A stretch of 64,000 nt of DNA, taken from an uncultured Actinomycetes bacterium (lineage in GTDB: Bacteria; Actinomycetota; Thermoleophilia; RBG-16-64-13). Below the pieces are notes generated by a model. The model worked only from the letters and a program-made list of their open reading frames with translations. It searched no databases and was not told where the DNA came from. How positions within the stretch are numbered: position 1 is the first letter of the stretch; each line of letters starts with the position of its first letter. The position numbers and the translations under genes were made by a program. The DNA is taken from assembly GCA_903873715.1 (NCBI GenBank), contig CAIQPS010000074.1, positions 2,976-66,975 on the forward strand. The letters run 5' to 3'. Shown piece after piece: positions 1 to 64,000 of the stretch.

Positions 1-261
1 GACCCTGGGGTCGGTCTCAAGCGCGTGGATCTTGGTCAGGGCCCCGATGGCGAGCGAATCGCCGTCGTCCCGGATGTACTCGAGGCCAGGCACCGTCTTG
101 AGGTTCACCAGGAGCTCCGGCCCGGCGGGATGGATGTCGTCCTTGACCGTGCCGAACACGTCGGTGCCCCCAGCGACGGCCTTGGCCGCACCCGGCTTCT
201 GCGCCAGCAGTCCCGCCGCCTCGTCGAGTGACGTGGCGTTCACGAACTCGAAGGGCTTCAT
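1..261 (-). CDS. Mo-hydroxylase (xanthine dehydrogenase/CO dehydrogenase family) FAD-binding medium subunit, N-terminal fragment; the gene runs off the window start
   Basis: Minus-strand translation from the ATG at 259-261 gives MKPFEFVNATSLDEAAGLLAQKPGAAKAVAGGTDVFGTVKDD..., a typical FAD-binding subunit N-terminus. The ATG overlaps the TGA of the large-subunit gene (ATGA coupling). Absent from the ORF track because it is truncated. Confidence 0.75.
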   Translation of the reverse strand, partial: MKPFEFVNATSLDEAAGLLAQKPGAAKAVAGGTDVFGTVKDDIHPAGPELLVNLKTVPGLEYIRDDGDSLAIGALTKIHALETDPRV

Positions 262-2672
262 CGATCCACCCCCGCGGCCAACCGTGAAGGCGGAGTGGGG
301 GGTTCCGGTACCTTGTACCCACCCTTGGCCAGGGCGGCAAGGATCTTCTCGGGCTTCATGGGGATCTCGTCCACGCGCACGCCTATGGCGTTGTAGACGG
401 CGTTGGCGATGGCCCGAGGAGTGGAGGTGGACGCGCCCTCGCCCATACCGCACGCGCCGTACTCACCCGCCCCGCGCCAGACCTCGAGCAGCACCGGCTC
501 GATGTCGGGGAAGTCGAGGATGGTGGGCAGCGAATAGTCCACCCAGTTGAAGTTGAGCGGCGCGCCGGTCGCCGGGTCGTACACGATCTCCTCGGTGAGG
601 CTCTCGCCGATGCCGAACGTCTGGCTGCCGACCTGCTGGGCCTCGGCGCCCGACGCGTACATCACGGTCCCGCAGTCGTGGACCACGACCATCCTCAGAA
701 CGTCCACCTTGCCGGTCTCGGTGTCGACCTCCACCTCGGCGAACGTGGCCGCGAAGGGAGCGCCGGTCTTGGTGACGTCGGGCATCTGGGTGACGGTCAC
801 GACAACCGGCACCATGTCGCCGAACCACAGCATGTCGCGGATGAGCCTGCCCCGCTCCGGGTCGGCCTTGACGAACGCCTTGCCGTCGACGATGTCGATC
901 TCTTCCGGAGCGGCCTCGAGCACGGCGGCCGCTCGGTTTATCAGCTCCGCTTTGAGTTGCGTCCCGATGGCGGGCATGAGCTCCGGCTGCAGGTAGGCGC
1001 AGGAGCTGTCGGTCTGGATCATGTCCTTGAGGCCGGTCTCGGTGTCCACCACGGAGACCCAGTGGATGTCCTCGGGCTTGGTCCCGAGGAAGCTCAGGGC
1101 GTCCGCGCAGGCGAACGTCACGCAGGCGTTGGAGCCGACGCCGGTCTCCACCATGGGCGCCTGGAGGACGACGGACATGTCCGGGTTGAGCTTGACCTGG
1201 GCCTGGACACGCCCCCGCATCTCTTCCTGCCAGGCGGCGTGCCACGTGCAGTTGCCGGAGAAGCCCATGCCGCGCTTCCGGGCGCCGTCGTAGACCGGGC
1301 CCTTGCCCGCCGGATGGCGGTCCTTCCAGCCGATGCGCTCGGCCCCGGTGCGGAGCACCGCTTCGACACTCTTGTTGGGCGCCGGCTCCCATTCGTGGCC
1401 GTAATTCTTGATGGCGATCTCCACCGGGTCGATGCCCAGCTCCTCGCCCAGCATGTCGATACCGAGGCCCATCGCGAAGTTGTGCTGGATGTTGCCGATG
1501 CCGCGCATGCAGCCGCCGGGTACCTTGTTGGTGTAGACCACGTAGCCCTCGTACCGCAGGTTGGGGATGGGGGCCATCATGTTCTCCAGCACGTCCCACT
1601 TGACCACCAGCTTGACCGAGGCCATGCCGTGGCCGTGGTAGGCGCCGGTGTCACCCAGGGCCTTGAAGTCGGCGGCGACGATGGTGCCGTCCTTCTTGGC
1701 GCCCAACTTCACGCGGTAGTTGACCGGGTTGCGGGTGTCGTGGAAGTCCTCGCGGCGGGTCATCTTGTAGCGGACGGGGCGGCCGGTCTTCTTGGCCAGC
1801 AGTGCGGTGAAGATATAGAAAGACTGCTCGCCCATGTTGCAGCGGCCGAAGTTGCCGCCGATGTACGGGTTGATCACCCGGACGTTCTTGAGGGGCAGCC
1901 CAGTCATCTGCGAGACGTACATCCGCGTCTGGTCGGGCGCGTAGTAGTTGTTCCAGCAGGTGAGCTTGTCGCCTTCCCAGGTGATCAGGCAGCCGCGGGT
2001 GTCCAGGGCCGAGTGGTCGGCCCGGTGGTACTGGCAGGTCGCTTCCACGACCACGTCCGCCTGGGCGAGGGCCGCCGGAGCGTCGCCCTTCTCGATGAAC
2101 ACGTCCCCGCCGCTGAACTCGTGGACCGGCAGCAGGTTGTCGTCGGGGTTGATGTCGGGGTGGAGGATGGGGGCCTCAGGCTGCAGCGAGTCGTACTGGT
2201 CGAGCACGAAGGGGAGTCGTTCCCACTCTATCTCCACCAGGTCCAGGGCCGCGTCCGCGATGGCCTCGCTCTCGGCGGCCACTACCACCCCGGCTTCATC
2301 GCCCACCCAGCGCACCGTGGAATCGAGGATCTTGTGATCCTTGATGTTCGGGTAGTACATCTGGTCGTGCGAAGCGCTGTTGACACTGGTCCACGCGCAG
2401 CAGGTGGCGGGCAGGTCGGCGAGGGCAGGGTCGTCGTAGCGGAGTACGGCTTTGACGCCGGGGAGTGCTTCGGCCTTGCTTGTGTCCATGCTCTTGATGC
2501 GGGCGTGCGGATACGGGCTGCGCAGCACCTTGGCGTAGAGCACGTTGCGCATCCCGGCGACGACGTCGTCCAGGTATTCCGCGCGGCCGGAGGCTTTGGC
2601 CAGCCCGTCCACCCGCGGATGGTACGACCCGACGAAGTCCCGGGGGACCCGTTGCTTGAAGGGCTCACGCAT
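258..2672 (-). CDS. Molybdopterin-dependent hydroxylase large subunit (xanthine dehydrogenase/aldehyde oxidase/CoxL family)
   Basis: 804-aa ORF with a uniform hydrophilic profile and family-typical N-terminus (SYHPRVDGLAKASGRAEYLDD...). It is flanked by the 2Fe-2S and FAD subunits with 8-nt and 4-nt overlaps. Confidence 0.9.
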   Translation of the reverse strand: MREPFKQRVPRDFVGSYHPRVDGLAKASGRAEYLDDVVAGMRNVLYAKVLRSPYPHARIKSMDTSKAEALPGVKAVLRYDDPALADLPATCCAWTSVNSASHDQMYYPNIKDHKILDSTVRWVGDEAGVVVAAESEAIADAALDLVEIEWERLPFVLDQYDSLQPEAPILHPDINPDDNLLPVHEFSGGDVFIEKGDAPAALAQADVVVEATCQYHRADHSALDTRGCLITWEGDKLTCWNNYYAPDQTRMYVSQMTGLPLKNVRVINPYIGGNFGRCNMGEQSFYIFTALLAKKTGRPVRYKMTRREDFHDTRNPVNYRVKLGAKKDGTIVAADFKALGDTGAYHGHGMASVKLVVKWDVLENMMAPIPNLRYEGYVVYTNKVPGGCMRGIGNIQHNFAMGLGIDMLGEELGIDPVEIAIKNYGHEWEPAPNKSVEAVLRTGAERIGWKDRHPAGKGPVYDGARKRGMGFSGNCTWHAAWQEEMRGRVQAQVKLNPDMSVVLQAPMVETGVGSNACVTFACADALSFLGTKPEDIHWVSVVDTETGLKDMIQTDSSCAYLQPELMPAIGTQLKAELINRAAAVLEAAPEEIDIVDGKAFVKADPERGRLIRDMLWFGDMVPVVVTVTQMPDVTKTGAPFAATFAEVEVDTETGKVDVLRMVVVHDCGTVMYASGAEAQQVGSQTFGIGESLTEEIVYDPATGAPLNFNWVDYSLPTILDFPDIEPVLLEVWRGAGEYGACGMGEGASTSTPRAIANAVYNAIGVRVDEIPMKPEKILAALAKGGYKVPEPPTPPSRLAAGVDR

Positions 2673-3231
2673 GGGTGGCCTCCTTGGCGGAGCCGGCGCC
2701 CGACGTGGCGGCGCCGGCTGCCCCGGCGGCGCGGGCCTTCATCGTGGCGGCCGCCTTGAGCACCGCGCGCGCGATGGCCGGGTAGCAGCCGCACCGGCAG
2801 ATGTTGCCGGCCAGCGCCTCTTTGACCTCGTCCATGGTCGGGTCGGGGTTCTCGTTGAGCAGACCCTTGGCGGCCATGACGAACCCGGGGGTGCAGAAGC
2901 CGCACTGCATTGCCGTGCCGTACCCCGGCTCGCATTGCTCGTAGAAGGCCTGGATGACCGGATCGTCCGCCGGCAACCCCTCGATGGTGAGCACCTCGTG
3001 GCCATCGGCCTCGAGCGCCAGCATCATGCACGAGAGCACGGCCCGGCCGTCCAGCAACACGGTGCAGGCGCCGCAGGCGCCCTGGTCGCAGGCGACCTTC
3101 AACCCGGTGTAGCCGAGACGGTCTCGGAGGACGGAGGAGAGGGTGTCCGAGGGGTGGAAGTCCCTTGACGGGTCGAGCGTCACCGTGGACCCGTTCACGA
3201 CCAGCGTAATAGCCCCTGCGTGCGATGCCAT
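2665..3231 (-). CDS. Mo-hydroxylase small subunit, (2Fe-2S)-binding (CoxS/XdhC-type)
   Basis: 188 aa with plant-type 2Fe-2S motif CDQGACGACTV and a second cluster motif CGFCTPG...CRCGCY. Overlaps the large-subunit start by 8 nt. Confidence 0.9.
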   Translation of the reverse strand: MASHAGAITLVVNGSTVTLDPSRDFHPSDTLSSVLRDRLGYTGLKVACDQGACGACTVLLDGRAVLSCMMLALEADGHEVLTIEGLPADDPVIQAFYEQCEPGYGTAMQCGFCTPGFVMAAKGLLNENPDPTMDEVKEALAGNICRCGCYPAIARAVLKAAATMKARAAGAAGAATSGAGSAKEATHA

Positions 3232-3410
3232 ATGTTTGTACCCCTCTGCCTGGACGGCGGCTGCGGGTCGCCGTTAGGGGTTGAAATATACAGAGTGGTT
3301 ACTAACGGCGCAACGCCGCGTGGGTAGAACTGAGGCGGGGTCCATTGTGCGTCCGGCCAGGCGTATCGCGTGGTGACACCGGTGCCGCCGCGGCGCCGGC
3401 CGGCGGCCGC

Positions 3411-4385
3411 TCAGTGGCGGTGCAGGCCCCCGTTCGCGCCGTTCTGCTTGAGCGCCACGGGCACGAGGTCGCAACTGCTGCCCGCGCACTGGCCGCCTTC
3501 GTCCTCGAGTTCGACCGTGACGTGGCCCACGCCGAACTGCCTGGCGAGCACGTCTTTGACGCCGGTCATGACGGCTCCCAGCTCGGACAGCGCCGCATCC
3601 GCCACCACGACATGTGCCGAAAGGGCAAGGTCGGTGGAGGAGATGGACCAGATATGCAGGTCGTGAACGCCTTTGACGCCCGGGACGGCCCCCATGGCCT
3701 CGACCACTTCGCCGAACTCGACACTCTCCGGCGTGCCCTCCATGAGCACGTTGACCGCCTTCCTCACAATCGCTATCGCCTCCCGCCCGATCCACAGCGA
3801 GACGAGCACCGACACGATGGCGTCCGCATAGCTCCAGCCTGTCAAGTACACGACGAGGCCGCTGATCATGACCCCCAGGCTGGTGACCGCATCGCCCAGA
3901 AGATGAAGGAAGGCACTGCGCAGATTGAGGTCGCCTCCGTGGGCCCGAAGTAGCAGCGCTGCGATCCCGTTGATGACCAGGCCTGCCCCGGCGAAGGCCA
4001 CCACGAGGAGTCCCTCCACTGAGTGGGGCCCCAGCATGCGCCGGACCGCCTCGACGATGATGTACACCGAGATGGCCACCAGTACCGTCGAGTTGAAGAG
4101 GGCCACCAGGATCTCGGAGCGCTTGTACGCGAACGTGCGGCGAGGGTTGGCCGGCCTTCTCCCGAGCCGGACGGCCCACAGGCTCAGGCCCAGGGCCACC
4201 ACGTCGCTCAGGTTGTGCGCGGCATCCGACAGGAGGCCGAGGCTGTTCGCCAGGATCCCGCCGACCACCTGCAGAAGCGTGATGAGCAGGTTGAGAGCGA
4301 GGCTGAGTATCAGCCGGCCGTCGGGCGCGGACGGGATGGTGGTGCCGCGCGGGGCGGGATGGCCGTGGTCGTGTGGGTCGGTCAC
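3411..4385 (-). CDS. Cation diffusion facilitator (CDF) family metal efflux transporter (CzcD-like)
   Basis: C-terminal ~325 aa of a fused 681-aa ORF. Six TM helices with HNLSD and HLLGD metal-binding motifs and a C-terminal cytoplasmic domain. GTG start at 4383-4385 overlaps the stop of the upstream MBL gene. The N-terminal 350 aa of the long ORF is an out-of-context Arg/Gly-rich frame. Confidence 0.85.
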   Translation of the reverse strand: MTDPHDHGHPAPRGTTIPSAPDGRLILSLALNLLITLLQVVGGILANSLGLLSDAAHNLSDVVALGLSLWAVRLGRRPANPRRTFAYKRSEILVALFNSTVLVAISVYIIVEAVRRMLGPHSVEGLLVVAFAGAGLVINGIAALLLRAHGGDLNLRSAFLHLLGDAVTSLGVMISGLVVYLTGWSYADAIVSVLVSLWIGREAIAIVRKAVNVLMEGTPESVEFGEVVEAMGAVPGVKGVHDLHIWSISSTDLALSAHVVVADAALSELGAVMTGVKDVLARQFGVGHVTVELEDEGGQCAGSSCDLVPVALKQNGANGGLHRH

Positions 4386-5488
4386 GCGGCCGGTCCTGAC
4401 GCGGTCGCGTCGGCAGGCAGGGCGACGCCTGCGGCGGCGGCTTGGCCGGGCGCTCCGACCCTGATCTCTTCTCCCACCCGCAGGGTGCGACAGCGGTCTC
4501 CGAGGATCGCCGCGAACTCCCTGAGGCTCCAGTCGCAGATGTCGTGACCGGACAGTCCCACCAGACCGAGATCCAGACCGGCGAGGAAGCGGGCGGTGGC
4601 GCGCGCTTCGCGGCGGCGGATGCGCTGCCAGGGCAACTTCCCGTTGCCCAGGATGTTCTGCCCGCCCTTGCCCACGCGGGACCCGGTGACGGGGAAGTGC
4701 AGCCCTCCCACCACGCCGTACAGCGGTCTGCCGGTCACGGCTTGGGCTCGCGCGGCCAGCCGCTCGACGAGCGGGTGGCCGCAGCCGACGATCATGACCA
4801 CGCCCTTGCCCTCGACGTCGACGAGCAGGGCCTGCTCGGCCACCGGCCCCATGAGCCACAGCGCACGGGTGATGGGCCCGGTGCTGGCGACACCCTCGGC
4901 CAGCTTGAGCGGCCCGGTCACGACGTCCACCGTCGCCGATTCGTGGGTCATCCTCGTGGGCAGGTAGGCGGTCTTGCCGGTGAGATCCACCGGCCCGCGG
5001 GACAGGGAGAAGGTCCTGCGCCGCATCTCGGCTATGCCGCCCACGTGGTCGAGGTGGCAATGGGAGACGAAGACCGCGTCGACATCCGCAGGCGATACCC
5101 CGAGTGCCCCCATGTTGCGGAGCAGCGGCGAGGGATGGTCCTCCCGCTCGTTCCGCCCGACATCGAACAGGATCCTCAGACCGTCGACGGTGACCAGGTA
5201 CGAGACGCCCGGCTCGCCCGCCAACTCGGGCCGGCTGGGGTAGAACTCGATCAACGGCAGGATGGAGAGGCTCTTGGCGGTGCCGAGACCGGCGAGCACC
5301 GGGGCCGCACCCGAGAGGTCCGGGCTGTGCGACGTCTCGTCCCCCGTATGGTGCTCCGCCGCCGCGCGCTCCGCCGCCCAATCTGCTTCGAAGCGCCGCC
5401 GGTCCCTCAGGAAGGCTGCCGTGGTGCGGGGTTTCGCCACCCCGGCGGCAGCCCAATAGACCGCGTAGGCCTTCTCTTTGAGCGACAT
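4382..5488 (-). CDS. MBL-fold metallo-hydrolase
   Basis: HCHLDHVGG motif (HxHxDH) and downstream His/Asp ligands. 4-nt overlap with the CDF gene. Confidence 0.8.
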   Translation of the reverse strand: MSLKEKAYAVYWAAAGVAKPRTTAAFLRDRRRFEADWAAERAAAEHHTGDETSHSPDLSGAAPVLAGLGTAKSLSILPLIEFYPSRPELAGEPGVSYLVTVDGLRILFDVGRNEREDHPSPLLRNMGALGVSPADVDAVFVSHCHLDHVGGIAEMRRRTFSLSRGPVDLTGKTAYLPTRMTHESATVDVVTGPLKLAEGVASTGPITRALWLMGPVAEQALLVDVEGKGVVMIVGCGHPLVERLAARAQAVTGRPLYGVVGGLHFPVTGSRVGKGGQNILGNGKLPWQRIRRREARATARFLAGLDLGLVGLSGHDICDWSLREFAAILGDRCRTLRVGEEIRVGAPGQAAAAGVALPADATASGPAA

Positions 5489-5505
5489 CGCGAGCAGTCC
5501 TCCCT

Positions 5506-5994
5506 CTAGCCGTTACCGTCGGTGGTCTCGCCGGCCGCGCCCCGCCGGGAGGCGAAGAAGTCTCGGAGGATCCGGGCGGTCTCGGCTTCCATGACGCCGG
5601 CCCGCACCTCGGGGCTGTGATTGAGGGCCGGATGGTCGACCACGTTGAAGATGCTGCCGGCAGCGCCTGCCTTCGGGTCGTCGGCGCCGTAGACCAGGCG
5701 TTTTATCCTGGCCAGCACGATGGCGCCGGCGCACATGGCGCAGGGCTCGAGGGTGACGTACAGGGTCGCCTCGGAGAGCCGCCAGGCTCCTGCGATGGCC
5801 GCTGCGTCGCGGAGGACGAGCATCTCGGCGTGTGCGGTGGGGTCGTGGCGGCGCTCGCGCTCGTTGCCGCGGCTCGCGACCACTTCGCCGCCGATGACCA
5901 CGACGGCACCGATGGGCACTTCGCCCTGCTCGGCGGCGCGGCGCGCCTCGTCGAGGGCGAGAGTCATGAAGCGCCGGTCTTCACCGGCCTGCAT
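5506..5994 (-). CDS. tadA: tRNA adenosine(34) deaminase TadA (CDA fold)
   Basis: HAEMLVLR ... PCAMCAGAI zinc-binding deaminase motifs. Start chosen at the internal Met (MQAGEDRRFMTLALDEA); the 70-aa upstream extension in the ORF track is a low-complexity Arg/Ser frame. Confidence 0.8.
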   Translation of the reverse strand: MQAGEDRRFMTLALDEARRAAEQGEVPIGAVVVIGGEVVASRGNERERRHDPTAHAEMLVLRDAAAIAGAWRLSEATLYVTLEPCAMCAGAIVLARIKRLVYGADDPKAGAAGSIFNVVDHPALNHSPEVRAGVMEAETARILRDFFASRRGAAGETTDGNG

Positions 5995-5995
5995 G

Positions 5996-6328
5996 TCAGA
6001 CGACCGCGGGGCCGTCAAAGCCCGCAGACTCCTCGAGTGCGATCTCCTCGTCGACGGCCGGCTCGGCGCCGCCCCGGCGCCACGCCAACAGTGGGCTCTC
6101 CCTGCGACCGTAGGTGAAATAGGCCAGGGGGCCGATCCAGTTGACGAACATGAAGCCCCACCAGAAACGCTTGTCGCCTCTGATCTCCGCTGCCGGGCGG
6201 TGGGCAAGATCCCACAACCCGAGCGCGAGCAGGCCGAACTGGAACGTGGCTCCTACGATGATGCCGATCTTCTGAAGAAGAGAAAGGTCGGCCCAGCGTT
6301 TCTTCTGCATCTCGCGATCCTCCCGCAT
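5996..6328 (-). CDS. PLD nuclease N-terminal domain (PLDc_N) small membrane protein
   Basis: 110 aa with two TM helices and a conserved KRFWWGFMFVNWIGPLAYF motif. Stop is 1 nt from the tadA start. Confidence 0.7.
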   Translation of the reverse strand: MREDREMQKKRWADLSLLQKIGIIVGATFQFGLLALGLWDLAHRPAAEIRGDKRFWWGFMFVNWIGPLAYFTYGRRESPLLAWRRGGAEPAVDEEIALEESAGFDGPAVV

Positions 6329-6511
6329 GCCGATGGTAGAACTGCTGGACTAGTTCCCATGATACAGCCGCGATGAATCCCCGGCAGCGGGGTGAGGATC
6401 CAGGCGAGTCACCGGCCTGGGAGGGCCTGGCGGCGCGGGCCTCCGCCCGTGCCGGGTGCTCGCGGGGAGGGCGAGCAGCCGCTGCGCGGAGGCGCCTGTG
6501 GGGAGCCGGCC

Positions 6512-6760
6512 CTAGGCTGCGTCGAGGTGGCGCAGTTCGCTGTAGCTGCCGTCGGAGAAGACGATGCGGAGGCTCCGCACTGTGTCCTCATGGATGTCCA
6601 GGTGGATGGCCGCCACGCCGTCCTGCGGGGCCGTGAACTCGATCTGCTGGTTGACGACGGAGTACCTGCGGAATGCGACATAGGCGACGAGCGCCAGAAG
6701 CATGACGACTACGACGATGGCTGCTACCAACATGGCCCCTCCGTTCGGGCGTTCGTTCAT
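6512..6760 (-). CDS. Hypothetical small membrane-anchored protein
   Basis: 82 aa with one N-terminal TM helix (MLVAAIVVVVMLLALVAYVAF) and GC-rich third codon positions consistent with coding. No recognisable domain. Confidence 0.35.
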   Translation of the reverse strand: MNERPNGGAMLVAAIVVVVMLLALVAYVAFRRYSVVNQQIEFTAPQDGVAAIHLDIHEDTVRSLRIVFSDGSYSELRHLDAA

Positions 6761-6897
6761 CTGTCAGAAGCATAGCGAGGGGTCCGGACAGGAAGATTCG
6801 TACAATTGTTCGCCCGTGCACGAGGTCGGTCCCACCGCCGGTGCCCTCACGGTCCACGCGCCGGCAGAGCCCGGTGGAACGAGCGCCGGACGCCGCG

Positions 6898-7689
6898 TCA
6901 GACCTGTTCTGAGTCTTTCCGCATGGCGGCGAGATCGGGCAGGCGCCCGCGGTTCCTGAACAGCAGGACGAAGCTCAGGATGAACCACGCGGCCAGGTTC
7001 ACGATGCTGATGGCCATCAGGGTCTGTCCTCCGCTCGCCGTCCCGTAGCTGGTGGCGAACACGAAGAAATCGTAGAAGCCGTGGAGAAGGGCCACCAGCA
7101 GGAGGCTGCCTCCCGAGCGGATGTACACAGTGCCGAGGGCGTAACCGACGAACATGGTGAATATCACCTGGAAGGCGACGGCCCCCGGCGCCGCATGCGC
7201 CAGGATGTTGACGGCGTGCAGGAACCCGAACAGCACGGAACTGATCAGCAGCGCTTTGCCGGTGCTCATGCGGCGGGCCAGGCCCGTGGTGATGAGCCCC
7301 CGGAACATCCCCTCTTCGGCGAAGCCGACGATCATTGTGGAGACGAACATGGCCGGTATGGTCACCCATTTCCCATGGAACCCCGGGGCCAGGGAGTAGA
7401 CCGCGCCAACGGCGTCGATGAGCATGATGACGATGACCGCGAACAGCGGCCAGGGCGCGCGAAGCCTGCCCGCGCGCACGACCGGGACCCGGTACATCCG
7501 GATGAGGGTGTAGGTGTAGATGAGGGCGACCACGAGGAACGGAGTCTGATAGAAGAGGTTGCCGGCGGTGCCGTACTCGTACGGGTCTACGATCCAGCCG
7601 ATCGCCATGATGATCATGTAGACGACGGCGAACGCCACTGCGGTGATGGGGCGCATCGCGCGGGCGGGGCGGGCTTGTGGCTGCTGCAT
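6898..7689 (-). CDS. CPBP family intramembrane glutamic endopeptidase (CAAX protease/Abi family)
   Basis: Multi-TM protein with EExxxR motif (FAEEGMFRGL) and FxxxH motif (FGFLHAVN, LLHGFYDF). Start set at the internal Met (MQQPQARPA..., ATG 7687-7689); the upstream 83 aa are Arg/Pro-rich noise. Confidence 0.8.
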   Translation of the reverse strand: MQQPQARPARAMRPITAVAFAVVYMIIMAIGWIVDPYEYGTAGNLFYQTPFLVVALIYTYTLIRMYRVPVVRAGRLRAPWPLFAVIVIMLIDAVGAVYSLAPGFHGKWVTIPAMFVSTMIVGFAEEGMFRGLITTGLARRMSTGKALLISSVLFGFLHAVNILAHAAPGAVAFQVIFTMFVGYALGTVYIRSGGSLLLVALLHGFYDFFVFATSYGTASGGQTLMAISIVNLAAWFILSFVLLFRNRGRLPDLAAMRKDSEQV

Positions 7690-7952
7690 GGTGTCCCTCT
7701 GACGGTCCGGCCGGTCGATTGTCGGTGACAGCGTAGCGCACAACTGCCGGACAGCCCTAATGCCGCGCCCGGCCTCGGGGCCGCGGGCGGGGCGAGGCCG
7801 GCGGAGTCCCCGAGTACAAAGACCGTAGTGAGCGCTTACATCTTTAGGTATAGTGAGTATGAGCGGACCAGCAGCCCGGCACCGGCTCGGCGGCTCGCGC
7901 CGCGGGCCTGGGCTTCGCTCTCCGGCAGCACGAAACATTTAGGAGGCGGCGG

Positions 7953-9671
7953 ATGTTCAGCGAGATCCTCATCCCTGAGGTCATGCAGACCATGATCCCT
8001 GAGGGCTTCCCCTTCGACCGGCTGAGTCAGCCCAAGTACAAGGTCAAGGTCGAGAAGGACGTCTTCATCGAGATGCGCGACGGCGTGCACGTCGCGGTCG
8101 ACGTCTACCGTCCGGACGCCGAGGGCGAGTTCCCAGTGCTGTACGCGTCTTCGCCCTACCAGAAGGACCTCTACTACCTGCCGGCCGTCCCGACGTTCCA
8201 CATGCGCGAGACCAACAAGATCGAGTGGTTCGTCGAGCGCGGCTATGTCTATGTGAACCACGACATCCGCGGGTGCGGCAAGTCGGTGGAGGGCCAGTGG
8301 CAGTGGCACAGCATGCCGGAGCGCTGGGACCACTACGACGTCATCGAGTGGGCCGCGGCGCAGCCCTGGTCCACCGGTAAGGTGGGCATGATCGGCGAGT
8401 CCTACTACGCGTGGACGCAGTGGATGGCCGCCTCTCTCGCCCCGCCGCACCTGGCCTGCATCGTCCCGTTCGACGGCGGCGCCGATATGTACCGTGACGT
8501 GGCCTACCACGGCGGCATCCTGGCCACCGGTTTCCCGAGCGGCTGGCATATCACCGAGATCCGCGGGCACTACTGCGTGGGCCGCAAGGCCGAGGATGCC
8601 ACCCAGGGCGACTGGGACCTGGCCTGGAACGTCATCAACCACCAGACCATCGATCAGTTCTGGAAGGACCGCGACCCCGACTTCAAGAACATCCAGTGCC
8701 CGGTGTTCTCCATCGGCATCCTGCACAAGGTGGGCATCCACCTGCGCGGCAACCTCCGGGGCTACGAGGAGGTCACCACGCCGAAGAAGCTCATGCTCTG
8801 CCACGGAGACTTCGAGGGCGACGAGGTGGCTATCTTCGAGTCCGAGCAGACCCGCGCCTGGCTGCTGCGCTGGTACGACCACTGGCTCAAGGGCAACGAC
8901 ACCGGCATCATGGACGAGCCGGCGCTCAACATCTTCGTGCGTGGGCAGGAGCAGTACCGCCGCGAGGACGACTGGCCGCTGGCCAGGACGCAGTACACGG
9001 ACCTGTATCTCTCCGGGGCGAAGTCTGGCGCTGTCGTCTCCCTCAACGACGGCGGCCTGTCCTGGGAAGCGCCCACGGCCGTCCAGGATTCTGTCACGTA
9101 CTCCTATCCCGATCCCGACTGGACCGGGTTCTCCGGCGTCGGCACGGCGGTGATGGACCGCGGCATCCTCAACCCCTGCAAGAAGATCCTCACGTTCACC
9201 ACGCCGCCCTTCGAGAAGGACACGGACGTGATAGGGAACATCGTGCTCGTCCTCTATGCCTCGTCCGACCAGCTGGACACCGAGTTCTTGTGCCGCATCT
9301 GGGACCAACTCCCGGATGACGTGCAGGCGCCCGGCATGCCGCCGGCGGGCCGCATCCTCACCCGAGGCTGGCTGAAGGCCTCCCACGCCACCACCAAGGA
9401 CGAGGCCAAGAGCAAGCCGTACCGCCCGTACTATCGCCACGACAAGCCGGTCGAACTGGTGCCCGGCAAGGTCTACAAGTACGAGATCGAGATCTGGGGC
9501 ACGTCCAACTGCTTCCAGAAGGGCCATCGGCTGCGTCTGGACCTGGCCAACGGCGACTCGAACGCGCTAGACTTCGGCGGCCATTACTATGGCTTGAAGG
9601 TAGGGAAGGACACCATCTACTTCGACAAGGAACGGCCGTCGCACCTGGTGCTGCCGGTGATCCCGAGCTGA
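7953..9671 (+). CDS. CocE/NonD family alpha/beta hydrolase (Xaa-Pro dipeptidyl-peptidase S15-like)
   Basis: 572 aa with GESYY nucleophile motif and a C-terminal beta-sandwich typical of the CocE/NonD family. AGGAGG RBS 6 nt upstream. Confidence 0.85.
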   Translation: MFSEILIPEVMQTMIPEGFPFDRLSQPKYKVKVEKDVFIEMRDGVHVAVDVYRPDAEGEFPVLYASSPYQKDLYYLPAVPTFHMRETNKIEWFVERGYVYVNHDIRGCGKSVEGQWQWHSMPERWDHYDVIEWAAAQPWSTGKVGMIGESYYAWTQWMAASLAPPHLACIVPFDGGADMYRDVAYHGGILATGFPSGWHITEIRGHYCVGRKAEDATQGDWDLAWNVINHQTIDQFWKDRDPDFKNIQCPVFSIGILHKVGIHLRGNLRGYEEVTTPKKLMLCHGDFEGDEVAIFESEQTRAWLLRWYDHWLKGNDTGIMDEPALNIFVRGQEQYRREDDWPLARTQYTDLYLSGAKSGAVVSLNDGGLSWEAPTAVQDSVTYSYPDPDWTGFSGVGTAVMDRGILNPCKKILTFTTPPFEKDTDVIGNIVLVLYASSDQLDTEFLCRIWDQLPDDVQAPGMPPAGRILTRGWLKASHATTKDEAKSKPYRPYYRHDKPVELVPGKVYKYEIEIWGTSNCFQKGHRLRLDLANGDSNALDFGGHYYGLKVGKDTIYFDKERPSHLVLPVIPS

Positions 9672-9709
9672 GGGGACGCCGCGCCGGGCGGCGGCGCTGA
9701 GGGGAAGAC

Positions 9710-9937
9710 GTGAAGAGACCGTCGCGCAAGCTGCTCGACCAGATGGGCATCATCCTGCTGATATGCGGGGTGGTGCTCGGCATGGGCGTATCGGTGGGGG
9801 CCACCCACGGCATGGCCCAGTGGCTGGAGATCGTGGGGCTGGTCGTCGGGCTCGTGCTGGTGGTGGCCGGGCTGTGGATGGCCCGCACGTTCCGGCGTGC
9901 GGACCCCAATCGGCCGCAGAAGCCCGACCGGGACTAG
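9710..9937 (+). CDS. Hypothetical small membrane protein (2 TM)
   Basis: 75 aa with GTG start, two hydrophobic helices, and coding-like codon bias. Lies directly downstream of the hydrolase gene. Confidence 0.45.
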   Translation: MKRPSRKLLDQMGIILLICGVVLGMGVSVGATHGMAQWLEIVGLVVGLVLVVAGLWMARTFRRADPNRPQKPDRD

Positions 9938-9989
9938 CGGCTCGGCAGGACCGGCGCCGGGGACGGCGGACCGGGTCACGGAGAACGAA

Positions 9990-10020
9990 GAGGGGCGCCT
10001 TTCGGCGCCCCTCTCTTTGT
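9990..10020. terminator. Rho-independent terminator hairpin (bidirectional position)
   Basis: GAGGGGCGCC-tttc-GGCGCCCCTC 10-bp perfect stem followed by TCTTTGT. Sits between convergent genes (9710-9937 on + and 10041-11519 on -). Confidence 0.6.
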
Positions 10021-10040
10021 GCCTTCTGCCGCGGGGAGTG

Positions 10041-11519
10041 TTACGCGATGGGCAGCGGCTTGATCGCCTTGAGGCTGTCGGCGGTCATGAACGGAGCGGC
10101 GGTGTTGTCGACCGGCACTTCGTCAAAGTTGTACTTGCCACCCTGCATGAGCCACTGGGCGCCACCAAGGCCGTTGTCCCACACGTTCTTGGTCTTGTGG
10201 CCCGGGCCGGCCGGATAGTCGGCTGCGCCGGGGCCGGTGGCCTGGATCAGCGGAGCGGTGAAGTCGATCGGGCCCACGATGCTCTCGTCCATCTTCATGG
10301 TGGAGATAGCGGCGATGAGCTCGTCCTTGCTCTTCGGGTCTTTGGCGTTCTTGATGGCGTACACGGCCATCTCGCCGATGACGTAGTGGAGCAGCGGAGC
10401 GGTGGGCTGCTTGTTGACGGTCTTCTCGAAGTCGTCCGCCAGCTGCTGGCAGGTCTCGCCGCTGAGCGAGGACTTGAAGGGGAACGTGGGATGCCACCAC
10501 AGTTCCTTGAGCAGGCCGTTGGCGATGCTGCCGAGCGCGTCCACGCTGTCGGGGAACAGGAGGGCTTTACCGATCATGCAGCCCTTGACCGCCAGACCCT
10601 GCTGAGCGGCGCCTTTCCAGAAGTTGGTGAAGTCAGGCGGGATCATGTTGCCCATGATCAGCTCGCAGCCGCCCTTCTTGAAGGCGGAGATCTGCGCGGT
10701 GTAGTCCTCAGTGCCGGGCTGGAAGCGGCCGGGGTCGACCACGGTGTAGCCCTTGGTCTGCAGGAACGGCGGGACGGCGGCGCTGAAGAACAGGCCGTCG
10801 GCCGTGTTGTCGAACATGGCCCCGACTTTTTTGTTGGTCGGGATCTTGTCGTAGCAGGCCCAGAGCTCGGTGATCCAGTCTTCGCCGCCGAAGAACACGT
10901 GGTAGGACCACTTGTACTCTTTGTTCTCGCCCAGATAGGTCTGCCACGGGCAGTCGGTGGAGACCACCGGGGTGCCGTTGGCTTCGCACTGGTCGACGAC
11001 CGGCTTGACGGTATCCGGGGTGGAGGCCACCATCATCATGTCCACGCCGGTGTTGTTGATGAGGTCACCGGCCACCTGAGCGGCGCGGTTGGAGTCGGAC
11101 TGGCTGTCCTGTACCTCGAAGCTGACGGCATGTTTCTTGCCGTCGCCGCCGACGACGCCGTCGCCGATAGCGGCTTTCCATTTGTCCACGCAGAACTGGT
11201 CCGGCACACCAAAAGAGGCCAGCGGGCCGGTGAGCGGGGTGACGAAGCCGATCTTGACCGGTTCGCCGGCTTCCGGGGCGGCGGAGACGGACGTGGTGGT
11301 CTCCGCGGGTGCGGTGGTGTCGGTGGACGCCGCGCCTGTGGTCTCGGTGGATGCCGGGGCCGCAGTGGTGGTGGTGCTCTCTTCGGTGCTGCCGCAGGCG
11401 GCGAGGATGCCGCCCAGACCGCCGGCCACACCGATGGTCGCGCCGGTGACGCCCGCGATCTTAAGGAAATCGCGGCGGCTGACGCTCTTGTCGGTCAGCT
11501 TTTCGAACTCGTCTGACAT
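10041..11519 (-). CDS. ABC transporter substrate-binding protein (periplasmic binding protein type I, Liv/amide family), orphan
   Basis: Start at MSDEFEKL... preceded by a GGGAGG RBS. Twin-arginine-like SRRDFLKIAG followed by lipobox LAACGS, a Thr/Ser/Ala-rich linker, then the binding-protein fold. No permease or ATPase genes adjacent. Confidence 0.8.
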   Translation of the reverse strand: MSDEFEKLTDKSVSRRDFLKIAGVTGATIGVAGGLGGILAACGSTEESTTTTAAPASTETTGAASTDTTAPAETTTSVSAAPEAGEPVKIGFVTPLTGPLASFGVPDQFCVDKWKAAIGDGVVGGDGKKHAVSFEVQDSQSDSNRAAQVAGDLINNTGVDMMMVASTPDTVKPVVDQCEANGTPVVSTDCPWQTYLGENKEYKWSYHVFFGGEDWITELWACYDKIPTNKKVGAMFDNTADGLFFSAAVPPFLQTKGYTVVDPGRFQPGTEDYTAQISAFKKGGCELIMGNMIPPDFTNFWKGAAQQGLAVKGCMIGKALLFPDSVDALGSIANGLLKELWWHPTFPFKSSLSGETCQQLADDFEKTVNKQPTAPLLHYVIGEMAVYAIKNAKDPKSKDELIAAISTMKMDESIVGPIDFTAPLIQATGPGAADYPAGPGHKTKNVWDNGLGGAQWLMQGGKYNFDEVPVDNTAAPFMTADSLKAIKPLPIA

Positions 11520-11691
11520 TGCTTCAGAACCTCCCTCGTCGTTACTTGCAGCCCTCTTAGCCGCATGCCGCAGACCGGCGGCGATGCTTCTCGCGGCTGT
11601 TGAGTGAGTGGCCACTTACAAATGTTACGCCGTGCTCGTAGGAAAAAAAATCGTGAGCGAAGTAGTTCGGTTTCGCCGGCGGGCCGGCGCC

Positions 11692-12714
11692 CTAGCTTCG
11701 GCGGGCCCCGGCGCGCTTCTGACCGAGCAGATATCCCTCGATCCCGGCGCGCAGGCGCGAGTCGAGCAGATAGAGCAGCGCTGCGAACGCGAGCGTGAGG
11801 ACGAAGCCCGAGACGACCATCAGAACCAACGGCGATGAGATGTTCGTGAGGGCGGTGAGCGAGCGGTTGATGAAGTAGAACTGCAGGATGTAGAACTCGT
11901 AGCTCACCAGGGCGAACAGACCCACCGGGCGGGCGATCCAGCGCGGCAGCCGGCTACCGGCGGCGAAGAACAGGGGCATGAACGCCAACGGCCAGAAGGG
12001 GAACAGCAGCAGGCGGATCCAATGCGGGATGACGCCCCACGTGGCCAGGCCGCAGATCACCAGGAGGGCCGCTGCGGCGACGCCGCACATCCAGGCCGGC
12101 CGCCGGAGCAGGGCCTCGAGCCGGCCGCTCACCGCCAGATAGGCCCCGATGCAGAAGGCGATCACCACGTTCCAGTTCTCGTCGGTGTAGAAGACCCGGT
12201 TCGCGGCGATGCAGGCCGCCACTATCACGATGAGGTGCGCCAGCCCCCACCGGTGCTGGAACAAGCGGCGCAGGAGCGGGAGCAGCAGGTACATCGCCAG
12301 GATGGCGGTGACGAACCAGTGGCCTCCGCCGGTGGACCCGGTGTGCGGCACCCCCAGGAGCCCGATGAAGCCGGTGAGACCGAGGAGGTCGAGGACGGTG
12401 TGCCGGGTCACGTCGGCCGTGCCGATGATGGCCTGCACGCCCAGAGCCACCGCCAGGCAGACGATGAGCGGCACGTATATCCGCACGAACCTGCGCACCA
12501 GGAAGGTCCCGGAGTCGCGGGTGTCGCCCGCCAGGAGGGCGGCGCTCCCGAACCCGAGCAGGGACATGGTGAGACCGGGGGAGAGTGTCGCCAGCCCGCG
12601 GTCGAGCCAGTGGACGTTCGTGTGGAAGATGATCGTGTGTCCGAGGAACGTGAACAGGATGGCGAACGACCGCGCGAGGTCGTAGCCGGTGATGCGCTGG
12701 CGCTTGCTGTCGAT
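11692..12714 (-). CDS. Acyltransferase family 3 (OafA/YrhL-like) membrane protein; N-terminus lacks a canonical start codon
   Basis: The ORF-track entry 11692-12567 begins at the first ATG but lacks the family N-terminus. The same frame continues upstream, without a stop, through ...IDSKRQRITGYDLARSFAILFTFLGHTIIFH, the conserved acyltransferase-3 N-terminal motif, up to a TGA at about 12756. No ATG/GTG/TTG lies between that stop and the motif. An ATC at 12712-12714 sits where a start Met would be expected. Confidence 0.6.
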   Translation of the reverse strand: MDSKRQRITGYDLARSFAILFTFLGHTIIFHTNVHWLDRGLATLSPGLTMSLLGFGSAALLAGDTRDSGTFLVRRFVRIYVPLIVCLAVALGVQAIIGTADVTRHTVLDLLGLTGFIGLLGVPHTGSTGGGHWFVTAILAMYLLLPLLRRLFQHRWGLAHLIVIVAACIAANRVFYTDENWNVVIAFCIGAYLAVSGRLEALLRRPAWMCGVAAAALLVICGLATWGVIPHWIRLLLFPFWPLAFMPLFFAAGSRLPRWIARPVGLFALVSYEFYILQFYFINRSLTALTNISSPLVLMVVSGFVLTLAFAALLYLLDSRLRAGIEGYLLGQKRAGARRS

Positions 12715-12933
12715 GGGAGGCCCTTCCTGGGACGTGCGTTCCGGTGGCGACGATCGTCACAGACACTAACCACGGAGTCCCCGGGCGTCAAGGGAGAAGC
12801 CTGAGCCGCGGGTGGTGCGGCGCCTGTCGTGCGAGGTCCTCCTAGCGGCCCCCCGTCTTCGCCGCTAAGATGGTGTCTCGTGCCGGGCCTTCCGCCCCGC
12901 ATGTCTGCCGATCCCGCGTGGAGGTTGATATCG

Positions 12934-13611
12934 ATGCCCGTGTTCGACCCAGAGATAGTCCACGAATGCTCCATGGAATGCCTGGGCGCGCCCAAGCCGG
13001 AGATGTTCGACATCTTCGCCCGGTCGCTCGCCAAGCACTATCCCGGGGTCCTGGACTTCGACCAACCGTGGGTGTACAGCATCGCCGGCGGGGCGATGAT
13101 CCAGATGAAGCTCTACTACGCCTCGGCGACCGAGTACATCATGATCTGGGGGACGCCCATCGGGTCGGAGGGGCACTCGGGACGGCACTTCACCGGCTTC
13201 TGGGATACCGTCATCGACGGTGAGATGTGGTACTACGGCGAGGGCGAGTTCGAGAAGAAAGTCTACAAACCGGGTGACCGCGTCTACGTGGGCCCCGGCC
13301 AGGCCCGGGCGATGAACTTCACCGACGGCGTGTGGGCCGTCGAGTACGCGCGGGGCTTCATCCCCGCCAGCGTGCCCTTCGGCATCATGTCCGAGATCGT
13401 CGTCTGCTGGGACTTCCTCACGGCCGGCCAGACCCTCACCCTGTACGCCGACCTGATGTCGCAGTCGATAGGCCAGAAGTACCCGCAGGTGAAGCCGATC
13501 ACCGACACCATCAGCCGGCTGGCCGGCAAAGCGACCAAAGCGCTGGTGCCCGCGCCCGAGGTGAGCCGCATCCCGCAGAAGAACATCCGCTGGTTCCAGC
13601 GGAACACGTGA
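12934..13611 (+). CDS. ERG2/sigma-1 receptor family protein (bacterial homologue of C-8 sterol isomerase/sigma-1 receptor)
   Basis: EYIMIWGTPIGSEGHSGRHFTGFWDTVIDGEMWYYGEGEFEKKVYKPGDRVYVGPGQARAMNFTDGVWAVEYARGFIPASVPFG closely parallels the sigma-1 receptor/ERG2 cupin-like core. Start at ATG 12934 with a GGAGG 11 nt upstream; an alternative ATG lies at 12901, and the ORF-track start at 12829 is unlikely. Confidence 0.7.
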   Translation: MPVFDPEIVHECSMECLGAPKPEMFDIFARSLAKHYPGVLDFDQPWVYSIAGGAMIQMKLYYASATEYIMIWGTPIGSEGHSGRHFTGFWDTVIDGEMWYYGEGEFEKKVYKPGDRVYVGPGQARAMNFTDGVWAVEYARGFIPASVPFGIMSEIVVCWDFLTAGQTLTLYADLMSQSIGQKYPQVKPITDTISRLAGKATKALVPAPEVSRIPQKNIRWFQRNT

Positions 13612-13645
13612 GCCGAAGGAGCGACTCATAGCCCGCGCCTTCCGC

Positions 13646-14398
13646 ATGATCGCCTCCGGCCACGACGAGGCGCATGAATTCCGGTCCGGCCTCCTCAGGA
13701 CGATGCCCGTGGTCATCGGCGTCATACCCTTCGGGCTCGCCTACGGGGTCGTCGCCGTGCAGGCCGGGCTCTCCATAGGCGAGACGATGCTCATGTCGCT
13801 CGTCGTGTTCGCCGGGGCGTCGCAGTTCATGGCGGCCGGGATGTTCCAGGCCGGCGCGGGCGGGCCGTGGATCGTGTTCTCCACGCTCCTCATCAACCTC
13901 CGCCATCTGGTGATGGGTCTCTCTCTGTCGAGCTACTTCCCGGACGAGAAGAACGGATGGCGGCGTGCTCTCGCCTTCGGGATGGCGGACGAGTGCTATC
14001 TCGTGAGCGTCGTCCACTTCCGCGAGCAGACGGAGCCGCTCGGCAGGAGACAGTTCCTGCTCGCCTCGGCGCTGCTCATGTACGTCGTCTGGGCCGCGTC
14101 CTCGCTCGTGGGCGCCGTGGCCGGCCATTCGATCTCCGACCCGCTTGCGTGGGGATTGGATTTCGCCATGCCGGCGACGTTCCTCACTCTCTTGTTGCCC
14201 CAGGTGGTCTCGCTACGGCTGTTCGTCGTCACCGTGGTGGCCGGCGCGGCCGCCACCGCGTCCTATCTGCTCATCCCGGGCAAGTGGTACATCCTCATCG
14301 CCGTCGCGGCGGGTATGGCGGCCGGATTGGCTCTCGAAGGCCGCGATGGGCTCGAGGCCGGCGGCGAAGCCGGCGCGGACGGTGGGGCTGCCGCATGA
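13646..14398 (+). CDS. azlC: AzlC family branched-chain amino acid exporter permease
   Basis: Multi-TM protein with GASQF motif (VVFAGASQFMAAG). Stop overlaps the azlD start (ATGA). Confidence 0.85.
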   Translation: MIASGHDEAHEFRSGLLRTMPVVIGVIPFGLAYGVVAVQAGLSIGETMLMSLVVFAGASQFMAAGMFQAGAGGPWIVFSTLLINLRHLVMGLSLSSYFPDEKNGWRRALAFGMADECYLVSVVHFREQTEPLGRRQFLLASALLMYVVWAASSLVGAVAGHSISDPLAWGLDFAMPATFLTLLLPQVVSLRLFVVTVVAGAAATASYLLIPGKWYILIAVAAGMAAGLALEGRDGLEAGGEAGADGGAAA

Positions 14399-14718
14399 AC
14401 CCTTACCACGTCGCGATCATCGTCTGCATGGGGGTGGTGACCTACGCCACCCGGGTCGGCTTCTTTGGGTTGGCCGGCGCGGTCCGCCTCCATCCGATGC
14501 TGCGCCGCATGCTCGAGTACGTGCCTCTCTCCATCCTCGCGGCCCTGCTCTTCCCCGGGGTGTTGGCTCCCGCGGGCAGGCTCGAGTCGCCGGTCACGAA
14601 CATCTACCTGTGGGCGGCGGTGATCACCTCGGTGGTGCTCGTGCTCGTCCGGCGCCCGTGGGCGGCCATCATCGTGGGTGTGGCGGTCATGCTGGTGCTG
14701 CGCCGGCTCGTCGGGTGA
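14395..14718 (+). CDS. azlD: AzlD branched-chain amino acid transport protein
   Basis: 107-aa four-TM protein starting MNPYHVAIIVCMGVVTYATRV, typical of AzlD. It is embedded in a longer spurious ORF in the track. Confidence 0.8.
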   Translation: MNPYHVAIIVCMGVVTYATRVGFFGLAGAVRLHPMLRRMLEYVPLSILAALLFPGVLAPAGRLESPVTNIYLWAAVITSVVLVLVRRPWAAIIVGVAVMLVLRRLVG

Positions 14719-14803
14719 AAGGGTGGGCGGCGCGGAGGGTGAAAGGGTGGGCGGCGCGTAGGGGCGTCGCCTTGGAGGGGATCCGCTCCTCCTAGTCGGC
14801 CCG

Positions 14804-16078
14804 TCACTCGCCCGCGTGGCTCTCCGAGCGGTCCTGAACGGTGACAGCCACGGGCACGGGTGCGGGCATCGGTCCGGCCGCGGCCGCAGCCTCGGCCCGT
14901 CCGGCCTCCAGCCGTTTCCGGCCCACCTGGAGCACCAGCATCGTCGTGATGCCCGCTATCAGACCCCAGAACGCCGATCCGATACTCGCGAGGGTGAGTC
15001 CCGAGGCCGTCACGAGGAAGGTGACGATCGCAGCCTCGCGTTGCTTCTCGTCCCGTACCGCCGCCGCGAGGCCGCTGCCTATCGTGGGAAGGAGGGCCAG
15101 CCCGGCGAGGGCGAGGACCATCTCCTTCGGGAAGAGAGCGAGAAGAGCGGCGACGCTCGCGCCGAACAGACCCACGACCAGATAGAAGAAGCCCGCGCAC
15201 ACGGCCGCGGTGTAACGCTTCTTGGGGTCGTGGTGCGCTTCGGGGGATAGGACGATGCCCGCGGTGATGGCGGCGAGGTTGACGGTGTAGGCGCCGAACG
15301 GCGCGACCACCAGGGCTGTGGCCCCGGTCCAGATCATGAGCGGCGAGATGGCCGGCTTGTAGCCGGACGCCCGGATCATCGCGACGCCGGGGACGTTCTG
15401 CGAAGCCATGGTAACCAGGAAGAGGGGCAGGGCCACGCTGAAGAACGACCCCACCGAGAGGCTGGGTAAGGTGAGCACCGGCCTGGCCGGCTTGAGGTGC
15501 AGTCCGCCGAGATGAAGGCTGCCCTGGGCCGCCACGACGACGACCGCCGCCACCAGCACCAGGACGACGGCATACCGCGGTAGCCAGCGGCGGGCTGCCA
15601 GGTAGACGCCGAACATGACGAGTACGAGCACCAGTTGCGTCTGCATGGACCCGAAGGCCTGCATGCCGAAGCGGAGCAGGACACCGGCCAGCATGGCCGC
15701 AGCCACCGCGCCGGGGACGCGGTTCATGGCCCGGTCGAACCAGCCGGTCACGCCCACGATGACGATGAGGGCCGCACAGACCATGAAGGCGCCCACGGCC
15801 TGCGGCATGGACACCCCGGCGACACTCGTGACCAGCATGGCCGCGCCGGGCGTCGACCAGGCCGTCAGCACCGGGATCTTGTAGTAGAGCGAGAAGACGA
15901 TGGAGGTGACGCCCATGCACAGGCAGAGCGTCATCATCCACGACGAGATCTCGGCAGGGGAGGCGTGCAGAGCGGTCGCCGCCTGGAACACGATCACGGC
16001 GGATGCCGTGATGCCCACGAGCACGGCCACGAAGCCGGCCGCTACCGAAGATATGGAGAGATCGCGGAAGAACCTCAT
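14804..16078 (-). CDS. benE: Benzoate/H+ symporter BenE family transporter
   Basis: 424-aa highly hydrophobic protein with about 12 TM helices and sequence features of the BenE family (AAMLVTSVAG, GLAAITAG). Confidence 0.75.
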   Translation of the reverse strand: MRFFRDLSISSVAAGFVAVLVGITASAVIVFQAATALHASPAEISSWMMTLCLCMGVTSIVFSLYYKIPVLTAWSTPGAAMLVTSVAGVSMPQAVGAFMVCAALIVIVGVTGWFDRAMNRVPGAVAAAMLAGVLLRFGMQAFGSMQTQLVLVLVMFGVYLAARRWLPRYAVVLVLVAAVVVVAAQGSLHLGGLHLKPARPVLTLPSLSVGSFFSVALPLFLVTMASQNVPGVAMIRASGYKPAISPLMIWTGATALVVAPFGAYTVNLAAITAGIVLSPEAHHDPKKRYTAAVCAGFFYLVVGLFGASVAALLALFPKEMVLALAGLALLPTIGSGLAAAVRDEKQREAAIVTFLVTASGLTLASIGSAFWGLIAGITTMLVLQVGRKRLEAGRAEAAAAAGPMPAPVPVAVTVQDRSESHAGE

Positions 16079-16112
16079 CGGCGTGCGAGGGATGGCGGGG
16101 CCGCTCGGCGGC

Positions 16113-16865
16113 CTAGGCGCCGCCCAGGTACGCTTCCTGCACCTGCGGGTTCTTGAGCAGTTCGGAGGCTTTGTCGGCCAGGACGACCTGTCCGGTCTCG
16201 ATCACGTAGCCCCGGTTAGACACCTCGAGAGCCACGTTCGCGTTCTGTTCCACCAGGAGGATGGTCGTCCCCTGCGAGTTGATCTCCTTGATGATGTCGA
16301 AGATCTTCTCCACGAACATCGGGGCCAGGCCCATCGACGGTTCGTCCAGCATCAGCAGCTTCGGCCGGGCCATGAGCGCGCGGCCCATCGCCAGCATCTG
16401 CTGCTCGCCGCCGGAGAGCGTCCCTCCCGGTTGGGACTTGCGCTCGCTCAGCACCGGGAACAGGTGGTACACCCGTTCGAAATCGGCGCCGAGGTCCTTG
16501 TTGCTGCGGGAGAAGGCGCCCATCTCGAGGTTCTCCTTCACGGACATCCGCGGGAAGATCCGCCTGCCTTCGGGCGACTGGGAGAGGCCCAGTTTGACGA
16601 CGTCGTAGGCAGGGACGCCGCTCAGGTCGCGGCCCTCATAGACGATCCTGCCGGTCCGTGGCTTCGCGAGCCCGGAGATGGCGCTCAGGGTCGTGCTCTT
16701 GCCGGCGCCGTTCGCTCCGATGAGCGTGACGATCTCGTTCCGCATGATCTGGAGCGACACGCCTTTGAGTGCGTGCACCTGGCCGTAGTAGACGTGGATG
16801 TCCTGCACATCGAGGACGACCTCCCCGTTGGCCGGGGATTGGGAAGGGACGGTGTTGGGATCCAT
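16113..16865 (-). CDS. livF: Branched-chain amino acid ABC transporter ATP-binding protein LivF
   Basis: Walker A GANGAGKST, signature LSGGEQQ, Walker B LLMLDEP. The start ATG overlaps the livG stop. Confidence 0.85.
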   Translation of the reverse strand: MDPNTVPSQSPANGEVVLDVQDIHVYYGQVHALKGVSLQIMRNEIVTLIGANGAGKSTTLSAISGLAKPRTGRIVYEGRDLSGVPAYDVVKLGLSQSPEGRRIFPRMSVKENLEMGAFSRSNKDLGADFERVYHLFPVLSERKSQPGGTLSGGEQQMLAMGRALMARPKLLMLDEPSMGLAPMFVEKIFDIIKEINSQGTTILLVEQNANVALEVSNRGYVIETGQVVLADKASELLKNPQVQEAYLGGA

Positions 16866-17647
16866 CAGGCGCTCTTCCCGAGGTAGGCTTCGATGACTTT
16901 GGGATCTTTGCGGACGGCTTCGGGCGTGCCTTCGGCGATCTTCTCGCCGTGGTCGAGCACCACGATCCTGTCGGAGATGCCCATGACCACGCGCATGTCG
17001 TGCTCGATGAGGATGATGGTCATCCCCTCGTCGCGGATGCGGCGGATGAGTTGAGTGAGGGCGATGGTCTCCTGCGGGTTCATACCGGCCGCCGGTTCGT
17101 CGAGGAACAGGAGTTCCGGTTCGGTGGCCAGGGCCCGGGCTATCTCCAGACGCCTTTGCGAACCGTACGGCAGGTTCTTGGCCAGTTCCTGTTCGGACCC
17201 TTTGAGCCCCACGTAGGCCAGCAGTTCCAGGCACTTGTCTCGTGCCGCCTTCTCCTCGCGCACGGCTCCGCGCGTGCGGGCGAGGATCCTGAGCACGTTG
17301 GCTTGAGTGCGGCAGTGCTGTCCCACCATGACGTTCTCGAGGGCCGTCATCTCGTTGAACAGCCGGATGTTCTGGAAGGTGCGGGCGACACCCAGCTTCG
17401 TCACCTTGGACGGCAACAGGCCGGCGATCTCGTGGTCTTTGAAGCGCACCTTGCCGGACGTGGGTGGATACACCCCGGTGATGGCGTTGAACAGCGTCGT
17501 CTTGCCGGCGCCGTTCGGCCCGATGAGAGCGACGATCTCTCCGCGCTCGACGCTGAAGTCCACCTGGTTGACGGCCACGAGGCCACCGAAGCTCTTCGTG
17601 ACTTTGGAGACATCCAGGATCACGCGACTATCATTCATGGCGCACAT
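16865..17647 (-). CDS. livG: Branched-chain amino acid ABC transporter ATP-binding protein LivG
   Basis: Walker A GPNGAGKTT, Walker B LLFLDEPAAG, C-terminal LivG-type extension. Confidence 0.85.
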   Translation of the reverse strand: MCAMNDSRVILDVSKVTKSFGGLVAVNQVDFSVERGEIVALIGPNGAGKTTLFNAITGVYPPTSGKVRFKDHEIAGLLPSKVTKLGVARTFQNIRLFNEMTALENVMVGQHCRTQANVLRILARTRGAVREEKAARDKCLELLAYVGLKGSEQELAKNLPYGSQRRLEIARALATEPELLFLDEPAAGMNPQETIALTQLIRRIRDEGMTIILIEHDMRVVMGISDRIVVLDHGEKIAEGTPEAVRKDPKVIEAYLGKSA

Positions 17648-18731
17648 CGGCGAGCGCCTCCCTTTCTTGCTCCGCTTCCTTGGCCGACCCTGGCTTCATC
17701 TCGAGCGCCACCCTCCGGGAGCCGAGGATGCCCTGAGGTCGGAACACCATCAGCAGGACCAAGATCAGACCCATGGCGATGCCGCGCAGCTCGGGATGGG
17801 TCTGGACGAACGAGAAGTTGCGGAGATACTCCTGCAGCGACACCCAGATGACCGCTCCGATGACCGGTCCGGCGAGGTTGCCCATGCCGCCGAGGACCAC
17901 GAGGCTCAGGATGACGAAGGACTCCATGAGCATGAAGTCGCTGGGGTGGATGAAGTTCATGTAGTGCCCGAAGAACACGCCCATGACCCCGGCGAAGAAC
18001 GCGCCCAGTGCGTAGGAAAGCAGCTTGTAGCGGGCCGTGGGGATGCCCATGGCCTCAGCCGCCACCTCGTCCTCGCGGATGGCGGTCCACGCCCGCCCGA
18101 TCCGTGAGCGCACGACGCGGGATATCAGGAAGAGCGATACGACCCCTATCACCAGCCCCAAGAGGTAGAGGCTCTTGGTGGAGCTGAAGTGGAAGCCGAA
18201 CAACTGCGGCTGCGGTATCCCGGAGATGCCGGAAGGCCCGCGGGTGAGGCCCACCCAGTTGTTGGCGACGATCCGGATGATCTCCCCGAAGCCGAGGGTC
18301 ATGATGGCCAGGTAGTCGCCCCGAAGGCGCAGGGTCGGGTAGCCGAGTATCGCGCCGGCGCCGGCCGCGAGTAGGCCTCCCACGAGGAGGTTCACCCACA
18401 TCAGCCACCAGTAGGCGTCGATGTCCACGCCGAAGCCCATCTTGAGGACCTTGATGAAGATGATGGCGCTGTAGTAGCCGCCGATGGCGAAGAAGGCCAC
18501 ATATCCCAGGTCCAGAAGACCCGTGAACCCGACCACGATATTCAGGCCGCTGGCCAGCACCACGTAGATGATCACGATGGTGAGCAGCGTGGTCCACCGG
18601 TCGGAATGGATGATGAACGGCAGGGCTATGGCTATAGCCAGGATGACGCCCATGAGCGCCCGCTGGACGCTCGTCGGCGTGTCGCCGGTGAGCACCTTGG
18701 CTACGGGGTTGAGCTTGCCTCCGGTCTTCAT
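17631..18731 (-). CDS. livM: Branched-chain amino acid ABC transporter permease LivM
   Basis: 366-aa polytopic membrane protein of the LivM family. Overlaps livG by 17 nt. Confidence 0.85.
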   Translation of the reverse strand: MKTGGKLNPVAKVLTGDTPTSVQRALMGVILAIAIALPFIIHSDRWTTLLTIVIIYVVLASGLNIVVGFTGLLDLGYVAFFAIGGYYSAIIFIKVLKMGFGVDIDAYWWLMWVNLLVGGLLAAGAGAILGYPTLRLRGDYLAIMTLGFGEIIRIVANNWVGLTRGPSGISGIPQPQLFGFHFSSTKSLYLLGLVIGVVSLFLISRVVRSRIGRAWTAIREDEVAAEAMGIPTARYKLLSYALGAFFAGVMGVFFGHYMNFIHPSDFMLMESFVILSLVVLGGMGNLAGPVIGAVIWVSLQEYLRNFSFVQTHPELRGIAMGLILVLLMVFRPQGILGSRRVALEMKPGSAKEAEQEREALADVRHE

Positions 18732-18732
18732 G

Positions 18733-19665
18733 TCAGGCCTTCTGCGAGACGGTCGAGCCGAGCAGGCCCGACGGCTTGAAGCACAAGAGGAGGATCAGCA
18801 CGATGAACGCGAACGCCGACTGGTAGCGGGAGCTCACGTATGCGGCCCCGAAGGACTCGATGATCCCCAGCAGGATCCCCCCTAGGAAGGCGCCGGGGAT
18901 GTTCCCGATGCCTCCGAGCACGGCGGCGATGAAGGCCTTCAGGCCTGGGGAGAAGCCCATCTGCGGAGCGGCGAAATGGTACACCGAGCCGTAGAGCGCG
19001 CCGCCAAGGGCGCCCATGGCCGAACCGATGAGGAAGGTGATGGCGATGACCCGGTTGACGTTCACGCCCATGAGGGCGGAGGTGCGTTTGTCCTGCGCGG
19101 AGGCCCGCATGGCGCGCCCCATCTTGGTCCGGCTCACATAGAGGTTGAGCGCGACCATCGCCACGATGGTGACGCCCACGACGAATACCTGGAGCCAGGT
19201 GATGATGGCCCCGCCGATCTGGAAGGACTTGGCCTGGCCTTCGGCGGTCGTGAACAGCGAGATAGTCGGGAACGACACCTGCTTCGACCCGAATATCGCC
19301 TGGGCGACGTTCTGCAGCAGGATGGACACCCCGATGGCCGAGATCAGTGCGGCTAATCGTGGTGCGTTGCGCAAGGGCCGGTAGGCCAGCCTCTCGATGA
19401 CGACCCCGAGGATCGCGACGATGGCCATGGCGATGGGGACGGCCAGGAAGAAGTTGAGGCCCGGCATCGACACTTCGTGGCCGAAGAGGGTGATCTTGCT
19501 CACCATCATCATGATGGAGATGTAGGCCCCGAACATGAAGAGCTCGCCGAAAGCGAAGTTGATCAACTCGATGATGCCGTAGACCATCGTGTAGCCGACG
19601 GCGATGAGGGCGTACAGGCACCCCAACATGAGGCCGTTGAAAAGGTATTGGATGAAGGCGGTCAT
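18733..19665 (-). CDS. livH: Branched-chain amino acid ABC transporter permease LivH
   Basis: Start at MTAFIQYLFNGLMLGCLYALIAVGYTMVYG (internal Met); the 36-aa upstream extension is Arg/Pro-rich. About 8 TM helices. Confidence 0.85.
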   Translation of the reverse strand: MTAFIQYLFNGLMLGCLYALIAVGYTMVYGIIELINFAFGELFMFGAYISIMMMVSKITLFGHEVSMPGLNFFLAVPIAMAIVAILGVVIERLAYRPLRNAPRLAALISAIGVSILLQNVAQAIFGSKQVSFPTISLFTTAEGQAKSFQIGGAIITWLQVFVVGVTIVAMVALNLYVSRTKMGRAMRASAQDKRTSALMGVNVNRVIAITFLIGSAMGALGGALYGSVYHFAAPQMGFSPGLKAFIAAVLGGIGNIPGAFLGGILLGIIESFGAAYVSSRYQSAFAFIVLILLLCFKPSGLLGSTVSQKA

Positions 19666-19834
19666 GGCGTTCCCGGGTGCATCTGGTCTTCTCTTCCTAC
19701 TGCTTGGCGTCCGGCTGCGCGGGTCCGAAGTCTGTCGAAGTGACCGAGTGGGCGGGGGATGGCCCCCGCCCACTCGGAACCTACTTTGAACGGTTCACTC
19801 TGCGGTGAATCTCGTCCTGATCACGATCTGGTGC

Positions 19835-21064
19835 TTACTGCACGCTCGGCTGCGTGGGAGCGGTGACGAGAGCGCCGTCTTTGACCATGACGATGCTGAG
19901 CGGCTTGATGACGTCGCCGTTGGCATCGAACTTGATCGCGCCCGAGATGCCCTTGTACTCGGCGAGTTTGGTGATCGCATCATTGATGGCGGTGCGATCG
20001 TTCTTGCCGGCGTTCTTGGCTGCCTGGGCGGCGAGCATGACCACGTCGTAGGAGTTCGCGGCGAACCAGTCGGGGTTGATGCCGAACTTGGCTTTGAAGG
20101 CCGTGACGAACTTCTGGACGGCGTCGTCGGCTTTGCTGTAGTCGAAGAAGGTGGAGACGAGCATGCCTTCCACCGCAGCGCCGCCGAGTTTGGCGAGCTC
20201 ATCGGAGGCGTAGCCGTCGGAGCCGAGGAACTGGGCGGTGATGCCGAGCTCTTTGGCCTGAGCGACGATCTTGGAGCCTTCGGGATAGTAGCCGGAGAGG
20301 AAGATCAGTTCCGGGTTGCCGGCTTTGATCTTGGTGAGCTGAGCTTTGAACTCGGAGTCACCGGCGGTGTACTGCTCTTTGCCGGCGACGGTGCCGCCGA
20401 CGGCTTTGATCTCGGCCTCGTAGGCGTCGGCCAGACCGCGGCCGTAGTCGGAGTCGTCATACATGATGGCGACGTTCTTGAGCTTGAGGTCGTTGACCGT
20501 GTAGTCCGCAAGGCCTTTACCCTGGACGGCGTCGGTCATGCAGATGCGCCAGATGAACTTGCCCAGAGCGGTGATGTCCGGGTTGGTGGCGGAGGGAGAG
20601 ATCATCGGGAGGCCGGCGACTTCGTACTTGGCCGCCGCCGCGATCGTGGCGCCGGAGAACTGGTGGCCGTCGACGAAGACGATGTCTTTGTCGTCGATGA
20701 ACTGCTGGGCCACGAGGACCGCCTGCTTGGCGTCGCCCAGGTCGTCGCCGATTGCGAACGAGGCCTGGCCGCCGTTGACGCCGCCCGCCGCGTTGAGTTC
20801 CGCGACGGCGATCTCGGCACCCTGCTTGTGGGAGGTACCGTAGTTGGCGTACTGGCCCGTCATGGGACCGGCGAGGCCGAATTTGAACGGAGCGCCGGCT
20901 GCGGCAGCGGCGGTGGAGCTGGTGGTCTCACCGGCGGCAGTGGTGCCGGTGGCGGCAGCCGTGGTGGTGGTATCACCACTGGCGTCGCCGCTGCAAGCCG
21001 CCAGAGCGGCGCCTGCGACCACGAGCACCGCGCAGAGCGCCAAGATCCAAATAGTGCGTTTCAA
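19835..21064 (-). CDS. Branched-chain amino acid ABC transporter substrate-binding lipoprotein (LivK/LivJ-like)
   Basis: Signal peptide with lipobox LAACSG, a Thr/Ala-rich linker, and a type I PBP fold. First gene of the five-gene liv operon. Confidence 0.85.
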   Translation of the reverse strand: MKRTIWILALCAVLVVAGAALAACSGDASGDTTTTAAATGTTAAGETTSSTAAAAAGAPFKFGLAGPMTGQYANYGTSHKQGAEIAVAELNAAGGVNGGQASFAIGDDLGDAKQAVLVAQQFIDDKDIVFVDGHQFSGATIAAAAKYEVAGLPMISPSATNPDITALGKFIWRICMTDAVQGKGLADYTVNDLKLKNVAIMYDDSDYGRGLADAYEAEIKAVGGTVAGKEQYTAGDSEFKAQLTKIKAGNPELIFLSGYYPEGSKIVAQAKELGITAQFLGSDGYASDELAKLGGAAVEGMLVSTFFDYSKADDAVQKFVTAFKAKFGINPDWFAANSYDVVMLAAQAAKNAGKNDRTAINDAITKLAEYKGISGAIKFDANGDVIKPLSIVMVKDGALVTAPTQPSVQ

Positions 21065-21474
21065 GAACCCCTCCTAGTAGTACAGATGACTCTCTGGTGA
21101 AGTCCCGTTCCCACCTGGTTATGAGTGAAAGAACCGGCTCCCCCGTTTTGTTCCGGCGACTTTACCTGGAAATCGGTCACATGTCGATACCCTTGTGAAT
21201 CATTCACACCGTTATTCACTGGCCCGGCGGCCGGTCTGGAGGGGCCGCCATGCGCGCCTTGCCGACCGTTGCCGAGGGCGCGGCTGGAGCCGGGCGGCAA
21301 AAGCCCTGCCTGAGCGGGGCTTTCTTGCCGACACGACGGCTGTTCGAGCGGGTGCGCGGCGCAGTTGCGTCTTACGGAAACCTTATCGGTCCTCGGCTAT
21401 ATTCCCGAAACTAGGCGAGTTCTCCGCCCGGGATGCGCGACGTGGCGCACCGACCGGGCAGAAGGGGAGGAAGA

Positions 21475-22321
21475 CGTGGACGAGAGAGCAGATCAGAACG
21501 TGCCGGCGGGACCCGAGGCGTCCGCGCCCGTGCCGGCTGAAGAGTCGGTGCAGGCCTCAGAGCCCGCGCAGGCCGCTGAGCCGGTGCAGGCCCTCCAGCC
21601 TGCCTATGCCCCGCAGGTCGAGGTGGCGCCGCCGAGGCGCGCGTGGCGGCGCAGCAAAGGGATGCGCTGGGGCTGCATCGCCGCGTCCCTTGTGGTGGTG
21701 GCAGCCGCGTTCTTCACGATTGGGTGGTTCGCCTCCGATGCCGGTGACCACGAGCGCGGCAGGATGATGGGCGACAATGGACGCATGATGGACCAGCGCG
21801 GATGGCGGCAGCAGCAGGACGGCGACCAGCAGTATGGCTACATGCAGCAGCAGGGCCCCGGCCGGCAGTGGCGCCAGCAGCAGGACCAGAGCCAGGGCCA
21901 GGGCCAGGATCAGACGGTCCCGACCGCGCCCTCGCAGACCCTCCCCACCACGCCGTCCCAGACGGTGCCGGCGACTCCGTCGCAGCCGTCCACCCAGTCC
22001 AGCACGGGTTACCTCGGCGTGGAGATCGTGACCGTCACCCCGGCTCTGCAGTCACAGTACAAGCTCTCGCGCTCCAGCGGTGTCCTGGTCGCGGCGCTCG
22101 ATACGAGCGGTCCGGCCGCTGCCGCAGGTATCAAGGAGGGTGACATCATCACCACCGTCGACGGGACGGCTGTGACAGACCGCCAACAGGTGGCCGACAT
22201 CGTGCAGAGCAAGACTGCCGGGCAGACCGTGTCCGTCGTCGTCGACCGGAACGGCCAGACCGTGACGGTCCAGGTGACGCTCGGGAGCAGGAGCGCCATC
22301 ACCGGCGGCATCGAAGGGTAG
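21475..22321 (+). CDS. PDZ domain-containing membrane-anchored protein with Gln-rich low-complexity and TxPSQT repeats
   Basis: GTG start after AAGGGGAGGA. One TM helix (ASLVVVAAAFFTIGWF), a Q-rich region (QQQDGDQQYGYMQQQGPGRQWRQQQDQSQGQGQDQ), TVPTAPSQTLPTTPSQTVPATPSQ repeats, and a C-terminal PDZ domain (GVLVAALDTSGPAAAAGIKEGDIITTVDGTAV). Confidence 0.65.
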
Positions 22322-22383
22322 ACCCGAAGACCGGCGCGGGCGAACCGCGGCCGCGGTCTGCAAGCATCTGACGCAAAAGAAAA

Positions 22384-22410
22384 GCCCCGCCTCGGCGGGG
22401 CTTTTCTTGC
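22384..22410. terminator. Rho-independent terminator (bidirectional)
   Basis: aaaGCCCCGCC-tcg-GCGGGGCtttTCTT, with A/T runs on both sides. Terminates the PDZ gene (+) and the tRNA pair (-). Confidence 0.6.
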
Positions 22411-22413
22411 TAG

Positions 22414-22487
22414 TACGCCTGACTGGATTCGAACCAGTGACCTTTGGTTTCGTAGACCAACGCTCTATCCAACTGAGCTACAGGCGC
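22414..22487 (-). tRNA. tRNA-Arg (anticodon ACG)
   Basis: Minus-strand sequence GCGCCTGTAGCTCAGTTGGATAGAGCGTTGGTCTACGAAACCAAAGGTCACTGGTTCGAATCCAGTCAGGCGTA folds as a cloverleaf with anticodon loop CTACGAA. CCA is not encoded. Confidence 0.85.
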
Positions 22488-22491
22488 ACGC

Positions 22492-22585
22492 TGGCGGAGA
22501 AGGAGGGATTCGAACCCTCGATAGGAGCATTCACTCCTACACTCGCTTAGCAGGCGAGCGCCTTCAGCCTCTCGGCCACTTCTCC
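22492..22585 (-). tRNA. tRNA-Ser (anticodon GCT), type II with long variable arm
   Basis: GGAGAAGTGGCCGAGAGGCTGAAGGCGCTCGCCTGCTAAGCGAGTGTAGGAGTGAATGCTCCTATCGAGGGTTCGAATCCCTCCTTCTCCGCCA. Anticodon loop CTGCTAA; CCA is encoded. Confidence 0.85.
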
Positions 22586-22758
22586 ATTCTGGCGGGGAGG
22601 CCCGGTCAGCGACCCGCTCGCCGCCTCAGCGAGCGATTATTCTAGCAGAGCGGTAGCGCGGCGTCAGCGTCAATCCCGCGCCGCTATACTTCTACCCACG
22701 AAAGCCACAGAACGGCGGGACCGTCCGCCGTGCAGCAGTCACCCGGAGGACCTGGCCC

Positions 22759-23925
22759 ATGAGCAGCGTTGCCCGCCCGACCACCCAGCCGCAGAACCCG
22801 TGCTTCTCCTCCGGCCCGTGCGCCAAGCGGCCCGGATGGGAGCCGTCCGCGCTGGCGGGGGCCCTGGTGGGCAGGTCGCACCGGTCCAAGGCCGGCCGGG
22901 CTCGCATCCAGGAGGTCCTCGACCGCTCCCGCAAGATCCTCGGCGTGCCGGACGACTACCGCATCGGCATAGTGCCGGCGTCGGACACGGGTGCCATGGA
23001 GATGGTGATGTGGACCATGCTCGGTGCCCGCGGCGTGGACGCGCTCTCCTGGGAGTCGTTCGGGCAGGGCTGGGTCACCGACATCACCAAGCAGCTCAAG
23101 CTCTCCGACGTGCGGGTCCTCTCCGCCGATTACGGCAATATCGCCGACCTCGCCGCCGTCGACTGGACCCGTGACGCGGTGTTCACCTGGAACGGGACCA
23201 CCTCGGGTGTCCGCGTGCCCGGCGCATCCTGGATCGCCGACGACCGGGAAGGTCTGGCCATCTGCGACGCCACCTCGGCGGTCTTCGCCATGGACGTCCC
23301 CATCGCAAAGCTCGACGTGGTCACGTACTCCTGGCAGAAGGTGCTGGGCGGCGAGGCGCAGCACGGGATGCTCATCCTCAGCCCCCGGGCCATCGAGCGC
23401 CTCGAGACCTACAAACCGGCGTGGCCGCTGCCCAAGATCTTCCGCATGACCAAAGGCGGCGAGTTCATGGAGGCCATCTTCAAGGCGGACACCATCAACA
23501 CCCCGTCGATGCTGTGCGTGGAGGATGCGCTCGATGGTTTGAAGTGGGCCGAGTCCATCGGTGGGCTGCCGGGACTGATCCGCCGGAGTGAGGACAACCT
23601 GGTCGCGGTAGCCGAATGGGTGGCCCGCACCGACTGGGTGGACTTCCTGGCCGAGGACCCGCAGACCCGGTCGTGCACGTCCATCTGCCTCAAGATCGTC
23701 GACCCCTGGTTCACCGGCCTCGACCCCGAGGCGCGGGCCAAGGCGGCCAAAGGCGTATCCGGGATGCTGGAGGCCGAAGAGGTGGCCTTCGACATCGCCC
23801 CCTACCGCGATGCCCCTCCTGGGCTGCGCCTGTGGGGTGGAGCCACCGTCGAGCGCAGCGACCTGGAAGCCCTGTTCCCCTGGCTCGATTGGGCCTGGGC
23901 GGAGGTCAAAGCGGCGGCGAGGTAG
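22759..23925 (+). CDS. serC: Phosphoserine aminotransferase (actinobacterial/mycobacterial-type SerC)
   Basis: 388 aa with a class V aminotransferase fold. N-terminal [13 protein letters not shown] resembles the Mycobacterium SerC region RFGSGPSKV; PLP-lysine region YSWQKVLGG. Confidence 0.85.
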
Positions 23926-23973
23926 CGCGGCGCGCGGCCGCTCCGCGGCCCCGGCGCCTGTCCCTGGAACGAG

Positions 23974-24010
23974 ACGGGGCGGCTGACCCAAATTGGGTCA
24001 GCCGCCCCGT
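23974..24010. terminator. Bidirectional rho-independent terminator between convergent serC and tatA
   Basis: ACGGGGCGGCTGACCC-aaatt-GGGTCAGCCGCCCCGT, a perfect 16-bp inverted repeat. Confidence 0.6.
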
Positions 24011-24038
24011 TCAAGTCTTGCTCTGAGGGCCGCGTCTC

Positions 24039-24338
24039 CTAGCTCTGCTCCGCGGTCACCGGCTCCTTGGCGGTGGGCGCCGCGGTCGTGGCGACGACCG
24101 GTTCTCTCGCGACGGTAGCGGTCGCGGCGGCCGGGCGGGCCTCCGCGCTGGTGACGACTTCAGCATCGTCCTTCAAGGCGGTCTTGAACTCGTCCTGCGA
24201 CTCCTTCAAGCCTTTCTTGAACCCGCTTATCGATTTGCCCAGCGAGGAACCCAGGTCGGGCAGCTTCTTGGGGCCGAAGATGAGCAGGGCGATGACCACG
24301 ACGATGGCGATCTCCCAGGGGCCGATCCAACTAGGCAT
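24039..24338 (-). CDS. tatA: Twin-arginine translocase subunit TatA/E
   Basis: MPSWIGPWEIAIVVVIALLIFGPKKLPDLGSSLGKSISGFKKGLKE, the canonical TatA TM plus amphipathic helix. The ORF-track entry includes a spurious 79-aa N-terminal extension. Confidence 0.85.
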   Translation of the reverse strand: MPSWIGPWEIAIVVVIALLIFGPKKLPDLGSSLGKSISGFKKGLKESQDEFKTALKDDAEVVTSAEARPAAATATVAREPVVATTAAPTAKEPVTAEQS

Positions 24339-24486
24339 ACAGGTACTCTCCTCGACTCTCGTTATCCGAAGCCAGCGAATTCTCTCACAACGTTTCCGGT
24401 GGATTCTTACAGCAACCTGAACAAAGTCGGGCACGTCGGCGGCACCGATCCGCCGGGCTGTGCGCCGGGAGCGCCGGCAGGTGCGG

Positions 24487-26655
24487 CTAGAACAGCCCCT
24501 TGAGCCGCCGCCGGATGTCCTCCGTGGTGATGTCGCCCTCGCCGGGAAGTGCCGTACCGCCGTCGTTGAGGCCACCGGGCGCCGTGGTGGTGGATGCCTG
24601 GACCTCGTCGAACAGCCGCCGGGTCTCCTGAGGGAGGAAGCGGGTGAGCTGGGCGTAGCCGTGGATGTCGCTGAAGCTGCGCGGGTAGGTGTAGTAGCGC
24701 AAGGGATAGCAGACGTAGAGCCAGTCCTTCGCCCGGGTGAGGGCCACGTAGAAGAGGCGCCGCTCCTCCTCGATCTCCTCCAACCGCCCCGTGGCCATGT
24801 CCGAAGGGATGTTGCCGTCGGCGGCGTGCATCACGAAGACCGAATCCCACTCGAGGCCCTTGGCCGAGTGCATCGTCGAGAGGATGAGGAAGTCCTCGTC
24901 CAGCAGCGGCGGACCGGCCAGGTCCTCGGTGTAGCTGGGTGGGTCGAGAGCGATCTCCGCGAGGAAGCGGGCCCGGTCGGGCGAGCGGGCGGCCAGGCCC
25001 TCGAGTTGCTCGAGGTCGAGGATGCGCGCGCGGGCGTTGTCGTAGAGGCGCTCGAGGAGGGGAGTGTAGAAGAGCCTGATCCGCTTGATCTGAGAGGCGA
25101 GATCACCGGGCTCCCGGCCGCCGATGGCGGTCATGAGCCCCACCAGGCCCTGCCAGGCCGCCGCGGATGCGGGAGATGGAGCGGGGCGGCCCACCCAAGC
25201 CGCGAAGCCGGGGCCCGGGTCGCGGACCGCAGGAGGCTCTTCGCCGGCCGGCGGCCCGTCGTCGCCGGCATCGGCTGCGGCCGCAGGCGCAGCGGCGCCG
25301 GCGGCCAGGCCGTCCATGAGGGCACGGGCCTTCTTGGGGCCGACACCGGGCAGCAACATCAGCACCCTGGTGCCGGCCATGAGGTCGCGCGGGTTCTCCG
25401 CCAGGCGCAGGAAGGAGAGCAGGTCCTTGACGTGTGCGGTCTCCACGAAACGTAGCCCGCCGTACTTGTGGAACGGGATGTTGCGCCGCGACAACTCCAA
25501 CTCCAGCGCCAGGCTGTGGTGCGACGCCCTGAACAGCACCGCCTGCCGCTTGAGCGGGATGCCCGCCTCCCGGTGGTCGAGCACCTTCTGGATGATGTAG
25601 TCGCTCTGCTCGTCCTCGTCCTGGCAGCAGACCAACTGGGGCCTGCCGCCGTCCACGCGCTTGGACCACAGGTTCTTCTCGTGGCGCTCGGAGGCCGCCG
25701 AGATGACATCGTTGGTGGCGTCGAGGATGGGCTGGGTGCTGCGGTAGTTCTGGTCGAGGGTGACCATGACGGCGTTCGGGAACAGCCGGGGGAAGTCCAG
25801 GATGTTCCGCACCGTGGCCGCCCGGAACGAGTAGATGGCCTGCGCGTCGTCGCCGACCACGGTGAGTTCCCTGCCGCCCGGGCAGAGCATCTGCAGGATC
25901 TCGGCCTGGAGCACGTTGGTGTCCTGATACTCGTCCACCAGCACGCAGTCGAACCGGCTGCGGATGGAGCGGGCGGCGCGGGCGTCCGTGAGCAGTCCGT
26001 GCCAGAACAGCAGCAGGTCGTCGTAGTCCAGTACGCTCTGCTCGCCCTTGCGGTCGACGTAGGCTCCGAAGAGGCGCCGCAGGTCCTCCACCTCGTCCTT
26101 GCACCAGGGGAAGTGCACCTCCACAGCCTCTTCCACCGTCTCCCGGGCGTTGACGCACCTGCTGTAGATGTCCATGCACGTGCCCTTGAGCGGGAACCGG
26201 CGGTCGTTCTTGGCCAGGCCGAGGTCGGTGCGGAGCACCCCCATGAGATCCTCGGCGTCACCCCGGTCGAGGATGGTGAAGCCCGGGTCGAGCCCGATGC
26301 TGCGGCCGTGCAGACGGAGCAGGCGGGTGGCCGTGGCGTGGAAGGTGCCGCCCCAGACCTTGCCCGCCGACGGCGCGGCGACGTTCTGAGCCCTGCTCTC
26401 CGCTTCGAGCCGGCGCAGGATGCCCTCCACCCTGCGGAGCATCTCGGCGGCTGCCCGGCGGGTGAACGTAAGGAGCAGGATACGGCTGGGATCGGTGCCG
26501 TTGGCGATCCGGTAGGCCACCCGATGGGCGAGGGTCGCGGTCTTGCCGGTGCCTGCCCCGGCGATGATGAGCAGCGGCTCGGGGCCGTGTTCGACCGTCA
26601 GCCGTTGCTGCTCGTTCAACTCGCTGAGGATGTTCTGCATGGCGGACGCTGACAT
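24487..26655 (-). CDS. ATP-dependent DNA helicase, UvrD/PcrA/Rep family
   Basis: 722 aa with Walker A GAGTGKT, motif II VLVDEYQDTN, and helicase motifs throughout. Confidence 0.85.
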   Translation of the reverse strand: MSASAMQNILSELNEQQRLTVEHGPEPLLIIAGAGTGKTATLAHRVAYRIANGTDPSRILLLTFTRRAAAEMLRRVEGILRRLEAESRAQNVAAPSAGKVWGGTFHATATRLLRLHGRSIGLDPGFTILDRGDAEDLMGVLRTDLGLAKNDRRFPLKGTCMDIYSRCVNARETVEEAVEVHFPWCKDEVEDLRRLFGAYVDRKGEQSVLDYDDLLLFWHGLLTDARAARSIRSRFDCVLVDEYQDTNVLQAEILQMLCPGGRELTVVGDDAQAIYSFRAATVRNILDFPRLFPNAVMVTLDQNYRSTQPILDATNDVISAASERHEKNLWSKRVDGGRPQLVCCQDEDEQSDYIIQKVLDHREAGIPLKRQAVLFRASHHSLALELELSRRNIPFHKYGGLRFVETAHVKDLLSFLRLAENPRDLMAGTRVLMLLPGVGPKKARALMDGLAAGAAAPAAAADAGDDGPPAGEEPPAVRDPGPGFAAWVGRPAPSPASAAAWQGLVGLMTAIGGREPGDLASQIKRIRLFYTPLLERLYDNARARILDLEQLEGLAARSPDRARFLAEIALDPPSYTEDLAGPPLLDEDFLILSTMHSAKGLEWDSVFVMHAADGNIPSDMATGRLEEIEEERRLFYVALTRAKDWLYVCYPLRYYTYPRSFSDIHGYAQLTRFLPQETRRLFDEVQASTTTAPGGLNDGGTALPGEGDITTEDIRRRLKGLF

Positions 26656-26765
26656 CGCCGCCTAAGGATACAGCCGGGGGCGGACAGGCCGGAGCGCGAA
26701 GCGCCGGGGGCCGCCGCGCCGATGATCTCGGCTGGAGCCGGCGGACCTCAGCCGCGCCGGTGGGC

Positions 26766-28037
26766 TCAGTCGAGCCGCGCCTCCCCGGGCGCGGCCATGT
26801 AACTGGGAGCGGGGGCCGGCTTCCTTACCGGTACGGCCCAGCGGAGCAGGCTCAACACGATCGCTCCGAGGAGCGCCACTCCGGCGGCCATCAGGTAACT
26901 GGTCCTGAAGGTGGGCATGATGTCGGCGAGCTTGCCGGCCACGTATGGCCCGGCGGCCTGCCCGAAACCGTGGAAGGCCGTGAGGAAGCCGTATACCGCC
27001 GCCGCCATCTGCGGTCCCACCAGGTCCGCCGACACCACTGCCATGATCGCCGGGATGCCCCAGGCGGTCAGCCCGAACATCACGGCCGATATCAGGACCG
27101 CGGTCGTACCCGTCCACAACGCGAAGATGGCGTACGCCACCGCCTGCACCGCGAGGATGGTCACCATCGCCTGCTTGCGCCCGATCCAATCGGCGACGAA
27201 CCCCCAGATGAACCCGCACGCCAGGCTGGCCAACCCGAGGATCATGAACATCCGGCCGGCGCTCTCCGCCGTGTAGCCGGCGTCGGTCTTGAGCCGCTGG
27301 ACGAAGAACGTCATGTACGCCATGTAGGCGAACCCGAACATGAAGTAGACGGCGCCCAGGTGCCACACCTTGCCGGACAGGTAGATCCGCCTCCAGTCGC
27401 CGCGCTGCCGGACAGGCGCCGGGCCGTGGTCTTCGGGGCGATATCCGGGCTTGTCCCGCATGACGGCATAGCTGATGACCGCGACCACGGCGACGACCGC
27501 CGCGAGGATGAACCAGGCCAGCCGCCAGCCGCTCTCGCCGTACGTCCGGATGATGAAGGGCACCAGCGGTCCCACCGCCACCAGCCCGATAGACGCTCCG
27601 GTCGCCGTGGTCCCGGTGGCGATTCCTCTCCGGCGCTGTGAGAACCACAGGCCGATCATGCCGTGGGCCGGGACGTTGGATGCGGCCGCGCCGATGCCCG
27701 ACACGAACCGCCCGCCGAAGGCCATCCCGTAATCGGTCGCGAAGCCGGTGACGACCATCCCCAGACAGGCGAGGAGCAGTCCCACCGTGATGATGCGCCG
27801 GGGCCCGAACCGCGACGCCAGCGCCCCGCCGACGATCCCCATGGCCATGTACCCGGCCAGGTTGGCCGTCGCGAGCCCGCCCGCCTGAGTGTTGCTCAGG
27901 TCGAGGGCGTCCTTCATCGAGGGGAGTATGGACGTGTAGCTGAAGCGGGAGAGCCCGAGCGCTGCAAAGACTATGAGCACCGAGACGCTGAGGATCGGCC
28001 AGCGATACCTGGGTCCAGGACCTGCGTTGGTGTCCAT
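26766..28037 (-). CDS. MFS transporter
   Basis: C-terminal 423 aa of a long ORF. Start at MDTNAGPGPRYRWPILSVSV..., 12 TM helices, MFS motif GxxxDRxGRR-like (SRFGPRRI). Confidence 0.8.
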   Translation of the reverse strand: MDTNAGPGPRYRWPILSVSVLIVFAALGLSRFSYTSILPSMKDALDLSNTQAGGLATANLAGYMAMGIVGGALASRFGPRRIITVGLLLACLGMVVTGFATDYGMAFGGRFVSGIGAAASNVPAHGMIGLWFSQRRRGIATGTTATGASIGLVAVGPLVPFIIRTYGESGWRLAWFILAAVVAVVAVISYAVMRDKPGYRPEDHGPAPVRQRGDWRRIYLSGKVWHLGAVYFMFGFAYMAYMTFFVQRLKTDAGYTAESAGRMFMILGLASLACGFIWGFVADWIGRKQAMVTILAVQAVAYAIFALWTGTTAVLISAVMFGLTAWGIPAIMAVVSADLVGPQMAAAVYGFLTAFHGFGQAAGPYVAGKLADIMPTFRTSYLMAAGVALLGAIVLSLLRWAVPVRKPAPAPSYMAAPGEARLD

Positions 28038-28105
28038 CGTGCCCCCGTTCGTGCGGCGCCCGGCGGCGCCCTTCTCCAGACGAGGGCGCGGTCGGGTCAA
28101 GCATA

Positions 28106-29638
28106 CTACGCGGCTGGGCCGCGGCGTCTGAAGAGGAGCACGCCGAACACGACCGCCGCGATGAACGCCGCCCCCGCGACCGCGATGAGCGCGATGGGCC
28201 AGACGGTCCACATGCCGGACCCGGTGTTCACCACGGGCAGTTCGTTGAGCGTCGCGCCCGTCGAGAAGGCGGTCGTGGACGTCTTCGAAGTGGAGGTGGC
28301 GGCACCCGGGGCCGAAGTCGTGGTCGATGGCTGCGGACCTGCGGTGGTCGCTGTGGATGCGGAAGCCGCCCCGACCAGGGTGGCGAAGGGTTCGAACCCG
28401 GGTGCCGGCCGGCTCCCGAAGTCGACGGTGGTGAAGCAGACGTCGGCGCTCTTCGTGCCGGGGTAGCTGTCGATGACGTCGAAGCGTACCCATCCGGCCT
28501 TCCCAGAGATGGGGAACCGCTGCACAGAAGGCTCGTCCGCCAACCGGATGGTGGAGCTGGTCCCGTCGGAGAGGGTGACCTTGACGGTCTTCGGCCGGCC
28601 GTACTGCTTGAACGAGTCGTTCGAGCCGTTGTTGCCCGGCACGATCCTGATCTCCCGGATGTCCCTGTTCCCCGGGAAGGCGAAGCGCATCCACGGGCGC
28701 TTGCCCTGCAGGGGAGTGCCGGTCCCTTCGCGCAGCGGCTCTTCCCCGGGCTGGGTGGAGACGGTCGCGGGCGGGTTCGAGGTCGTCACCTCCGCGATTA
28801 CCGCTCCCAGCCCCGCGGGCGCGTTCTTGGGATCGGGCACGGGGATGCACGTGAACTCCAGGAAGATGTCGTCCCGCTCTGTGGGCTCGAGGTCGGTGAA
28901 GACCCACTGATAGGTGTCGGCGTCGACCTTGGTGTAGGTCTCGGGTCGGGTGGTGTAGGGCCACTGGTCGGGAGAGTCCTGCACAGGGGCCTTGATATCC
29001 ACCGCGTAGCCTTGGAAGTCGTCGGCCAGAGTGAACCGGACGACCGCTTTGCCTATGGTGCCCGCCCAGCCGGCGCCCGTGTGCAGCCAGTACTCGTAGT
29101 ACTCCTGCCAGCCTACATAGGCGAGGTCGCCGGGTTCTCCCCCCGGGGTCCTGACGTCTTCAGGCATCGACTCGGGGAAGCGCTCCCCCGCGACCCCGGA
29201 AGGCCGGGCGATGTACGACACCGAGATCATCGTCGCGCCGGTGGGGAAGGTGGCCTGGTGCAGGTAGTAGTAGAGGTCGGTGCTCTCGCCCTGACCGGTG
29301 GTGACGGCGAGCGGCGTGCCGTCCTGCCAGGCTCGGAAGGCCGTCAGCCCTTCGGGGCTCCTGCCGTCCAGCATGAACGGGAAGCCCAGCATGAGAGTCT
29401 GAGGGGCGCCGGAGTTGACGAAGCGGAAGTCCACGCGGAACTCGGCGAAGTCGCGGTAGCAGACGGCCTGCACCGTCTCCGACTCCATGCGGATGTCCGT
29501 GTTGGCCAACGGGTGGTAGTTCCCCGCGATGCCTCCGACCGACGAGTCGTCGGCCAAGGCCGGTCCCGCCGGCCACATCATGACCACGGCCGCGACGGCC
29601 AGCGCGGCAAATAGCGCGGCAGTCCTCACCCGTTCCAT
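28106..29638 (-). CDS. Hypothetical secreted/cell-surface protein with C-terminal membrane anchor
   Basis: Start at MERVRTAALFAALAVAAVVMMWPAGPALA (signal peptide). Large beta-rich ectodomain and a Thr/Ser-rich stalk. C-terminal NELPVVNTGSG followed by a TM helix and an RRRGPAA tail (sorting-signal-like topology). Confidence 0.6.
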   Translation of the reverse strand: MERVRTAALFAALAVAAVVMMWPAGPALADDSSVGGIAGNYHPLANTDIRMESETVQAVCYRDFAEFRVDFRFVNSGAPQTLMLGFPFMLDGRSPEGLTAFRAWQDGTPLAVTTGQGESTDLYYYLHQATFPTGATMISVSYIARPSGVAGERFPESMPEDVRTPGGEPGDLAYVGWQEYYEYWLHTGAGWAGTIGKAVVRFTLADDFQGYAVDIKAPVQDSPDQWPYTTRPETYTKVDADTYQWVFTDLEPTERDDIFLEFTCIPVPDPKNAPAGLGAVIAEVTTSNPPATVSTQPGEEPLREGTGTPLQGKRPWMRFAFPGNRDIREIRIVPGNNGSNDSFKQYGRPKTVKVTLSDGTSSTIRLADEPSVQRFPISGKAGWVRFDVIDSYPGTKSADVCFTTVDFGSRPAPGFEPFATLVGAASASTATTAGPQPSTTTSAPGAATSTSKTSTTAFSTGATLNELPVVNTGSGMWTVWPIALIAVAGAAFIAAVVFGVLLFRRRGPAA

Positions 29639-29710
29639 CTCGTCTCCCCTCCACGTTCGACGGCGGACCATCCCACTCGGAAAACCCTGCTATCTGCGAT
29701 AATAAGCCAC

Positions 29711-30457
29711 ATGGCCAGCGACGAGAAGCATACCGACGAGAAGAACATCGGCCGGCGGACGTTCCTCGGTCTCCTGGTGGCCGGCGTCGTGGCGTTCCTG
29801 TTCGGCAAAGACGTGCTGCCGGGCCTGACCACAGGCTCCTCACCCACGGCGACCACAGTGGCCGGCGGCGGATCGACGAGCACCACGGCGGGCGGCGGGT
29901 CGGAGTCGACCGGCACCACCAAGCCTGCGAAGTCGCCCACCGAAGGCTTCCGCATCAACAGCGTCAAGCCCGCTCCGGCGTTCGATCCGGCCACGTGGAA
30001 GCTCACGGTCGACGGGTTGGTGGCCGCTCCGCTCACCCTCGACTTCGCCGAACTCACAGCGCTCCCGCAGACCACCGTGGTGCGGGACTTCTACTGTGTG
30101 GAGGGTTGGGGGGTCGACCAGGTGGAGTGGAAGGGCGTCGCCCTGTCCGAACTGATGAAGCGCGCGCAGGTCGATCCCAAGGCCACGCACCTTCTGTTCC
30201 ATTCCAGCGACGGGGTCTACACCGACTCGCTCACCATCGAGCAGGCCGGCTTCGAGGATTCGCTCCTCGTGCACCAGGTCAACGGCGTCCAGTTGCCTCA
30301 CGACATGGGGCAGCCGCTGCGGCTCATCTATCCCGGCCACTATGGCTACAAGTACGTCAAATGGGTGGAGCGGGTCGAGGTGCTGGACATCAAGGAGAGC
30401 CCGTTCATCGGATACTGGGAGAGCTATGGATACACCTCAGAAGCCACCATCCACTGA
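29711..30457 (+). CDS. Molybdopterin-dependent oxidoreductase, sulfite-oxidase fold (MsrP/YedY-like), Tat-secreted
   Basis: Tat motif GRRTFLGLLVAGVV, a Thr/Gly-rich linker, and the Mo-binding domain with FYCVEGWG. Confidence 0.8.
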   Translation: MASDEKHTDEKNIGRRTFLGLLVAGVVAFLFGKDVLPGLTTGSSPTATTVAGGGSTSTTAGGGSESTGTTKPAKSPTEGFRINSVKPAPAFDPATWKLTVDGLVAAPLTLDFAELTALPQTTVVRDFYCVEGWGVDQVEWKGVALSELMKRAQVDPKATHLLFHSSDGVYTDSLTIEQAGFEDSLLVHQVNGVQLPHDMGQPLRLIYPGHYGYKYVKWVERVEVLDIKESPFIGYWESYGYTSEATIH

Positions 30458-31205
30458 GATGGAGGCCGGGGTGCCCGGCGACACGGCCGCGGCCGCTGGG
30501 AGTGGGGCCGCCGCGCCCGAAGGGCCGGCTGCGGCCCCGGCTTCCACGCCGGCTGTCCCGCTGGGCCGCATCCGCCGGTTCGTCCTGGCCGAGCGGCTGT
30601 CGCACTGGCTGTACGCACTGTTCTTCGTCGTGGCGTTCGTCACCGGACTGGTGATGTGGATCCCCAGCACCCGCGCGGCTCTCGAGGGGGCGCGGCTCGC
30701 GTTCTCGCAGTATCACGGGTACGTGGGCACGGCGATGGTCATCCTGCCGCTGCTCCTGTTCATCCTGCTCGACCGGCGCCGTCTGTTCCGGGACGTCCGC
30801 GAGATCGACCGCTGGGACGGGCAGGACCGGCGCTGGCTGGGGCTGGCGTTCCGGGGCCACACGCTGCGCGGCCGGCCGATGCCGCCGCAGGGCCGCTTCA
30901 ACGCCGGGCAGAAGCTCAACGTGGTGCTCGTGGCCGCGATGGCCATCGGCTTCGCCGCGAGCGGCGGCATCCTCATGCACAAGCAGGACATGTCGGCCTG
31001 GCTGGTCACGCGGGCCCTGTGGTTCCACTCGTTCCTCGCCGTGGTGGCGATCGCCCTCTTCGCGGGTCACCTGGCGCACGTGTTCGTCACCAAGCACGGC
31101 CGCACGTATCTGGCCGGGATGGTCCGGGGGTGGATCCCCGAGTCTCTGGCGCGGGAGCGGCACGAGCGCTGGTGGGCGGAGGAGTCCGACCGCCGGGTGG
31201 TGTAA
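30426..31205 (+). CDS. Cytochrome b-type membrane subunit (MsrQ/YedZ-like, Ni/Fe-hydrogenase cytochrome b fold)
   Basis: Multi-TM protein with conserved His in TM helices (HWLYALFF, HGYVG, HSFLAVV, HLAHVF). Start ambiguous: ATG 30426 (GGGAGAG RBS, 32-nt overlap) or ATG 30459 directly after the upstream stop. The ORF-track start at 30342 is unlikely. Confidence 0.7.
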   Translation: MDTPQKPPSTEMEAGVPGDTAAAAGSGAAAPEGPAAAPASTPAVPLGRIRRFVLAERLSHWLYALFFVVAFVTGLVMWIPSTRAALEGARLAFSQYHGYVGTAMVILPLLLFILLDRRRLFRDVREIDRWDGQDRRWLGLAFRGHTLRGRPMPPQGRFNAGQKLNVVLVAAMAIGFAASGGILMHKQDMSAWLVTRALWFHSFLAVVAIALFAGHLAHVFVTKHGRTYLAGMVRGWIPESLARERHERWWAEESDRRVV

Positions 31206-31255
31206 GCTTCTGTCTCCGGCCGAGAACGGCCGCATCAACAGAAGGGAACAGCGAC

Positions 31256-31720
31256 ATGCAGGTCACCAGCGGCGCCGTCGTGAGCCTCAGGTATACCCTT
31301 ACCGATGACGACGGGGTCATCATCGACACCAACGTCGATCATCCCGCTCTGGTCTACCTCCACGGGCACGGCAACATCATCCCCGGCTTGGAGACAGGGC
31401 TGGAAGGCGCCAGCACCGGCGACAAGCTCACCGTCGACGTCGCGCCGGCCGAAGCCTACGGCGAGGTCGATCCCGAGCGGATATTCGAGCTCAGCAAGGA
31501 GGCGTTCCCCGAGGAACTGCCGCTCGAGGAGGGCATGCAGTTCGTGGCGGAGACCCCCAGCGGCGACATGGCCCTCACCCTCACCGAGATCCTCGAGGAC
31601 ACGGTGCTGTGCGACGCCAACCATCCGCTCGCCGGCATGACCCTGCACTTCGACATCGAGATCCTCGATGTGCGGGAAGCCACGGCGGAAGAACAGCAGG
31701 CCGCTCAGCCCCTGTCGTAG
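31256..31720 (+). CDS. FKBP-type peptidyl-prolyl cis-trans isomerase (SlyD-like)
   Basis: 154 aa, MQVTSGAVVSLRYTLTDDDGVIIDT...LVYLHGHGNIIPGLE...GDMALTLTEIL. It is the C-terminal part of a longer spurious ORF. GAAGGGA RBS. Confidence 0.85.
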   Translation: MQVTSGAVVSLRYTLTDDDGVIIDTNVDHPALVYLHGHGNIIPGLETGLEGASTGDKLTVDVAPAEAYGEVDPERIFELSKEAFPEELPLEEGMQFVAETPSGDMALTLTEILEDTVLCDANHPLAGMTLHFDIEILDVREATAEEQQAAQPLS

Positions 31721-31777
31721 TAGCGGCGGCTGCGCAGCCGCCGCCCGGCCAGTGTAGGTCAAAGGTAGGAGGCGCAC

Positions 31778-32251
31778 GTGGGTGAGATAGTCCACACTTC
31801 GCGGATCACCATCATCCGGGAGAACAACGGGGTGCGGAAGGCCATCGTGGAAGGCCTTCCCGATCCCGTCTACTACGGGATGCATGGTGGGATCAAGAAG
31901 TTCTACAAGGTGGAGCCCGAGGTGGAGCACGCAGCCACTCTCGACCACATCGTCGGGGCGGTGGGCGGCTGAATGATGGGGACACTGGCCACGGCGCTGG
32001 CCAGCCGCAAGATCCCCACTCACACCGACCGCTACAAGGCGTTGGTGGAGGGCGACATCGAAGACGTCGACGGAGTGCTGCGCATCGCGCGGATCCGCGT
32101 AGACTACGACTTGAAGGTCCCACGCGGCAGGACAGCCGAGGCGCAGGAGGTGTTCGGCGCCTACCTGAAGAAGTGTCCTGCTGCGATGAGCGTCATCGGC
32201 TGCATCGACATCATCGACAGCCTGCAGGTGACCGAACTCGAGGACCGCTAG
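31778..32251 (+). CDS. OsmC/Ohr family peroxiredoxin-like protein with in-frame TGA (31970-31972) at the conserved peroxidatic Cys position; candidate selenoprotein (alternatively a disrupted gene)
   Basis: Two adjacent same-frame ORFs (31778-31972 and 31973-32251) separated only by TGA. The joined protein reads ...HAATLDHIVGAVGG[U]MMGTLATALASRKI... and ...AYLKKCPAAMSV..., aligning with the OsmC motifs GAALAAC-FSMAFTLALGKRGI and AKAGCPVSQA. GTG start with AGGTAGGAGG RBS, 5-nt spacer. Confidence 0.55.
31978..32017 (+). promoter_or_regulatory. SECIS-like stem-loop immediately downstream of the in-frame UGA
   Basis: GGGGA-ca-CUGGCC-acggcgcu-GGCCAG-ccgcaaga-UCCCC: a 6-bp upper stem with an 8-nt G/U-containing apical loop and a 5-bp lower stem. 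It starts 5 nt after the UGA, with the apical loop about 19-26 nt downstream. Confidence 0.35.
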
Positions 32252-32332
32252 CGCGAAGTCCCGGCGACGGTGCGTGACGCGCGCACCGGCCCGCACGCGC
32301 GGGCGGCCGCTCCAGCACGAAGGAGGTAGGTC

Positions 32333-33970
32333 GTGAGACGCCGCTTCTTGTTGGTGGCAGTGCTGGTCGTATCGTTCGCGGTCGTCGTGGCCGCCGCGCT
32401 GCTGGCGGCGGCTATCCTCGCCGGCTGTGGCAGTCCGGACGCCTCGCTCACCGAAGTCCGGCTGGACAGCGGCCCTGTCAGCGGCGCCCAGCAGGACGGC
32501 GTCTGGTGTTTCAAAGGCATCCCGTATGCGGCGCCGCCCGTCGGCGCGCTGCGCTGGCGGCCCCCGCAACCGGTATCCCCCTGGAAGGACGTCCGGGCTT
32601 GCGTCGCGTTCGGGCCGGCGTGCCCGCAGCCCGCTTCCGGTGCCGAGTTCTACATGGACGTCGGCCGGCAGAGCGAGGATTGCCTCTATCTCAACGTGTG
32701 GTCGCCCGCCAAGGCCACGACGGAGCGCCTTCCTGTCATGGTGTGGATCCACGGCGGGAGTTTCACCACCGGCGCCGGGTCCATGGACGTCTACAGTGGG
32801 CACAACCTGGCCACGAAAGGCGTGGTGGTGGTCACCATCAACTACCGCCTGGGCGCTCTCGGGTTCCTGGCCCATCCGGCTCTCTCCAAGGAGTCCGGAG
32901 ATGGCGGCTCCGGCAACTACGGTCTTCTGGACCAGTTGGCGGCGCTGCAGTGGGTGCAGCGCAACATCGCGGCGTTCGGCGGCGACCCTGCGAAGGTCAC
33001 GGTGTTCGGCGAGTCGGCCGGGGCCATCAGCATCCTCGATCTCCTGGTGAGCCCGCTCAGCAAGGGGCTGTTCCAGCGGGCCATAGCGGAGAGCGGCATC
33101 CTGCTCGATTCGGGCTTCGGGGTGGCGACCACCTCGGACCTGGCGACCGCCGAAAAGGCGGGCGAGGACTACGCTGCCAGGCTCGGCATCGATCCATCCG
33201 GCGACGCGGCCGCCCAGATGCGCGCGCTCACCCCGGAACAACTGCTTGCCGTCGACCCCACTCCATCGACCCTTCTGGAGACGGGCCTCACCTGGATGCC
33301 CATCGCCGATGGTCGCGTCCTCACCGATGCTCCCACGCGGCTCTGGCTGGATGGGCGACAGATGCGTGTCCCGCTCCTCATCGGCTCCAACAAGGACGAG
33401 GGCAACCTGTTCCTGCAGGGGTTGCGGATCCCGGCAGCCCAGTACCAGGAATACATGACCAAGATCTTCGGTCCGTACGCCCAAGAGGCCCTCGCCCTCT
33501 ACCCGGCCCAGGGCGGCAGCGTGACGGAGCCGCTCAGTCGGATGCTGACCGAGGTGGGTTTCGCATCCACCGCCCGCTTCGCCGCCAGGCAGATGAGCGC
33601 CGCGTCCGGCGCCGGAGGCGCCGCGGCGTCCGCGGCGCCCGCCTACCTCTACCAGTTCACCCGGGTGCCGCTCGACAACCCGCTCGGCGCCTTCCACTCG
33701 GTGGAGATACCCTACGTGTTCGGCAACGCCGGGCTTTTCACAAGGCTCGGGAAGCTGGACCAGGCCGACTACGACCTCTCGGCCGCCATGATGGGTTATT
33801 GGACCCGCTTCGCCGCCACCGGCGATCCCAACGGCGGTGGCGCGCCCGACTGGCCCGCATACCAGACGGTCACCGACCGGCATCTCGTGCTGGGCGACAC
33901 CATCGCCACCGGCTCGGGTCTCTACTCGCAGGCCTGCGACCTCGCCGACAAGGTGCGCGGCGTCCCATAA
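32333..33970 (+). CDS. Carboxylesterase type B family lipoprotein (para-nitrobenzyl esterase-like)
   Basis: GTG start after GAAGGAGG. Signal peptide with lipobox ILAGCGS, the catalytic serine motif FGESAG, and the oxyanion HGGSF region. Confidence 0.85.
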
Positions 33971-34037
33971 AAGAACGGGGCCGGCCCCGCGAGGGGGACG
34001 GCCCCGAGTCCAGGGGGGCTTGCTCAGACCGCCGCTA

Positions 34038-34679
34038 TCAGTCGAACTCGAACGGCGGGTAGTCGTCGGTCACCAGCAGGAACGCGTAGGCGATCACGCG
34101 CCAGGTCCAGCGGTTCACGCCCACCACGAAGTCGAAGAGGCCTCGCGGGTATCTGCCTGTGAACAGGATGGCGAACCAGGCGATGATCACGCACACGCAC
34201 ACCGCGATGTGCAGGATCCACAGGACGATGTAATGCGGTATGGCCAGGATCCACTTGACCAGCGGCATCCAGCGGTTGAGGCGCATAGCGTCGGGATAGG
34301 GGAAGTCGATGAACGCCGCCTGCTCCTCGTCGGTGGACGGGTACTCGTCCCGCATGAGGTATACGTACGCCTGGTAGCGGGCCATGAACTTGGCCAGGTT
34401 GAGGTTCCAGTCGAACCACCAGCGCGGGTATTTCTGCCGGAACAGGATCATGAGGAGAGTGGGGAGGAACAGGAATCCGCCGATGGCCCAGGCCCACCCG
34501 TAGCCGGAGCCGTCACGGCTGAAGCCTTCGGTGAGCAGCGCGATGATCACGCCGATCGGGATGAGCCATATGAAGCGAAAGGCGCTGGTCAGCCGGTTGA
34601 GCGGGCGATCGGGGTATTCGACGCTGTACGTCAGCGGGAATGGGATCGCGGGGAGTTCTGGGGTCTCGGGCTGCTGCAC
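34038..34679 (-). CDS. DUF4389 domain-containing membrane protein
   Basis: GTG start at 34677-34679, 7 nt after GGAGG. Conserved YPxRxxNRLT..FRFIWLIP, RYPRWWFDWNL, RYPRGLFDF motifs. The ORF-track N-terminal extension is unlikely. Confidence 0.7.
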   Translation of the reverse strand: MQQPETPELPAIPFPLTYSVEYPDRPLNRLTSAFRFIWLIPIGVIIALLTEGFSRDGSGYGWAWAIGGFLFLPTLLMILFRQKYPRWWFDWNLNLAKFMARYQAYVYLMRDEYPSTDEEQAAFIDFPYPDAMRLNRWMPLVKWILAIPHYIVLWILHIAVCVCVIIAWFAILFTGRYPRGLFDFVVGVNRWTWRVIAYAFLLVTDDYPPFEFD

Positions 34680-34868
34680 GGTGCACCTCCACCGGTCGCG
34701 GACACACTTCACTGTCCTGGAACATACCATGGGCGTCTGCCGGTCTTGAACGGTCATCTGGCCATTCTCGCCTGCCCATCTGGCCAGTCTGCGAACGGGC
34801 TTGCTTGATTGTGTCTAGCGGCTCCCGGATAATCGTCCGGGCCCCCTCCAGTCGACACCGGGTGTTGC

Positions 34869-36077
34869 ATGGCTTTCGAACGAATCAGGAATCTCCGGCC
34901 GGTCAAGCGTTATCGCGCGGAGCAGTACGTCCTGATCTCCCTGGTCACCTTCGCCCTTGCAGTGATCCTGCTGCGTATCGCGCTGAGACTCACCGGCTAC
35001 GCCCAGATCGGCGGGGACACGGTCCATATCGCCCACGTGCTGTGGGGTGGGCTGGGCCTGTTCGCCGGCTCGATGGTGTTGCTGGTGTTCGGCAACCGCT
35101 GGGCGCTCTTCCTGGGTGCGGTCTTGTCGGGCGGCGGTGTCGGGGTGTTCATCGACGAGGTCGGCAAGTTCATCACCCAGAGCAACGACTACTTCACGCC
35201 TGCCGCGGCGCCCATCATCTACGCGCTCTTCCTGGCCACGTTGCTTGTGTACCTCCGCGTGCGCCGTCCGGCGGCCCGCTACGTGCGCGGGGAGATGTAC
35301 AGGGCCTTCGAGCAGATGCCCGACGTCCTCGACCGGGAGATGAGCCGCCACGACCTCAACGCACTCACGCGCAGCCTCGAACTGGCACGGACCTCCGCCA
35401 AGGAGCAGGCCACGCGCGACCTCGCCCAAGCGATGCTCGTCTATCTCGAGCACGAGAGGCCGCTCATCGTGGAGCCCCAGCCGGGACGCATGCAGCGCTG
35501 GTTCCGCTCGGTCAGAGCGTGGGCGCGCAACGTCTTCACCCGGCGGCGGCTGTGGGCGTTCCTCGTGTTCGCGTTCGTGGTCTTCGGGGCCTACTCGGTG
35601 CTCGACATGGCGCTCCTCGCCTTCCTGGCGGTCGCCCCGAAGTCCGGCGCCACCGAGTTCCTGCGCTCTCTGGTGAGCCCGGGGGAGTTGGCGGCCCTGG
35701 GGGACAAGATCTGGTTCAGTATCCGGGCCATCCTCGAAGGGAGCGTCGGCCTGGCCATGCTCTCGGGCGGGGTGCTGCTCGCGCTCAGGAAAGAGTGGCG
35801 GGGGGTCAGCTACGCCGTGGCCGGCCTCATCGTCGACCTGGCAGCGGTGAACCTCCTCGTCTTCTACCAGGACCAGTGGAAGGCCATCAGCGGCATCGCC
35901 ATCGACTATTTCCTGCTCGGTGCGGCCCTCGCGTACCGGCGCATCTATGTGGAAGACCAGGCGGAGGAGGCTTCCCGGGCTGAAGACACGGCCGAGGAGT
36001 GCCTCGAGGACGCGATCACCCTTGCCGCCGCCGAGTCGGCGCTCTGTGGACCGGACAGCACGAAGGAGGCTTCTTGA
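34869..36077 (+). CDS. Hypothetical polytopic membrane protein (uncharacterised family)
   Basis: 402 aa with about 8 TM helices separated by a charged cytoplasmic region (RDLAQAMLVYLEHERP...). Stop overlaps the start of the downstream spermidine-synthase-like gene by 4 nt. Confidence 0.55.
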   Translation: MAFERIRNLRPVKRYRAEQYVLISLVTFALAVILLRIALRLTGYAQIGGDTVHIAHVLWGGLGLFAGSMVLLVFGNRWALFLGAVLSGGGVGVFIDEVGKFITQSNDYFTPAAAPIIYALFLATLLVYLRVRRPAARYVRGEMYRAFEQMPDVLDREMSRHDLNALTRSLELARTSAKEQATRDLAQAMLVYLEHERPLIVEPQPGRMQRWFRSVRAWARNVFTRRRLWAFLVFAFVVFGAYSVLDMALLAFLAVAPKSGATEFLRSLVSPGELAALGDKIWFSIRAILEGSVGLAMLSGGVLLALRKEWRGVSYAVAGLIVDLAAVNLLVFYQDQWKAISGIAIDYFLLGAALAYRRIYVEDQAEEASRAEDTAEECLEDAITLAAAESALCGPDSTKEAS

Positions 36078-37666
36078 GCACGGACACCGCACCCCCGGCC
36101 TTAGCGCCGGCCGAGGCCTCGGCCCGAGCCGAGGCGCCCACCCGGCTGGTCCGCCCCGGCGCCCTCTACGGACTGGTGTTCTTCGCGGGCACGGGCAGTA
36201 TGGCCACCGAGATGTGCGCCTCCCGCCTGCTCGCCCCGTATTTCGGCTCCTCGACGATGATCTGGGCGAACATCATCGGGCTGATCCTGGTGGCCCTGTC
36301 GCTCGGGTACTGGGTGGGCGGCCGGCTGGCCGACCGGTGGCCGAGCAAACGGCTGCTGGGCTTCCTGGTGCTGGCGGGGGCGGTCATCACCGCCGCGGTC
36401 CCGTTCGCGGCCAAGCCCTTCCTCGACATCACCATCAACGGCATCGACTCGGTCTCCACCGGGGCGGTGCTCGGGTCGTTCTTCGCGAGCGTGGTGCTCT
36501 TCGTGCCGTCGGTGCTCCTGCTGGGCACGGTGACCCCGTTCGCCATCCGCATCGGCATCGCGGACATGCAGAAGGCCGGTTCTACCGCGGGGCGCATCTT
36601 CGCGCTGTCCACCGCCGGGAGCCTCATCGGCACGTTCCTGCCGGCCATCGTGACCATCCCGCTCGTGGGGACGCAGCGGACGCTCATCGGGGCGGCGGCC
36701 GTGATCGCCGCCGCGGCCTGCTTGCTCCTGGGCTGGAAGTGGGTGTTCGTGCCGGTCGTCCTGGCCGGGCTCATCGCCATCCCGCCGGGCGCGGTGAAGG
36801 CCGCCGCCGGGCTGATCTACGAGAAGGAGTCCCGCTACCAGTTCGTCCAGGTGGTGCAGCGCGAGGACGACACCCGCTTCCTCTTCCTCAACGAGGGGTT
36901 CGCGGTCCACTCCATCTGGCGGCCGAACACCGTGCTCACCGGCGGCGAATGGGACATGTTCCTCACCGTGCCGCCGCTCATGGACAGACAGGTCAAGCGC
37001 ATCGCCATCCTCGGCAACGCCGGCGGCACCACCGCCCGGGCCTTCGGTGTCTACTATCCGGACATCGCCATCGACGGGGTGGAGATCGATCCCACGGTGA
37101 ACGCGGTCGCGAAGAAGTACTTCGGGGAGGGCGACAACGTCCGGCTGAGCGTGGTCACCGCAGATGCCCGGCCCTTCCTGCAGGCGGCCACGGAGAAGTA
37201 CGACCTCATCTTCATCGACGCGTACCGGCAGCCGTACGTGCCCTTCTACCTGGCCACGGCCGACTTCTTCAAGGAGTGCCGCGACCACCTGGCGCCGGAC
37301 GGCATCGTGGCGCTGAACGTGTCGACGGTCCCCGGTGACGACCGGCTGTCCCGTGCGGTGTCGGGCACCCTGGCCACCCAGTTCCCCCTTGTGATGAAGT
37401 GGCCGGCGCTGCGCTTCAACCAGCTGGTGCTGGGCTTCGCTCAGGACACCGACCGCTCTGTCCTGGCTCAGCGTGCGGCGCAGGCGCCCGAGGACGTCCT
37501 GCCCCTAACCGGCCTGTTGACCAAGGATTGGACCCAAGTGGCGCCCATCAAGGACTACTGGACCGACGACCGCTGCCCTGTGGAGTGGATCACCGACCGG
37601 ATGATCATCTGGTACGGGGTGAGCGGCAAAGACAGGGCGGAGCAGTTGCTCCCCACCGCCCCGTGA
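36074..37666 (+). CDS. Fused membrane domain/spermidine synthase-like (polyamine aminopropyltransferase family) protein
   Basis: TTG start 4 nt after AAGGAGG. N-terminal ~7-TM domain (LYGLVFFAGTGSMATEMCASRLLAPYFGSS) and a C-terminal SAM-dependent aminopropyltransferase fold (ILGNAGGTTARAF...IDGVEIDP...DLIFIDAY). Confidence 0.75.
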   Translation: MSTDTAPPALAPAEASARAEAPTRLVRPGALYGLVFFAGTGSMATEMCASRLLAPYFGSSTMIWANIIGLILVALSLGYWVGGRLADRWPSKRLLGFLVLAGAVITAAVPFAAKPFLDITINGIDSVSTGAVLGSFFASVVLFVPSVLLLGTVTPFAIRIGIADMQKAGSTAGRIFALSTAGSLIGTFLPAIVTIPLVGTQRTLIGAAAVIAAAACLLLGWKWVFVPVVLAGLIAIPPGAVKAAAGLIYEKESRYQFVQVVQREDDTRFLFLNEGFAVHSIWRPNTVLTGGEWDMFLTVPPLMDRQVKRIAILGNAGGTTARAFGVYYPDIAIDGVEIDPTVNAVAKKYFGEGDNVRLSVVTADARPFLQAATEKYDLIFIDAYRQPYVPFYLATADFFKECRDHLAPDGIVALNVSTVPGDDRLSRAVSGTLATQFPLVMKWPALRFNQLVLGFAQDTDRSVLAQRAAQAPEDVLPLTGLLTKDWTQVAPIKDYWTDDRCPVEWITDRMIIWYGVSGKDRAEQLLPTAP

Positions 37667-37679
37667 GCGAGGACCGTCG

Positions 37680-38729
37680 ATGACCGACCCGAATAAGGGC
37701 GCGGCAGGCACCGCCGGCCGCGCCCCCGGCCTGACCCCCGGCCTGACCCCCGGCCTGACCGCCGCCCTGCGTGGCGCCCTCACCGCGGCAGGGTTCGCCC
37801 ATCGCCTGGCGCCGGTCTCGGTGGCCGGTGAACTTGCCCAGATCCTCGCCGCCCTCAAGGATGAGGGGCAGGTGACCGAGAGCCTCCTGGACGAGTACCG
37901 GGAGAGCCTCACCTTCTCGTGTCCCGCGGAGGTGGGGGAACCGCAGGCACTGATCGTGGCTGCGTCGCCGTCGCCGAACGTCAAGGTGCGGTTCCATCTG
38001 GAGGACGGCCCCTTCGACGCCGTCATCCCCTCGACGTACATCTCAAGCGACGCCAAGGCGCGGGCGTTGGCCGCCATGCGCTCGGTCCTCGAGCCCGCCG
38101 GGTACAAGGTGGCGCGGGCGCGCATCCCGGTGAAGCTGCTGGCGGTGCGGACCGGTCTGGCGCAGTACGGGCGCAACAACGTGGCCTACATCAAGAACAT
38201 GGGCTCGTTCGTCCGGTTGGACGCCTTCTGCACCGACGCGCCGCTCGAGGTGGAGGACTTCCAGGGCAAGGGCAGTTGGCGCCTGAGCAGTTGTCCGCCC
38301 TGCCGCAACTGCCATCACGTCTGCCCGACCGGGTGCATCCCCTACGACGGCCAGGTCATCGACGGCGAGCGCTGCCTCACCTATCACAACGAGCACGAGG
38401 GCGACTGGCCCGAAGGGCTCGACCCGCTCGGCCACAACGCGCTGGTGGGATGCCTGCTCTGTCAGGAGCGCTGCCCGGTGGACCGGGTGTATGTGCGCGT
38501 GCCGAAGCTGGTCGCCGAGTTCGACCGCGAGGAGACCGAGTGGATCCTTCGCGACCTCCCTGCCGACGAGTTACCCGAGGGCGTGCGGGAGAAACTCGCC
38601 GCGCTCGACCTGGAGGAGTACTCGACGGTGCTCGGGCGCAACCTGCGGGCGCTCGTCAACGCCGCAAAGCTGAAGACGACCGCGTACAACGGAAGCCCGT
38701 CCGAGCGAGGTGAGCCGGCCGGTCGCTGA
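37680..38729 (+). CDS. QueG-family (epoxyqueuosine reductase/reductive dehalogenase superfamily) 4Fe-4S protein
   Basis: LLAVRTGLAQYGRNNVAYIKNMGSFVRLDAFCTDAPL, CPPCRNCHHVCPTG, ERCLTYHNE and CLLCQERCP match QueG signature regions (two ferredoxin-like Cys clusters plus a C-terminal helical domain). Assignment to tRNA modification versus other reductase function is uncertain. Confidence 0.6.
   Translation: MTDPNKGAAGTAGRAPGLTPGLTPGLTAALRGALTAAGFAHRLAPVSVAGELAQILAALKDEGQVTESLLDEYRESLTFSCPAEVGEPQALIVAASPSPNVKVRFHLEDGPFDAVIPSTYISSDAKARALAAMRSVLEPAGYKVARARIPVKLLAVRTGLAQYGRNNVAYIKNMGSFVRLDAFCTDAPLEVEDFQGKGSWRLSSCPPCRNCHHVCPTGCIPYDGQVIDGERCLTYHNEHEGDWPEGLDPLGHNALVGCLLCQERCPVDRVYVRVPKLVAEFDREETEWILRDLPADELPEGVREKLAALDLEEYSTVLGRNLRALVNAAKLKTTAYNGSPSERGEPAGR
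37725..37760 (+). repeat. Perfect 12-bp x3 tandem repeat (cccggcctgacc) encoding (PGLT)3 inside the QueG-like gene
   Basis: Direct reading of 37725-37760. Confidence 0.7.
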
Positions 38730-38774
38730 CCGGCGCTCCGGGACCGCGCGGCCTGCGCGCCGCCCCGAGTGCGG

Positions 38775-39281
38775 CTACGCCCCCGCTGCCAGCCGCGCGG
38801 CCGCCTTGGTCTCCCGGTCCTGGGAGATGGCGTTCGGATCGCCCTGCTTGAGCGCCTTGGTGGGGCAGGCCCGCACGCACGCCGGCTCCAGGCCGTTCTC
38901 CAGCCGCACGGTGCACAGGTCGCACTTCTGCATGGTCCCCTCGACGCCGAACCGCGGCACGCCGAACGGGCAGGCGATGGAGCAGCTGTGGCAGCCGATG
39001 CACAGTTCCTGGTCGACCTTCACGGCCTTGGTACCCGGTTCGCGGGCGATGGCCCCGGTCGGGCAGGCGATGATGCACGGCGCGTCCTCGCAGTGCATGC
39101 AGGCGATGGACACGTAGCGCAGGCGGGCGTCCGCGCCGCTGCCGGTCTCCACCTTGAAGACGTTGCGCCAGGCGGTAGGCTCGGCGCCGATCTCCAGGTC
39201 GTTCTGGTCCATGCAGGCCACGGCGCAGGCCATGCAGCCGCTGCAACGGTCGACGTCGAGGTAGAAGGCGTGCTTGCTCAT
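38775..39281 (-). CDS. 4Fe-4S ferredoxin-type iron-sulfur subunit of a molybdopterin oxidoreductase (DmsB/PsrB/FdhB-like, four cluster motifs)
   Basis: CSGCMACAVAC, CMHCEDAPC..CP, CIGCHSCSIACP, CDLCTVR...C.RACP. 4-nt overlap with the catalytic-subunit gene. Confidence 0.85.
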   Translation of the reverse strand: MSKHAFYLDVDRCSGCMACAVACMDQNDLEIGAEPTAWRNVFKVETGSGADARLRYVSIACMHCEDAPCIIACPTGAIAREPGTKAVKVDQELCIGCHSCSIACPFGVPRFGVEGTMQKCDLCTVRLENGLEPACVRACPTKALKQGDPNAISQDRETKAAARLAAGA

Positions 39282-41515
39282 CGGGCCACCCCCTGGGCTC
39301 CGGCGGCGCTCGGCGCGATCTTCTTCACCGCGCAGAGCAGGGATTTGTATCCGGGGAAGCCGGACACCGGGTCGAGGTAGTCACCCGGGATCAGCGAGTT
39401 GGCGTCGGCCTCCGGGTAGTCGTGGTACATCTGGACGACGCCGGCGGGGACCAGTTCGGTGAGGTTGGCCTTCACCTGGATGGCCACGCCGGTGGGCGTC
39501 GAGAGCTCCACCATGTCGCCATGGGCGATGCCGAAGCGGGCGCCGTCGGCCGGGTTGAGGTCGGCCATGGCGTCGCGGCGCAGGCTGCGGGTCCACGGCG
39601 CGCGGAACATCCGGGAGTGCACGAACATGGGCAGCCGGGAGCCGGTGCCCAGCACCAGCGGGTAGTCGGCGGCCAGGTCGGGCGTCGAGACGGGGCTCAT
39701 CCACGGCTCGTTGTACTCGGGCAGACCGGCGATGCCCGGGCGGTCGGAGTACTTCTCCATCAACGACGAGACGAACTCCATCTTGCCCGTCGCGGTGGGG
39801 AAGCCCTTGGCCTGGTATTTCTTGAACGCCGGAGCGGGCGGGTCCGGCACGAACATGCCGCCCGGGTGCGCCTTCAGTTGCGCCATGGTCATGCCGTTGG
39901 GCTGGAACATCCAGTCGAGGGCGGCGTCGAAGGCCGCGCCGAAATCGGGCGCGCCGTTGGGCAGGAAGCCGCCCAGCTTGGCGGTGTGCTCGGCGTCGAG
40001 GGTCTGGTAGTCAAGCCCCAGCTTCTCGGCCAGCCCGAAGATGATGTCGGTGTCGGAGCGGGCTTCGGCGACCGGCTCGATGACCGGCTCGGTGTAAACC
40101 ACGTATTTCTGCGGATAGGCGCGGACCTCGGTGCGCTCCACCGACGTGGCCGCCGGCAGGATGATGTCCGCGTACTTTCCGCTGTCCGTGAACATCGGAT
40201 CGATGACGGCGATGAAGTCGAGCTTCTCGAGCGCGGCCAGCCAGCCTTTGGAATCGGGGAACATGCGGTAGTTGAGCCCGAAGGCCACCATGCCCCGCAG
40301 GGGATAGGGATCGCCGCTGTTCACCTGGCGCGGGAAGTCCATGGCCTGGGCCTGGTCGATCATCTCGGTCCAGACCGGGAAGCGCTGGGCGCCGAGGCGT
40401 GGCGGCATGTCGCTCCACGGGCGAGGCATCTTGTAGGGATGCTCGCGGGTGACGAAGCCGCTGCCGAACTCCAGCCACGCGGCCGGGCCGACGACGTTGC
40501 CACCGGGCACGTCGAAGTTGCCGGTGAGGCCGACCAGTGCGGCAGCCGCCCGCTGGTTCTGCACGCCGTTGGTGTTGTGCACCACCGGGGCCGCGCTGGG
40601 CTGCATGGCCGCCGACTTGGCCGTGGCGTACATGATGGCCGCTTCACGGATGAGGGCGGCCGGCACGCCGGTGATCTGCTCGGCCCGCTCAAGGGTGAAG
40701 GTGGCCGCGTAGGCCTTGTAGTCCTCGAACCCGTGCGCGTACTGGGCGACGAACTCCTTGTCGTGGAGCCCTTCGGCGATGATCACGTTGCCCATAGCCA
40801 GCGCGAGGGCGCCGTCGGTGCCGGGGCGGAGCTGCAGGTGGATGTCGGCGACGCCCGCGGTGGGCGACTTGCGCGGGTCGACGACGATGATCTTCACCCC
40901 GCGCTCCTTGGCATCCAGGATGCGGCGGGCGGTCGGGGTGTTGGAGTGCAGCGGGTTGGCGGTCCAGACGAGCAGACAGGACGTGTTGGCGAGATCGGGC
41001 GCGGCCGGGGTGCCGTAATCGAGCCGCCAGCCCATGGCCATGGCGGTGTGGCAGGCGCTCGACTCGGTGCAGTAGTTGGGCGAGCCGTACTGGAAGGCGA
41101 GGCGCTGGAGGAAGGGGCGGAGCTGCTTGGGATAGCCGCAGTAGAAGACCACCGACTCCGGGCCGCTTTCCTTCTTCAGCTTCTGCAGGTTCTCGGCGAT
41201 GGTGTCGAGGGCCTCCGTCCAGGAGATGGGCTCGAACCGGCCGGAGCCGCGCGGGCCGACCCGTTTGAGCGGGGTGCGCACCCGGTCCTCACTGTAGACC
41301 CACTGCCGCTGGGCGGCCCCTTTGGCGCAGAGCGTGCCCGCGCTGTGCGGGTTCTCGAGCGAGCCCTCCACCTTGATGATGCGCCCGTCCTTGACGTAGC
41401 AGTCGAGACCGCACTGCGTCGTCGGGTCGCAGATGGTGCAGATCGACTTGCGCACCTCGATCCCGGTGGCTTCTCCCGGTATCTTCGCCTTCTTCAGCTT
41501 CTGAAGCTTGTCCAT
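39278..41515 (-). CDS. Molybdopterin (bis-MGD) oxidoreductase catalytic subunit, cytoplasmic type (no Tat signal)
   Basis: Start at MDKLQKLKK (ATG 41513-41515, GGAGG RBS). N-terminal 4Fe-4S motif CTICDPTTQCGLDC...C and the MopB fold throughout. The 102-aa upstream extension in the ORF track is Arg-rich noise. Confidence 0.85.
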   Translation of the reverse strand: MDKLQKLKKAKIPGEATGIEVRKSICTICDPTTQCGLDCYVKDGRIIKVEGSLENPHSAGTLCAKGAAQRQWVYSEDRVRTPLKRVGPRGSGRFEPISWTEALDTIAENLQKLKKESGPESVVFYCGYPKQLRPFLQRLAFQYGSPNYCTESSACHTAMAMGWRLDYGTPAAPDLANTSCLLVWTANPLHSNTPTARRILDAKERGVKIIVVDPRKSPTAGVADIHLQLRPGTDGALALAMGNVIIAEGLHDKEFVAQYAHGFEDYKAYAATFTLERAEQITGVPAALIREAAIMYATAKSAAMQPSAAPVVHNTNGVQNQRAAAALVGLTGNFDVPGGNVVGPAAWLEFGSGFVTREHPYKMPRPWSDMPPRLGAQRFPVWTEMIDQAQAMDFPRQVNSGDPYPLRGMVAFGLNYRMFPDSKGWLAALEKLDFIAVIDPMFTDSGKYADIILPAATSVERTEVRAYPQKYVVYTEPVIEPVAEARSDTDIIFGLAEKLGLDYQTLDAEHTAKLGGFLPNGAPDFGAAFDAALDWMFQPNGMTMAQLKAHPGGMFVPDPPAPAFKKYQAKGFPTATGKMEFVSSLMEKYSDRPGIAGLPEYNEPWMSPVSTPDLAADYPLVLGTGSRLPMFVHSRMFRAPWTRSLRRDAMADLNPADGARFGIAHGDMVELSTPTGVAIQVKANLTELVPAGVVQMYHDYPEADANSLIPGDYLDPVSGFPGYKSLLCAVKKIAPSAAGAQGVAR

Positions 41516-42852
41516 GTCGCCTCCAAGTCGCCCGTCGCCCCCGTCGCCATCCTCGAGAACGCCTGTTTCATGACGCCCGCCGAGAGACAATCGTCGAGAA
41601 TATTGAGACCCACCAGCCGTCCGTCTCTCCAGAGCCGGACCTGCCGGGAACCGCCGTCGTCGGTCGTGGTGACCGTATCGTAGTCGTCGACGCAGCCCAT
41701 GCTTGCGAAGAGCATACGCCCGACGTGAGTGATGTTGTGGGGGATGCCTCCGGGATACCCGGACGGCTGGCCGGCGATGCTGCGCCCCGCCGCTCTTCCC
41801 TGGTAGCGCGCGCTCGACCAAAGGCCGATGATCTCGTGCCGGCCGGAGAGCAGGTTCTTGCCTTGGGCGACGTCACCCGCGGCGTAGAGACCGGGTGCGC
41901 TCGAGCGCATCTGGTCGTCCACGAGGATGCCCCTGCCGACGTCGACCTGTCCGGGCGCGAGGAAGTCCAGCGCCGGACGGTTGCCCGCGCAGACCACCAG
42001 CAGATCGGTCTCTTCGCGCTCGGCTCCGTCCTCGCAGGCGGTGCCGGGGTCTCCCGGGTCAGCGGCGCCCGGCAGGGCCCCGAAGTCCAGTCGTATCGCC
42101 GCACCCGGCACGGAGAAGTCCTCCGGGAGTCCTACCCCTGCCAATGCCGCACCCAGCCGCAGCCGAAAACCCTCACCCTTAAGGTGAGCTTCAAGGATGC
42201 GGGCCGCCTCCGGGTGCGCCGCCAACGGCAGCACGGAAGCCTCCCGCTCTATGAGCGTCACCTGGAAGCCCAGCCCGTGCAGCACCTCGGCGATCTTCAC
42301 CCCGGCGAAGGAAGCGCCGAGCACCGCGGCGCGCAGCGCGCCTCCGGCGGCTGCGCCTCTGACGCCCGCGCGCAGCCCATCGATGGCCCTCCTCAGCGCC
42401 AACGCGTCATCAACGGTCTGCAGCGCGAAGACCCGGCGTTCGGCACCCGGATGCGCCAACGCCTCTCTCAGCCCCGCGACAGGTGGTACCGCCGGCCTCG
42501 CTCCGGAGGCCACCAGGCACCGCTCATACCGGTATGTCCCGCGGGCGGTGGTCAACTCGCGGGCCTCGGTGTCGATGCGGGTGACCGGTTCCTCGAGATG
42601 GGCGGTCACCCGGTTGGCGTCATAGAAGGCGGAGCCGCTCCCGAAGGGGAAGGCCTTCTCCAAAGGCAGCTTGCCGCTCACCACGTAGGTCCCGAGCATG
42701 GGGTTGTAGGGAGCGTGCGCGTTGTCCGTGAAGAGGTGGATGTCGCCGGTCCAGCCGTTCGCGCGCAGCGCCAGGACGGCTTCGGCAGCCGCACCGCCGT
42801 TGCCGACGATCGCGATGGGTAGGAGCGTGGAAGTCACCAGGACAGAATACAT
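41494..42852 (-). CDS. FAD-dependent pyridine nucleotide-disulfide oxidoreductase (NAD(P)H:ferredoxin/rubredoxin reductase-like electron-transfer subunit)
   Basis: Two Rossmann motifs (IAIVGNGGAAAEA; VLGASFAGVKIAEVL) and a C-terminal dimerisation domain. 22-nt overlap with the catalytic-subunit start, consistent with translational coupling. Confidence 0.8.
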   Translation of the reverse strand: MYSVLVTSTLLPIAIVGNGGAAAEAVLALRANGWTGDIHLFTDNAHAPYNPMLGTYVVSGKLPLEKAFPFGSGSAFYDANRVTAHLEEPVTRIDTEARELTTARGTYRYERCLVASGARPAVPPVAGLREALAHPGAERRVFALQTVDDALALRRAIDGLRAGVRGAAAGGALRAAVLGASFAGVKIAEVLHGLGFQVTLIEREASVLPLAAHPEAARILEAHLKGEGFRLRLGAALAGVGLPEDFSVPGAAIRLDFGALPGAADPGDPGTACEDGAEREETDLLVVCAGNRPALDFLAPGQVDVGRGILVDDQMRSSAPGLYAAGDVAQGKNLLSGRHEIIGLWSSARYQGRAAGRSIAGQPSGYPGGIPHNITHVGRMLFASMGCVDDYDTVTTTDDGGSRQVRLWRDGRLVGLNILDDCLSAGVMKQAFSRMATGATGDLEATWTSFRS

Positions 42853-42869
42853 CTATATCCTGGCTACCA

Positions 42870-43256
42870 TTAGTCCTTTTTGCGGGCTCCCACGAAGGTG
42901 GACACCAGGAACGAGAACACACTGACGATGATCGCCCCGAGGACCGCGCTCCACAATCCGTCCACGTGGAAGCCCAGCCCGAGCCAGTGGTCCGAGATGT
43001 AGGAGGCCAGCCACAGCATCAGGCCGTTGATGACGAGCGTGAACAGACCGAGCGTCAGGACGATGAGGCCGCAGGCCATGGCGCTTATGAACGGCCGGAT
43101 GATCGAGTTCACCAGACCGAGCACCAGCGCCACCAGGAGGAGCGTCCACACCCGGTGGTCGCCGTCGATGGAGATCCCGGAGAGGGCCCACGCGGCCACG
43201 CCCACGCCGGCGGCGCTTATGGCCCAGCGGAGCAAGAGTTGGAAAAGCGCTTTCAT
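42870..43256 (-). CDS. Phage-holin-like 4-TM family protein (DUF360)
   Basis: 128 aa, four TM helices, conserved DUF360-like features. Confidence 0.65.
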   Translation of the reverse strand: MKALFQLLLRWAISAAGVGVAAWALSGISIDGDHRVWTLLLVALVLGLVNSIIRPFISAMACGLIVLTLGLFTLVINGLMLWLASYISDHWLGLGFHVDGLWSAVLGAIIVSVFSFLVSTFVGARKKD

Positions 43257-43339
43257 TCACGGCAGGGTAACACGCGGGGGGACGCTTTCGATACTATGGC
43301 TGCCACCGCGCCGTTCGGCGCATGACCGGGGAGATGACC

Positions 43340-44605
43340 ATGGCTGAACATCAGGCGGGGGCGATAGCGGCGGACGAGGGGACCTGGCTGATAGCCAAGC
43401 GGAGCCAGGTGGACCTCCTGGCCCTCATCCTGATGTTGGTGTTCATCACCAGCGCCATCTGCCTGTCACTGCCTCCGGTCGTCAAGAACGACCTCACCAC
43501 CAACCTGCACCTGAGCGACCCGCAGTACGGCCTGCTGAGCACCGTCTTCTTGGCGCTCTACGGCATCTCCGGGTTCTCGTCCGGCATCCTCGCGGCACGG
43601 TGGGGAGGGCGCCTGCTCCTGGTCTGCTGCAGCTGCTTCTTCCTGGGGTCGCTCATATTCGGCCTCAGCGCGAACATGGCCGGCTTCCTCGTGGGGCGGG
43701 CCCTGCAAGGTCTGGGGGGCGGCATGGTCATCGCCACCTGCAGTCCCACCATGGCTCAGGCCATCCCGCCCAAGTGGCTCAACCGGGCCTGGGGGATACT
43801 CGGGGCCGGCTGGGGCCTCGGCTCCGCCGTCGCTCTGCTGGTCATGCCGAGCATCGAGAACGCCGGCGGCTACCGGGCGGTCTTCCTGACCACCGCCGGG
43901 CTGGCGTTCGTGGTGGGGTTGGCGGCACTGTCGCAGAAGGCGGTGCGCACCCGGCCCTCGCATCCCGAAGGCGCCACGAGCGTGCGCGGCCTCATAGCAG
44001 CCACAGGCTCGGTCATCACCAACCGCAGGGTCATGCTCCTGGGCTTCATCAACGCCGCCGCCCTGGCGGTGGGGGTGAGCGTCCTCGCGTTCACGCCCTC
44101 GTTCCTGCAGGACATCCACGGGTCGAGCAAGGACATCTCCCTGTATCTGCTGGCCGGCCTGGGGGCGGCCCAGGTGATCGGGAACCCCATCGGCGCCTGG
44201 GCGACGGCCCGCTGGGGCAAGTTCGCGGTCATCCTGCTCTCGATGGTCCCGATGGTGATCGTGACGGCGGTGGTGGGCGTGGTGCCGGGCGCGGCCCTCA
44301 CCTTCGTGATGGTGCTGCTGGCCGGCTTCTTCAGCATGAGCTACTTCCCCCCGATGCTGAGCTACATGCCGGAAGTGGTGGACAAGCCCTGGCAGGTGGG
44401 CCCCGCGACCGGGCTCAACACCGCGTTGGGATTCGGCGGCTCCATGCTGTTCCCGTATTTCTTCGGCCTCATCCTCAAGGGCGGCGGCCACACCAAGCTC
44501 TGGTACAACGTGGCCTATCTGATGCTGGCGGTCTTCGCCGCGCTCGGGACGGCCTCCATGGTGTTCTTCAGCAGGCGAAAGAAGGGGCAGGCGTCTACGG
44601 CTTGA
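43340..44605 (+). CDS. MFS transporter
   Basis: 12-TM protein. Start at MAEHQAG (GGGGA RBS 7 nt upstream); the ORF track starts 18 nt earlier. Confidence 0.8.
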   Translation: MAEHQAGAIAADEGTWLIAKRSQVDLLALILMLVFITSAICLSLPPVVKNDLTTNLHLSDPQYGLLSTVFLALYGISGFSSGILAARWGGRLLLVCCSCFFLGSLIFGLSANMAGFLVGRALQGLGGGMVIATCSPTMAQAIPPKWLNRAWGILGAGWGLGSAVALLVMPSIENAGGYRAVFLTTAGLAFVVGLAALSQKAVRTRPSHPEGATSVRGLIAATGSVITNRRVMLLGFINAAALAVGVSVLAFTPSFLQDIHGSSKDISLYLLAGLGAAQVIGNPIGAWATARWGKFAVILLSMVPMVIVTAVVGVVPGAALTFVMVLLAGFFSMSYFPPMLSYMPEVVDKPWQVGPATGLNTALGFGGSMLFPYFFGLILKGGGHTKLWYNVAYLMLAVFAALGTASMVFFSRRKKGQASTA

Positions 44606-45161
44606 TCAGTGCCCGCCCGATGTCCCAGGCGGATCCTATGCGGTCCCCGAGGGCCCAGTAGCTGTTGTCGGGCATGGTGAGCACGAACGGGCGGAGTTTC
44701 ACCGGGTCGATCTTGCCTTCGGTGAGCACGCTCTCGGTGGCGTAGACGTTGACGACCTCCGCGATGAACAGGTAGTCGTGGGGGAGGTCGATGGTCTGGG
44801 TGGCGCGGCACTCCACGCCCACCGGGCAGGCGCGGACGATGGGGGCCGACTCGAGCGAGCCCTTGAAGATCTCGATGTCCTTGGCCTTGTCGACTCTGTC
44901 GCCGTGGACGAGGCCCATGTAGTCGGCCAGTTCCGCCTGGTCGATGCTGGGGTAGCTCAGGGCGAACTCGCCGGTCTGGCGGATGCCTTTCGCGGTGTAC
45001 TGCCGCTCGCCGAGCGAGATGGCCAGGAACGGCGGGTCGGAATGGATCTTGGTGAGCCAGGCGGCGGTCATGAAGTTGGGCTTGCCGTCGGTGATGGTCC
45101 CGACGATCACCACCGGCATCGGGTAGATGTCGAAGTGTTTGCCGATGTTCTTCTTGGCCAT
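44595..45161 (-). CDS. Flavin reductase family protein (flavin reductase-like FMN-binding domain)
   Basis: 188 aa, MAKKNIGKHFDIYPMPVVIVGTITDGKPNFMTAAW..., split-barrel flavin reductase signature. It is the C-terminal part of a longer spurious ORF. Confidence 0.8.
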   Translation of the reverse strand: MAKKNIGKHFDIYPMPVVIVGTITDGKPNFMTAAWLTKIHSDPPFLAISLGERQYTAKGIRQTGEFALSYPSIDQAELADYMGLVHGDRVDKAKDIEIFKGSLESAPIVRACPVGVECRATQTIDLPHDYLFIAEVVNVYATESVLTEGKIDPVKLRPFVLTMPDNSYWALGDRIGSAWDIGRALIKP

Positions 45162-45190
45162 CGCTCTGCTCCCTTCGCTCGCTGGACCCT

Positions 45191-46840
45191 TCAGTCTTCT
45201 TGCGTGGCCGCCTCCGCGGGGGCTGCCGGCTGGACGGCCGCCTCCGGCGCCTGTGCCGCCGGTGCTGCCGCCGCATGCCGCTTGTGGGCCGCGGCCCGGC
45301 GGGCCATCTCGTGGTGGGGCGCGGTCCCTCGTATCATTATGGCTCCGACGAGGGCGCCCGCAAGCACCACGGCCGCCGCATACCACAACCCATGGCGGAT
45401 ACCGTCGGTGAAGGTGTCCTTGAGGGCGATCATGATCTGGTCCACCGGGACACCGGCCGCTTTTGCGGCCGCCAACTGGGTCGGATCGGGTGTGCCTCGC
45501 TGTTCTGCCATCTTGAGGACCGTCTGGGTGACCATGGGGCTGAGATCCAGTTGCGCCAGGGCCGCCTTGAAGTGGGCCGTGTAGCTGCTGGTGACGATCG
45601 CCCCGAGCACCGCGATGCCGAACACCCCGCCCACCTGCCTGGTGGTGTTGAGCGTGGCCGAAGCCATCCCGGCCCGGGCCTGGGGTACGGTGCTCATGAC
45701 GGCGGTGGTCATCGGGCTCATGACGAGCCCCAGGCCGATGCCCATCAGCGTGAGCATCCACCAGTACGAACCGTAGGGCGTGTCGGCCTGCACCGTGGTG
45801 AAGGCGAGGAACGCTCCGCCGACCAACAGCATCCCGATGGTGATGGGCACACGGGCGCCGATCTTGGCGACGACCCTGCCCGACACGATGGCGAAGACCA
45901 TCACCGCGATGGTGGCGGCGAGTTGCCGCACGCCGGCCTGGGTGGCGGTGAATCCCTGGACCTGCTGCATGAACAGGCTCAGGAACAGGATGACGCCGAT
46001 GAAGCCGAAGCTCACCGTCAGCCCCACCAGGTTCGCGCCGGTGAAGGTGACGTTCTTGAAGAAGTCGAGCCGGAGCATCGGGCTCTTGGCCCGGGTCTCC
46101 CAGAAACCGAAGGCTGCAAGCACCGCCGCGCCGGCTACCAGCAGGGCGATGATGGTAGCCGAACGCCAGCCGTAGCTGTTGGCCTCGATGAAGGCGAAGG
46201 TCAGCGCGGCCAGCCCCACCACGGCCAGTATCTGGCCGGGGATGTCGAGGTTGCGCCCCTCGTGGTTCTTGGATTCAGGCACGACGAGGATGGCGATGAC
46301 GAACGCGATGACCCCGATGGGCACGTTGATGTAGAAGATGCTCTGCCAGTTCCAGGCGTCCACCATGAGGCCGCCGAGCGCCGGTCCGAGGGCCAGGGCG
46401 ATGCCCGAGACCCCCGCCCAGATGCCGATGGCCTGAGCGCGTTCCCGCGGGTCGTGGAAGGTGTTGGTGAGGATGGCCAGCGTGGCCGGCATCATGATCG
46501 CCGCGCCCACGCCCTGTAGAGCCCGGGCCCCGATGAGCAGATGGATGCTGGGTGACAGCGCGCAGATCAGGCTCCCCAGCGTGAAGATCCCCAGGCCGGC
46601 GAGGAAGGCCCGCTTGCGGCCGTACAGGTCGCCGAGCGTTCCTCCGGTGAGCATGAGAGCCGCCAGCGGCAGGGTGAAGGCGTCGATGATCCACTGCAGT
46701 TCGTTCAGCCCGGCGCTCAGTTCCGCGGAGATCTTCGGCAGGGCGAGGTTCACCACGGTGTTGTCGAGCATCACCATGAAGAGCCCGAAGCATATGGCTC
46801 CGAGCGTGAGCAGTTTTGTGCGGCGGTCCTCCTCGAACAT
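45191..46840 (-). CDS. MFS transporter, DHA2 (EmrB/QacA, 14-TM) drug:H+ antiporter family
   Basis: 14 predicted TM helices, motif LDNTVVNLALPKI, and a C-terminal Ala-rich tail. Start at MFEEDRR (internal Met); coordinate may be off by 1 nt. Confidence 0.85.
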   Translation of the reverse strand: MFEEDRRTKLLTLGAICFGLFMVMLDNTVVNLALPKISAELSAGLNELQWIIDAFTLPLAALMLTGGTLGDLYGRKRAFLAGLGIFTLGSLICALSPSIHLLIGARALQGVGAAIMMPATLAILTNTFHDPRERAQAIGIWAGVSGIALALGPALGGLMVDAWNWQSIFYINVPIGVIAFVIAILVVPESKNHEGRNLDIPGQILAVVGLAALTFAFIEANSYGWRSATIIALLVAGAAVLAAFGFWETRAKSPMLRLDFFKNVTFTGANLVGLTVSFGFIGVILFLSLFMQQVQGFTATQAGVRQLAATIAVMVFAIVSGRVVAKIGARVPITIGMLLVGGAFLAFTTVQADTPYGSYWWMLTLMGIGLGLVMSPMTTAVMSTVPQARAGMASATLNTTRQVGGVFGIAVLGAIVTSSYTAHFKAALAQLDLSPMVTQTVLKMAEQRGTPDPTQLAAAKAAGVPVDQIMIALKDTFTDGIRHGLWYAAAVVLAGALVGAIMIRGTAPHHEMARRAAAHKRHAAAAPAAQAPEAAVQPAAPAEAATQED

Positions 46841-46847
46841 CGGCGGG

Positions 46848-47537
46848 CTAGCGCTCGCCGGCGATCTGGCCGTCGATGCCGACCACCACAATCTTCACCG
46901 GGATGTCGACGCCTGCCAGGGTCACTGCTTTCCGGACCATGTGTTCGAGCCCGCCGCAGCAGGGCACGGTCATGATGGCCGTGGTCACCGAGGCGGCCCC
47001 GGCGTCCTTGATGAGAGCCACCAGCTTGTCCAGATACGGCCCGGTCTCATCGAGCTTCGGGCAGGCGACCACCATCTTGCGGCCTTTGAGCAGGTCCGAG
47101 TGGAAGCTGCCCAGCGCGAAGGCCGTGCAGTCGGCGGCCACGAGCAGGTCGGCACCCCGGAAGTACGGAGCCGCCGGCGAGATGAGATGCAGCTGGATGG
47201 GCCACTGGGTGATCTCGGAGCGGGCCGGGGCGCCCGGCGCGGCCGCCTCTTCCTCGGGCTTGTGCACCAGCTCCACCGCCTCGTCCCCGCGGGTGCGCTT
47301 CACGTGCTCGACGGTGGCCTGGTAGTCGTAGGCCTCGACCTCGCGCTCCACCACTTTCAGCGCGTCGGTGGGGCAGACGTCGAGGCACATGCCCATACCG
47401 TCGCAGTAGAGCTCCTTGACCAGGACCGCTTTGCCCTCGTCGTCCAACTGCAGGGCGGCCTCGTCGCACGCCGTGGTGCAGGCGCCGCAGCCGTTGCAGA
47501 GGTCGCGGTCTATCTCGATGATCTTGCGCTTGGCCAT
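46848..47537 (-). CDS. 4Fe-4S dicluster ferredoxin-domain protein with C-terminal Cys-rich domain
   Basis: IEIDRDLCNGCGACTTAC ... CDGMGMCLDVCP (two [4Fe-4S] motifs), then ADCTAF, VVACPKLD, VPCCGGLEH. Confidence 0.7.
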   Translation of the reverse strand: MAKRKIIEIDRDLCNGCGACTTACDEAALQLDDEGKAVLVKELYCDGMGMCLDVCPTDALKVVEREVEAYDYQATVEHVKRTRGDEAVELVHKPEEEAAAPGAPARSEITQWPIQLHLISPAAPYFRGADLLVAADCTAFALGSFHSDLLKGRKMVVACPKLDETGPYLDKLVALIKDAGAASVTTAIMTVPCCGGLEHMVRKAVTLAGVDIPVKIVVVGIDGQIAGER

Positions 47538-47576
47538 GTCGTCAGTCCCCCTGCCGCCTGCGCCGGCGGCGACGCG

Positions 47577-49475
47577 TCAATTGATCTTGATGCCGTAGAT
47601 CTTCTGCCCCCTGGTGCCCACGACGATCATGTTGTCGAAGGCGGCCGGCGAGGCTTCGATGTTGGTGCCCAGGTTGATGTAGTCCACGATCTTGCCCGTC
47701 TTGCCCTCGAGCAGGAACATGTTGCCGACGGTGTCGCAGGCCACGATGTACGACTTGCCGGAGGGCGTGTACACGGCGACGGGCGAGCTCCACATGTAGT
47801 GGTTGGTCGGCCGGCGCCACACCTCTTCGCCGGTCTTGCGGTCCAGCGCCACGATGAGACCGCCGGCCGCGCTCGGCGTGCGGGCGATGGCGTAGATCAC
47901 CAGGTTGGCGATGTCCTTCTGCCCCAGCACCGGGGTGTCCTGCACGCCGCCGGACACATCCAGCACCGTGAAGCACTTGTACGGCTCGCTCTCCCACACC
48001 ACCTTGCCGGTGGCCGCGTCGATCTTCCAGATGGGGATGTCGCCGGTGCGGCCGGCAGCGGTGGTCTTGGCTTTCTCGTGCAGCGACGTGGAGATATAGA
48101 TGTACCCGTGCCCGTTCTCCTCAGCGAAGACGGGGGAGGTGTTGGTATCGTCCAGCACGTTCTGCACCCACACCAGCTTCATGGTGTTGAGGTCCCAGCA
48201 GAACAGCTTGCCGCCGTTGTCCGTGACGTACAGGTAGTTCTTCCAGGCCACCGCGGAGTCTTCCATCCCCCAGAGCGGGCTGGTGACATTGGTGCCGGTG
48301 TCTTTGTAGGCGGGGTTGGCGTAGTTGACCTTGATGGGGGTGTCGGGGTCGACGGTGAGGGTGCCGGCCTCTTTGTCGAACTTGGTGTTCAGCTTGATGG
48401 TGTAGAGCACCCCGTTCTCACCCGGTTCGATGAGCGTGTCCGACTCCACATCGAACAGCGCCGAGGAGTCGTAGGCGTACCAGCTGCGGTACGAGGCGGC
48501 GTCGGGCTTGGCGCCGAAGGTGTAGAGCTCGGTCTGGTCGATGAGGCTGAACAGCCTGGCACGCGCCGTCTGCCGGGCCTTGGCTCCGTCCCCGTGCCCC
48601 ACGAAGAGCATGGGGATGCCGCTCGGGTAGATGCTGCCCGTGCCCTTGAACGGACCGCCCTTGGAGGTGATGGGCGACCGGGTGTAGAGGCCGTCCTGCA
48701 GGTCGAGGAAGTAGATCTTGCCGTCCAAGCAGGGGTAGATGACCTCGACCAGGTCCTTCTTCGCCTTCTTGGTGTCCTTGATGTTCATGATCTCTTTGAG
48801 ATCGTCCGGCCACCTGACGATGAGGGGTTGGCCGGTCCAGCCGCTGCCGGTCCACGAACCGGTGCCGCTCGCCTTGGCGATGGCTCCGCTGGTGGCCGTC
48901 CAGACGATCTGGAGCTTGGCCGTCTTGATGTCGGCGGTGCCGTAGTTGGCGCCGGAGCGGTAGTTGTTGCCCCGGAAGGTGATTATCCCTTCGAGGTCCG
49001 TGTAGTCCTTGCCGGCCCCGAAGCTGATGGGATCCTGGCGCGAGAAGCTGGTGAGGCGGCTGTCGCCCTTGAAGAGGTGGACGGTCATGTCGAAGTCGCT
49101 GGGCTTCGTGCCCGCGATGGGGGCCACCGTCATGTCGATGGCGCTCGACCCGGCCTCCGAGGAGGTGGTCGACCCGGAGCTATCGGTGGAATCGGTCGAA
49201 CTGGAGCCTTCGCTCCCACTCGTCTTGGTGGTGCTGGACGACGTCTTGCCGGTGCTGTTGGTGGTGTTGCCGCTCGTACCGTCGTTGCCGCCCCACAGGA
49301 ACATCACGGCCACGACCACGGCCACGACCACGGCCAGGGAAGCCACCGCGAAGACTATGCGCCGCCGCTTGGCGGCCTTCCGCCTGCGCCGTGAAGATGA
49401 ATAGATAGACCGTTGGTATGGATCCACGTGTTCAGACCCGCTCTCTCCGGCGAGGGCCGCCGGGGGCATCCGCAT
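47577..49475 (-). CDS. PQQ-like beta-propeller repeat protein, membrane-anchored with Ser/Thr-rich stalk
   Basis: N-terminal TM helix (IVFAVASLAVVVAVVVAVMFLW) and an S/T-rich linker. Repeated beta-propeller blades (KIYFLDLQDG, KLFCWDLNTMKLVW, GKVVWESE, GEEVWRR). Confidence 0.75.
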   Translation of the reverse strand: MRMPPAALAGESGSEHVDPYQRSIYSSSRRRRKAAKRRRIVFAVASLAVVVAVVVAVMFLWGGNDGTSGNTTNSTGKTSSSTTKTSGSEGSSSTDSTDSSGSTTSSEAGSSAIDMTVAPIAGTKPSDFDMTVHLFKGDSRLTSFSRQDPISFGAGKDYTDLEGIITFRGNNYRSGANYGTADIKTAKLQIVWTATSGAIAKASGTGSWTGSGWTGQPLIVRWPDDLKEIMNIKDTKKAKKDLVEVIYPCLDGKIYFLDLQDGLYTRSPITSKGGPFKGTGSIYPSGIPMLFVGHGDGAKARQTARARLFSLIDQTELYTFGAKPDAASYRSWYAYDSSALFDVESDTLIEPGENGVLYTIKLNTKFDKEAGTLTVDPDTPIKVNYANPAYKDTGTNVTSPLWGMEDSAVAWKNYLYVTDNGGKLFCWDLNTMKLVWVQNVLDDTNTSPVFAEENGHGYIYISTSLHEKAKTTAAGRTGDIPIWKIDAATGKVVWESEPYKCFTVLDVSGGVQDTPVLGQKDIANLVIYAIARTPSAAGGLIVALDRKTGEEVWRRPTNHYMWSSPVAVYTPSGKSYIVACDTVGNMFLLEGKTGKIVDYINLGTNIEASPAAFDNMIVVGTRGQKIYGIKIN

Positions 49476-49516
49476 TGCGGCATTCTATCAAGACCGGGCG
49501 GCCACCGCCGCCCTGC

Positions 49517-50341
49517 CTACCCTTCCGGCAGTGCAGACGGGGCTCGGTCGGGCCCCGTTCCCGGGACGGCCGGGAAGACCTGGCAGGTGCCGTTGAGCGA
49601 CACGGCGTCCATCGGATAGTCGAACAAGGCCGAGAGTGCCGCGGACGTCAGCACCTCGTCCCGGTGCCCATCCGCCATGATCCTCCCGTGCTTGAGCAGC
49701 ACCACCCGTTCGATCTCCGGTGGTATCTCGTGGATGTGGTGCGTCACCAGCAGGACGGTCGTGCCGCGCCGGATGAGGTCTTGCAGCACCTCCCGGTAGA
49801 GGAACGAGCTCTTGAGGTCCAGCCCGGACGTCGGTTCGTCGAACAAGAGCGCCCGCGGGTCGTTCACCAGGGCGCGGCCGAGCAGGAAGCGGCGCTGCTC
49901 CCCGGTCGACATGCGGCCGAACGCTCGGTCCCGCAGCCCGGCGATGCCCAGCATCCCCATGATCTCCTCGGCCTTGCTCCGCTCCGCGTCGCCGAAGACC
50001 TGGTGCTGCCACAGGTCGACGCTGGAGAAGAAGCCGGAGAGGATGACGCCCAGCCCGGTGACTGTGGGCAGGTACTCGTGCTGCATGTCGTGCGAGACGA
50101 CGCCCAACTGCGAGCGGAGGTCCCAGACGTTCCAATCCTCCCGGCCGAGGACCCTGACGTAGCTGCCCGTCTCATGTACCGGGTGCAGTTCGCGCGACAC
50201 CAGCTTCAGGAGCGTGGATTTGCCGGCGCCGTTGGGGCCCAGGATGGCGGTGCTGCACCCTTCCTCTATCTGCAGGCTGAAGTCCGAGAGCACGGGAGCG
50301 CCGCCGCGCAGCACGGTGATGTGGTGGAAATCGAGGAGCAT
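49517..50341 (-). CDS. ABC transporter ATP-binding protein (orphan, no adjacent permease)
   Basis: Walker A GPNGAGKST, signature MSTGEQRR, Walker B LLFDEPTSGLD. Start at MLLDFHHITV; the upstream ORF-track portion is spurious. Confidence 0.8.
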   Translation of the reverse strand: MLLDFHHITVLRGGAPVLSDFSLQIEEGCSTAILGPNGAGKSTLLKLVSRELHPVHETGSYVRVLGREDWNVWDLRSQLGVVSHDMQHEYLPTVTGLGVILSGFFSSVDLWQHQVFGDAERSKAEEIMGMLGIAGLRDRAFGRMSTGEQRRFLLGRALVNDPRALLFDEPTSGLDLKSSFLYREVLQDLIRRGTTVLLVTHHIHEIPPEIERVVLLKHGRIMADGHRDEVLTSAALSALFDYPMDAVSLNGTCQVFPAVPGTGPDRAPSALPEG

Positions 50342-50366
50342 GGTGATCGTGCCGGGGCCGGTCTGG

Positions 50367-50849
50367 CTAGGTGACTTCGAAGAAGGACAGCTTGACCTGC
50401 CGGGCCAGGCGCTCGCCGGCGCAGACGGACACGATCCGGTGCAGCCACTCATACTGCGCCGAACCCGTCTCGAACCGGGGCACAGTCCTGAAATAGTATT
50501 CGTCCGGGCTGCATGGTTCCCCGGCCGCGAGCCGCGCCATGACCTCGGGCGCCGCAGTCCTGATGCCGGGGTTCCGCACGTAGACAAGCGCGCCGTCGGA
50601 GGTCTCGAGGGTGTAGCGTGCCTCGATCTCGGCGACCCCGTCGGGCCGGATCACCTGCCAGTCGGCGCCGCCGGGCAGCACCCGGCCGGACAGCCGCGGC
50701 CCGGCGAACGTCCCGCCGAGGATGGGGATGATCCGCCTGACGCCGTGCGGGCCTTCTCCGACGACGGTCGCCTCTCCGATGTCCACCCTCGCGCCGAAGA
50801 GGAAGCGCAGCGTGGGGGCCAAGGGCTCAAGACTCTGTTCGGGTCCCAA
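50367..50849 (-). CDS. DUF3237 domain-containing protein
   Basis: 160-aa beta-rich protein with RFETGSAQYEWLHRIV and a DUF3237-like pattern. Confidence 0.65.
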   Translation of the reverse strand: MGPEQSLEPLAPTLRFLFGARVDIGEATVVGEGPHGVRRIIPILGGTFAGPRLSGRVLPGGADWQVIRPDGVAEIEARYTLETSDGALVYVRNPGIRTAAPEVMARLAAGEPCSPDEYYFRTVPRFETGSAQYEWLHRIVSVCAGERLARQVKLSFFEVT

Positions 50850-50885
50850 TCAGCACCGCCGGTGTCGAGGTTGTCCTGTCGAGTG

Positions 50886-51029
50886 GAGAGGAAGGGATTC
50901 GACGCAGCTGCTTCGCACCTGCCGTCCTCGCCTCGCTGTCCGCTCGGCTCGGACCGCTCGCTGCTCGACGGTCCACTGGACCCTCTCGCTGACGCTCGCG
51001 CCCTCGCGGGTTCGGAATCCCGTCCTCTC
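50886..51029. repeat. tRNA-3'-end-derived inverted repeat pair flanking a ~107-bp spacer, adjacent to tRNA-Ser(TGA)
   Basis: 50886-50903 GGAGAGGAAGGGATTCGA and the reverse complement of 51011-51029 (GGAGAGGACGGGATTCCGA) both nearly match the 3' end of the neighbouring tRNA-Ser gene (GGAGGGGAAGGGATTCGAACCC at 51065-51086). Confidence 0.45.
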
Positions 51030-51063
51030 CGAAGCGAGCGCCTTGTGCATGAGCCGCCCATAG

Positions 51064-51150
51064 CGGAGGGGAAGGGATTCGAACCCTTGAGACCTTGCGG
51101 CCTGCCGGTTTTCAAGACCGGTGCAATCAACCGAACTCTGCCACCCCTCC
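51064..51150 (-). tRNA. tRNA-Ser (anticodon TGA), type II
   Basis: GGAGGGGTGGCAGAGTTCGGTTGATTGCACCGGTCTTGAAAACCGGCAGGCCGCAAGGTCTCAAGGGTTCGAATCCCTTCCCCTCCG. Anticodon loop CTTGAAA (UGA reads UCA, so Ser not Sec). Confidence 0.85.
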
Positions 51151-51300
51151 GGGTCACGGCGCTGCCCATGCGGGACCGCGGGCCGTCGCCCGGAGTATAG
51201 CCTCTGACCCGCGGGGCGTCCGTCAGGCGCCGGGACAACCTGCCGGGATCGCCCAGCACCGGGCTCGCGGGTCGCCGGCCCGCCGGTCGCCGGTGGGGCG

Positions 51301-51990
51301 TTAGAACGTGCCGGTGCTGACGGCCGTGCCCCAGACGACCAGCGCCAGCACGATGATGATCATCACCAGCACCCAGAACGCCACGCCGATGCCGAAGCTG
51401 ATCCAGCTCCACATCTTGGCCTTGCGGGACGCCTCCTGGGCCCCGTAGACATCGCCCATGGCGAGCAGGTTGCCCACCTTGGTGGCGTAGACGATCGCCA
51501 CGATGCCGGTGGGCCAGAAGCACAGTATCAGCGTGGCGATGGCCCAGCCGAGATGGCTCGGGACGTGCGGGACCACCCCCTGGTTGTACGCAGGCGGATA
51601 GCCGGGCTGCTGATAGCCTGCCGGCGGATAGTAGGCCCCCGGCTGACCGGGCGCCTGCTGGTAGGGCGGGGCCTGCTGGTAGGGCGGCGGGGTCTGGTAT
51701 GCCTGCCGGTACTGCGGCTCGTAGGGCGGAGGTGGGGTCGCCGGGGCGCCTGCGGGAGGCGTCTGGGCAGCCGTGTCGGCCGGGATCTCTTCGGCTGCGG
51801 GTTCGGCCGCCGGTTCGAAAGCGGGGACGGCCTCAGCGGCGGCCACGGGCTCGGCTGAGGCCGGCGTCTGGGCCGCTTCATCCGCCGCAGGAGCGGACCA
51901 CTGCTCCTTGTACTTCCTCAGGTCGGTCCCGCAGTTGGCGCAGAAGGCGGCGCTCTCGTCGTTGGTGGCGCCACATTGTGGGCAAAACAT
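51301..51990 (-). CDS. CD225/dispanin family membrane protein with N-terminal zinc-ribbon and Pro/Tyr/Gln-rich linker
   Basis: MFCPQCGATNDESAAFCANCG zinc ribbon, PPPYEPQYRQAYQTPPPYQQAPPYQQAP low-complexity linker, and C-terminal two-TM CD225-like domain (HLGWAIATLILCFWPTGIVAIVYATKV). Confidence 0.7.
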   Translation of the reverse strand: MFCPQCGATNDESAAFCANCGTDLRKYKEQWSAPAADEAAQTPASAEPVAAAEAVPAFEPAAEPAAEEIPADTAAQTPPAGAPATPPPPYEPQYRQAYQTPPPYQQAPPYQQAPGQPGAYYPPAGYQQPGYPPAYNQGVVPHVPSHLGWAIATLILCFWPTGIVAIVYATKVGNLLAMGDVYGAQEASRKAKMWSWISFGIGVAFWVLVMIIIVLALVVWGTAVSTGTF

Positions 51991-52059
51991 ATGCGCCTCT
52001 CTTCTCATGCTCGGGGTCGCGTGATGCTAGGTTTATCACAAAGCGTTGGGGAGGTTGAT

Positions 52060-52485
52060 GTGGCTACGTCCGAGACGAACGAACGGATCCAACGGCTGGT
52101 CGCGGGGGACCGCCTGATCGCTCTCTACGGGATACAGGTGGAGGAGGCTTCCGAAAGCCTGGCTCGGGTGTCGGCGGTGGTCACGGAGGATTTCCTCCAG
52201 GTGCACGGCCTGGCCCACGGGGCGTTCATCTTCGCTCTGATAGACGTCGCGTTCGCCCTGACCGTCAACGCCCGGCTGGATGCCGTGGCGGTGCAGTGGA
52301 GCGTCAGCCAGTTCCGCTCGGGTCAGCTGGGGGAGACGCTCACCGCCGAGTGCCGGCTGCTGCACGGCGGGCGCCGCATGATGGTGGTCGACCTGGTGGT
52401 GACCGGCGCGGAAGGGCGGGTCATCGCGAAAGGACAGGCCACGGCGATACCGGTGGGGGAGGCGGCTTCGCCTTCGCGGGGGTAG
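52060..52485 (+). CDS. PaaI/hotdog-fold acyl-CoA thioesterase
   Basis: GTG start 5 nt after GGGGAGG. HGLAHGAFIFALIDVAFALTVN and the hotdog central helix. The ORF-track start at 51976 is unlikely. Confidence 0.75.
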   Translation: MATSETNERIQRLVAGDRLIALYGIQVEEASESLARVSAVVTEDFLQVHGLAHGAFIFALIDVAFALTVNARLDAVAVQWSVSQFRSGQLGETLTAECRLLHGGRRMMVVDLVVTGAEGRVIAKGQATAIPVGEAASPSRG

Positions 52486-52605
52486 GGCGCAGCCAAGCCG
52501 CCGTCTTCCGCTCCGCCGGCAGCTCGGTCGGCCCTAGCGACACCACCGCGATCTATCGCCGATTCGGGGATCGACCGGACTGTGCCGAGAACGGCGCCGG
52601 GCGCG

Positions 52606-52659
52606 AAGAGTGCAGTAGTACACTCTAGAGAGTCCTATACTCTACTGAGTCTTACTCTC
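52606..52659. promoter_or_regulatory. AT-rich palindrome/AGAGT-ACTCT repeat cluster upstream of kaiC (putative operator/promoter)
   Basis: AGAGTGcagtagtaCACTCT perfect palindrome at 52606-52625, followed by agagagtcctatACTCTactgagtcttACTCTcc. This is the most AT-rich spot of the window, about 160 nt upstream of the kaiC start. Confidence 0.4.
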
Positions 52660-52820
52660 CAGGTCGCGTGCCAACCACTCGTTCAGCGACACCGGCGGGG
52701 TCTCCGCGCCTCACGGGGAGCGCGTGCTGGTGATCGACCGCCAGGTGAACAGGGCGTTGCGGGCCGGGGGCGAAAAGAGGTACCGGCCGAGTGTGGGCTA
52801 GCAGGAAGATGAGGGCTCGA

Positions 52821-54512
52821 ATGAACAAGATGACCTTGGGTCCCCTGGAAAAGTGCCCTACCGGTATCGAGGGCCTGGATGAGCTGTTGAACGGGGGTCT
52901 CCCCCGAGGGCGGCCGACCCTGGTCTGCGGGTCGGCGGGCTGCGGCAAGACGCTGCTGGCCATGGAGTTTCTGGTGCGCGGCGCCGTGGAGTTCGGCGAG
53001 CCGGGCGTCTTCATGGCGTTCGAGGAGAACGGGCAGGAGCTCGCTCAGAATGTTGCGTCTCTCGGCTTCGATCTGCCGGGTCTCATCGCCGCCAAGAAGG
53101 TGGCGGTGGACTTCGTCAGTGTCGCCCGGGAGGAGATCGAAGCGACGGGCGAGTACGACCTGGAGGGCCTCTTCATCCGCTTGGACCACGCGATCAACTC
53201 GGTCGGCGCCAAGCGGGTGGTACTGGACACCGTCGAGTCGCTCTTCTCGGGGCTTCCTCACCCCATGATCCTGCGCGGCGAGCTTCGCCGCCTGTTCCGT
53301 TGGCTGAAGGAGAGGGGGGTGACGGTCATCATCACGGGAGAGCGTGGCGAAGGCTCGCTCACCCGGCAGGGTTTGGAAGAGTATGTCTCCGATTGCGTCA
53401 TCCTCCTCGATCACCGTATCGTCGAGCAGATCTCCACACGGCGGCTGCGCGTGGTCAAGTACCGTGGCTCGACTCACGGCACCAACGAGTACCCCTTCCT
53501 CATCGGTGAGAAGGGCTTCTCGGTGCTGCCCATCACCTCCCTGGGCCTGCAGCATGTCGCCCGCAACGAGAGGGTCTCGACCGGCGTCCCCCGTTTGGAC
53601 GCCATGTTGGGCGGCAACGGATACTATCGCGGCAGCACCGTGCTGGTGTCCGGCACCGCCGGCTGCGGCAAGACCAGCCTCGCGGCACATTTCGTCGACG
53701 CGGCCTGCGCGCGGGGCGAGCGGGCCCTCCTTTTCGCTTTCGAGGAATCGCCCAGTCAGATCGTGCGCAACATGCGGTCCATCGGCATAGACCTCCAGCC
53801 CGCAGTGGATGCAGGGTTGCTGCAGTTCCATGCGGCCCGTCCGGCCATGCATGGCCTTGAGATGCACCTGGCGGCCATGCTCAGGGCTATCGACGAGTTC
53901 GAGCCGGCCGTCGTGGTCGTAGACCCCGCGAGTGCCTTCGTGGTCGCCGGCAACGACTACGACGTCAAGGCCATGATGATGCGCCTCGTGGACTATCTCA
54001 AGACGAAGGGCATCACTGCGCTCTTCTGTGCCCTTACCGCCGGTGAGCAGCTCGAAAGCAGCGACCTCGCAATCTCCTCGCTGATCGACACCTGGCTGCT
54101 CCTGCGCGTCATCGACCTTGCCGGCGAGCGCAACCGGGCGCTGTACCTGCTCAAATCGCGCGGCATGTGGCATTCCAACCAGATCCGCGAGTTCGTGCTG
54201 ACCGATCAAGGCGTCGATCTGGTGGATGTCTACGTGGGGCCGGCAGGGGTGCTGACCGGCTCGGGCAGGATGGCGCAGGAGGCGGCCGAAAAGGCCGCGA
54301 CGCTGGCGCGCCAGCAGGAGATCGGCCGTCGCCGGCGGGATCTTGAGCGCAAGCGCCTGGCGCTGGAGGCTCAAATAGCGGCTCTGCGGGTGGCCTTTGA
54401 AGCCGAGGAGGCCGAACTGGAGGAAGCGATCAGGCAAGGTGAGGACCGAGAGTCGGTGCTGGTGGAGGACCGGGTGGATATGGCCCGACTCCGCCACGCG
54501 GATCAAGTCTAG
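52821..54512 (+). CDS. kaiC: Circadian clock-type KaiC (double RecA-like ATPase) with C-terminal coiled-coil extension
   Basis: Two KaiC domains, each with Walker A (GSAGCGKT; GTAGCGKT) and catalytic EE (AFEENG; AFEESP). A Ser-Ser pair at the S431/T432-equivalent position (ISSLIDTWLLL). About 60-aa C-terminal extension with heptad-like charged/Ala/Leu pattern (AQEAAEKAATLARQQEIGRRRRDLERKRLALEAQIAALRVAFEAEEAELEEAIRQ). Confidence 0.9.
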   Translation: MNKMTLGPLEKCPTGIEGLDELLNGGLPRGRPTLVCGSAGCGKTLLAMEFLVRGAVEFGEPGVFMAFEENGQELAQNVASLGFDLPGLIAAKKVAVDFVSVAREEIEATGEYDLEGLFIRLDHAINSVGAKRVVLDTVESLFSGLPHPMILRGELRRLFRWLKERGVTVIITGERGEGSLTRQGLEEYVSDCVILLDHRIVEQISTRRLRVVKYRGSTHGTNEYPFLIGEKGFSVLPITSLGLQHVARNERVSTGVPRLDAMLGGNGYYRGSTVLVSGTAGCGKTSLAAHFVDAACARGERALLFAFEESPSQIVRNMRSIGIDLQPAVDAGLLQFHAARPAMHGLEMHLAAMLRAIDEFEPAVVVVDPASAFVVAGNDYDVKAMMMRLVDYLKTKGITALFCALTAGEQLESSDLAISSLIDTWLLLRVIDLAGERNRALYLLKSRGMWHSNQIREFVLTDQGVDLVDVYVGPAGVLTGSGRMAQEAAEKAATLARQQEIGRRRRDLERKRLALEAQIAALRVAFEAEEAELEEAIRQGEDRESVLVEDRVDMARLRHADQV

Positions 54513-54543
54513 GAAGAAGCGCTGACCGAGGCGCCATCGACCA

Positions 54544-54930
54544 GTGGCGGATGAGTCGGGTCGCGTAGTCGCAAGAGAGAAGGCCGTGGCAGCGAAAGAT
54601 CCTTTCAACTCTCCATCCGATGGGCAGCGCACCGCACCGCCCACCATCTGGGAGCTGCGGCTGTATGTCGCGGGACGAACGCCCAGATCATTGACGGCTT
54701 TCGCGAACCTCAAGGCTATCTGCGAGGAGAATCTGGGCGGCCGGTACACCCTCGAGGTGATAGACCTGCTCGAGAACCCGCAATTGGCGGCGGGGGACCA
54801 GATCCTGGCCATACCCACTCTGGTGCGCAGGCTACCGCCGCCCGTGCGGAAGATCATCGGCGACCTATCGAACACGGAGCGCGTGCTGGTGGGGCTGGAC
54901 TTGAGGACCGCTAGGGCCGTAGAAGAATGA
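54544..54930 (+). CDS. kaiB: KaiB (thioredoxin-like fold clock protein), copy 1 with N-terminal extension
   Basis: [83 protein letters not shown] matches KaiB along its whole length. About 40 extra N-terminal residues. Confidence 0.85.
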
Positions 54931-54943
54931 GAAGGAGATACCG

Positions 54944-55327
54944 ATGCTCCCGATGAAACCCCCCGAAGACAGTGCGATGGCCTCTGAGCGCGCGCTGGCA
55001 GAGTCACGGTCGACGGCTCCCACCTATGTTCTGCGGCTCTATATTGCCGGCAGCAGCCACGTGTCGGCCCGAGCGGTCGCCAACATCATGGAGATCTGCG
55101 AGACGCACTTACAGGGACGCTACGAACTGGAGGTGATCGACCTCTACCAGCAGCCCACTTTGGCCGAAGGCGAACAGATCATCGCCGCGCCCACGTTGAT
55201 CAAGAAGCTGCCTGCCCCTCTGCGCCGCATCATCGGTGACATGTCCAACACCGAAAAGGTGCTCGTAGGGTTGGACCTGCGCAAGAAGGAAAGCGATGCC
55301 AGAGGCATCACCAAAGTCAAGGAGTGA
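54944..55327 (+). CDS. kaiB: KaiB, copy 2
   Basis: LRLYIAGSSHVSARAVANIMEICETHLQGRYELEVIDLYQQPTLAEGEQIIAAPTLIKKLPAPLRRIIGDMSNTEKVLVGLDL. Confidence 0.85.
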   Translation: MLPMKPPEDSAMASERALAESRSTAPTYVLRLYIAGSSHVSARAVANIMEICETHLQGRYELEVIDLYQQPTLAEGEQIIAAPTLIKKLPAPLRRIIGDMSNTEKVLVGLDLRKKESDARGITKVKE

Positions 55328-57455
55328 GCTCCAACGGGAGAATCGGGAACTGCGCTCCCGTCTGGAAGAGGCCGAGGAGGCCCTGGACGCCATCCGAAGC
55401 GGCGCGGTAGACGGGATCGTAGTCAACACCGAGCGGGGGAACCGAGTCTTCACCTTGGTAGGAGAAGATCACCCCTACCGGCTGCTGGTCGAGGAAATGG
55501 CGGAGGGGGCCCTCACTCTGACCCCCGAGGGGGTCATCCTCTACGCCAACGGTCGCCTCGCGCGTCTACTTCGGGTCCCCCTGGAGACGATCATCGGTTC
55601 CTCCCTGTATTCGTGGGTCGCACCCATCGACGGAGAGGCCCTCCGGCGGTTTCTTCAGAAGGGTGACGACGGGAGGAGCTTCATCGAACTGCGCCTCGTT
55701 GCCGGTGACGACGTCCAGGTCGCAGTCAGTCTCTCGGTGAGCGCTCTGAACGCGGAGGACGGGTTCGGTTCTTACTGTGTCGTCGTGACCGACCTGACGG
55801 AGCACAAGCGCGCAGAGGCTGCCGTCGCGGCCGAGGAGTTGGCGCGCGTCAGGCTGGAGGAAGCGGAGCGGTCGCGCCGTGCCCTGGTCAGATTGGTCGA
55901 GGACGAAAAGAGGGCGCAGGACGCCCTCAGATTGACGCAGATCTCAGTGGATGGCGCGGCGGACATGATCGCGTGGATGGACCGTTACGGGCGGCTGCTC
56001 TACGCGAACAGCGCGTTCTGTCGGCGCCACGGATTCTCGCGCGAGGAATTGGTCGACAAGACCGTGTTCGACGTGGACCCGGGACTGTCGGCGGAGCGGT
56101 GGCTCGAGCAACTCCCTGGGCCGGAAGAGGGCGGTTCTCGAGTCTTCGAAGGACTGGGATACGACCGGGGCGGGAGCGCGTTCCCGGTGGAAGTCACCCT
56201 CACCCGCTGCGAGCACGATGGCGAAGAGTACTTCTTCAGATACGAGCGCGACATCTCCGAGCGCAAGCAGGCAGAGGCGGCTCTCCGCCAGCAAGAAGAA
56301 CAACTCCGCCAAAGCCAGAAGATGGAGGCCGTCGGGCAGTTGGCCGGAGGCATCGCACACGATTTCAACAATCTCATGTGTGCGGTCATCGGCTACAGCG
56401 AACTCCTTCTGGCCTCTCCCGAGCTCTCCGGCTCTCCGGCCCGGGAAGACGTGGAAGAGATCAGGCGCGCAGCGGACCGTGCCGCCGCGCTCACAGCGCA
56501 GATCCTCGCCTTTTCTCGCAAGCAGGTCCTCCAGCCGACGGCGGTGTCTCTGAACCAGGTCCTGTCCGACATGGAGCCCCTACTGCGGCGGACCCTGGGC
56601 GAGCACCTCGACCTGTCGGTGTTGGCCTACCCAGATCTGGGCACCTGCGAGCTGGACGTGCACAAGTTCGAACAGGTGCTTATGAACCTGGCCCTGAACG
56701 CGCGGGACGCCATGGGGCCGGGAGGTCGTCTCACGCTGGAGACCGCCAACGTGGAGTTGGATGCCACCTACTGCGAGGGCCACGCGGACGTCACCCCCGG
56801 CCCCTACGTCATGCTGGCCGTTTCCGACACCGGGGCAGGCATCCCTGCCGACATTCTTCCCCACGTGTTCGAGCCCTTTTTCACCACCAAGCCGACCGGT
56901 CAGGGCACCGGCCTCGGGCTCTCCACCGTCTACGGCATCGTCCGGCAGAGCGGCGGACATGTCTTCCTGTACAGCGAACCGGGCAGCGGGGCCACCTTCA
57001 AGGTGTATCTGCCCCGGATCGCTGCGCCCGCGCCTGCGGCGGCGGTCTCGATGGAGTTCGTCGGAGAGACCCAGGGCACCGAGGCCGTTCTGGTGGTGGA
57101 GGACGAGACGGGGGTGCGTGACCTTGTCTGCCGGGCGCTTGGGTCTCAGGGCTACGAGGTACTGGGCGCTGCGAGCGGGGCAGAGGCTCTAGGTTTGGCC
57201 GCCCAGCGCGACGCTCGGATCGATCTGCTCCTCACCGACTTGGTCCTTCCTGGCGCGATCCAGGGAGTCGAGGTGGCCGACCGTCTGCGGGCCTCTCGGC
57301 CCGACATACTCGTTCTCTACATGTCCGGTTACACTCGCAACGCCATCGAGCACGCGGGCCGGCTGGACCCGGACGTGGACTTCTTGCCGAAGCCGTTCAC
57401 TCTTGAGGAACTGTGTGCCAACGTGAGGGCCGTGTTGGACAACCACCGCCGGTGA
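55296..57455 (+). CDS. PAS-domain hybrid sensor histidine kinase/response regulator (two PAS, HisKA, HATPase_c, C-terminal REC)
   Basis: N-terminal coiled coil and two PAS domains. H-box [12 protein letters not shown] boxes ([25 protein letters not shown]), and a receiver domain ([10 protein letters not shown] ... KPF). Overlaps the end of kaiB2 by 32 nt. Confidence 0.85.
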
Positions 57456-57681
57456 TCCTCAGATAGCGGTCGTCCGGTTCTGGACGTGGCGACTCCGCCT
57501 ATTGGCCGAGCCGATCGGCCTCGACGCCGGCCAAAGGCTTGAGGGCCGGCCTCGCCGTCGCTTTCCTAGGCCCGCTTCCAGATGTAGAAACACCGGCGGG
57601 AGATTCCGCGACGACGACAGGCTAGCGAGATGTTCCCCGACTCCTCGGCATAGCGAAGAACTGAAGTCGTGGATCCCATGG

Positions 57682-59241
57682 CTAGGCCCCGTTCCCCGGC
57701 CCGGTGGGCAGCACGCCCGGGGCCTGGCGGATCATCCGTAGCTTCTCTGCGGCCAGTCTGGGCGACAGGCCGACGGCGTAGATCTCCGGGTTGCGGAGCC
57801 TGCGGACCTCTTCCGGCAGTGACGCCACCTGTTCTCCGGCGCGGGCCCGGATGTCGGCGAGCGCCGGCGCGGGAGCCACCCTCTTGCCACCTGCCATCAC
57901 GGTGACGAGCAGGTCCTCGCAGCGCGACGCGTCCCAGACCGCCCGCAGGAACGACAGGTCCTGCCGTTCGGCGAAGGGCACCGGCGCAGCCGGCTGGCCA
58001 TGGTCGATACTGTCGACGGGCTCGGAATCCAAGCGGATCAGGTCGGCCAGCGGCCGGCCGGTCTCGTCGTAGTAGCGCACCAGGCGCTTGCGGCCGGGGT
58101 CCGTCATCTTGGCCGGGTTGGACGACAGCTTGATGCGCGGCACCCAGTCACCGCCGGCCTCCTGCACCGCCACCAGCTTGTATACGCCGTTCAGGGCGGG
58201 GTGCCCGGAAGAGGTGATGAGATGAGTCCCCACGCCCCAGGAGTTGATGCGCGCCCCCTGCCGTTTGAGGTCGGCGATGAGGTCTTCGTCCAGCTCGTTC
58301 GACGCCACGATGAGCGGGTCGTTGAAGCCCGCCTCGACGAACATCTGATAGGCCGCCTTGCTCAGCCGGGCAAGGTCGCCGGAATCGAGCCGCACCGCGG
58401 CGCGCGCCGGGTTGCCCGCGGCGCGCAACTCCTTGAAGAGCGCCACCGCGTTGGGAAGCCCGGACCGGAGCGTGTCGTAGGTATCCACCAGAAGCACCGG
58501 CCTGGGATAGCAGGCGGCGTATGCCCGGAAGGCCTCCAGCTCGTCGTTGAAGCTCATCACCCAGGAGTGGGCGTGGGTGCCCCGCACTGGTATGCCGAAC
58601 AGCTTGCCGGCCAGCACGTTGGAGGTGCTGTCCGCTCCGCCGATGAAGGCCGCCCGGCTGCCGCTGAGCCCGCCGTCTGGGCCCTGGGCGCGGCGCAGGC
58701 CGAACTCCACCAGTTCGTCGGTGCCGCACGCCAGCCTTATGCGCGCCGCTTTGGTGGCTATGAGCGTCTGGAAGTTGAGGGTGTTGAGCGCCACCGTCTC
58801 GAGCAACTGGGCCTCGAGCAGCGGCCCTTCCACCTGCAGCACCGGCTCGTGCGGGAACACGACCGTCCCCTCCGGCACCGCTTTGATGGTGCACTGGGGC
58901 CGGAACGATTCGAGGTACTCCAGGAAGTCGTCGTCGAACGTCTTGAGGCCGGCGAGGTAGTCGAGGTCCTGGCGGGTGAAGTGCAGGTTCTCGATCTGGT
59001 CGAGGAGTTGCTCCAGCCCCGCGGTGATGGCGAACCCGTTGTGGGCGGGCAGGTCGCGGAACGTGTAGTCGAAGCAGGCGCGCAGGTCGCGGCGGCCGGC
59101 TTTGAGGTAGCCGCCCATCATGGTCAGCTGATAGTAGTCGGTGAGGAGCGCCAGGTCCTCGCGGCGGGCCCACCGCTGGGAGACGTCGCGGCCGGCGGTG
59201 CCGGGCGCGGGGCCGGTCCGGGGGTCCCGGTCAGTCGTCAT
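57682..59241 (-). CDS. pncB: Nicotinate phosphoribosyltransferase
   Basis: 519 aa with NAPRTase family features (LTDYYQLTMMGGY, HAHSWVMSF, type II PRTase fold). Confidence 0.85.
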   Translation of the reverse strand: MTTDRDPRTGPAPGTAGRDVSQRWARREDLALLTDYYQLTMMGGYLKAGRRDLRACFDYTFRDLPAHNGFAITAGLEQLLDQIENLHFTRQDLDYLAGLKTFDDDFLEYLESFRPQCTIKAVPEGTVVFPHEPVLQVEGPLLEAQLLETVALNTLNFQTLIATKAARIRLACGTDELVEFGLRRAQGPDGGLSGSRAAFIGGADSTSNVLAGKLFGIPVRGTHAHSWVMSFNDELEAFRAYAACYPRPVLLVDTYDTLRSGLPNAVALFKELRAAGNPARAAVRLDSGDLARLSKAAYQMFVEAGFNDPLIVASNELDEDLIADLKRQGARINSWGVGTHLITSSGHPALNGVYKLVAVQEAGGDWVPRIKLSSNPAKMTDPGRKRLVRYYDETGRPLADLIRLDSEPVDSIDHGQPAAPVPFAERQDLSFLRAVWDASRCEDLLVTVMAGGKRVAPAPALADIRARAGEQVASLPEEVRRLRNPEIYAVGLSPRLAAEKLRMIRQAPGVLPTGPGNGA

Positions 59242-59932
59242 GGTGCACCGGGTGGCCGTGCTCGTCGTAGGCGGCGGCGGGCCGATTTCCCGAGTCGGCG
59301 ATCTGCTCCGACCTGATGATCGTCACTCCAGCCGCCCGCATCTCGGCGTAGGCCCGGGCGGTGGTGTCCGGAGCCACTCCCCGCACCGCGTCTTCCACCA
59401 CAAAAACGGTGAAACCGGCCTTGCATGCGTCGAGGGCGGTGTTCTTGACGCAGTAGTCCGCCGTCAGCCCCGCGATGAAGACCCGCTCCACCTTGCGCAG
59501 CCGCAGGAACTCGGCCAGGTCGAGCCGTTGCTTGGGGAAGCCGCTGTACTCCTCGAGCGCAGGGTCGTCCCCCTTGCTGATGAGGATGGCGTTCATGGGC
59601 ATCTCGAGCCCGGCGCACCACGCCGCCCCCGGCGTGCCCTGCACGGCGTGCGGGGGCCAGGAGCCGTCGCGGAACTCCGGGTCAGCGGAGAAGCTGACAT
59701 GGTCGTGGGGGTGCCAGTCGCGCGTATAGACCCAGCGGCCGAACTTGGACGTGAGGCCGTTGATGACGGGCACGACGTCGAACCCGCCCTCGACGCCGAG
59801 GGCGCCGCCCGGGCAGAAATCGGCCTGGACGTCGACGACCATCAACACGTCGTGCGCGCCGGTCGAGACCGTGCCGCCGGCAGCAGCCGGTCCGGCCGCC
59901 GTCACGCCTGCGTCACCGCCCGGTCCGTTCAT
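59231..59932 (-). CDS. pncA: Nicotinamidase/pyrazinamidase (isochorismatase family)
   Basis: VVDVQADFCPGGAL and the catalytic Cys (ADYCVKNTALD). 11-nt overlap with pncB. Confidence 0.85.
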   Translation of the reverse strand: MNGPGGDAGVTAAGPAAAGGTVSTGAHDVLMVVDVQADFCPGGALGVEGGFDVVPVINGLTSKFGRWVYTRDWHPHDHVSFSADPEFRDGSWPPHAVQGTPGAAWCAGLEMPMNAILISKGDDPALEEYSGFPKQRLDLAEFLRLRKVERVFIAGLTADYCVKNTALDACKAGFTVFVVEDAVRGVAPDTTARAYAEMRAAGVTIIRSEQIADSGNRPAAAYDEHGHPVHHDD

Positions 59933-61203
59933 CCCCCGAGCACCTCTTTGCCAGCGGGCAGGAACGGCTTTAGCACTGCGGGCACGGCGATGGTGCCGTC
60001 CTCGTTCTGGTAGTTCTCCATGATGGCGATCATGGTCCGGCCCAGTGCCACCACGGTCCCGTTGAGGGTGTGGAGCAGGTAGGGGCTGCCCTTCTCGCCC
60101 TTGGCCCGCACCTTCAGGCGGCGCGCCTGGTAGTCGGTGCAGTTGGAGCAGGAGGTGACTTCGCGGTAGCGCTCCTGGGTGGGCAGCCAGGCCTCGAGGT
60201 CGTACTTCTTGGCGGCCGGGGCGCCGAGGTCGCCCGCGGCGATGTTGACGGCCTGGTAGGGGAGACCCAGATCCTGCAGGACCTCCTCCTCGATGGACCG
60301 CATGAAGTCATGTTCTTCCCGCGATTTGTCCGGCGCGCAGAAGCTGAACATCTCCACCTTGTCGAACTGGTGCACCCGGAAGATGCCCCGGGTGTCCTTG
60401 CCGGCCGCGCCCGCCTCCCGGCGGAAGCAGCTGGAATACCCCACGTAGCGCACCGGCAGGTCGGATTCGTCCAGGATCTCGTCCATGTGCAGCGCCGCCA
60501 GCGGCACCTCGGAGGTGCCCACCAGGTTCAGGTCGTCTGCTTCCACCCGGTACACCTGCTGGGTGTCGGTGGGGAAGAAGCCGGTGCCGAACATGGCCTC
60601 GTCACGCACCAGCACCGGCACTATCACCGGCCGGAAGCCCTTGGACGCCAGCTTCTGCAGGGCGAACTGGACGAGCGCGAACTGCAGGAACACCAGGTCG
60701 CCCTTGAGGTAGGCGAAGCGGCTGCCCGAGGTGCGGGCCCCGCGCTCCATGTCGATCATGTCGGCCGGACCGGCGAGGTCCAGATGGTCCTTCGGCATGA
60801 AGGAGAACTGACGGGGCGTGCCCCATTTGTACATCACTTCCGAGTCTTCCTCGCCGCCCGTAGGCGCGGACTCGTCGGTGAGGTTCGGCACCTGCAGCAG
60901 CTCGGCCTCGAGTTCGGCCTCGACGTCTTTCAGCCGGGCCTCGATGGCCTTGATCTCGTCGCCCACGGCGCGCATGGCTTCGATCTTGGCGGAGGCGTCT
61001 TCTTTGTTGCGCTTGGCCACGGCGATCTCTTCGCTCACCGAGTTGCGCAGGCTGCGCTTCTCCTCGACGGCCACGAGCATCTCGCGGCGCTGCTTGTCGA
61101 GTTCCAGCAGAGTGTCAAGAGCGGCCACCGCATGCGGGCCGCGGCGGCTCAAGGCGGCGCGGACCATGTCCGGCTCGTTCCGGATCAGCTTGATGTCGAG
61201 CAC
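59929..61203 (-). CDS. serS: Seryl-tRNA synthetase
   Basis: Class II aaRS motifs. Start set at the in-frame GTG (MLDIKLIRNEPDMV, cf. E. coli MLDPNLLRNEP) 6 nt after GGGGAG, rather than the ORF-track start at 61209. Confidence 0.9.
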   Translation of the reverse strand: MLDIKLIRNEPDMVRAALSRRGPHAVAALDTLLELDKQRREMLVAVEEKRSLRNSVSEEIAVAKRNKEDASAKIEAMRAVGDEIKAIEARLKDVEAELEAELLQVPNLTDESAPTGGEEDSEVMYKWGTPRQFSFMPKDHLDLAGPADMIDMERGARTSGSRFAYLKGDLVFLQFALVQFALQKLASKGFRPVIVPVLVRDEAMFGTGFFPTDTQQVYRVEADDLNLVGTSEVPLAALHMDEILDESDLPVRYVGYSSCFRREAGAAGKDTRGIFRVHQFDKVEMFSFCAPDKSREEHDFMRSIEEEVLQDLGLPYQAVNIAAGDLGAPAAKKYDLEAWLPTQERYREVTSCSNCTDYQARRLKVRAKGEKGSPYLLHTLNGTVVALGRTMIAIMENYQNEDGTIAVPAVLKPFLPAGKEVLGG

Positions 61204-61276
61204 CGGCACTCCCCTCGGGGTATGAGGCTGTTTTCCATTATGGGCCGCCGCGAAGCGGCCCCGACCGGGGTCCGCG

Positions 61277-62224
61277 TCAGCGAGACGTGAACGCCAGCGG
61301 CTTGCCTACAGGATAGCTGCCCAGCACGGTCAGGCGGGGCAGTTTGCAGCACAGGCACCGCAGAGCGTCCGCGATGGGCCCGTCATCGACCTTCCCTTCC
61401 ATGTCCACAAGGAAGAGGTAGTCGCCCAGGCGCCGCTTCGACGGCCGCGATTCGATCTTGGTGAGGTTTATCCGCCGGAAGGCGAACTCCTGCAGGATGA
61501 GGAGCAGGGCCCCGGGCTGGTCCTTGACGATCTCGCAGACCACGGAGGTCTTGTAGGGCTCGAACCAGTCCTGCCGCTCCCGCTGCCGGGCGAGGAACAC
61601 GAACCGGGTCTCGTTGTCCTTGTGGTCCTCGATGTCCGGGGCCAGGATCTCGCAGCCGTAGGTCTCGCCGGCCAGCCTGTTGCCGATGGCCGCCCAGGGC
61701 TGGTCGGTCTTCGCCACGCGCTCGACCGCGTTGGCGGTGGAGTTGGCCGCCTCGACCTCGACGCCCGGCAGGTTGGCCCGCATCCAGATGCGGCACTGGG
61801 CGTTGGCGTGCGGGTGGGAGACCACTTTCTTGACCTGGTCGAGCGTGATCCCGGGGCGGACAAGCAACTGGTGCCGCACGGGGATCCGCACCTCGCGGAC
61901 TATCTGGAGGTTGTCGATCTCGTGGGTCAGGATGTCTACCGTGGCCGAGACCGAGCCCTCGATGGAGTTCTCGATCGGGACGATGGACACGTCCACCTCG
62001 CCCGAGGACACCGCTTCGATGGTGTCCTGCATTGAAGCGAAGGGGATGAAGCGCCGGGTACCACCGTCGGGCCGTTGCTGCGCGATGGTGTCCCGGAGCG
62101 CGACCTCGGTGAACGTCCCCTGCGGTCCCAGGAAGCCGATGGTGTTGGCGGCCACCGGGAGCGGCTCGCTGAAGGCGGAGATCGACCAGGAGGGCAGGGT
62201 GGAACCCATGGGGTCGCAGCCCAT
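61277..62224 (-). CDS. pheA: Prephenate dehydratase
   Basis: PDT domain (IGFLGPQGTFTE) plus C-terminal ACT domain (ESRPSKRRLGDYLFLVDMEG). The ATG overlaps the stop of the upstream DUF4446 gene. Confidence 0.85.
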   Translation of the reverse strand: MGCDPMGSTLPSWSISAFSEPLPVAANTIGFLGPQGTFTEVALRDTIAQQRPDGGTRRFIPFASMQDTIEAVSSGEVDVSIVPIENSIEGSVSATVDILTHEIDNLQIVREVRIPVRHQLLVRPGITLDQVKKVVSHPHANAQCRIWMRANLPGVEVEAANSTANAVERVAKTDQPWAAIGNRLAGETYGCEILAPDIEDHKDNETRFVFLARQRERQDWFEPYKTSVVCEIVKDQPGALLLILQEFAFRRINLTKIESRPSKRRLGDYLFLVDMEGKVDDGPIADALRCLCCKLPRLTVLGSYPVGKPLAFTSR

Positions 62225-63057
62225 CAGCGCTCACCCCTGTCGTCGTCGATGAAGAAGCGCTCGTCGTCGATGTCGTAGCGCTGCTCGTCGGCGGCCGGGG
62301 TAGACGCCCTGCGCTTGCGCACGTACTGGGCGGCCAGGCTGTCGGAGTCCGGCGAGGGTGTCTCCGGGTCGCCCCAGCCGGTGGCGGAGGCGGTGACGGT
62401 CTCGACGAGGGGCGGCAGGCCCTGGCGCTTGCGGCGCCGGTTCTCGCGGTCCAGTTCGCGGTCGGACGGCGGCCTGCGGCCCGGCAGCCCCGAAGCGAGC
62501 AGGTCGGCGGTGTCGGCGTCCATCTCGGGGATCCTCACCGAGTCGGCGCCCCCGCGGGGCTTGATCGTGAACGGCCCGGCGCCCCTGGCCTGGTCGACGG
62601 CCTCCTGCTCTTCGGGCGCCAGCGGGATGTCCGGCTGGCCGTCCTTGAGGAGCTTCACGTACATCCGGGCGAAATCGCGGCTCACGACGGTGGTGATGAC
62701 CACGCCGTTGCCCTGGCTGTTGAGGAAGGCGACGGCCGCGCTCTGCCGGCCGCCCAGATCCTGGTAGGCGTCGAAGCGCACGACCCCGATGCGGGCCAGC
62801 GTGCCGTCGATGCGGACGTCATGGTCGCGGGCCACCAGCGCCAGGTCTTCGAGGGCCACGCGCATGTTGGCCAGTTTGTCGTCCATGGCGGACACGTGCT
62901 CGACGATGTCGACGTTGCCCCGGGAGCCCATGATCACGTGCTGATTCCGGTGGAAGCGCTGCAACCGCCGGAACACGAGGTACAGACCGACGCACGCGGC
63001 GATGGCCACGGCGAGCGCCAGCACGGCAAGGACTTCGAATCCCTGTACGAGGCTCAA
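62224..63057 (-). CDS. DUF4446 family protein (N-terminal TM, conserved actinobacterial-type hypothetical)
   Basis: TTG start 6 nt after AAGGGG. TM helix followed by the conserved MDDKL...RIGVVRFDAYQDLGGRQSAAVAFLNSQGNGVVITTVVSRDFARMYVK core, then a charged C-terminal tail. Confidence 0.65.
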   Translation of the reverse strand: MSLVQGFEVLAVLALAVAIAACVGLYLVFRRLQRFHRNQHVIMGSRGNVDIVEHVSAMDDKLANMRVALEDLALVARDHDVRIDGTLARIGVVRFDAYQDLGGRQSAAVAFLNSQGNGVVITTVVSRDFARMYVKLLKDGQPDIPLAPEEQEAVDQARGAGPFTIKPRGGADSVRIPEMDADTADLLASGLPGRRPPSDRELDRENRRRKRQGLPPLVETVTASATGWGDPETPSPDSDSLAAQYVRKRRASTPAADEQRYDIDDERFFIDDDRGER

Positions 63058-63092
63058 GATCTACCCCTTTTGGGCATCGCTTCGCGCCGGCC

Positions 63093-64000
63093 CTAGAGTT
63101 TGAAGATTACGGTGGCTTCCAGAGAGTTGTTCGTGGTGACCTTCTCGCCCGGGACCGGGCCGGCCTCCACCTTCACCGTGGCCTGGACCCCATAGTCGGT
63201 GGGGTTGAGACCCTTGACCTCGACGGTCACCTTCTCGCCGCCCTTGATCTCGGGGATGCTCACCGTCACCTTCTGCGGGGTCTCGCCTTCGACGCCCAGC
63301 GTGACCACCACGGGGACGTCCTTCTCGGCCATGTTGCCCTGGTTCTGGACGGTCACCTGGAAGGCCAGTTCTTCGCTGGAGGTGAGGTTGTAGGTCTGGC
63401 CGGCCTTGATCTGCTGGGCGTCGGGCTGGGCCATGACCTTGCTCACCGACACGCCGTGCACCGCCTGCAGGCTCCCGGTGCTCTTGAGCTGGGAGATGAT
63501 CTCCTGGGCGGAGGCCTTGGAGGCCAGGTCCGGGTCCTCCAGGAACTTGGAAGCGGGGACGGTGATGCCGTCCAGGCTCCGCTCCTTGACGATGTCGGTG
63601 GCGCCCTTGGCGAACACCGTGGTGTACAGGAAGTCCGAGTTGGTCAGATAGTAGAGCGCCTGGGAGATCTGCTCGGCCGCCACGTCGGTGTCCTCCACCT
63701 CGAGGGCGTTCATGAGCGAGGGCTCCAGGCTCTCCAGGCCTTCCCGCCTGAAGGTCATGACCATGACGAAGAACTGGTGGATGTTCTTGTCGACCAGTTC
63801 CTTGGGCGCGGCGAGGTTCTTCGCCTGCGTCTCCAGCTGCTGAGATTTCGACACGAAGCCGTCGAGCTTGGTCTGGATCTCCTTGCGGCTGGTGTCGCCG
63901 GGCTGGGTGAGGAGGGTGCTGAGGCCTGCCCCGATCGCGTCGGACTGCTTCACGATGGACGAGACCGACGTCATGTACTTCTGGTAGTCGGACGCCTCTC
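63093..64000 (-). CDS. Hypothetical protein with C-terminal CARDB-like beta-sandwich; 5' end lies beyond the window
   Basis: The reading frame stays open to the window edge (...EASDYQKYMTSVSS...). The C-terminal VKGLNPTDYGVQATVKVEAGPVPGEKVTTNNSLEATVIFKL resembles CARDB/adhesion-like domains. GC is somewhat lower than in the surrounding DNA. Confidence 0.5.
   Translation of the reverse strand, partial: EASDYQKYMTSVSSIVKQSDAIGAGLSTLLTQPGDTSRKEIQTKLDGFVSKSQQLETQAKNLAAPKELVDKNIHQFFVMVMTFRREGLESLEPSLMNALEVEDTDVAAEQISQALYYLTNSDFLYTTVFAKGATDIVKERSLDGITVPASKFLEDPDLASKASAQEIISQLKSTGSLQAVHGVSVSKVMAQPDAQQIKAGQTYNLTSSEELAFQVTVQNQGNMAEKDVPVVVTLGVEGETPQKVTVSIPEIKGGEKVTVEVKGLNPTDYGVQATVKVEAGPVPGEKVTTNNSLEATVIFKL

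Follow-up and report, generated by a model that had tools for sequence, protein, structure and literature searches.

The 64-kb stretch of DNA analyzed here (the window) carries a gene of the OsmC type that is interrupted by one in-frame TGA (Table 1). Its 5′ open reading frame runs from a GTG at 31778 to position 31969 (64 codons), the TGA at 31970-31972 is the sole interruption, and the 3′ frame continues in the same phase from 31973 to 32248 (92 codons), opening with two consecutive ATG codons and ending in a TAG. An earlier note on this DNA had described two same-frame ORFs parted only by a TGA and preceded by a strong ribosome binding site, and both parts of that description were borne out over 31778-32251.

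Table 1. Features of the OsmC-like locus, in window coordinates
Feature	Position	Strand	Remarks
OsmC-like selenoprotein gene (predicted)	31778..32251	+	157 codons including UGA (Sec65), plus TAG stop at 32249-32251
Shine-Dalgarno GGAGG	31768..31772	+	5 nt 5′ of the GTG start at 31778; read from the sequence
In-frame UGA, predicted selenocysteine codon (residue 65)	31970..31972	+	peroxidatic-Cys column of OsmC/Ohr
TGT codon, Cys133, predicted resolving cysteine in CPAA motif	32174..32176	+	conservation and alignment to Ohr/OsmC
SECIS core (predicted)	31985..32004	+	7-bp upper stem 31985-31991/31998-32004; apical loop CGGCGC 31992-31997, 19 nt after UGA
Extended hairpin	31977..32018	+	lower stem UGGGGA 31977-31982 paired with UCCCCA 32013-32018

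When the two ORFs are joined and the U is read as C, the product matches the Pfam OsmC family (PF02566) over residues 56-143 with 29.2 bits, against a gathering score of 27.5, in keeping with the suggestion that the joined frames yield a 157-aa OsmC-like protein. The margin above the gathering score is small. The NCBIfam collection, including its OsmC and Ohr models, gave no match to the protein even at E ≤ 10. For the fold we used the AlphaFold model of a natural Cys-form, P0001, which is 75% identical to the window protein and has a mean pLDDT of 81.9; in a Foldseek search of the PDB with this model, the best 50 matches listed were OsmC/Ohr-type entries with a probability of 1.00 and E-values down to 3.8e-7. 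Similarly, a family-profile search of the PDB placed the Sec column on the peroxidatic Cys of both Ohr (6d9n, SAC-F) and OsmC (1ukk, AGC-F), which agrees with the proposal that the UGA lies at the catalytic Cys of OsmC/Ohr proteins. The second Cys motif, KKCPAAMS, is intact as had been claimed: its C133 aligns with the resolving-Cys motif (CPYS/CPVS) of the same two structures, and both C133 and P134 are kept in all 78 related loci with a TGA at the catalytic column. Among the residues that might serve as catalytic Arg/Glu partners, R20 and E95 do not vary in the family alignment and E25 and E91 hardly do, and a set of invariant N-terminal residues (S8, R20, H36, G37, Y43 and D56) is particular to the subfamily. 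From its sequence, the region 31778-32251 very probably forms one functional gene, which encodes a thiol peroxidase-like protein of 157 residues with the OsmC/Ohr fold.

How far does this arrangement extend beyond the window? A protein search returned 784 homologs, and a scan in which each species was represented by one genome identified at least 573 relatives, from which 80 loci were retrieved. Most of the 784 homologs are exactly 92 aa long, i.e., they correspond to the fragment that begins at the ATG after the TGA, with 70-90% identity, and a minority are full length (152-164 aa) with C or W at the UGA column (Cys in P0001, P0004-9, P0011, P0015 and P0104). The 80 loci span at least five phyla (Actinomycetota, Thermoanaerobaculia/Acidobacteriota, Deferrimicrobiaceae and other Desulfobacterota-type bacteria, Nitrospirota and Syntrophaceae). 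At the catalytic column their DNA has TGA in 78 cases, TGT in one, TGC in one and TGG in none, which settles the check on the orthologs' codon that the earlier note had proposed, and the motif U-[M/L]-M-G-T is found in all 78 TGA loci, the window having U-M-M-G-T. Comparison of the window with the nine relatives for which dS could be estimated gave dN/dS values of 0.15-0.27 for the part before the TGA and 0.16-0.39 for the part after it, and none of the 78 TGA loci has an extra stop or a frameshift. Both halves of the gene are under purifying selection. Additionally, the 92-aa ORF of the window recurs unchanged in three independent public assemblies, in each of which the locus is called as a 64-aa and a 92-aa gene; the recurrence of the same split in three independent assemblies excludes a sequencing error and means that the misannotation is systematic.

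The surroundings of the gene are less uniform. No neighbor cluster that might mark an operon partner is common to more than 12 of about 80 loci. In the actinobacterial lineage an MsrP-like molybdoenzyme, an MsrQ-like cytochrome b and an FKBP isomerase lie upstream and a carboxylesterase lies downstream; since no cluster is widely shared, this MsrPQ/FKBP context is lineage-specific, and the OsmC-like gene appears to stand alone.

The stem-loop that had been described immediately after the UGA is present: the structure GGGGA/CUGGCC-loop-GGCCAG/UCCCC folds at -21.2 kcal/mol and places its apical loop 19 nt from the UGA. Considered alone, the hairpin is modest relative to dinucleotide shuffles of the sequence (z about -2.1, with 7-8 of 200 shuffles folding as well), so that as a single sequence it is suggestive, not decisive. 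The combination of a TGA and a hairpin gains its significance from the conservation of both the TGA and the upper stem in 80 related loci. A published model of bacterial SECIS (bSECIS) elements has an apical loop of 3-9 nt, an upper stem of 4-16 bp, a G within the first two positions of the loop, a distance of 16-37 nt between UGA and loop and a minimum free energy (MFE) of -7.5 kcal/mol or lower (PMC13188914, Fig. 2A). The window hairpin falls within all four of the limits applied, with a 6-nt loop, a 7-bp stem, a spacing of 19 nt and an energy of -21.2 kcal/mol, and its loop, CGGCGC, fits the pattern N1-G-G-N-N2-N (G at position 2, then G). On the MFE fold, 62 of 79 TGA sequences fall within the same four limits, as opposed to none of the three Cys-forms compared (L063, L077 and L081, with a TGT/TGC codon). 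Most of the 17 TGA sequences outside them keep the CUGGCC/GGCCRG stem, and it is the MFE calculation that chooses a bulged or alternative variant.

The core hairpin separates the two forms in energy as well. It averages -11.6 kcal/mol in the TGA loci, among them loci of 42-47% GC (values from -7.9 to -14.7), versus -1.0, -5.0 and -7.0 kcal/mol in L063, L077 and L081, respectively, where the stem is broken through conservative or silent changes (e.g., CTGGCC to TTTGCC). Across 70 distinct sequences the pairs of the upper stem are kept in 97-100%, with compensation of C-G to U-A in five sequences and several further changes that are compatible with wobble pairing; L045 and L047 retain a re-registered stem of 8 bp, CUGGCAGC-GGC-GCUGUCAG. 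The lower helix is less conserved than the upper stem. It is paired in 86% of cells, with a change of G-C to A-U at pair 12/45 in 10 sequences, and RNAalifold did not predict the lower stem in this register. Because the stem is so conserved, covariation is limited: only two pairs have changes on both sides, a count reached by 217 of 500 shuffles, and covariation measured by cell counts and by covariation score exceeds that of the shuffles.

The synonymous positions tell the same story from the side of the codons. In the codons that make up the hairpin (+4 to +10), third positions have an entropy of 0-0.6 bits, compared with 1.3-1.95 bits at other four-fold sites; the third position of Leu+5 and of Leu+9 is G in 78 of 78 loci, and entropy is normal again by about codon +14. 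These sequence comparisons show that the hairpin is under constraint at the level of the RNA. A search of Rfam at E ≤ 10 with positions 31900-32100 returned no SECIS family and only a spurious match to mir-667 (E = 6.3); the lack of a curated Rfam match is usual for bSECIS elements that are specific to one protein family. Thus the structural check that the earlier note had called for came out in favor of a SECIS, in that the hairpin conforms to the published bSECIS description, is conserved at synonymous sites and has lost its stem in the Cys-forms.

The machinery for selenocysteine was sought both within the window and around the related loci. ARAGORN found no tRNA-Sec in the 64-kb window or in the 81 loci scanned, Rfam at gathering thresholds found only three tRNAs over the window, and Pfam found no SelA, SelB or SelD domains among its approximately 47 ORFs. 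Likewise, no Sec machinery was found in about 1.3 Mb of sequence flanking the related loci. Window and flanks together cover only a little of each genome, and the negative result is hence weak evidence; a heuristic tblastn search of about 1.3 Mb with an approximate E. coli SelD query gave no match, and is uninformative. In a GC3-based scan for read-through over the whole window, which has 67% GC, only one further in-frame TGA had coding signal both before and after it, at 47577-47579 of the minus strand. We rejected this as a case of read-through, as it is a normal stop codon that separates a beta-propeller gene from a ferredoxin-like gene with an ATG of its own. A molybdopterin oxidoreductase at 39281-41872 on the minus strand was considered as a possible Sec-containing formate dehydrogenase and set aside, as it has no in-frame TGA, and the other candidate genes with in-frame TGA in the actinobacterial flanks were only cases of a stop followed by the next gene (L007:6100 and L009:11802 were left out).

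A major question arising from these observations is whether anything other than selenocysteine might account for a TGA at this position. Could the locus be a split gene, with termination at the UGA, a fresh start at the AUG next to it (UGA-AUG-AUG), and two separate chains of 64 and 92 aa that together form an OsmC-like fold without the first catalytic residue? Public gene callers annotate precisely these two ORFs, and an ATG follows directly on the TGA in 78 of the 79 TGA sequences (L079 has CTG). However, Met-Met after the catalytic residue is also found in the Cys-forms (C-M-M-G-T), and its retention there marks it as a feature of the protein and not as a signal for re-initiation. Moreover, only 2 of 79 loci have a GGAG or GAGG ahead of the internal ATG, versus 66 of 77 related loci that have one ahead of the equivalent of the GTG start (conserved M-G-E). 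A split gene would also have to be broken exactly on the catalytic-Cys column and to conserve, in its TGA forms only, a hairpin that fits the SECIS model. We regard such a gene as very improbable. A similarly slight probability attaches to recoding of the UGA to a standard amino acid, i.e., to Cys via a SelB/SECIS-dependent tRNA or to Trp or Gly via an alternative code. The appeal of this explanation lies in the W that some database proteins have at the UGA column, but TGG never occurs there in DNA, from which it follows that these residues are artefacts of gene calling under code 4; a real Trp at the Sec column was rejected on this ground. TGA also terminates many ordinary genes in the window, so the organism uses it as a stop. 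Recoding to Cys via the Sec pathway would rely on the same SECIS, such that sequence alone cannot tell it apart from Sec insertion, and it is rare where it has been reported.

The alternative that the earlier note had itself offered, a nonsense-disrupted pseudogene, is contradicted by our data, as is the related idea that a TGC/TGT was misread as TGA in sequencing. TGA is found in 78 of 80 loci across phyla and the exact sequence in three independent assemblies, dN/dS is well under 1 for both halves of the gene, the 78 loci are free of further stops and frameshifts, and it is in the hairpin specifically that synonymous sites are frozen. Against this can be set the fact that a stop in frame inside a conserved domain normally points to a pseudogene, together with the lack of Sec machinery in the 64-kb window. 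We conclude that the comparative data effectively refute a pseudogene or sequencing error, and give this explanation a chance that is close to nil.

Selenocysteine insertion is therefore the explanation that we favor, and we put at roughly 0.9 the probability that the UGA at 31970-31972 would be decoded by the Sec pathway, as Sec65. The position of the UGA in the catalytic column, the codons of the orthologs, the selection on both halves and the hairpin all support the proposal of a candidate selenoprotein with Sec in place of a redox-active Cys. Under this proposal, translation would start at the GTG behind the GGAGG, and the coding-region hairpin 3′ of the UGA would act as a bacterial SECIS when the ribosome arrives, recruiting SelB-GTP-Sec-tRNA(Sec) so that Sec would be inserted in place of termination. 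The likeliest function of the product appears to be thiol-dependent reduction of hydroperoxides, with Sec65 as the predicted peroxidatic residue and Cys133 as the predicted resolving residue. Sec65 would take the place of the peroxidatic cysteine, and its selenolate may attack the hydroperoxide to give a selenenic acid, which Cys133 of the CPAA motif would resolve to a selenenylsulfide; a thiol or lipoyl donor could then reduce the selenenylsulfide. A hydroperoxide-reducing cycle via a Cp-Cr bond is the chemistry to be expected of Ohr and OsmC. Sec insertion, the presence of selABCD, the substrate and the reductant are all four things that we infer from the sequence and its relatives.

The proposed catalytic pair fits what is seen in the two-cysteine reductases of the Ohr/OsmC type (6d9n, 1ukk, 1nye and 1n2f), which share the fold and in which both the peroxidatic and the resolving positions are conserved, although the window protein is predicted to have Sec for the peroxidatic Cys and its sequence identity to them is only 10-20%. 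The predicted SECIS likewise resembles the E. coli fdhF-type element and the bSECISearch consensus in that it lies within the coding region directly 3′ of the UGA, has a small G-containing apical loop, and stays inside the limits for spacing (16-37 nt) and MFE (below -7.5 kcal/mol), but it has no primary-sequence resemblance to them, and binding of SelB to the window hairpin is a prediction.

That an OsmC-like protein may carry Sec at this position is not new, and the novelty implied by the earlier note was overstated. A family of OsmC-like selenoproteins whose Sec occupies this same position (COG1765/PF02566, motif UxxT, three sequences) was described from the Sargasso Sea (Zhang, Fomenko & Gladyshev, 2005; PMC1088965), five further sequences of the UxxT family came from GOS, and the family is still listed in reviews of 2022 and 2026. 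The Sargasso family and the window protein share a Pfam superfamily. We compared the window protein with one Sargasso member, AACY01145085, whose sequence was taken from the supplement of the 2005 paper (PMC1088965). BLASTP aligned only 43 residues of the two, with 35% identity, and hhalign gave a probability of 81.5% (E = 1.1e-5) with 24% identity over 102 columns. In both alignments the Sec residues occupy the same column (VAGIGF-U-LLTQL in AACY01145085, VGAVGG-U-MMGTL in the window). Both proteins are small, AACY01145085 has a C-terminal Cys on the column of window C133, and the geometry of the SECIS is alike in that a 7-bp stem begins 13 nt after the UGA in AACY01145085 and 12 nt after it in the window.

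The differences between the two are nonetheless considerable. The sequences of the SECIS loop and stem differ (loop CGGYGC in the window subfamily versus a GUA triloop in AACY01145085), and the window subfamily has U-M-M-G-T, with Thr at +4, whereas AACY01145085 has U-L-L-T, i.e., the UxxT motif, which the window protein does not have. The window protein is also 20 residues longer (157 versus 137 aa), and the part of it that aligns begins roughly 30 residues later (query residue 41 versus template residue 11). Judged by these alignments, the two proteins are distantly homologous but appear to belong to separate subfamilies. Their distributions differ too: the published UxxT family is rare and marine, whereas the branch of the window has hundreds of members in metagenome-assembled genomes (MAGs) from soil, sediment and groundwater, mostly in the Sec form. 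The window subfamily has no NCBIfam model, and its closest relatives are overwhelmingly of the Sec form.

The window gene, as read from its sequence, is very probably a selenoprotein gene of a kind already known, but from a divergent and widely misannotated branch. Does this branch amount to a group of its own? We see about an even chance that it is a clade of OsmC-like proteins, uncatalogued and for the most part with Sec (ATLDHIV-x5-U-MMGT ... CPAA), spread over hundreds of species in Actinomycetota, Acidobacteriota, Desulfobacterota-type bacteria and Nitrospirota, whose gene and SECIS have been distributed jointly by horizontal transfer, and which is distinct from the rare marine UxxT proteins, invisible to NCBIfam and systematically split or mistranslated in public annotation. 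The suggestion that gene and SECIS moved together comes from the conservation of the SECIS almost nucleotide for nucleotide across phyla.

Since the substitution of Sec for the peroxidatic Cys of an OsmC-like protein was already documented, the understanding of Sec biology is unchanged by these findings, and their value lies mainly in better annotation and in a natural comparison of SECIS forms. Public gene calls present members of the branch as two hypothetical proteins (64 and 92 aa) or, under code 4, as a protein with Trp. As a result of these split and Trp calls, hundreds of genomes would be without a correctly annotated antioxidant selenoenzyme and censuses of selenoproteomes would undercount; a dedicated model would mend the annotation. 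The gene also indicates that an uncultured lineage of Actinomycetota uses selenocysteine, and predicts selABCD elsewhere in its genome. Finally, the Sec-forms, with a hairpin frozen at synonymous sites in genomes of 42-67% GC, can be set against the Cys-forms, in which the hairpin has decayed, as a clean natural data set on what a bacterial SECIS needs.

Full-length public protein predictions of the OsmC-like family carry Trp at the alignment column of the predicted selenocysteine codon (the Sec column) in P0002, P0003, P0010, P0012-14, P0016, P0020, P0052 and P0090. Because TGG occupies this column in none of the 80 loci examined at the DNA level, the Trp residues in these sequences probably arose when gene callers used on metagenomes translated TGA with genetic code 4.

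Two Desulfobacterales-type loci, L045 and L047, have CTGGCAGC...GCTGTCAG in place of CTGGCC...CTGGCC, with the encoded amino acids altered. The resulting stem is a perfect 8 bp with a GGC triloop and its register is moved by one, and this hairpin looks like a compensated SECIS variant. A different kind of change is found in L011, the locus of a Thermoleophilia MAG, in which a frameshift lies close to the 3′ end of the OsmC-like gene (L011:10380-10520) and the usual C-terminus, CIDIVDHLEISELEAR, carries on in the +1 frame. It is due to this frameshift that the L011 ORF downstream of the TGA extends for 683 codons; the frameshift itself may be a genuine lesion or else an indel from the assembly.

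Features of the window and of related loci
Feature	Location	Strand	Remark
MsrP-like molybdopterin oxidoreductase (PF00174), MsrQ-like cytochrome b561 (PF01292), FKBP-type isomerase (PF00254)	window 29615-31717	+	directly 5′ of selenoprotein gene
Molybdopterin oxidoreductase with Fe4S4 domain, adjoining pyridine-nucleotide disulphide oxidoreductase	window 39281-42852	-	
Beta-propeller/PQQ-like ORF (635 codons), then in-frame 4Fe-4S ferredoxin-like ORF (242 codons)	window 46848-49484	-	TGA 47577-47579 between
tRNA-Ser(UGA)	window 51063-51150	-	
Zinc-ribbon plus CD225/dispanin-family membrane protein	window 51304-52026	-	adjoins tRNA-Ser(UGA)
Seryl-tRNA synthetase	window 59932-61305	-	~9 kb from tRNA-Ser(UGA)/CD225 pair
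Altered stem, candidate SECIS variant	L045:10193-10246		Desulfobacterales-type locus
Altered stem, candidate SECIS variant	L047:5299-5352		Desulfobacterales-type locus

Could other in-frame TGAs be read through? That between the beta-propeller/PQQ-like and ferredoxin-like ORFs was rejected as a read-through codon: a few codons after it the ferredoxin-like ORF has an ATG of its own, and the TGA was accordingly judged an ordinary stop separating two genes. Two actinobacterial relatives each have, in their flanks, an in-frame TGA with coding signal before and after it: L007 near 6100 (-; 158+375 codons) and L009 near 11802 (-; 542+236 codons). These too are probably cases of a stop followed by the next gene. 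The molybdopterin oxidoreductase with the Fe4S4 domain has no in-frame TGA and was therefore ruled out as a Sec formate dehydrogenase; the stop-to-stop frames of this gene and the adjoining oxidoreductase overlap by ~380 nt (41494-41872).

The genes immediately upstream of the selenoprotein gene place it in an oxidative-damage repair context, and among the related loci compared this MsrP-like/MsrQ-like/FKBP arrangement is common only to the syntenic actinobacterial loci and not to those of other phyla. Although tRNA-Sec, too, is charged by seryl-tRNA synthetase, the gene for this enzyme has a housekeeping role and its presence in the window is uninformative on Sec use.

Elsewhere in this actinobacterial window, 12805-13608 (+) strongly matches the ERG2/sigma-1 receptor family (PF04622, E = 1.4e-46), which is best known from eukaryotic sterol isomerases. 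The stretch 52749-57452 (+) encodes a KaiC-like double-domain ATPase (PF06745, E = 4.6e-105) and, downstream of it, a PAS-PAS histidine kinase that includes a receiver domain; the two may constitute a KaiC-based signalling module outside the cyanobacteria.

Follow-up and report, generated by a model that had tools for sequence, protein, structure and literature searches.

A kaiC gene followed by two kaiB genes and a hybrid histidine kinase gene raises the question of what a Kai system might do in an uncultured actinobacterium, where a day–night cue is not evident because the relatives of the host are probably non-phototrophic. We investigated this locus in a window of 64,000 nt (the whole stretch of DNA analysed). 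The four-gene set occupies 52,821–57,455 on the forward strand (Table 1), and its spacing is operon-like: kaiC and kaiB1 are 31 or 73 nt apart, according to the kaiB1 start chosen, and kaiB1 and kaiB2 are separated by 13 nt. A preliminary description had let the cluster begin at 52,606; genes run on the forward strand from 52,791, but 52,606–52,790 is non-coding upstream DNA and not part of KaiC. The host is an Actinomycetota MAG whose relatives are MAGs labelled Thermoleophilia or Actinobacteria RBG_16_64_13, so that the earlier impression of a high-GC Gram-positive-like genome was right. We consider it probable that the locus is a horizontally acquired kaiC–kaiB(I)–kaiB(II)–PAS kinase operon encoding a KaiA-independent energy-charge hourglass of the KaiC2 / Rhodobacter sphaeroides type.

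Table 1. Features of the kai locus and its edges (positions in the window)
Feature	Position	Strand	Basis
Inserted 5.2-kb kai cassette	52464..57694	.	Alignment with sister genome L086
Leader, putative promoter region	52606..52790	+	Non-coding; read from sequence; no ORF start inside
kaiC, 563 aa	52821..54512	+	PF06745 twice, NF006799, gapless 8DBA alignment
Ser419-Ser420 codons, predicted phosphorylation pair	54075..54080	+	Alignment to KaiC-RS
KaiC C-terminal extension, residues 480-562, predicted coiled-coil arm	54258..54506	+	AlphaFold2
kaiB1, clade-I KaiB, KaiB-RS orthologue	54544..54930	+	PF07689 E 3e-28; 8FWJ_M; tree
kaiB2, clade-II KaiB, 127 aa	54944..55327	+	PF07689 E 2e-27; position-2 clade in tree
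Hybrid histidine kinase, 719 aa	55296..57455	+	Pfam, NCBIfam domain matches
Kai-linked N-module, residues 1-185	55296..55850	+	Consensus of 47 kaiB-downstream proteins
37-aa ORF, like the N-terminal helix-turn-helix of transposases	57569..57679	-	HTH_28 E 0.0017, HTH_Tnp_1 E 0.0056, below cut-off

The kaiC reading frame opens with a GTG at 52,791, has its likely start at the ATG at 52,821 and stops at 54,512; gene callers report the same 563-aa product on near-identical contigs. Pfam matches PF06745 twice (E 4e-105), and NF006799 scores 727.5 bits against a cut-off of 408, whereas the score for TIGR02655 (360.6) lies below the cut-off of 546.25. The protein aligns with R. sphaeroides KaiC (8DBA) at 56% identity over 549 gapless columns (E 8e-205), and a Foldseek search with the KaiC model gave 8FWI, 8FWJ and 8DBA as the best matches, over 527–551 columns. 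These profile matches and the full-length alignment rule out a RadA-like or archaeal single-domain ATPase, an identity that had been named as a possible refutation, and identify the protein as a complete KaiC with both domains, belonging to the KaiC2 / KaiC-RS type. The CI and CII ATPase domains, both of which had been recognized earlier, have their Walker A motifs at residues 37–44 and 278–285 and their catalytic Glu-Glu pairs at residues 68/69 and 308/309. The Ser-Ser pair proposed as the phosphosite, S419/S420, shares alignment columns with S413/S414 of KaiC-RS, which are Glu-Glu in 8FWI. Walker A, Glu-Glu and Ser-Ser are invariant among 63 homologues. The CI and CII motifs, the Ser-Ser pair and the C-terminal extension are all intact in this KaiC.

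The extension had been put at about 60 aa; it is present, with a length of ~56 aa relative to S. elongatus KaiC. AlphaFold2 predicts residues 480–562 as one long helix (pLDDT 79–87 over 491–540, in a monomer model with a pTM of 0.46), rather than the disordered segment that had been considered as a counter-case. It aligns with the KaiC-RS coil without gaps, at 32% identity, and residues 483–537 are free of Pro and Gly in nearly all of 120 homologues. Heptad and Fourier tests of the coil were not significant once the choice of period was corrected for. The link drawn earlier between this type of extension and KaiA-independent hourglass timing is supported by the literature (PMC10076222), but the KaiA-independent autophosphorylation is credited there to an exposed A-loop and not to the coiled coil itself, which stabilizes a dodecamer and tunes dephosphorylation. 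The extension, the Ser-Ser sites and the ATP/ADP hourglass have already been published for the KaiC2 class (PMC10076222). Given the gapless KaiC-RS-like alignment, the Ser-Ser pair and the helical extension, a KaiA-independent hourglass is a well-founded reading. In agreement with the preliminary description, no KaiA was found in the window by tblastn, by phmmer over six frames or by Pfam scans of 40 other ORFs.

We then investigated the two KaiB proteins. The maximal kaiB1 ORF encodes 128 aa, and the alternative GTG at 54,586 would give 114 aa. This GTG is the more likely start, as judged from the alignment: it fits the Met position in 77% of the clade-I homologues, in which the Met aligns to residue 14/15. 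Both KaiBs had been described as having N-terminal extensions, and for KaiB1 the maximal ORF probably overstates the extension by ~14 aa. The best PDB match of KaiB1 is KaiB-RS (8FWJ_M, E 1e-29), and a tree places it in the position-1 clade. The kaiB2 gene has a ribosome-binding site, GAAGGAGA, located 13 nt after the kaiB1 stop. The 27-aa N-terminal extension of KaiB2 contains SERALAE, a degenerate copy of the semi-conserved FExAL motif of its clade, and KaiB2 has the clade-specific residues Y28, Y68, Q69 and K87. Both proteins keep the Gly/Asp fold-switching pair (equivalent to G88/D90). Their cores are 62.7% identical (52/83), so that ~37% of positions differ, close to the 38% reported previously.

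A tandem kaiB pair had been regarded as unusual and as a duplication, and neither view held. Among the 80 nearest GTDB loci, with 70 kaiC genes accompanied by kaiB, two kaiB genes follow kaiC in 36 cases, in many phyla; in an independent metagenome sample the kaiC–kaiB–kaiB order is the dominant form (37 of the 44 kai-linked loci with enough upstream DNA). Position-1 and position-2 KaiBs form separate clades, with a nearest neighbour of the same clade in 66/66 and 38/39 cases, indicating that KaiB1 and KaiB2 are ancient paralogues. The two clades and the fixed gene order exclude a duplication within the host genome. Clean KaiB-I/KaiB-II fusion proteins also exist (P0244, P0246 and P0248), and in two independent assemblies one such fusion is flanked by kaiC and by a PAS hybrid kinase gene with an overlapping start. 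All four parts of the cassette are co-inherited across phyla, and the layout is common in bacteria; it also recurs among many lineages that are anaerobic or from sediment, and one Methanoperedens archaeon has it. What is unusual about the cassette is its host; sister genomes lack it.

The cassette sits between the convergent 3' ends of a 4HBT thioesterase gene and a NAPRTase gene. The sister genome L086 aligns up to 52,463 and again from 57,695, with ~80 nt between these points in L086, and the gene maps of two sister contigs have NAPRTase directly adjoining 4HBT. GC3 is 0.76–0.84 in the four kai genes, compared with a mean of 0.89 in 41 other genes (Mann–Whitney p = 0.0025). The cassette-free sister site and the lower GC3 indicate horizontal acquisition: the cassette was inserted into this host by gene transfer. 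The 37-aa ORF at its right edge is possibly a remnant, as its transposase-like sequence suggests. The closest KaiC relatives are 73–76% identical and occur in Chloroflexota MAGs. Copies from several samples share 99.95% identity, so that the cassette appears to be stably carried.

The kinase, earlier described as a PAS-PAS hybrid whose start overlaps kaiB2, matches PAS_4, PAS_9, HisKA, HATPase_c and Response_reg, and the overlap is 32 nt; the kinase gene has AAGGAA as its ribosome-binding site. The order is N-terminal helix, PAS1, PAS2, HisKA (H355), HATPase_c and REC (D648, K699), and the core resembles CckA (5IDJ, E 2e-57). Its N-module consists of a coiled-coil-like helix, an AIRSGxVDxxVV motif and PAS1, and had no close match among solved structures. 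At 46 of the 65 loci having a downstream ORF, the gene that follows the last kai gene encodes this module; none of six loci without kaiB has it there. Conversely, 63 of 69 occurrences of its motif have a kaiB within 700 nt upstream. The proposed tie between kinase and Kai genes thus goes well beyond chance, and the helix and PAS1 form a dedicated Kai-linked module of ~170 residues. Some proteins, of 235 aa, end after the module, whereas in others it is followed by a kinase or by other long multidomain arrangements, with total lengths of up to 1218 aa and, in one case, GAF domains. In nearly all non-cyanobacterial clusters, kaiB is reported to be followed by a kinase or GGDEF gene (PMC3164672).

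Taken as a whole, the locus most likely encodes a KaiA-independent, energy-charge-driven phospho-switch that would act as an hourglass and not sustain its own cycle as a clock does. By analogy with KaiBC-RS biochemistry (PMC10076222), KaiC hexamers would pair into a dodecamer via the C-terminal helices, and CII would autophosphorylate S419/S420, with no need of KaiA since the A-loop would be kept exposed. KaiB in its switched fold would bind CI of phosphorylated KaiC and speed ATP hydrolysis, so that a falling ATP:ADP ratio would drive dephosphorylation; the cycle would then require an environmental reset. From comparative genomics, both KaiB paralogues may act jointly on KaiC, as their fixed gene order, the spacing of 13 nt and the natural I–II fusions suggest, and the helix/PAS module may dock on the KaiB–KaiC complex. 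The state of KaiC would set the autokinase activity of the kinase, and REC might relay the phosphate to partners encoded elsewhere; ORF and Pfam scans found no Hpt protein or response regulator in the window.

The closest known system is KaiBC of R. sphaeroides (8DBA, 8FWI and 8FWJ; Pitsawong et al. 2023, PMC10076222). The two KaiCs are of the same two-domain type with a Ser-Ser phosphosite and a C-terminal extension of ~50–60 aa, KaiB1 is closest to KaiB-RS among solved structures, and both loci have the order kaiC–kaiB–PAS/HK and lack KaiA. In contrast, the present locus encodes a second KaiB of a separate clade, inserted ahead of the kinase, its KaiBs have N-terminal extensions missing from the 92-aa KaiB-RS chain, coil identity is low (32%), and the cassette was gained horizontally by a probably non-phototrophic Actinomycetota host. 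The kaiC–kaiB–PAS/HK operon is known from both R. sphaeroides and Rhodopseudomonas palustris (Ma et al. 2016, PMC4794148). By its description, the R. palustris operon likewise lacks KaiA and probably has a single promoter, but it has one kaiB instead of two and belongs to a phototroph with KaiC-dependent fitness under light–dark cycles. The S. elongatus and T. elongatus proteins are homologous to those of the window (349 bits for KaiC, 93–104 bits for KaiB). Cyanobacterial KaiABC shares the Gly/Asp pair and a histidine kinase coupled to Kai proteins, but it has KaiA and a Ser-Thr phosphosite. Unlike SasA, the kinase has a helix and PAS module in place of a KaiB-like thioredoxin-fold N-domain. 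The PAS domains of KidA, a cyanobacterial multi-PAS protein, bind KaiB (PMC9478674), a precedent for contact with a PAS module that is here almost always directly after kaiB; KidA tunes the KaiABC period and is not a kinase of the kai operon.

The same proteins could form a stress or energy-state module without timing, in which KaiC reports ATP:ADP or redox to the kinase. We regard this as somewhat unlikely. The uncultured Actinomycetota host, the window genes with no sign of phototrophy and the spread into anaerobic and sediment lineages and Methanoperedens would suit it, as would the stress roles of Legionella and Pseudomonas KaiBC and the clock-independent Synechocystis KaiB2C2 (PMC11372060). 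However, KaiC and KaiB1 match the R. sphaeroides hourglass proteins (685 and 106 bits) much more closely than the two KaiBs match Legionella KaiB (55–66 bits). Since hourglass and energy sensor share their biochemistry, the two readings differ mainly in physiological use. Another question is whether the kinase stands downstream of KaiC, as preferred here, or is an input whose PAS domains sense redox, oxygen or a metabolite and whose kinase/REC part acts on KaiBC. The PAS kinase of R. sphaeroides has been suggested to provide an oxygen or redox input (PMC10931921), the kinase here has two PAS domains, and at many related loci kaiC is preceded by a further PAS kinase gene. Such a role is nevertheless unlikely: the Kai-specific conserved part is limited to the N-terminal helix and PAS1 while the downstream part varies, which fits a docking module handing the Kai state to different effectors. 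The kinases SasA and CikA are an established precedent for clock outputs.

The insertion relative to two sister genomes, the lower GC3, the weak transposase-like remnant and the distance to the nearest, Chloroflexota KaiC relatives could also mean that the cassette is recent cargo outside host regulation, perhaps non-functional or decaying. On near-identical contigs from other samples the kinase lacks the last REC helix, so that part of the population may be able to dispense with the module or may carry it in a decaying form. Against this stand four intact ORFs with every catalytic residue kept, preserved ribosome-binding sites and translational coupling, and the near identity across samples, and we consider it very unlikely. 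A horizontally acquired hourglass operon is thus preferred. In its leader (52,606–52,790), a simple sigma-70 scan and an Rfam search gave no match, and a regulatory function is conceivable from the sequence; positions 52,606–52,660 are AT-rich, with a CTCTAGAG palindrome and TAC(A)CTCT-like repeats.

We found a complete KaiC in the window, followed by two KaiB proteins (KaiB1 and KaiB2) and a hybrid histidine kinase, and all of these gene assignments, proposed earlier in a preliminary description, are backed by Pfam and NCBIfam models. PF06745 matches the KaiC twice (E 4e-105), and both ATPase domains, CI and CII, are intact as had been stated, with Walker A motifs (GSAGCGKT at 37 and GTAGCGKT at 278) and catalytic Glu-Glu pairs (FEE 67–69 and FEE 307–309). 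The Walker A lysines, both Glu-Glu pairs and S419/S420 are invariant across 63 homologues, and the NF006799 score is 727.5 bits against a cut-off of 408. By far the best solved relative is the Rhodobacter sphaeroides KaiC (KaiC-RS, PDB 8DBA; E 8e-205, 685 bits); cyanobacterial KaiC reaches about 349 bits. The alignment with 8DBA is gapless over 549 residues with 56.3% identity (ATPase core 60.7%, A-loop/linker 38.5%, coil 32.3%). The Ser-Ser phosphosite had also been recognized correctly: S419/S420 share columns with S413/S414 of KaiC-RS, a pair replaced by Glu-Glu in the phosphomimetic structure 8FWI. The KaiC2 subgroup is defined by two serines where KaiC1 and KaiC3 have Ser-Thr, and by a C-terminal tail about 50 aa longer (Pitsawong et al., PMC10076222). 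Because the window KaiC resembles KaiC-RS, has the invariant Ser-Ser pair and misses the cyanobacterial equivalog TIGR02655, its sequence places it in the KaiC2 subgroup. A cyanobacterial circadian KaiC1 was rejected on the TIGR02655 score (360.6 bits, cut-off 546.25) and the Ser-Ser phosphosite. An archaeal single-domain KaiC-like ATPase (TIGR03880, 186.7 against 249; PH0186, only E 3e-36) and a RadA-like ATPase (57.9 against 403) were also rejected, and all KaiC_arch, RadA and ArlH-type models score far under their cut-offs. As in the KaiC-RS-type system, where KaiB is encoded beside kaiC, the proteins encoded directly 3' of kaiC, KaiB1 and KaiB2, both match PF07689.

The C-terminal extension of KaiC noted earlier is present and aligns with the KaiC-RS tail. 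The 8DBA alignment reaches residue 568 of the 573-aa ORF, S. elongatus KaiC alignments end at 493, and the 120 best homologues all have 562–620 aa. An AlphaFold2 model built with 63 homologues predicts an unbroken single helix over residues 480–562 (pLDDT 79–87 over 491–540) rather than disorder. Nearly all of the 120 homologues lack Pro and Gly at residues 483–537, and the top Foldseek matches are 8FWI, 8FWJ and 8DBA, with 527–551 columns aligned, tail included. In a heptad test of the tail, the best-register hydrophobic enrichment at a/d positions was equalled or bettered by 3409–4325 of 5000 shuffles. The Fourier power of the 120-sequence profile peaks at a period of 2.3 (7/3; uncorrected p ~0.04–0.06), a peak that falls short of significance when set against the maximum taken across all periods. 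Since neither test is significant once the choice of period is corrected for, we credit the predicted coiled coil to homology with 8DBA and to the AlphaFold2 helix, with no independent sequence statistic. In KaiC2, the tails form a 12-helix coiled-coil bundle that links two hexamers and tunes dephosphorylation (PMC10076222).

The reported lack of KaiA in the 64-kb window was upheld: tblastn and phmmer at maximum sensitivity, with an S. elongatus KaiA query checked against PDB, gave a best E above 1, and Pfam scans of the 40 other window ORFs detected no KaiA domain. No stand-alone receiver or Hpt protein was found among the other window genes scanned. KaiA3-type proteins outside cyanobacteria go with KaiB3/KaiC3 rather than KaiC2 (PMC11372060), and the exposed A-loop of KaiC2 permits autophosphorylation independent of KaiA (PMC10076222).

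Because the four genes are spaced by 31 (or 73) nt, 13 nt and finally a 32-nt overlap, we read them as a single operon (see the table). The GTG at 54586 is the likelier kaiB1 start, since the Met of clade-I KaiBs aligns with residue 14/15 of the maximal ORF. The start of the cluster had previously been set at 52606, which falls within non-coding DNA. Positions 52606–52660 form an AT-rich island of about 40% GC (66% in the genome), ~130 nt 5' of the GTG at 52791. This island may be a promoter or operator, since a perfect CTCTAGAG palindrome lies in it along with three TAC(A)CTCT-like repeats. A consensus scan 5' of kaiC found no sigma-70-like promoter, and the kaiC leader has no Rfam match.

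Features of the kai cassette and of related KaiB fusion loci (window positions, except for the fusion loci, which are numbered on their own contigs)
Feature	Position	Strand	Remarks
kaiC	52821–54512	+	563 aa; GTG 52791 opens the ORF; callers on near-identical contigs take ATG 52821
kaiB1	54544–54930	+	128 aa; 114 aa if in-frame GTG 54586 is used
ICEE-motif Cys, KaiB1 C60	~54721–54723		
kaiB2	54944–55327	+	127 aa; ribosome-binding site GAAGGAGA
ICEE-motif Cys, KaiB2 C52	~55097–55099		
Hybrid histidine kinase	55296–57455	+	719 aa; ATG 32 nt within kaiB2; AAGGAA site ahead
Transposase-like ORF	57569–57679	-	37 aa, MGSTTSVLRYAEESGNISLACRRRGISRRCFYIWKRA; weak, below-cut-off matches to HTH_28 and HTH_Tnp_1
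KaiB fusion, contig L088	5573–6181		
KaiB fusion, contig L089	3766–4374		

KaiB-RS, the R. sphaeroides KaiB, is the best solved match of KaiB1. The cores of KaiB1 and KaiB2 are 62.7% identical, so that 37% of positions differ, in line with the earlier estimate; full-length identity is 47%. We surveyed the 80 nearest loci in GTDB species representatives (KaiC 62–68% identical to the query). They include Chloroflexota, Acidobacteriota, Bacteroidota, Nitrospira, Planctomycetota, many Pseudomonadota, Myxococcota and a Methanoperedens archaeon, and none of the 80 is labelled Actinomycetota. Two kaiB genes accompany 36 of the 70 kaiB-bearing kaiC genes and a single one accompanies the other 34, so a tandem kaiB is not the rarity it had been taken for. 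In a neighbour-joining tree, position-2 KaiBs form one clade (KaiB-II, with KaiB2), and position-1 and single KaiBs, KaiB-RS and cyanobacterial KaiBs form the other (KaiB-I, with KaiB1). The nearest neighbour belongs to the same clade for 66/66 and 38/39 KaiB sequences, and the mean identity is 0.72 in clade I, 0.60 in clade II and 0.55 across clades. A recent local duplication was therefore rejected: the two genes belong to separate ancient clades, and pairs from the same locus are only 43–64% identical. Among the surveyed and related loci, one has the order kaiC-kaiB-kaiB-kaiC-kaiB (L080) and two have three kaiB genes (L118 and L171).

Several features set clade II apart: Tyr replaces Trp ahead of the first strand, Lys replaces Arg ahead of the LP motif, an IDxYQ motif is present, and the N-terminal extension carries a semi-conserved FExAL motif. 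The Gly and Asp that correspond to G88 and D90 of S. elongatus KaiB are kept in both clades (KaiB1 G117/D119, KaiB2 G109/D111), with the Gly conserved at 0.94 among clade-I and at 0.87 among clade-II sequences. Mutation of G88 and D90 locks S. elongatus KaiB in the fold-switched state. With this pair retained, KaiB1 and KaiB2 both appear to belong to the fold-switching PF07689 family. The ICEE motif of both clades (KaiC2-type systems) has an invariant Cys, which is also found in KaiB-RS; the cyanobacterial KaiB residue is Leu. A redox role for this Cys is conceivable.

A search with KaiB2 retrieved in-frame fusions of ~200 aa, in which a clade-I domain is followed by a clade-II domain. Three are clean (P0244, P0246 and P0248), P0245, P0247 and P0249 are further KaiB-I/KaiB-II fusions, and four other fusion-like proteins look like frameshift artefacts. 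In two independent assemblies, P0248 is flanked by kaiC on one side and, on the other, by a PAS hybrid kinase that overlaps it. These natural fusions argue that KaiB-I and KaiB-II may cooperate physically. The AlphaFold2 prediction for P0244, from a six-sequence alignment (mean pLDDT 51.7, pTM 0.34), was too poor to judge fold state or packing. In L088 and L089 the KaiC ahead of the fusion has 510 aa and lacks the C-terminal extension, and the fusion gene overlaps that of a PAS hybrid kinase; P0245 is an orphan beside topoisomerase VI genes (contig L087). The literature searched yielded nothing relevant on tandem or paralogous kaiB outside cyanobacteria.

Domain matches in the hybrid kinase are PAS_4, PAS_9, HisKA, HATPase_c and Response_reg. 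The kinase core is CckA-like (5IDJ, E 2e-57), and H355, the G1/G2 boxes, D648 and K699 are all present. A SasA-type kinase was rejected: residues 1–185 comprise a helix and PAS_4 (the N-module), with no KaiB-like thioredoxin-fold domain in the kinase, and PRK09303 matches KaiB2 weakly and the kinase not at all. It is known that kaiC-kaiB-PAS/HK operons occur in R. sphaeroides and R. palustris (PMC4794148) and that almost all non-cyanobacterial clusters have a kinase or GGDEF gene after kaiB (PMC3164672). The gene after the last kai gene was examined in the 65 loci that have one. At 46 of these loci the N-terminus of its product matches residues ~5–172 of the window kinase with 28–53% identity, irrespective of what comes after, in proteins from 235 aa to 1218 aa; among loci without kaiB there was no match (0/6). 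The consensus is strong (LRxRLxEAEETLxAIRxGEVDAxVV...QVYTLxGADxPYRxLVExMxEGAxTL). In the reverse direction, a degenerate DNA pattern, designed by hand to encode AIRxGEVDAxVV, was used to scan JGI metagenome contigs. A kaiB lies at most 700 nt upstream on the same strand in 63 of the 69 occurrences with at least 500 nt of upstream DNA; of the other six, two are simply matches by chance. Because the association holds in both directions, we regard the kinase head as a dedicated Kai-associated module. Of the 44 reverse-test loci with 1300 nt or more of upstream DNA, 35 carry two kaiB (fused in one case), two carry three, three carry one and four carry none; kaiC-kaiB-kaiB-module is the prevailing layout. 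No solved structure is close to the N-module (best E about 0.01). Since KidA PAS domains bind KaiB in cyanobacteria (PMC9478674), it is a reasonable guess that the N-module docks on KaiB. The literature searched included no paper on a KaiB paralogue pair or a Kai-specific PAS module. One locus (L138) has the N-module on two tandem genes, and a Candidatus Methanoperedens contig from an archaeal MAG (L083) bears the same kaiC-kaiB-kaiB-module cassette.

We then investigated the host and the insertion site. The window seryl-tRNA synthetase is 79–91% identical to MAG proteins labelled Thermoleophilia, Actinobacteria RBG_16_64_13 or Actinomycetota, and the genes flanking the cassette are ordinary housekeeping genes. 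Two sister contigs share the gene order CARDB, DUF4446, prephenate dehydratase, SerRS, isochorismatase, NAPRTase, 4HBT and Zn-ribbon/CD225, and in both of them NAPRTase directly abuts 4HBT. The DNA alignment breaks at 52463/57695, where a sister genome (L086) has ~80 nt and the window 5.2 kb. The GC3 of the four kai genes (0.76–0.84) is under that of nearly all other window genes (0.89 ± 0.05 in 41 genes, p=0.0025), which fits a foreign origin. The nearest KaiC relatives are only 73–76% identical, and those that are named are from Anaerolineae or Chloroflexi. The 37-aa transposase-like ORF at the right border may be a mobile-element remnant; neither terminal direct or inverted repeats nor a target-site duplication were found at the cassette borders. 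Judged from the insertion relative to the sister genome, the lower GC3, the distant KaiC relatives and the transposase-like ORF at the edge, the kai cassette is a horizontal acquisition. The suggestion that such a cluster is unusual in a Gram-positive-like genome is thus correct in that the cassette is foreign to this host, but not for tandem kaiB itself, which is common elsewhere.

The left junction recurs in an independent assembly (L001), which confirms it; the right junction is seen in the window contig alone. L001, like L002 from other samples, is 99.95% identical to window positions 51054–57402 and diverges after 57402 (L001 6347 onward). The L001-type kinase has 747 aa, with the last REC helix swapped for out-of-frame sequence, and a cardiolipin-synthase-like gene comes next in place of NAPRTase. 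This divergence is either a strain-level rearrangement or variant, or an assembly chimera or artefact. A tRNA-Ser(tga) lies at 51063–51150 (-), 1.3 kb left of the cassette, and L001 begins just left of it, at 51054.

The locus represents a widespread variant of the KaiC2 system, one with two KaiBs, and reached this genome by horizontal transfer. By homology to KaiC-RS, we infer KaiA-independent autophosphorylation and KaiB-dependent, ATP:ADP-driven dephosphorylation. KaiC would autophosphorylate S419/S420 without KaiA and form tail-to-tail dodecamers. KaiB on CI would speed ATP hydrolysis, so that a drop in ATP:ADP would lead to dephosphorylation, and the system would thus behave as an hourglass that needs external resetting. 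The observation in the preliminary description is correct, and its main interpretation, a KaiA-independent hourglass-type timer, is sound and already published. From the comparative data, KaiB-I and KaiB-II would act jointly, and the helix/PAS head of the kinase would read the KaiB-KaiC state and set the autokinase and phosphorelay output. The driving cue of the KaiC2 system is the ATP:ADP ratio (PMC10076222). A pure energy or stress sensor with no use in timing is conceivable, although we think it rather unlikely. The kinase might serve as the input instead of the output, which we doubt. It is improbable that the cassette, foreign in composition and intact in its catalytic residues, is inert transferred cargo.

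The KaiA-free KaiBC hourglass has been put forward as ancestral to the clock of cyanobacteria, and to our knowledge it has been dissected in one organism only, with a single KaiB. We tentatively propose, as a possibility somewhat short of an even chance, that KaiB-II has a non-redundant role as a third core part of the Kai system that is commonest outside cyanobacteria, and that the conserved four-part unit of KaiC, KaiB-I, KaiB-II and PAS effector behaves unlike the one-KaiB R. sphaeroides hourglass. In this proposal KaiB-II would pair physically with KaiB-I on the KaiC ring, as the natural fusions suggest, and could for example be an adaptor or antagonist that gates kinase docking. The window alone adds one more member to a known, widespread family, and it documents the spread of this machinery into Actinomycetota. 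The comparison across genomes shows further that the usual non-cyanobacterial locus combines kaiC with two KaiB paralogues of ancient origin and a protein bearing one specific helix/PAS module. If the second KaiB and the module have distinct roles, models of the "primordial" Kai timer miss components, and the system is small enough for in vitro reconstitution.

Elsewhere in the window, a tRNA-Arg(acg)/tRNA-Ser(gct) pair is located at 22413–22585 (-). In this actinobacterial MAG, the protein encoded at 12829–13611 (+) strongly matches PF04622 (E 1e-46), the ERG2/Sigma-1 receptor-like family, which is known chiefly from sterol isomerases of eukaryotes.
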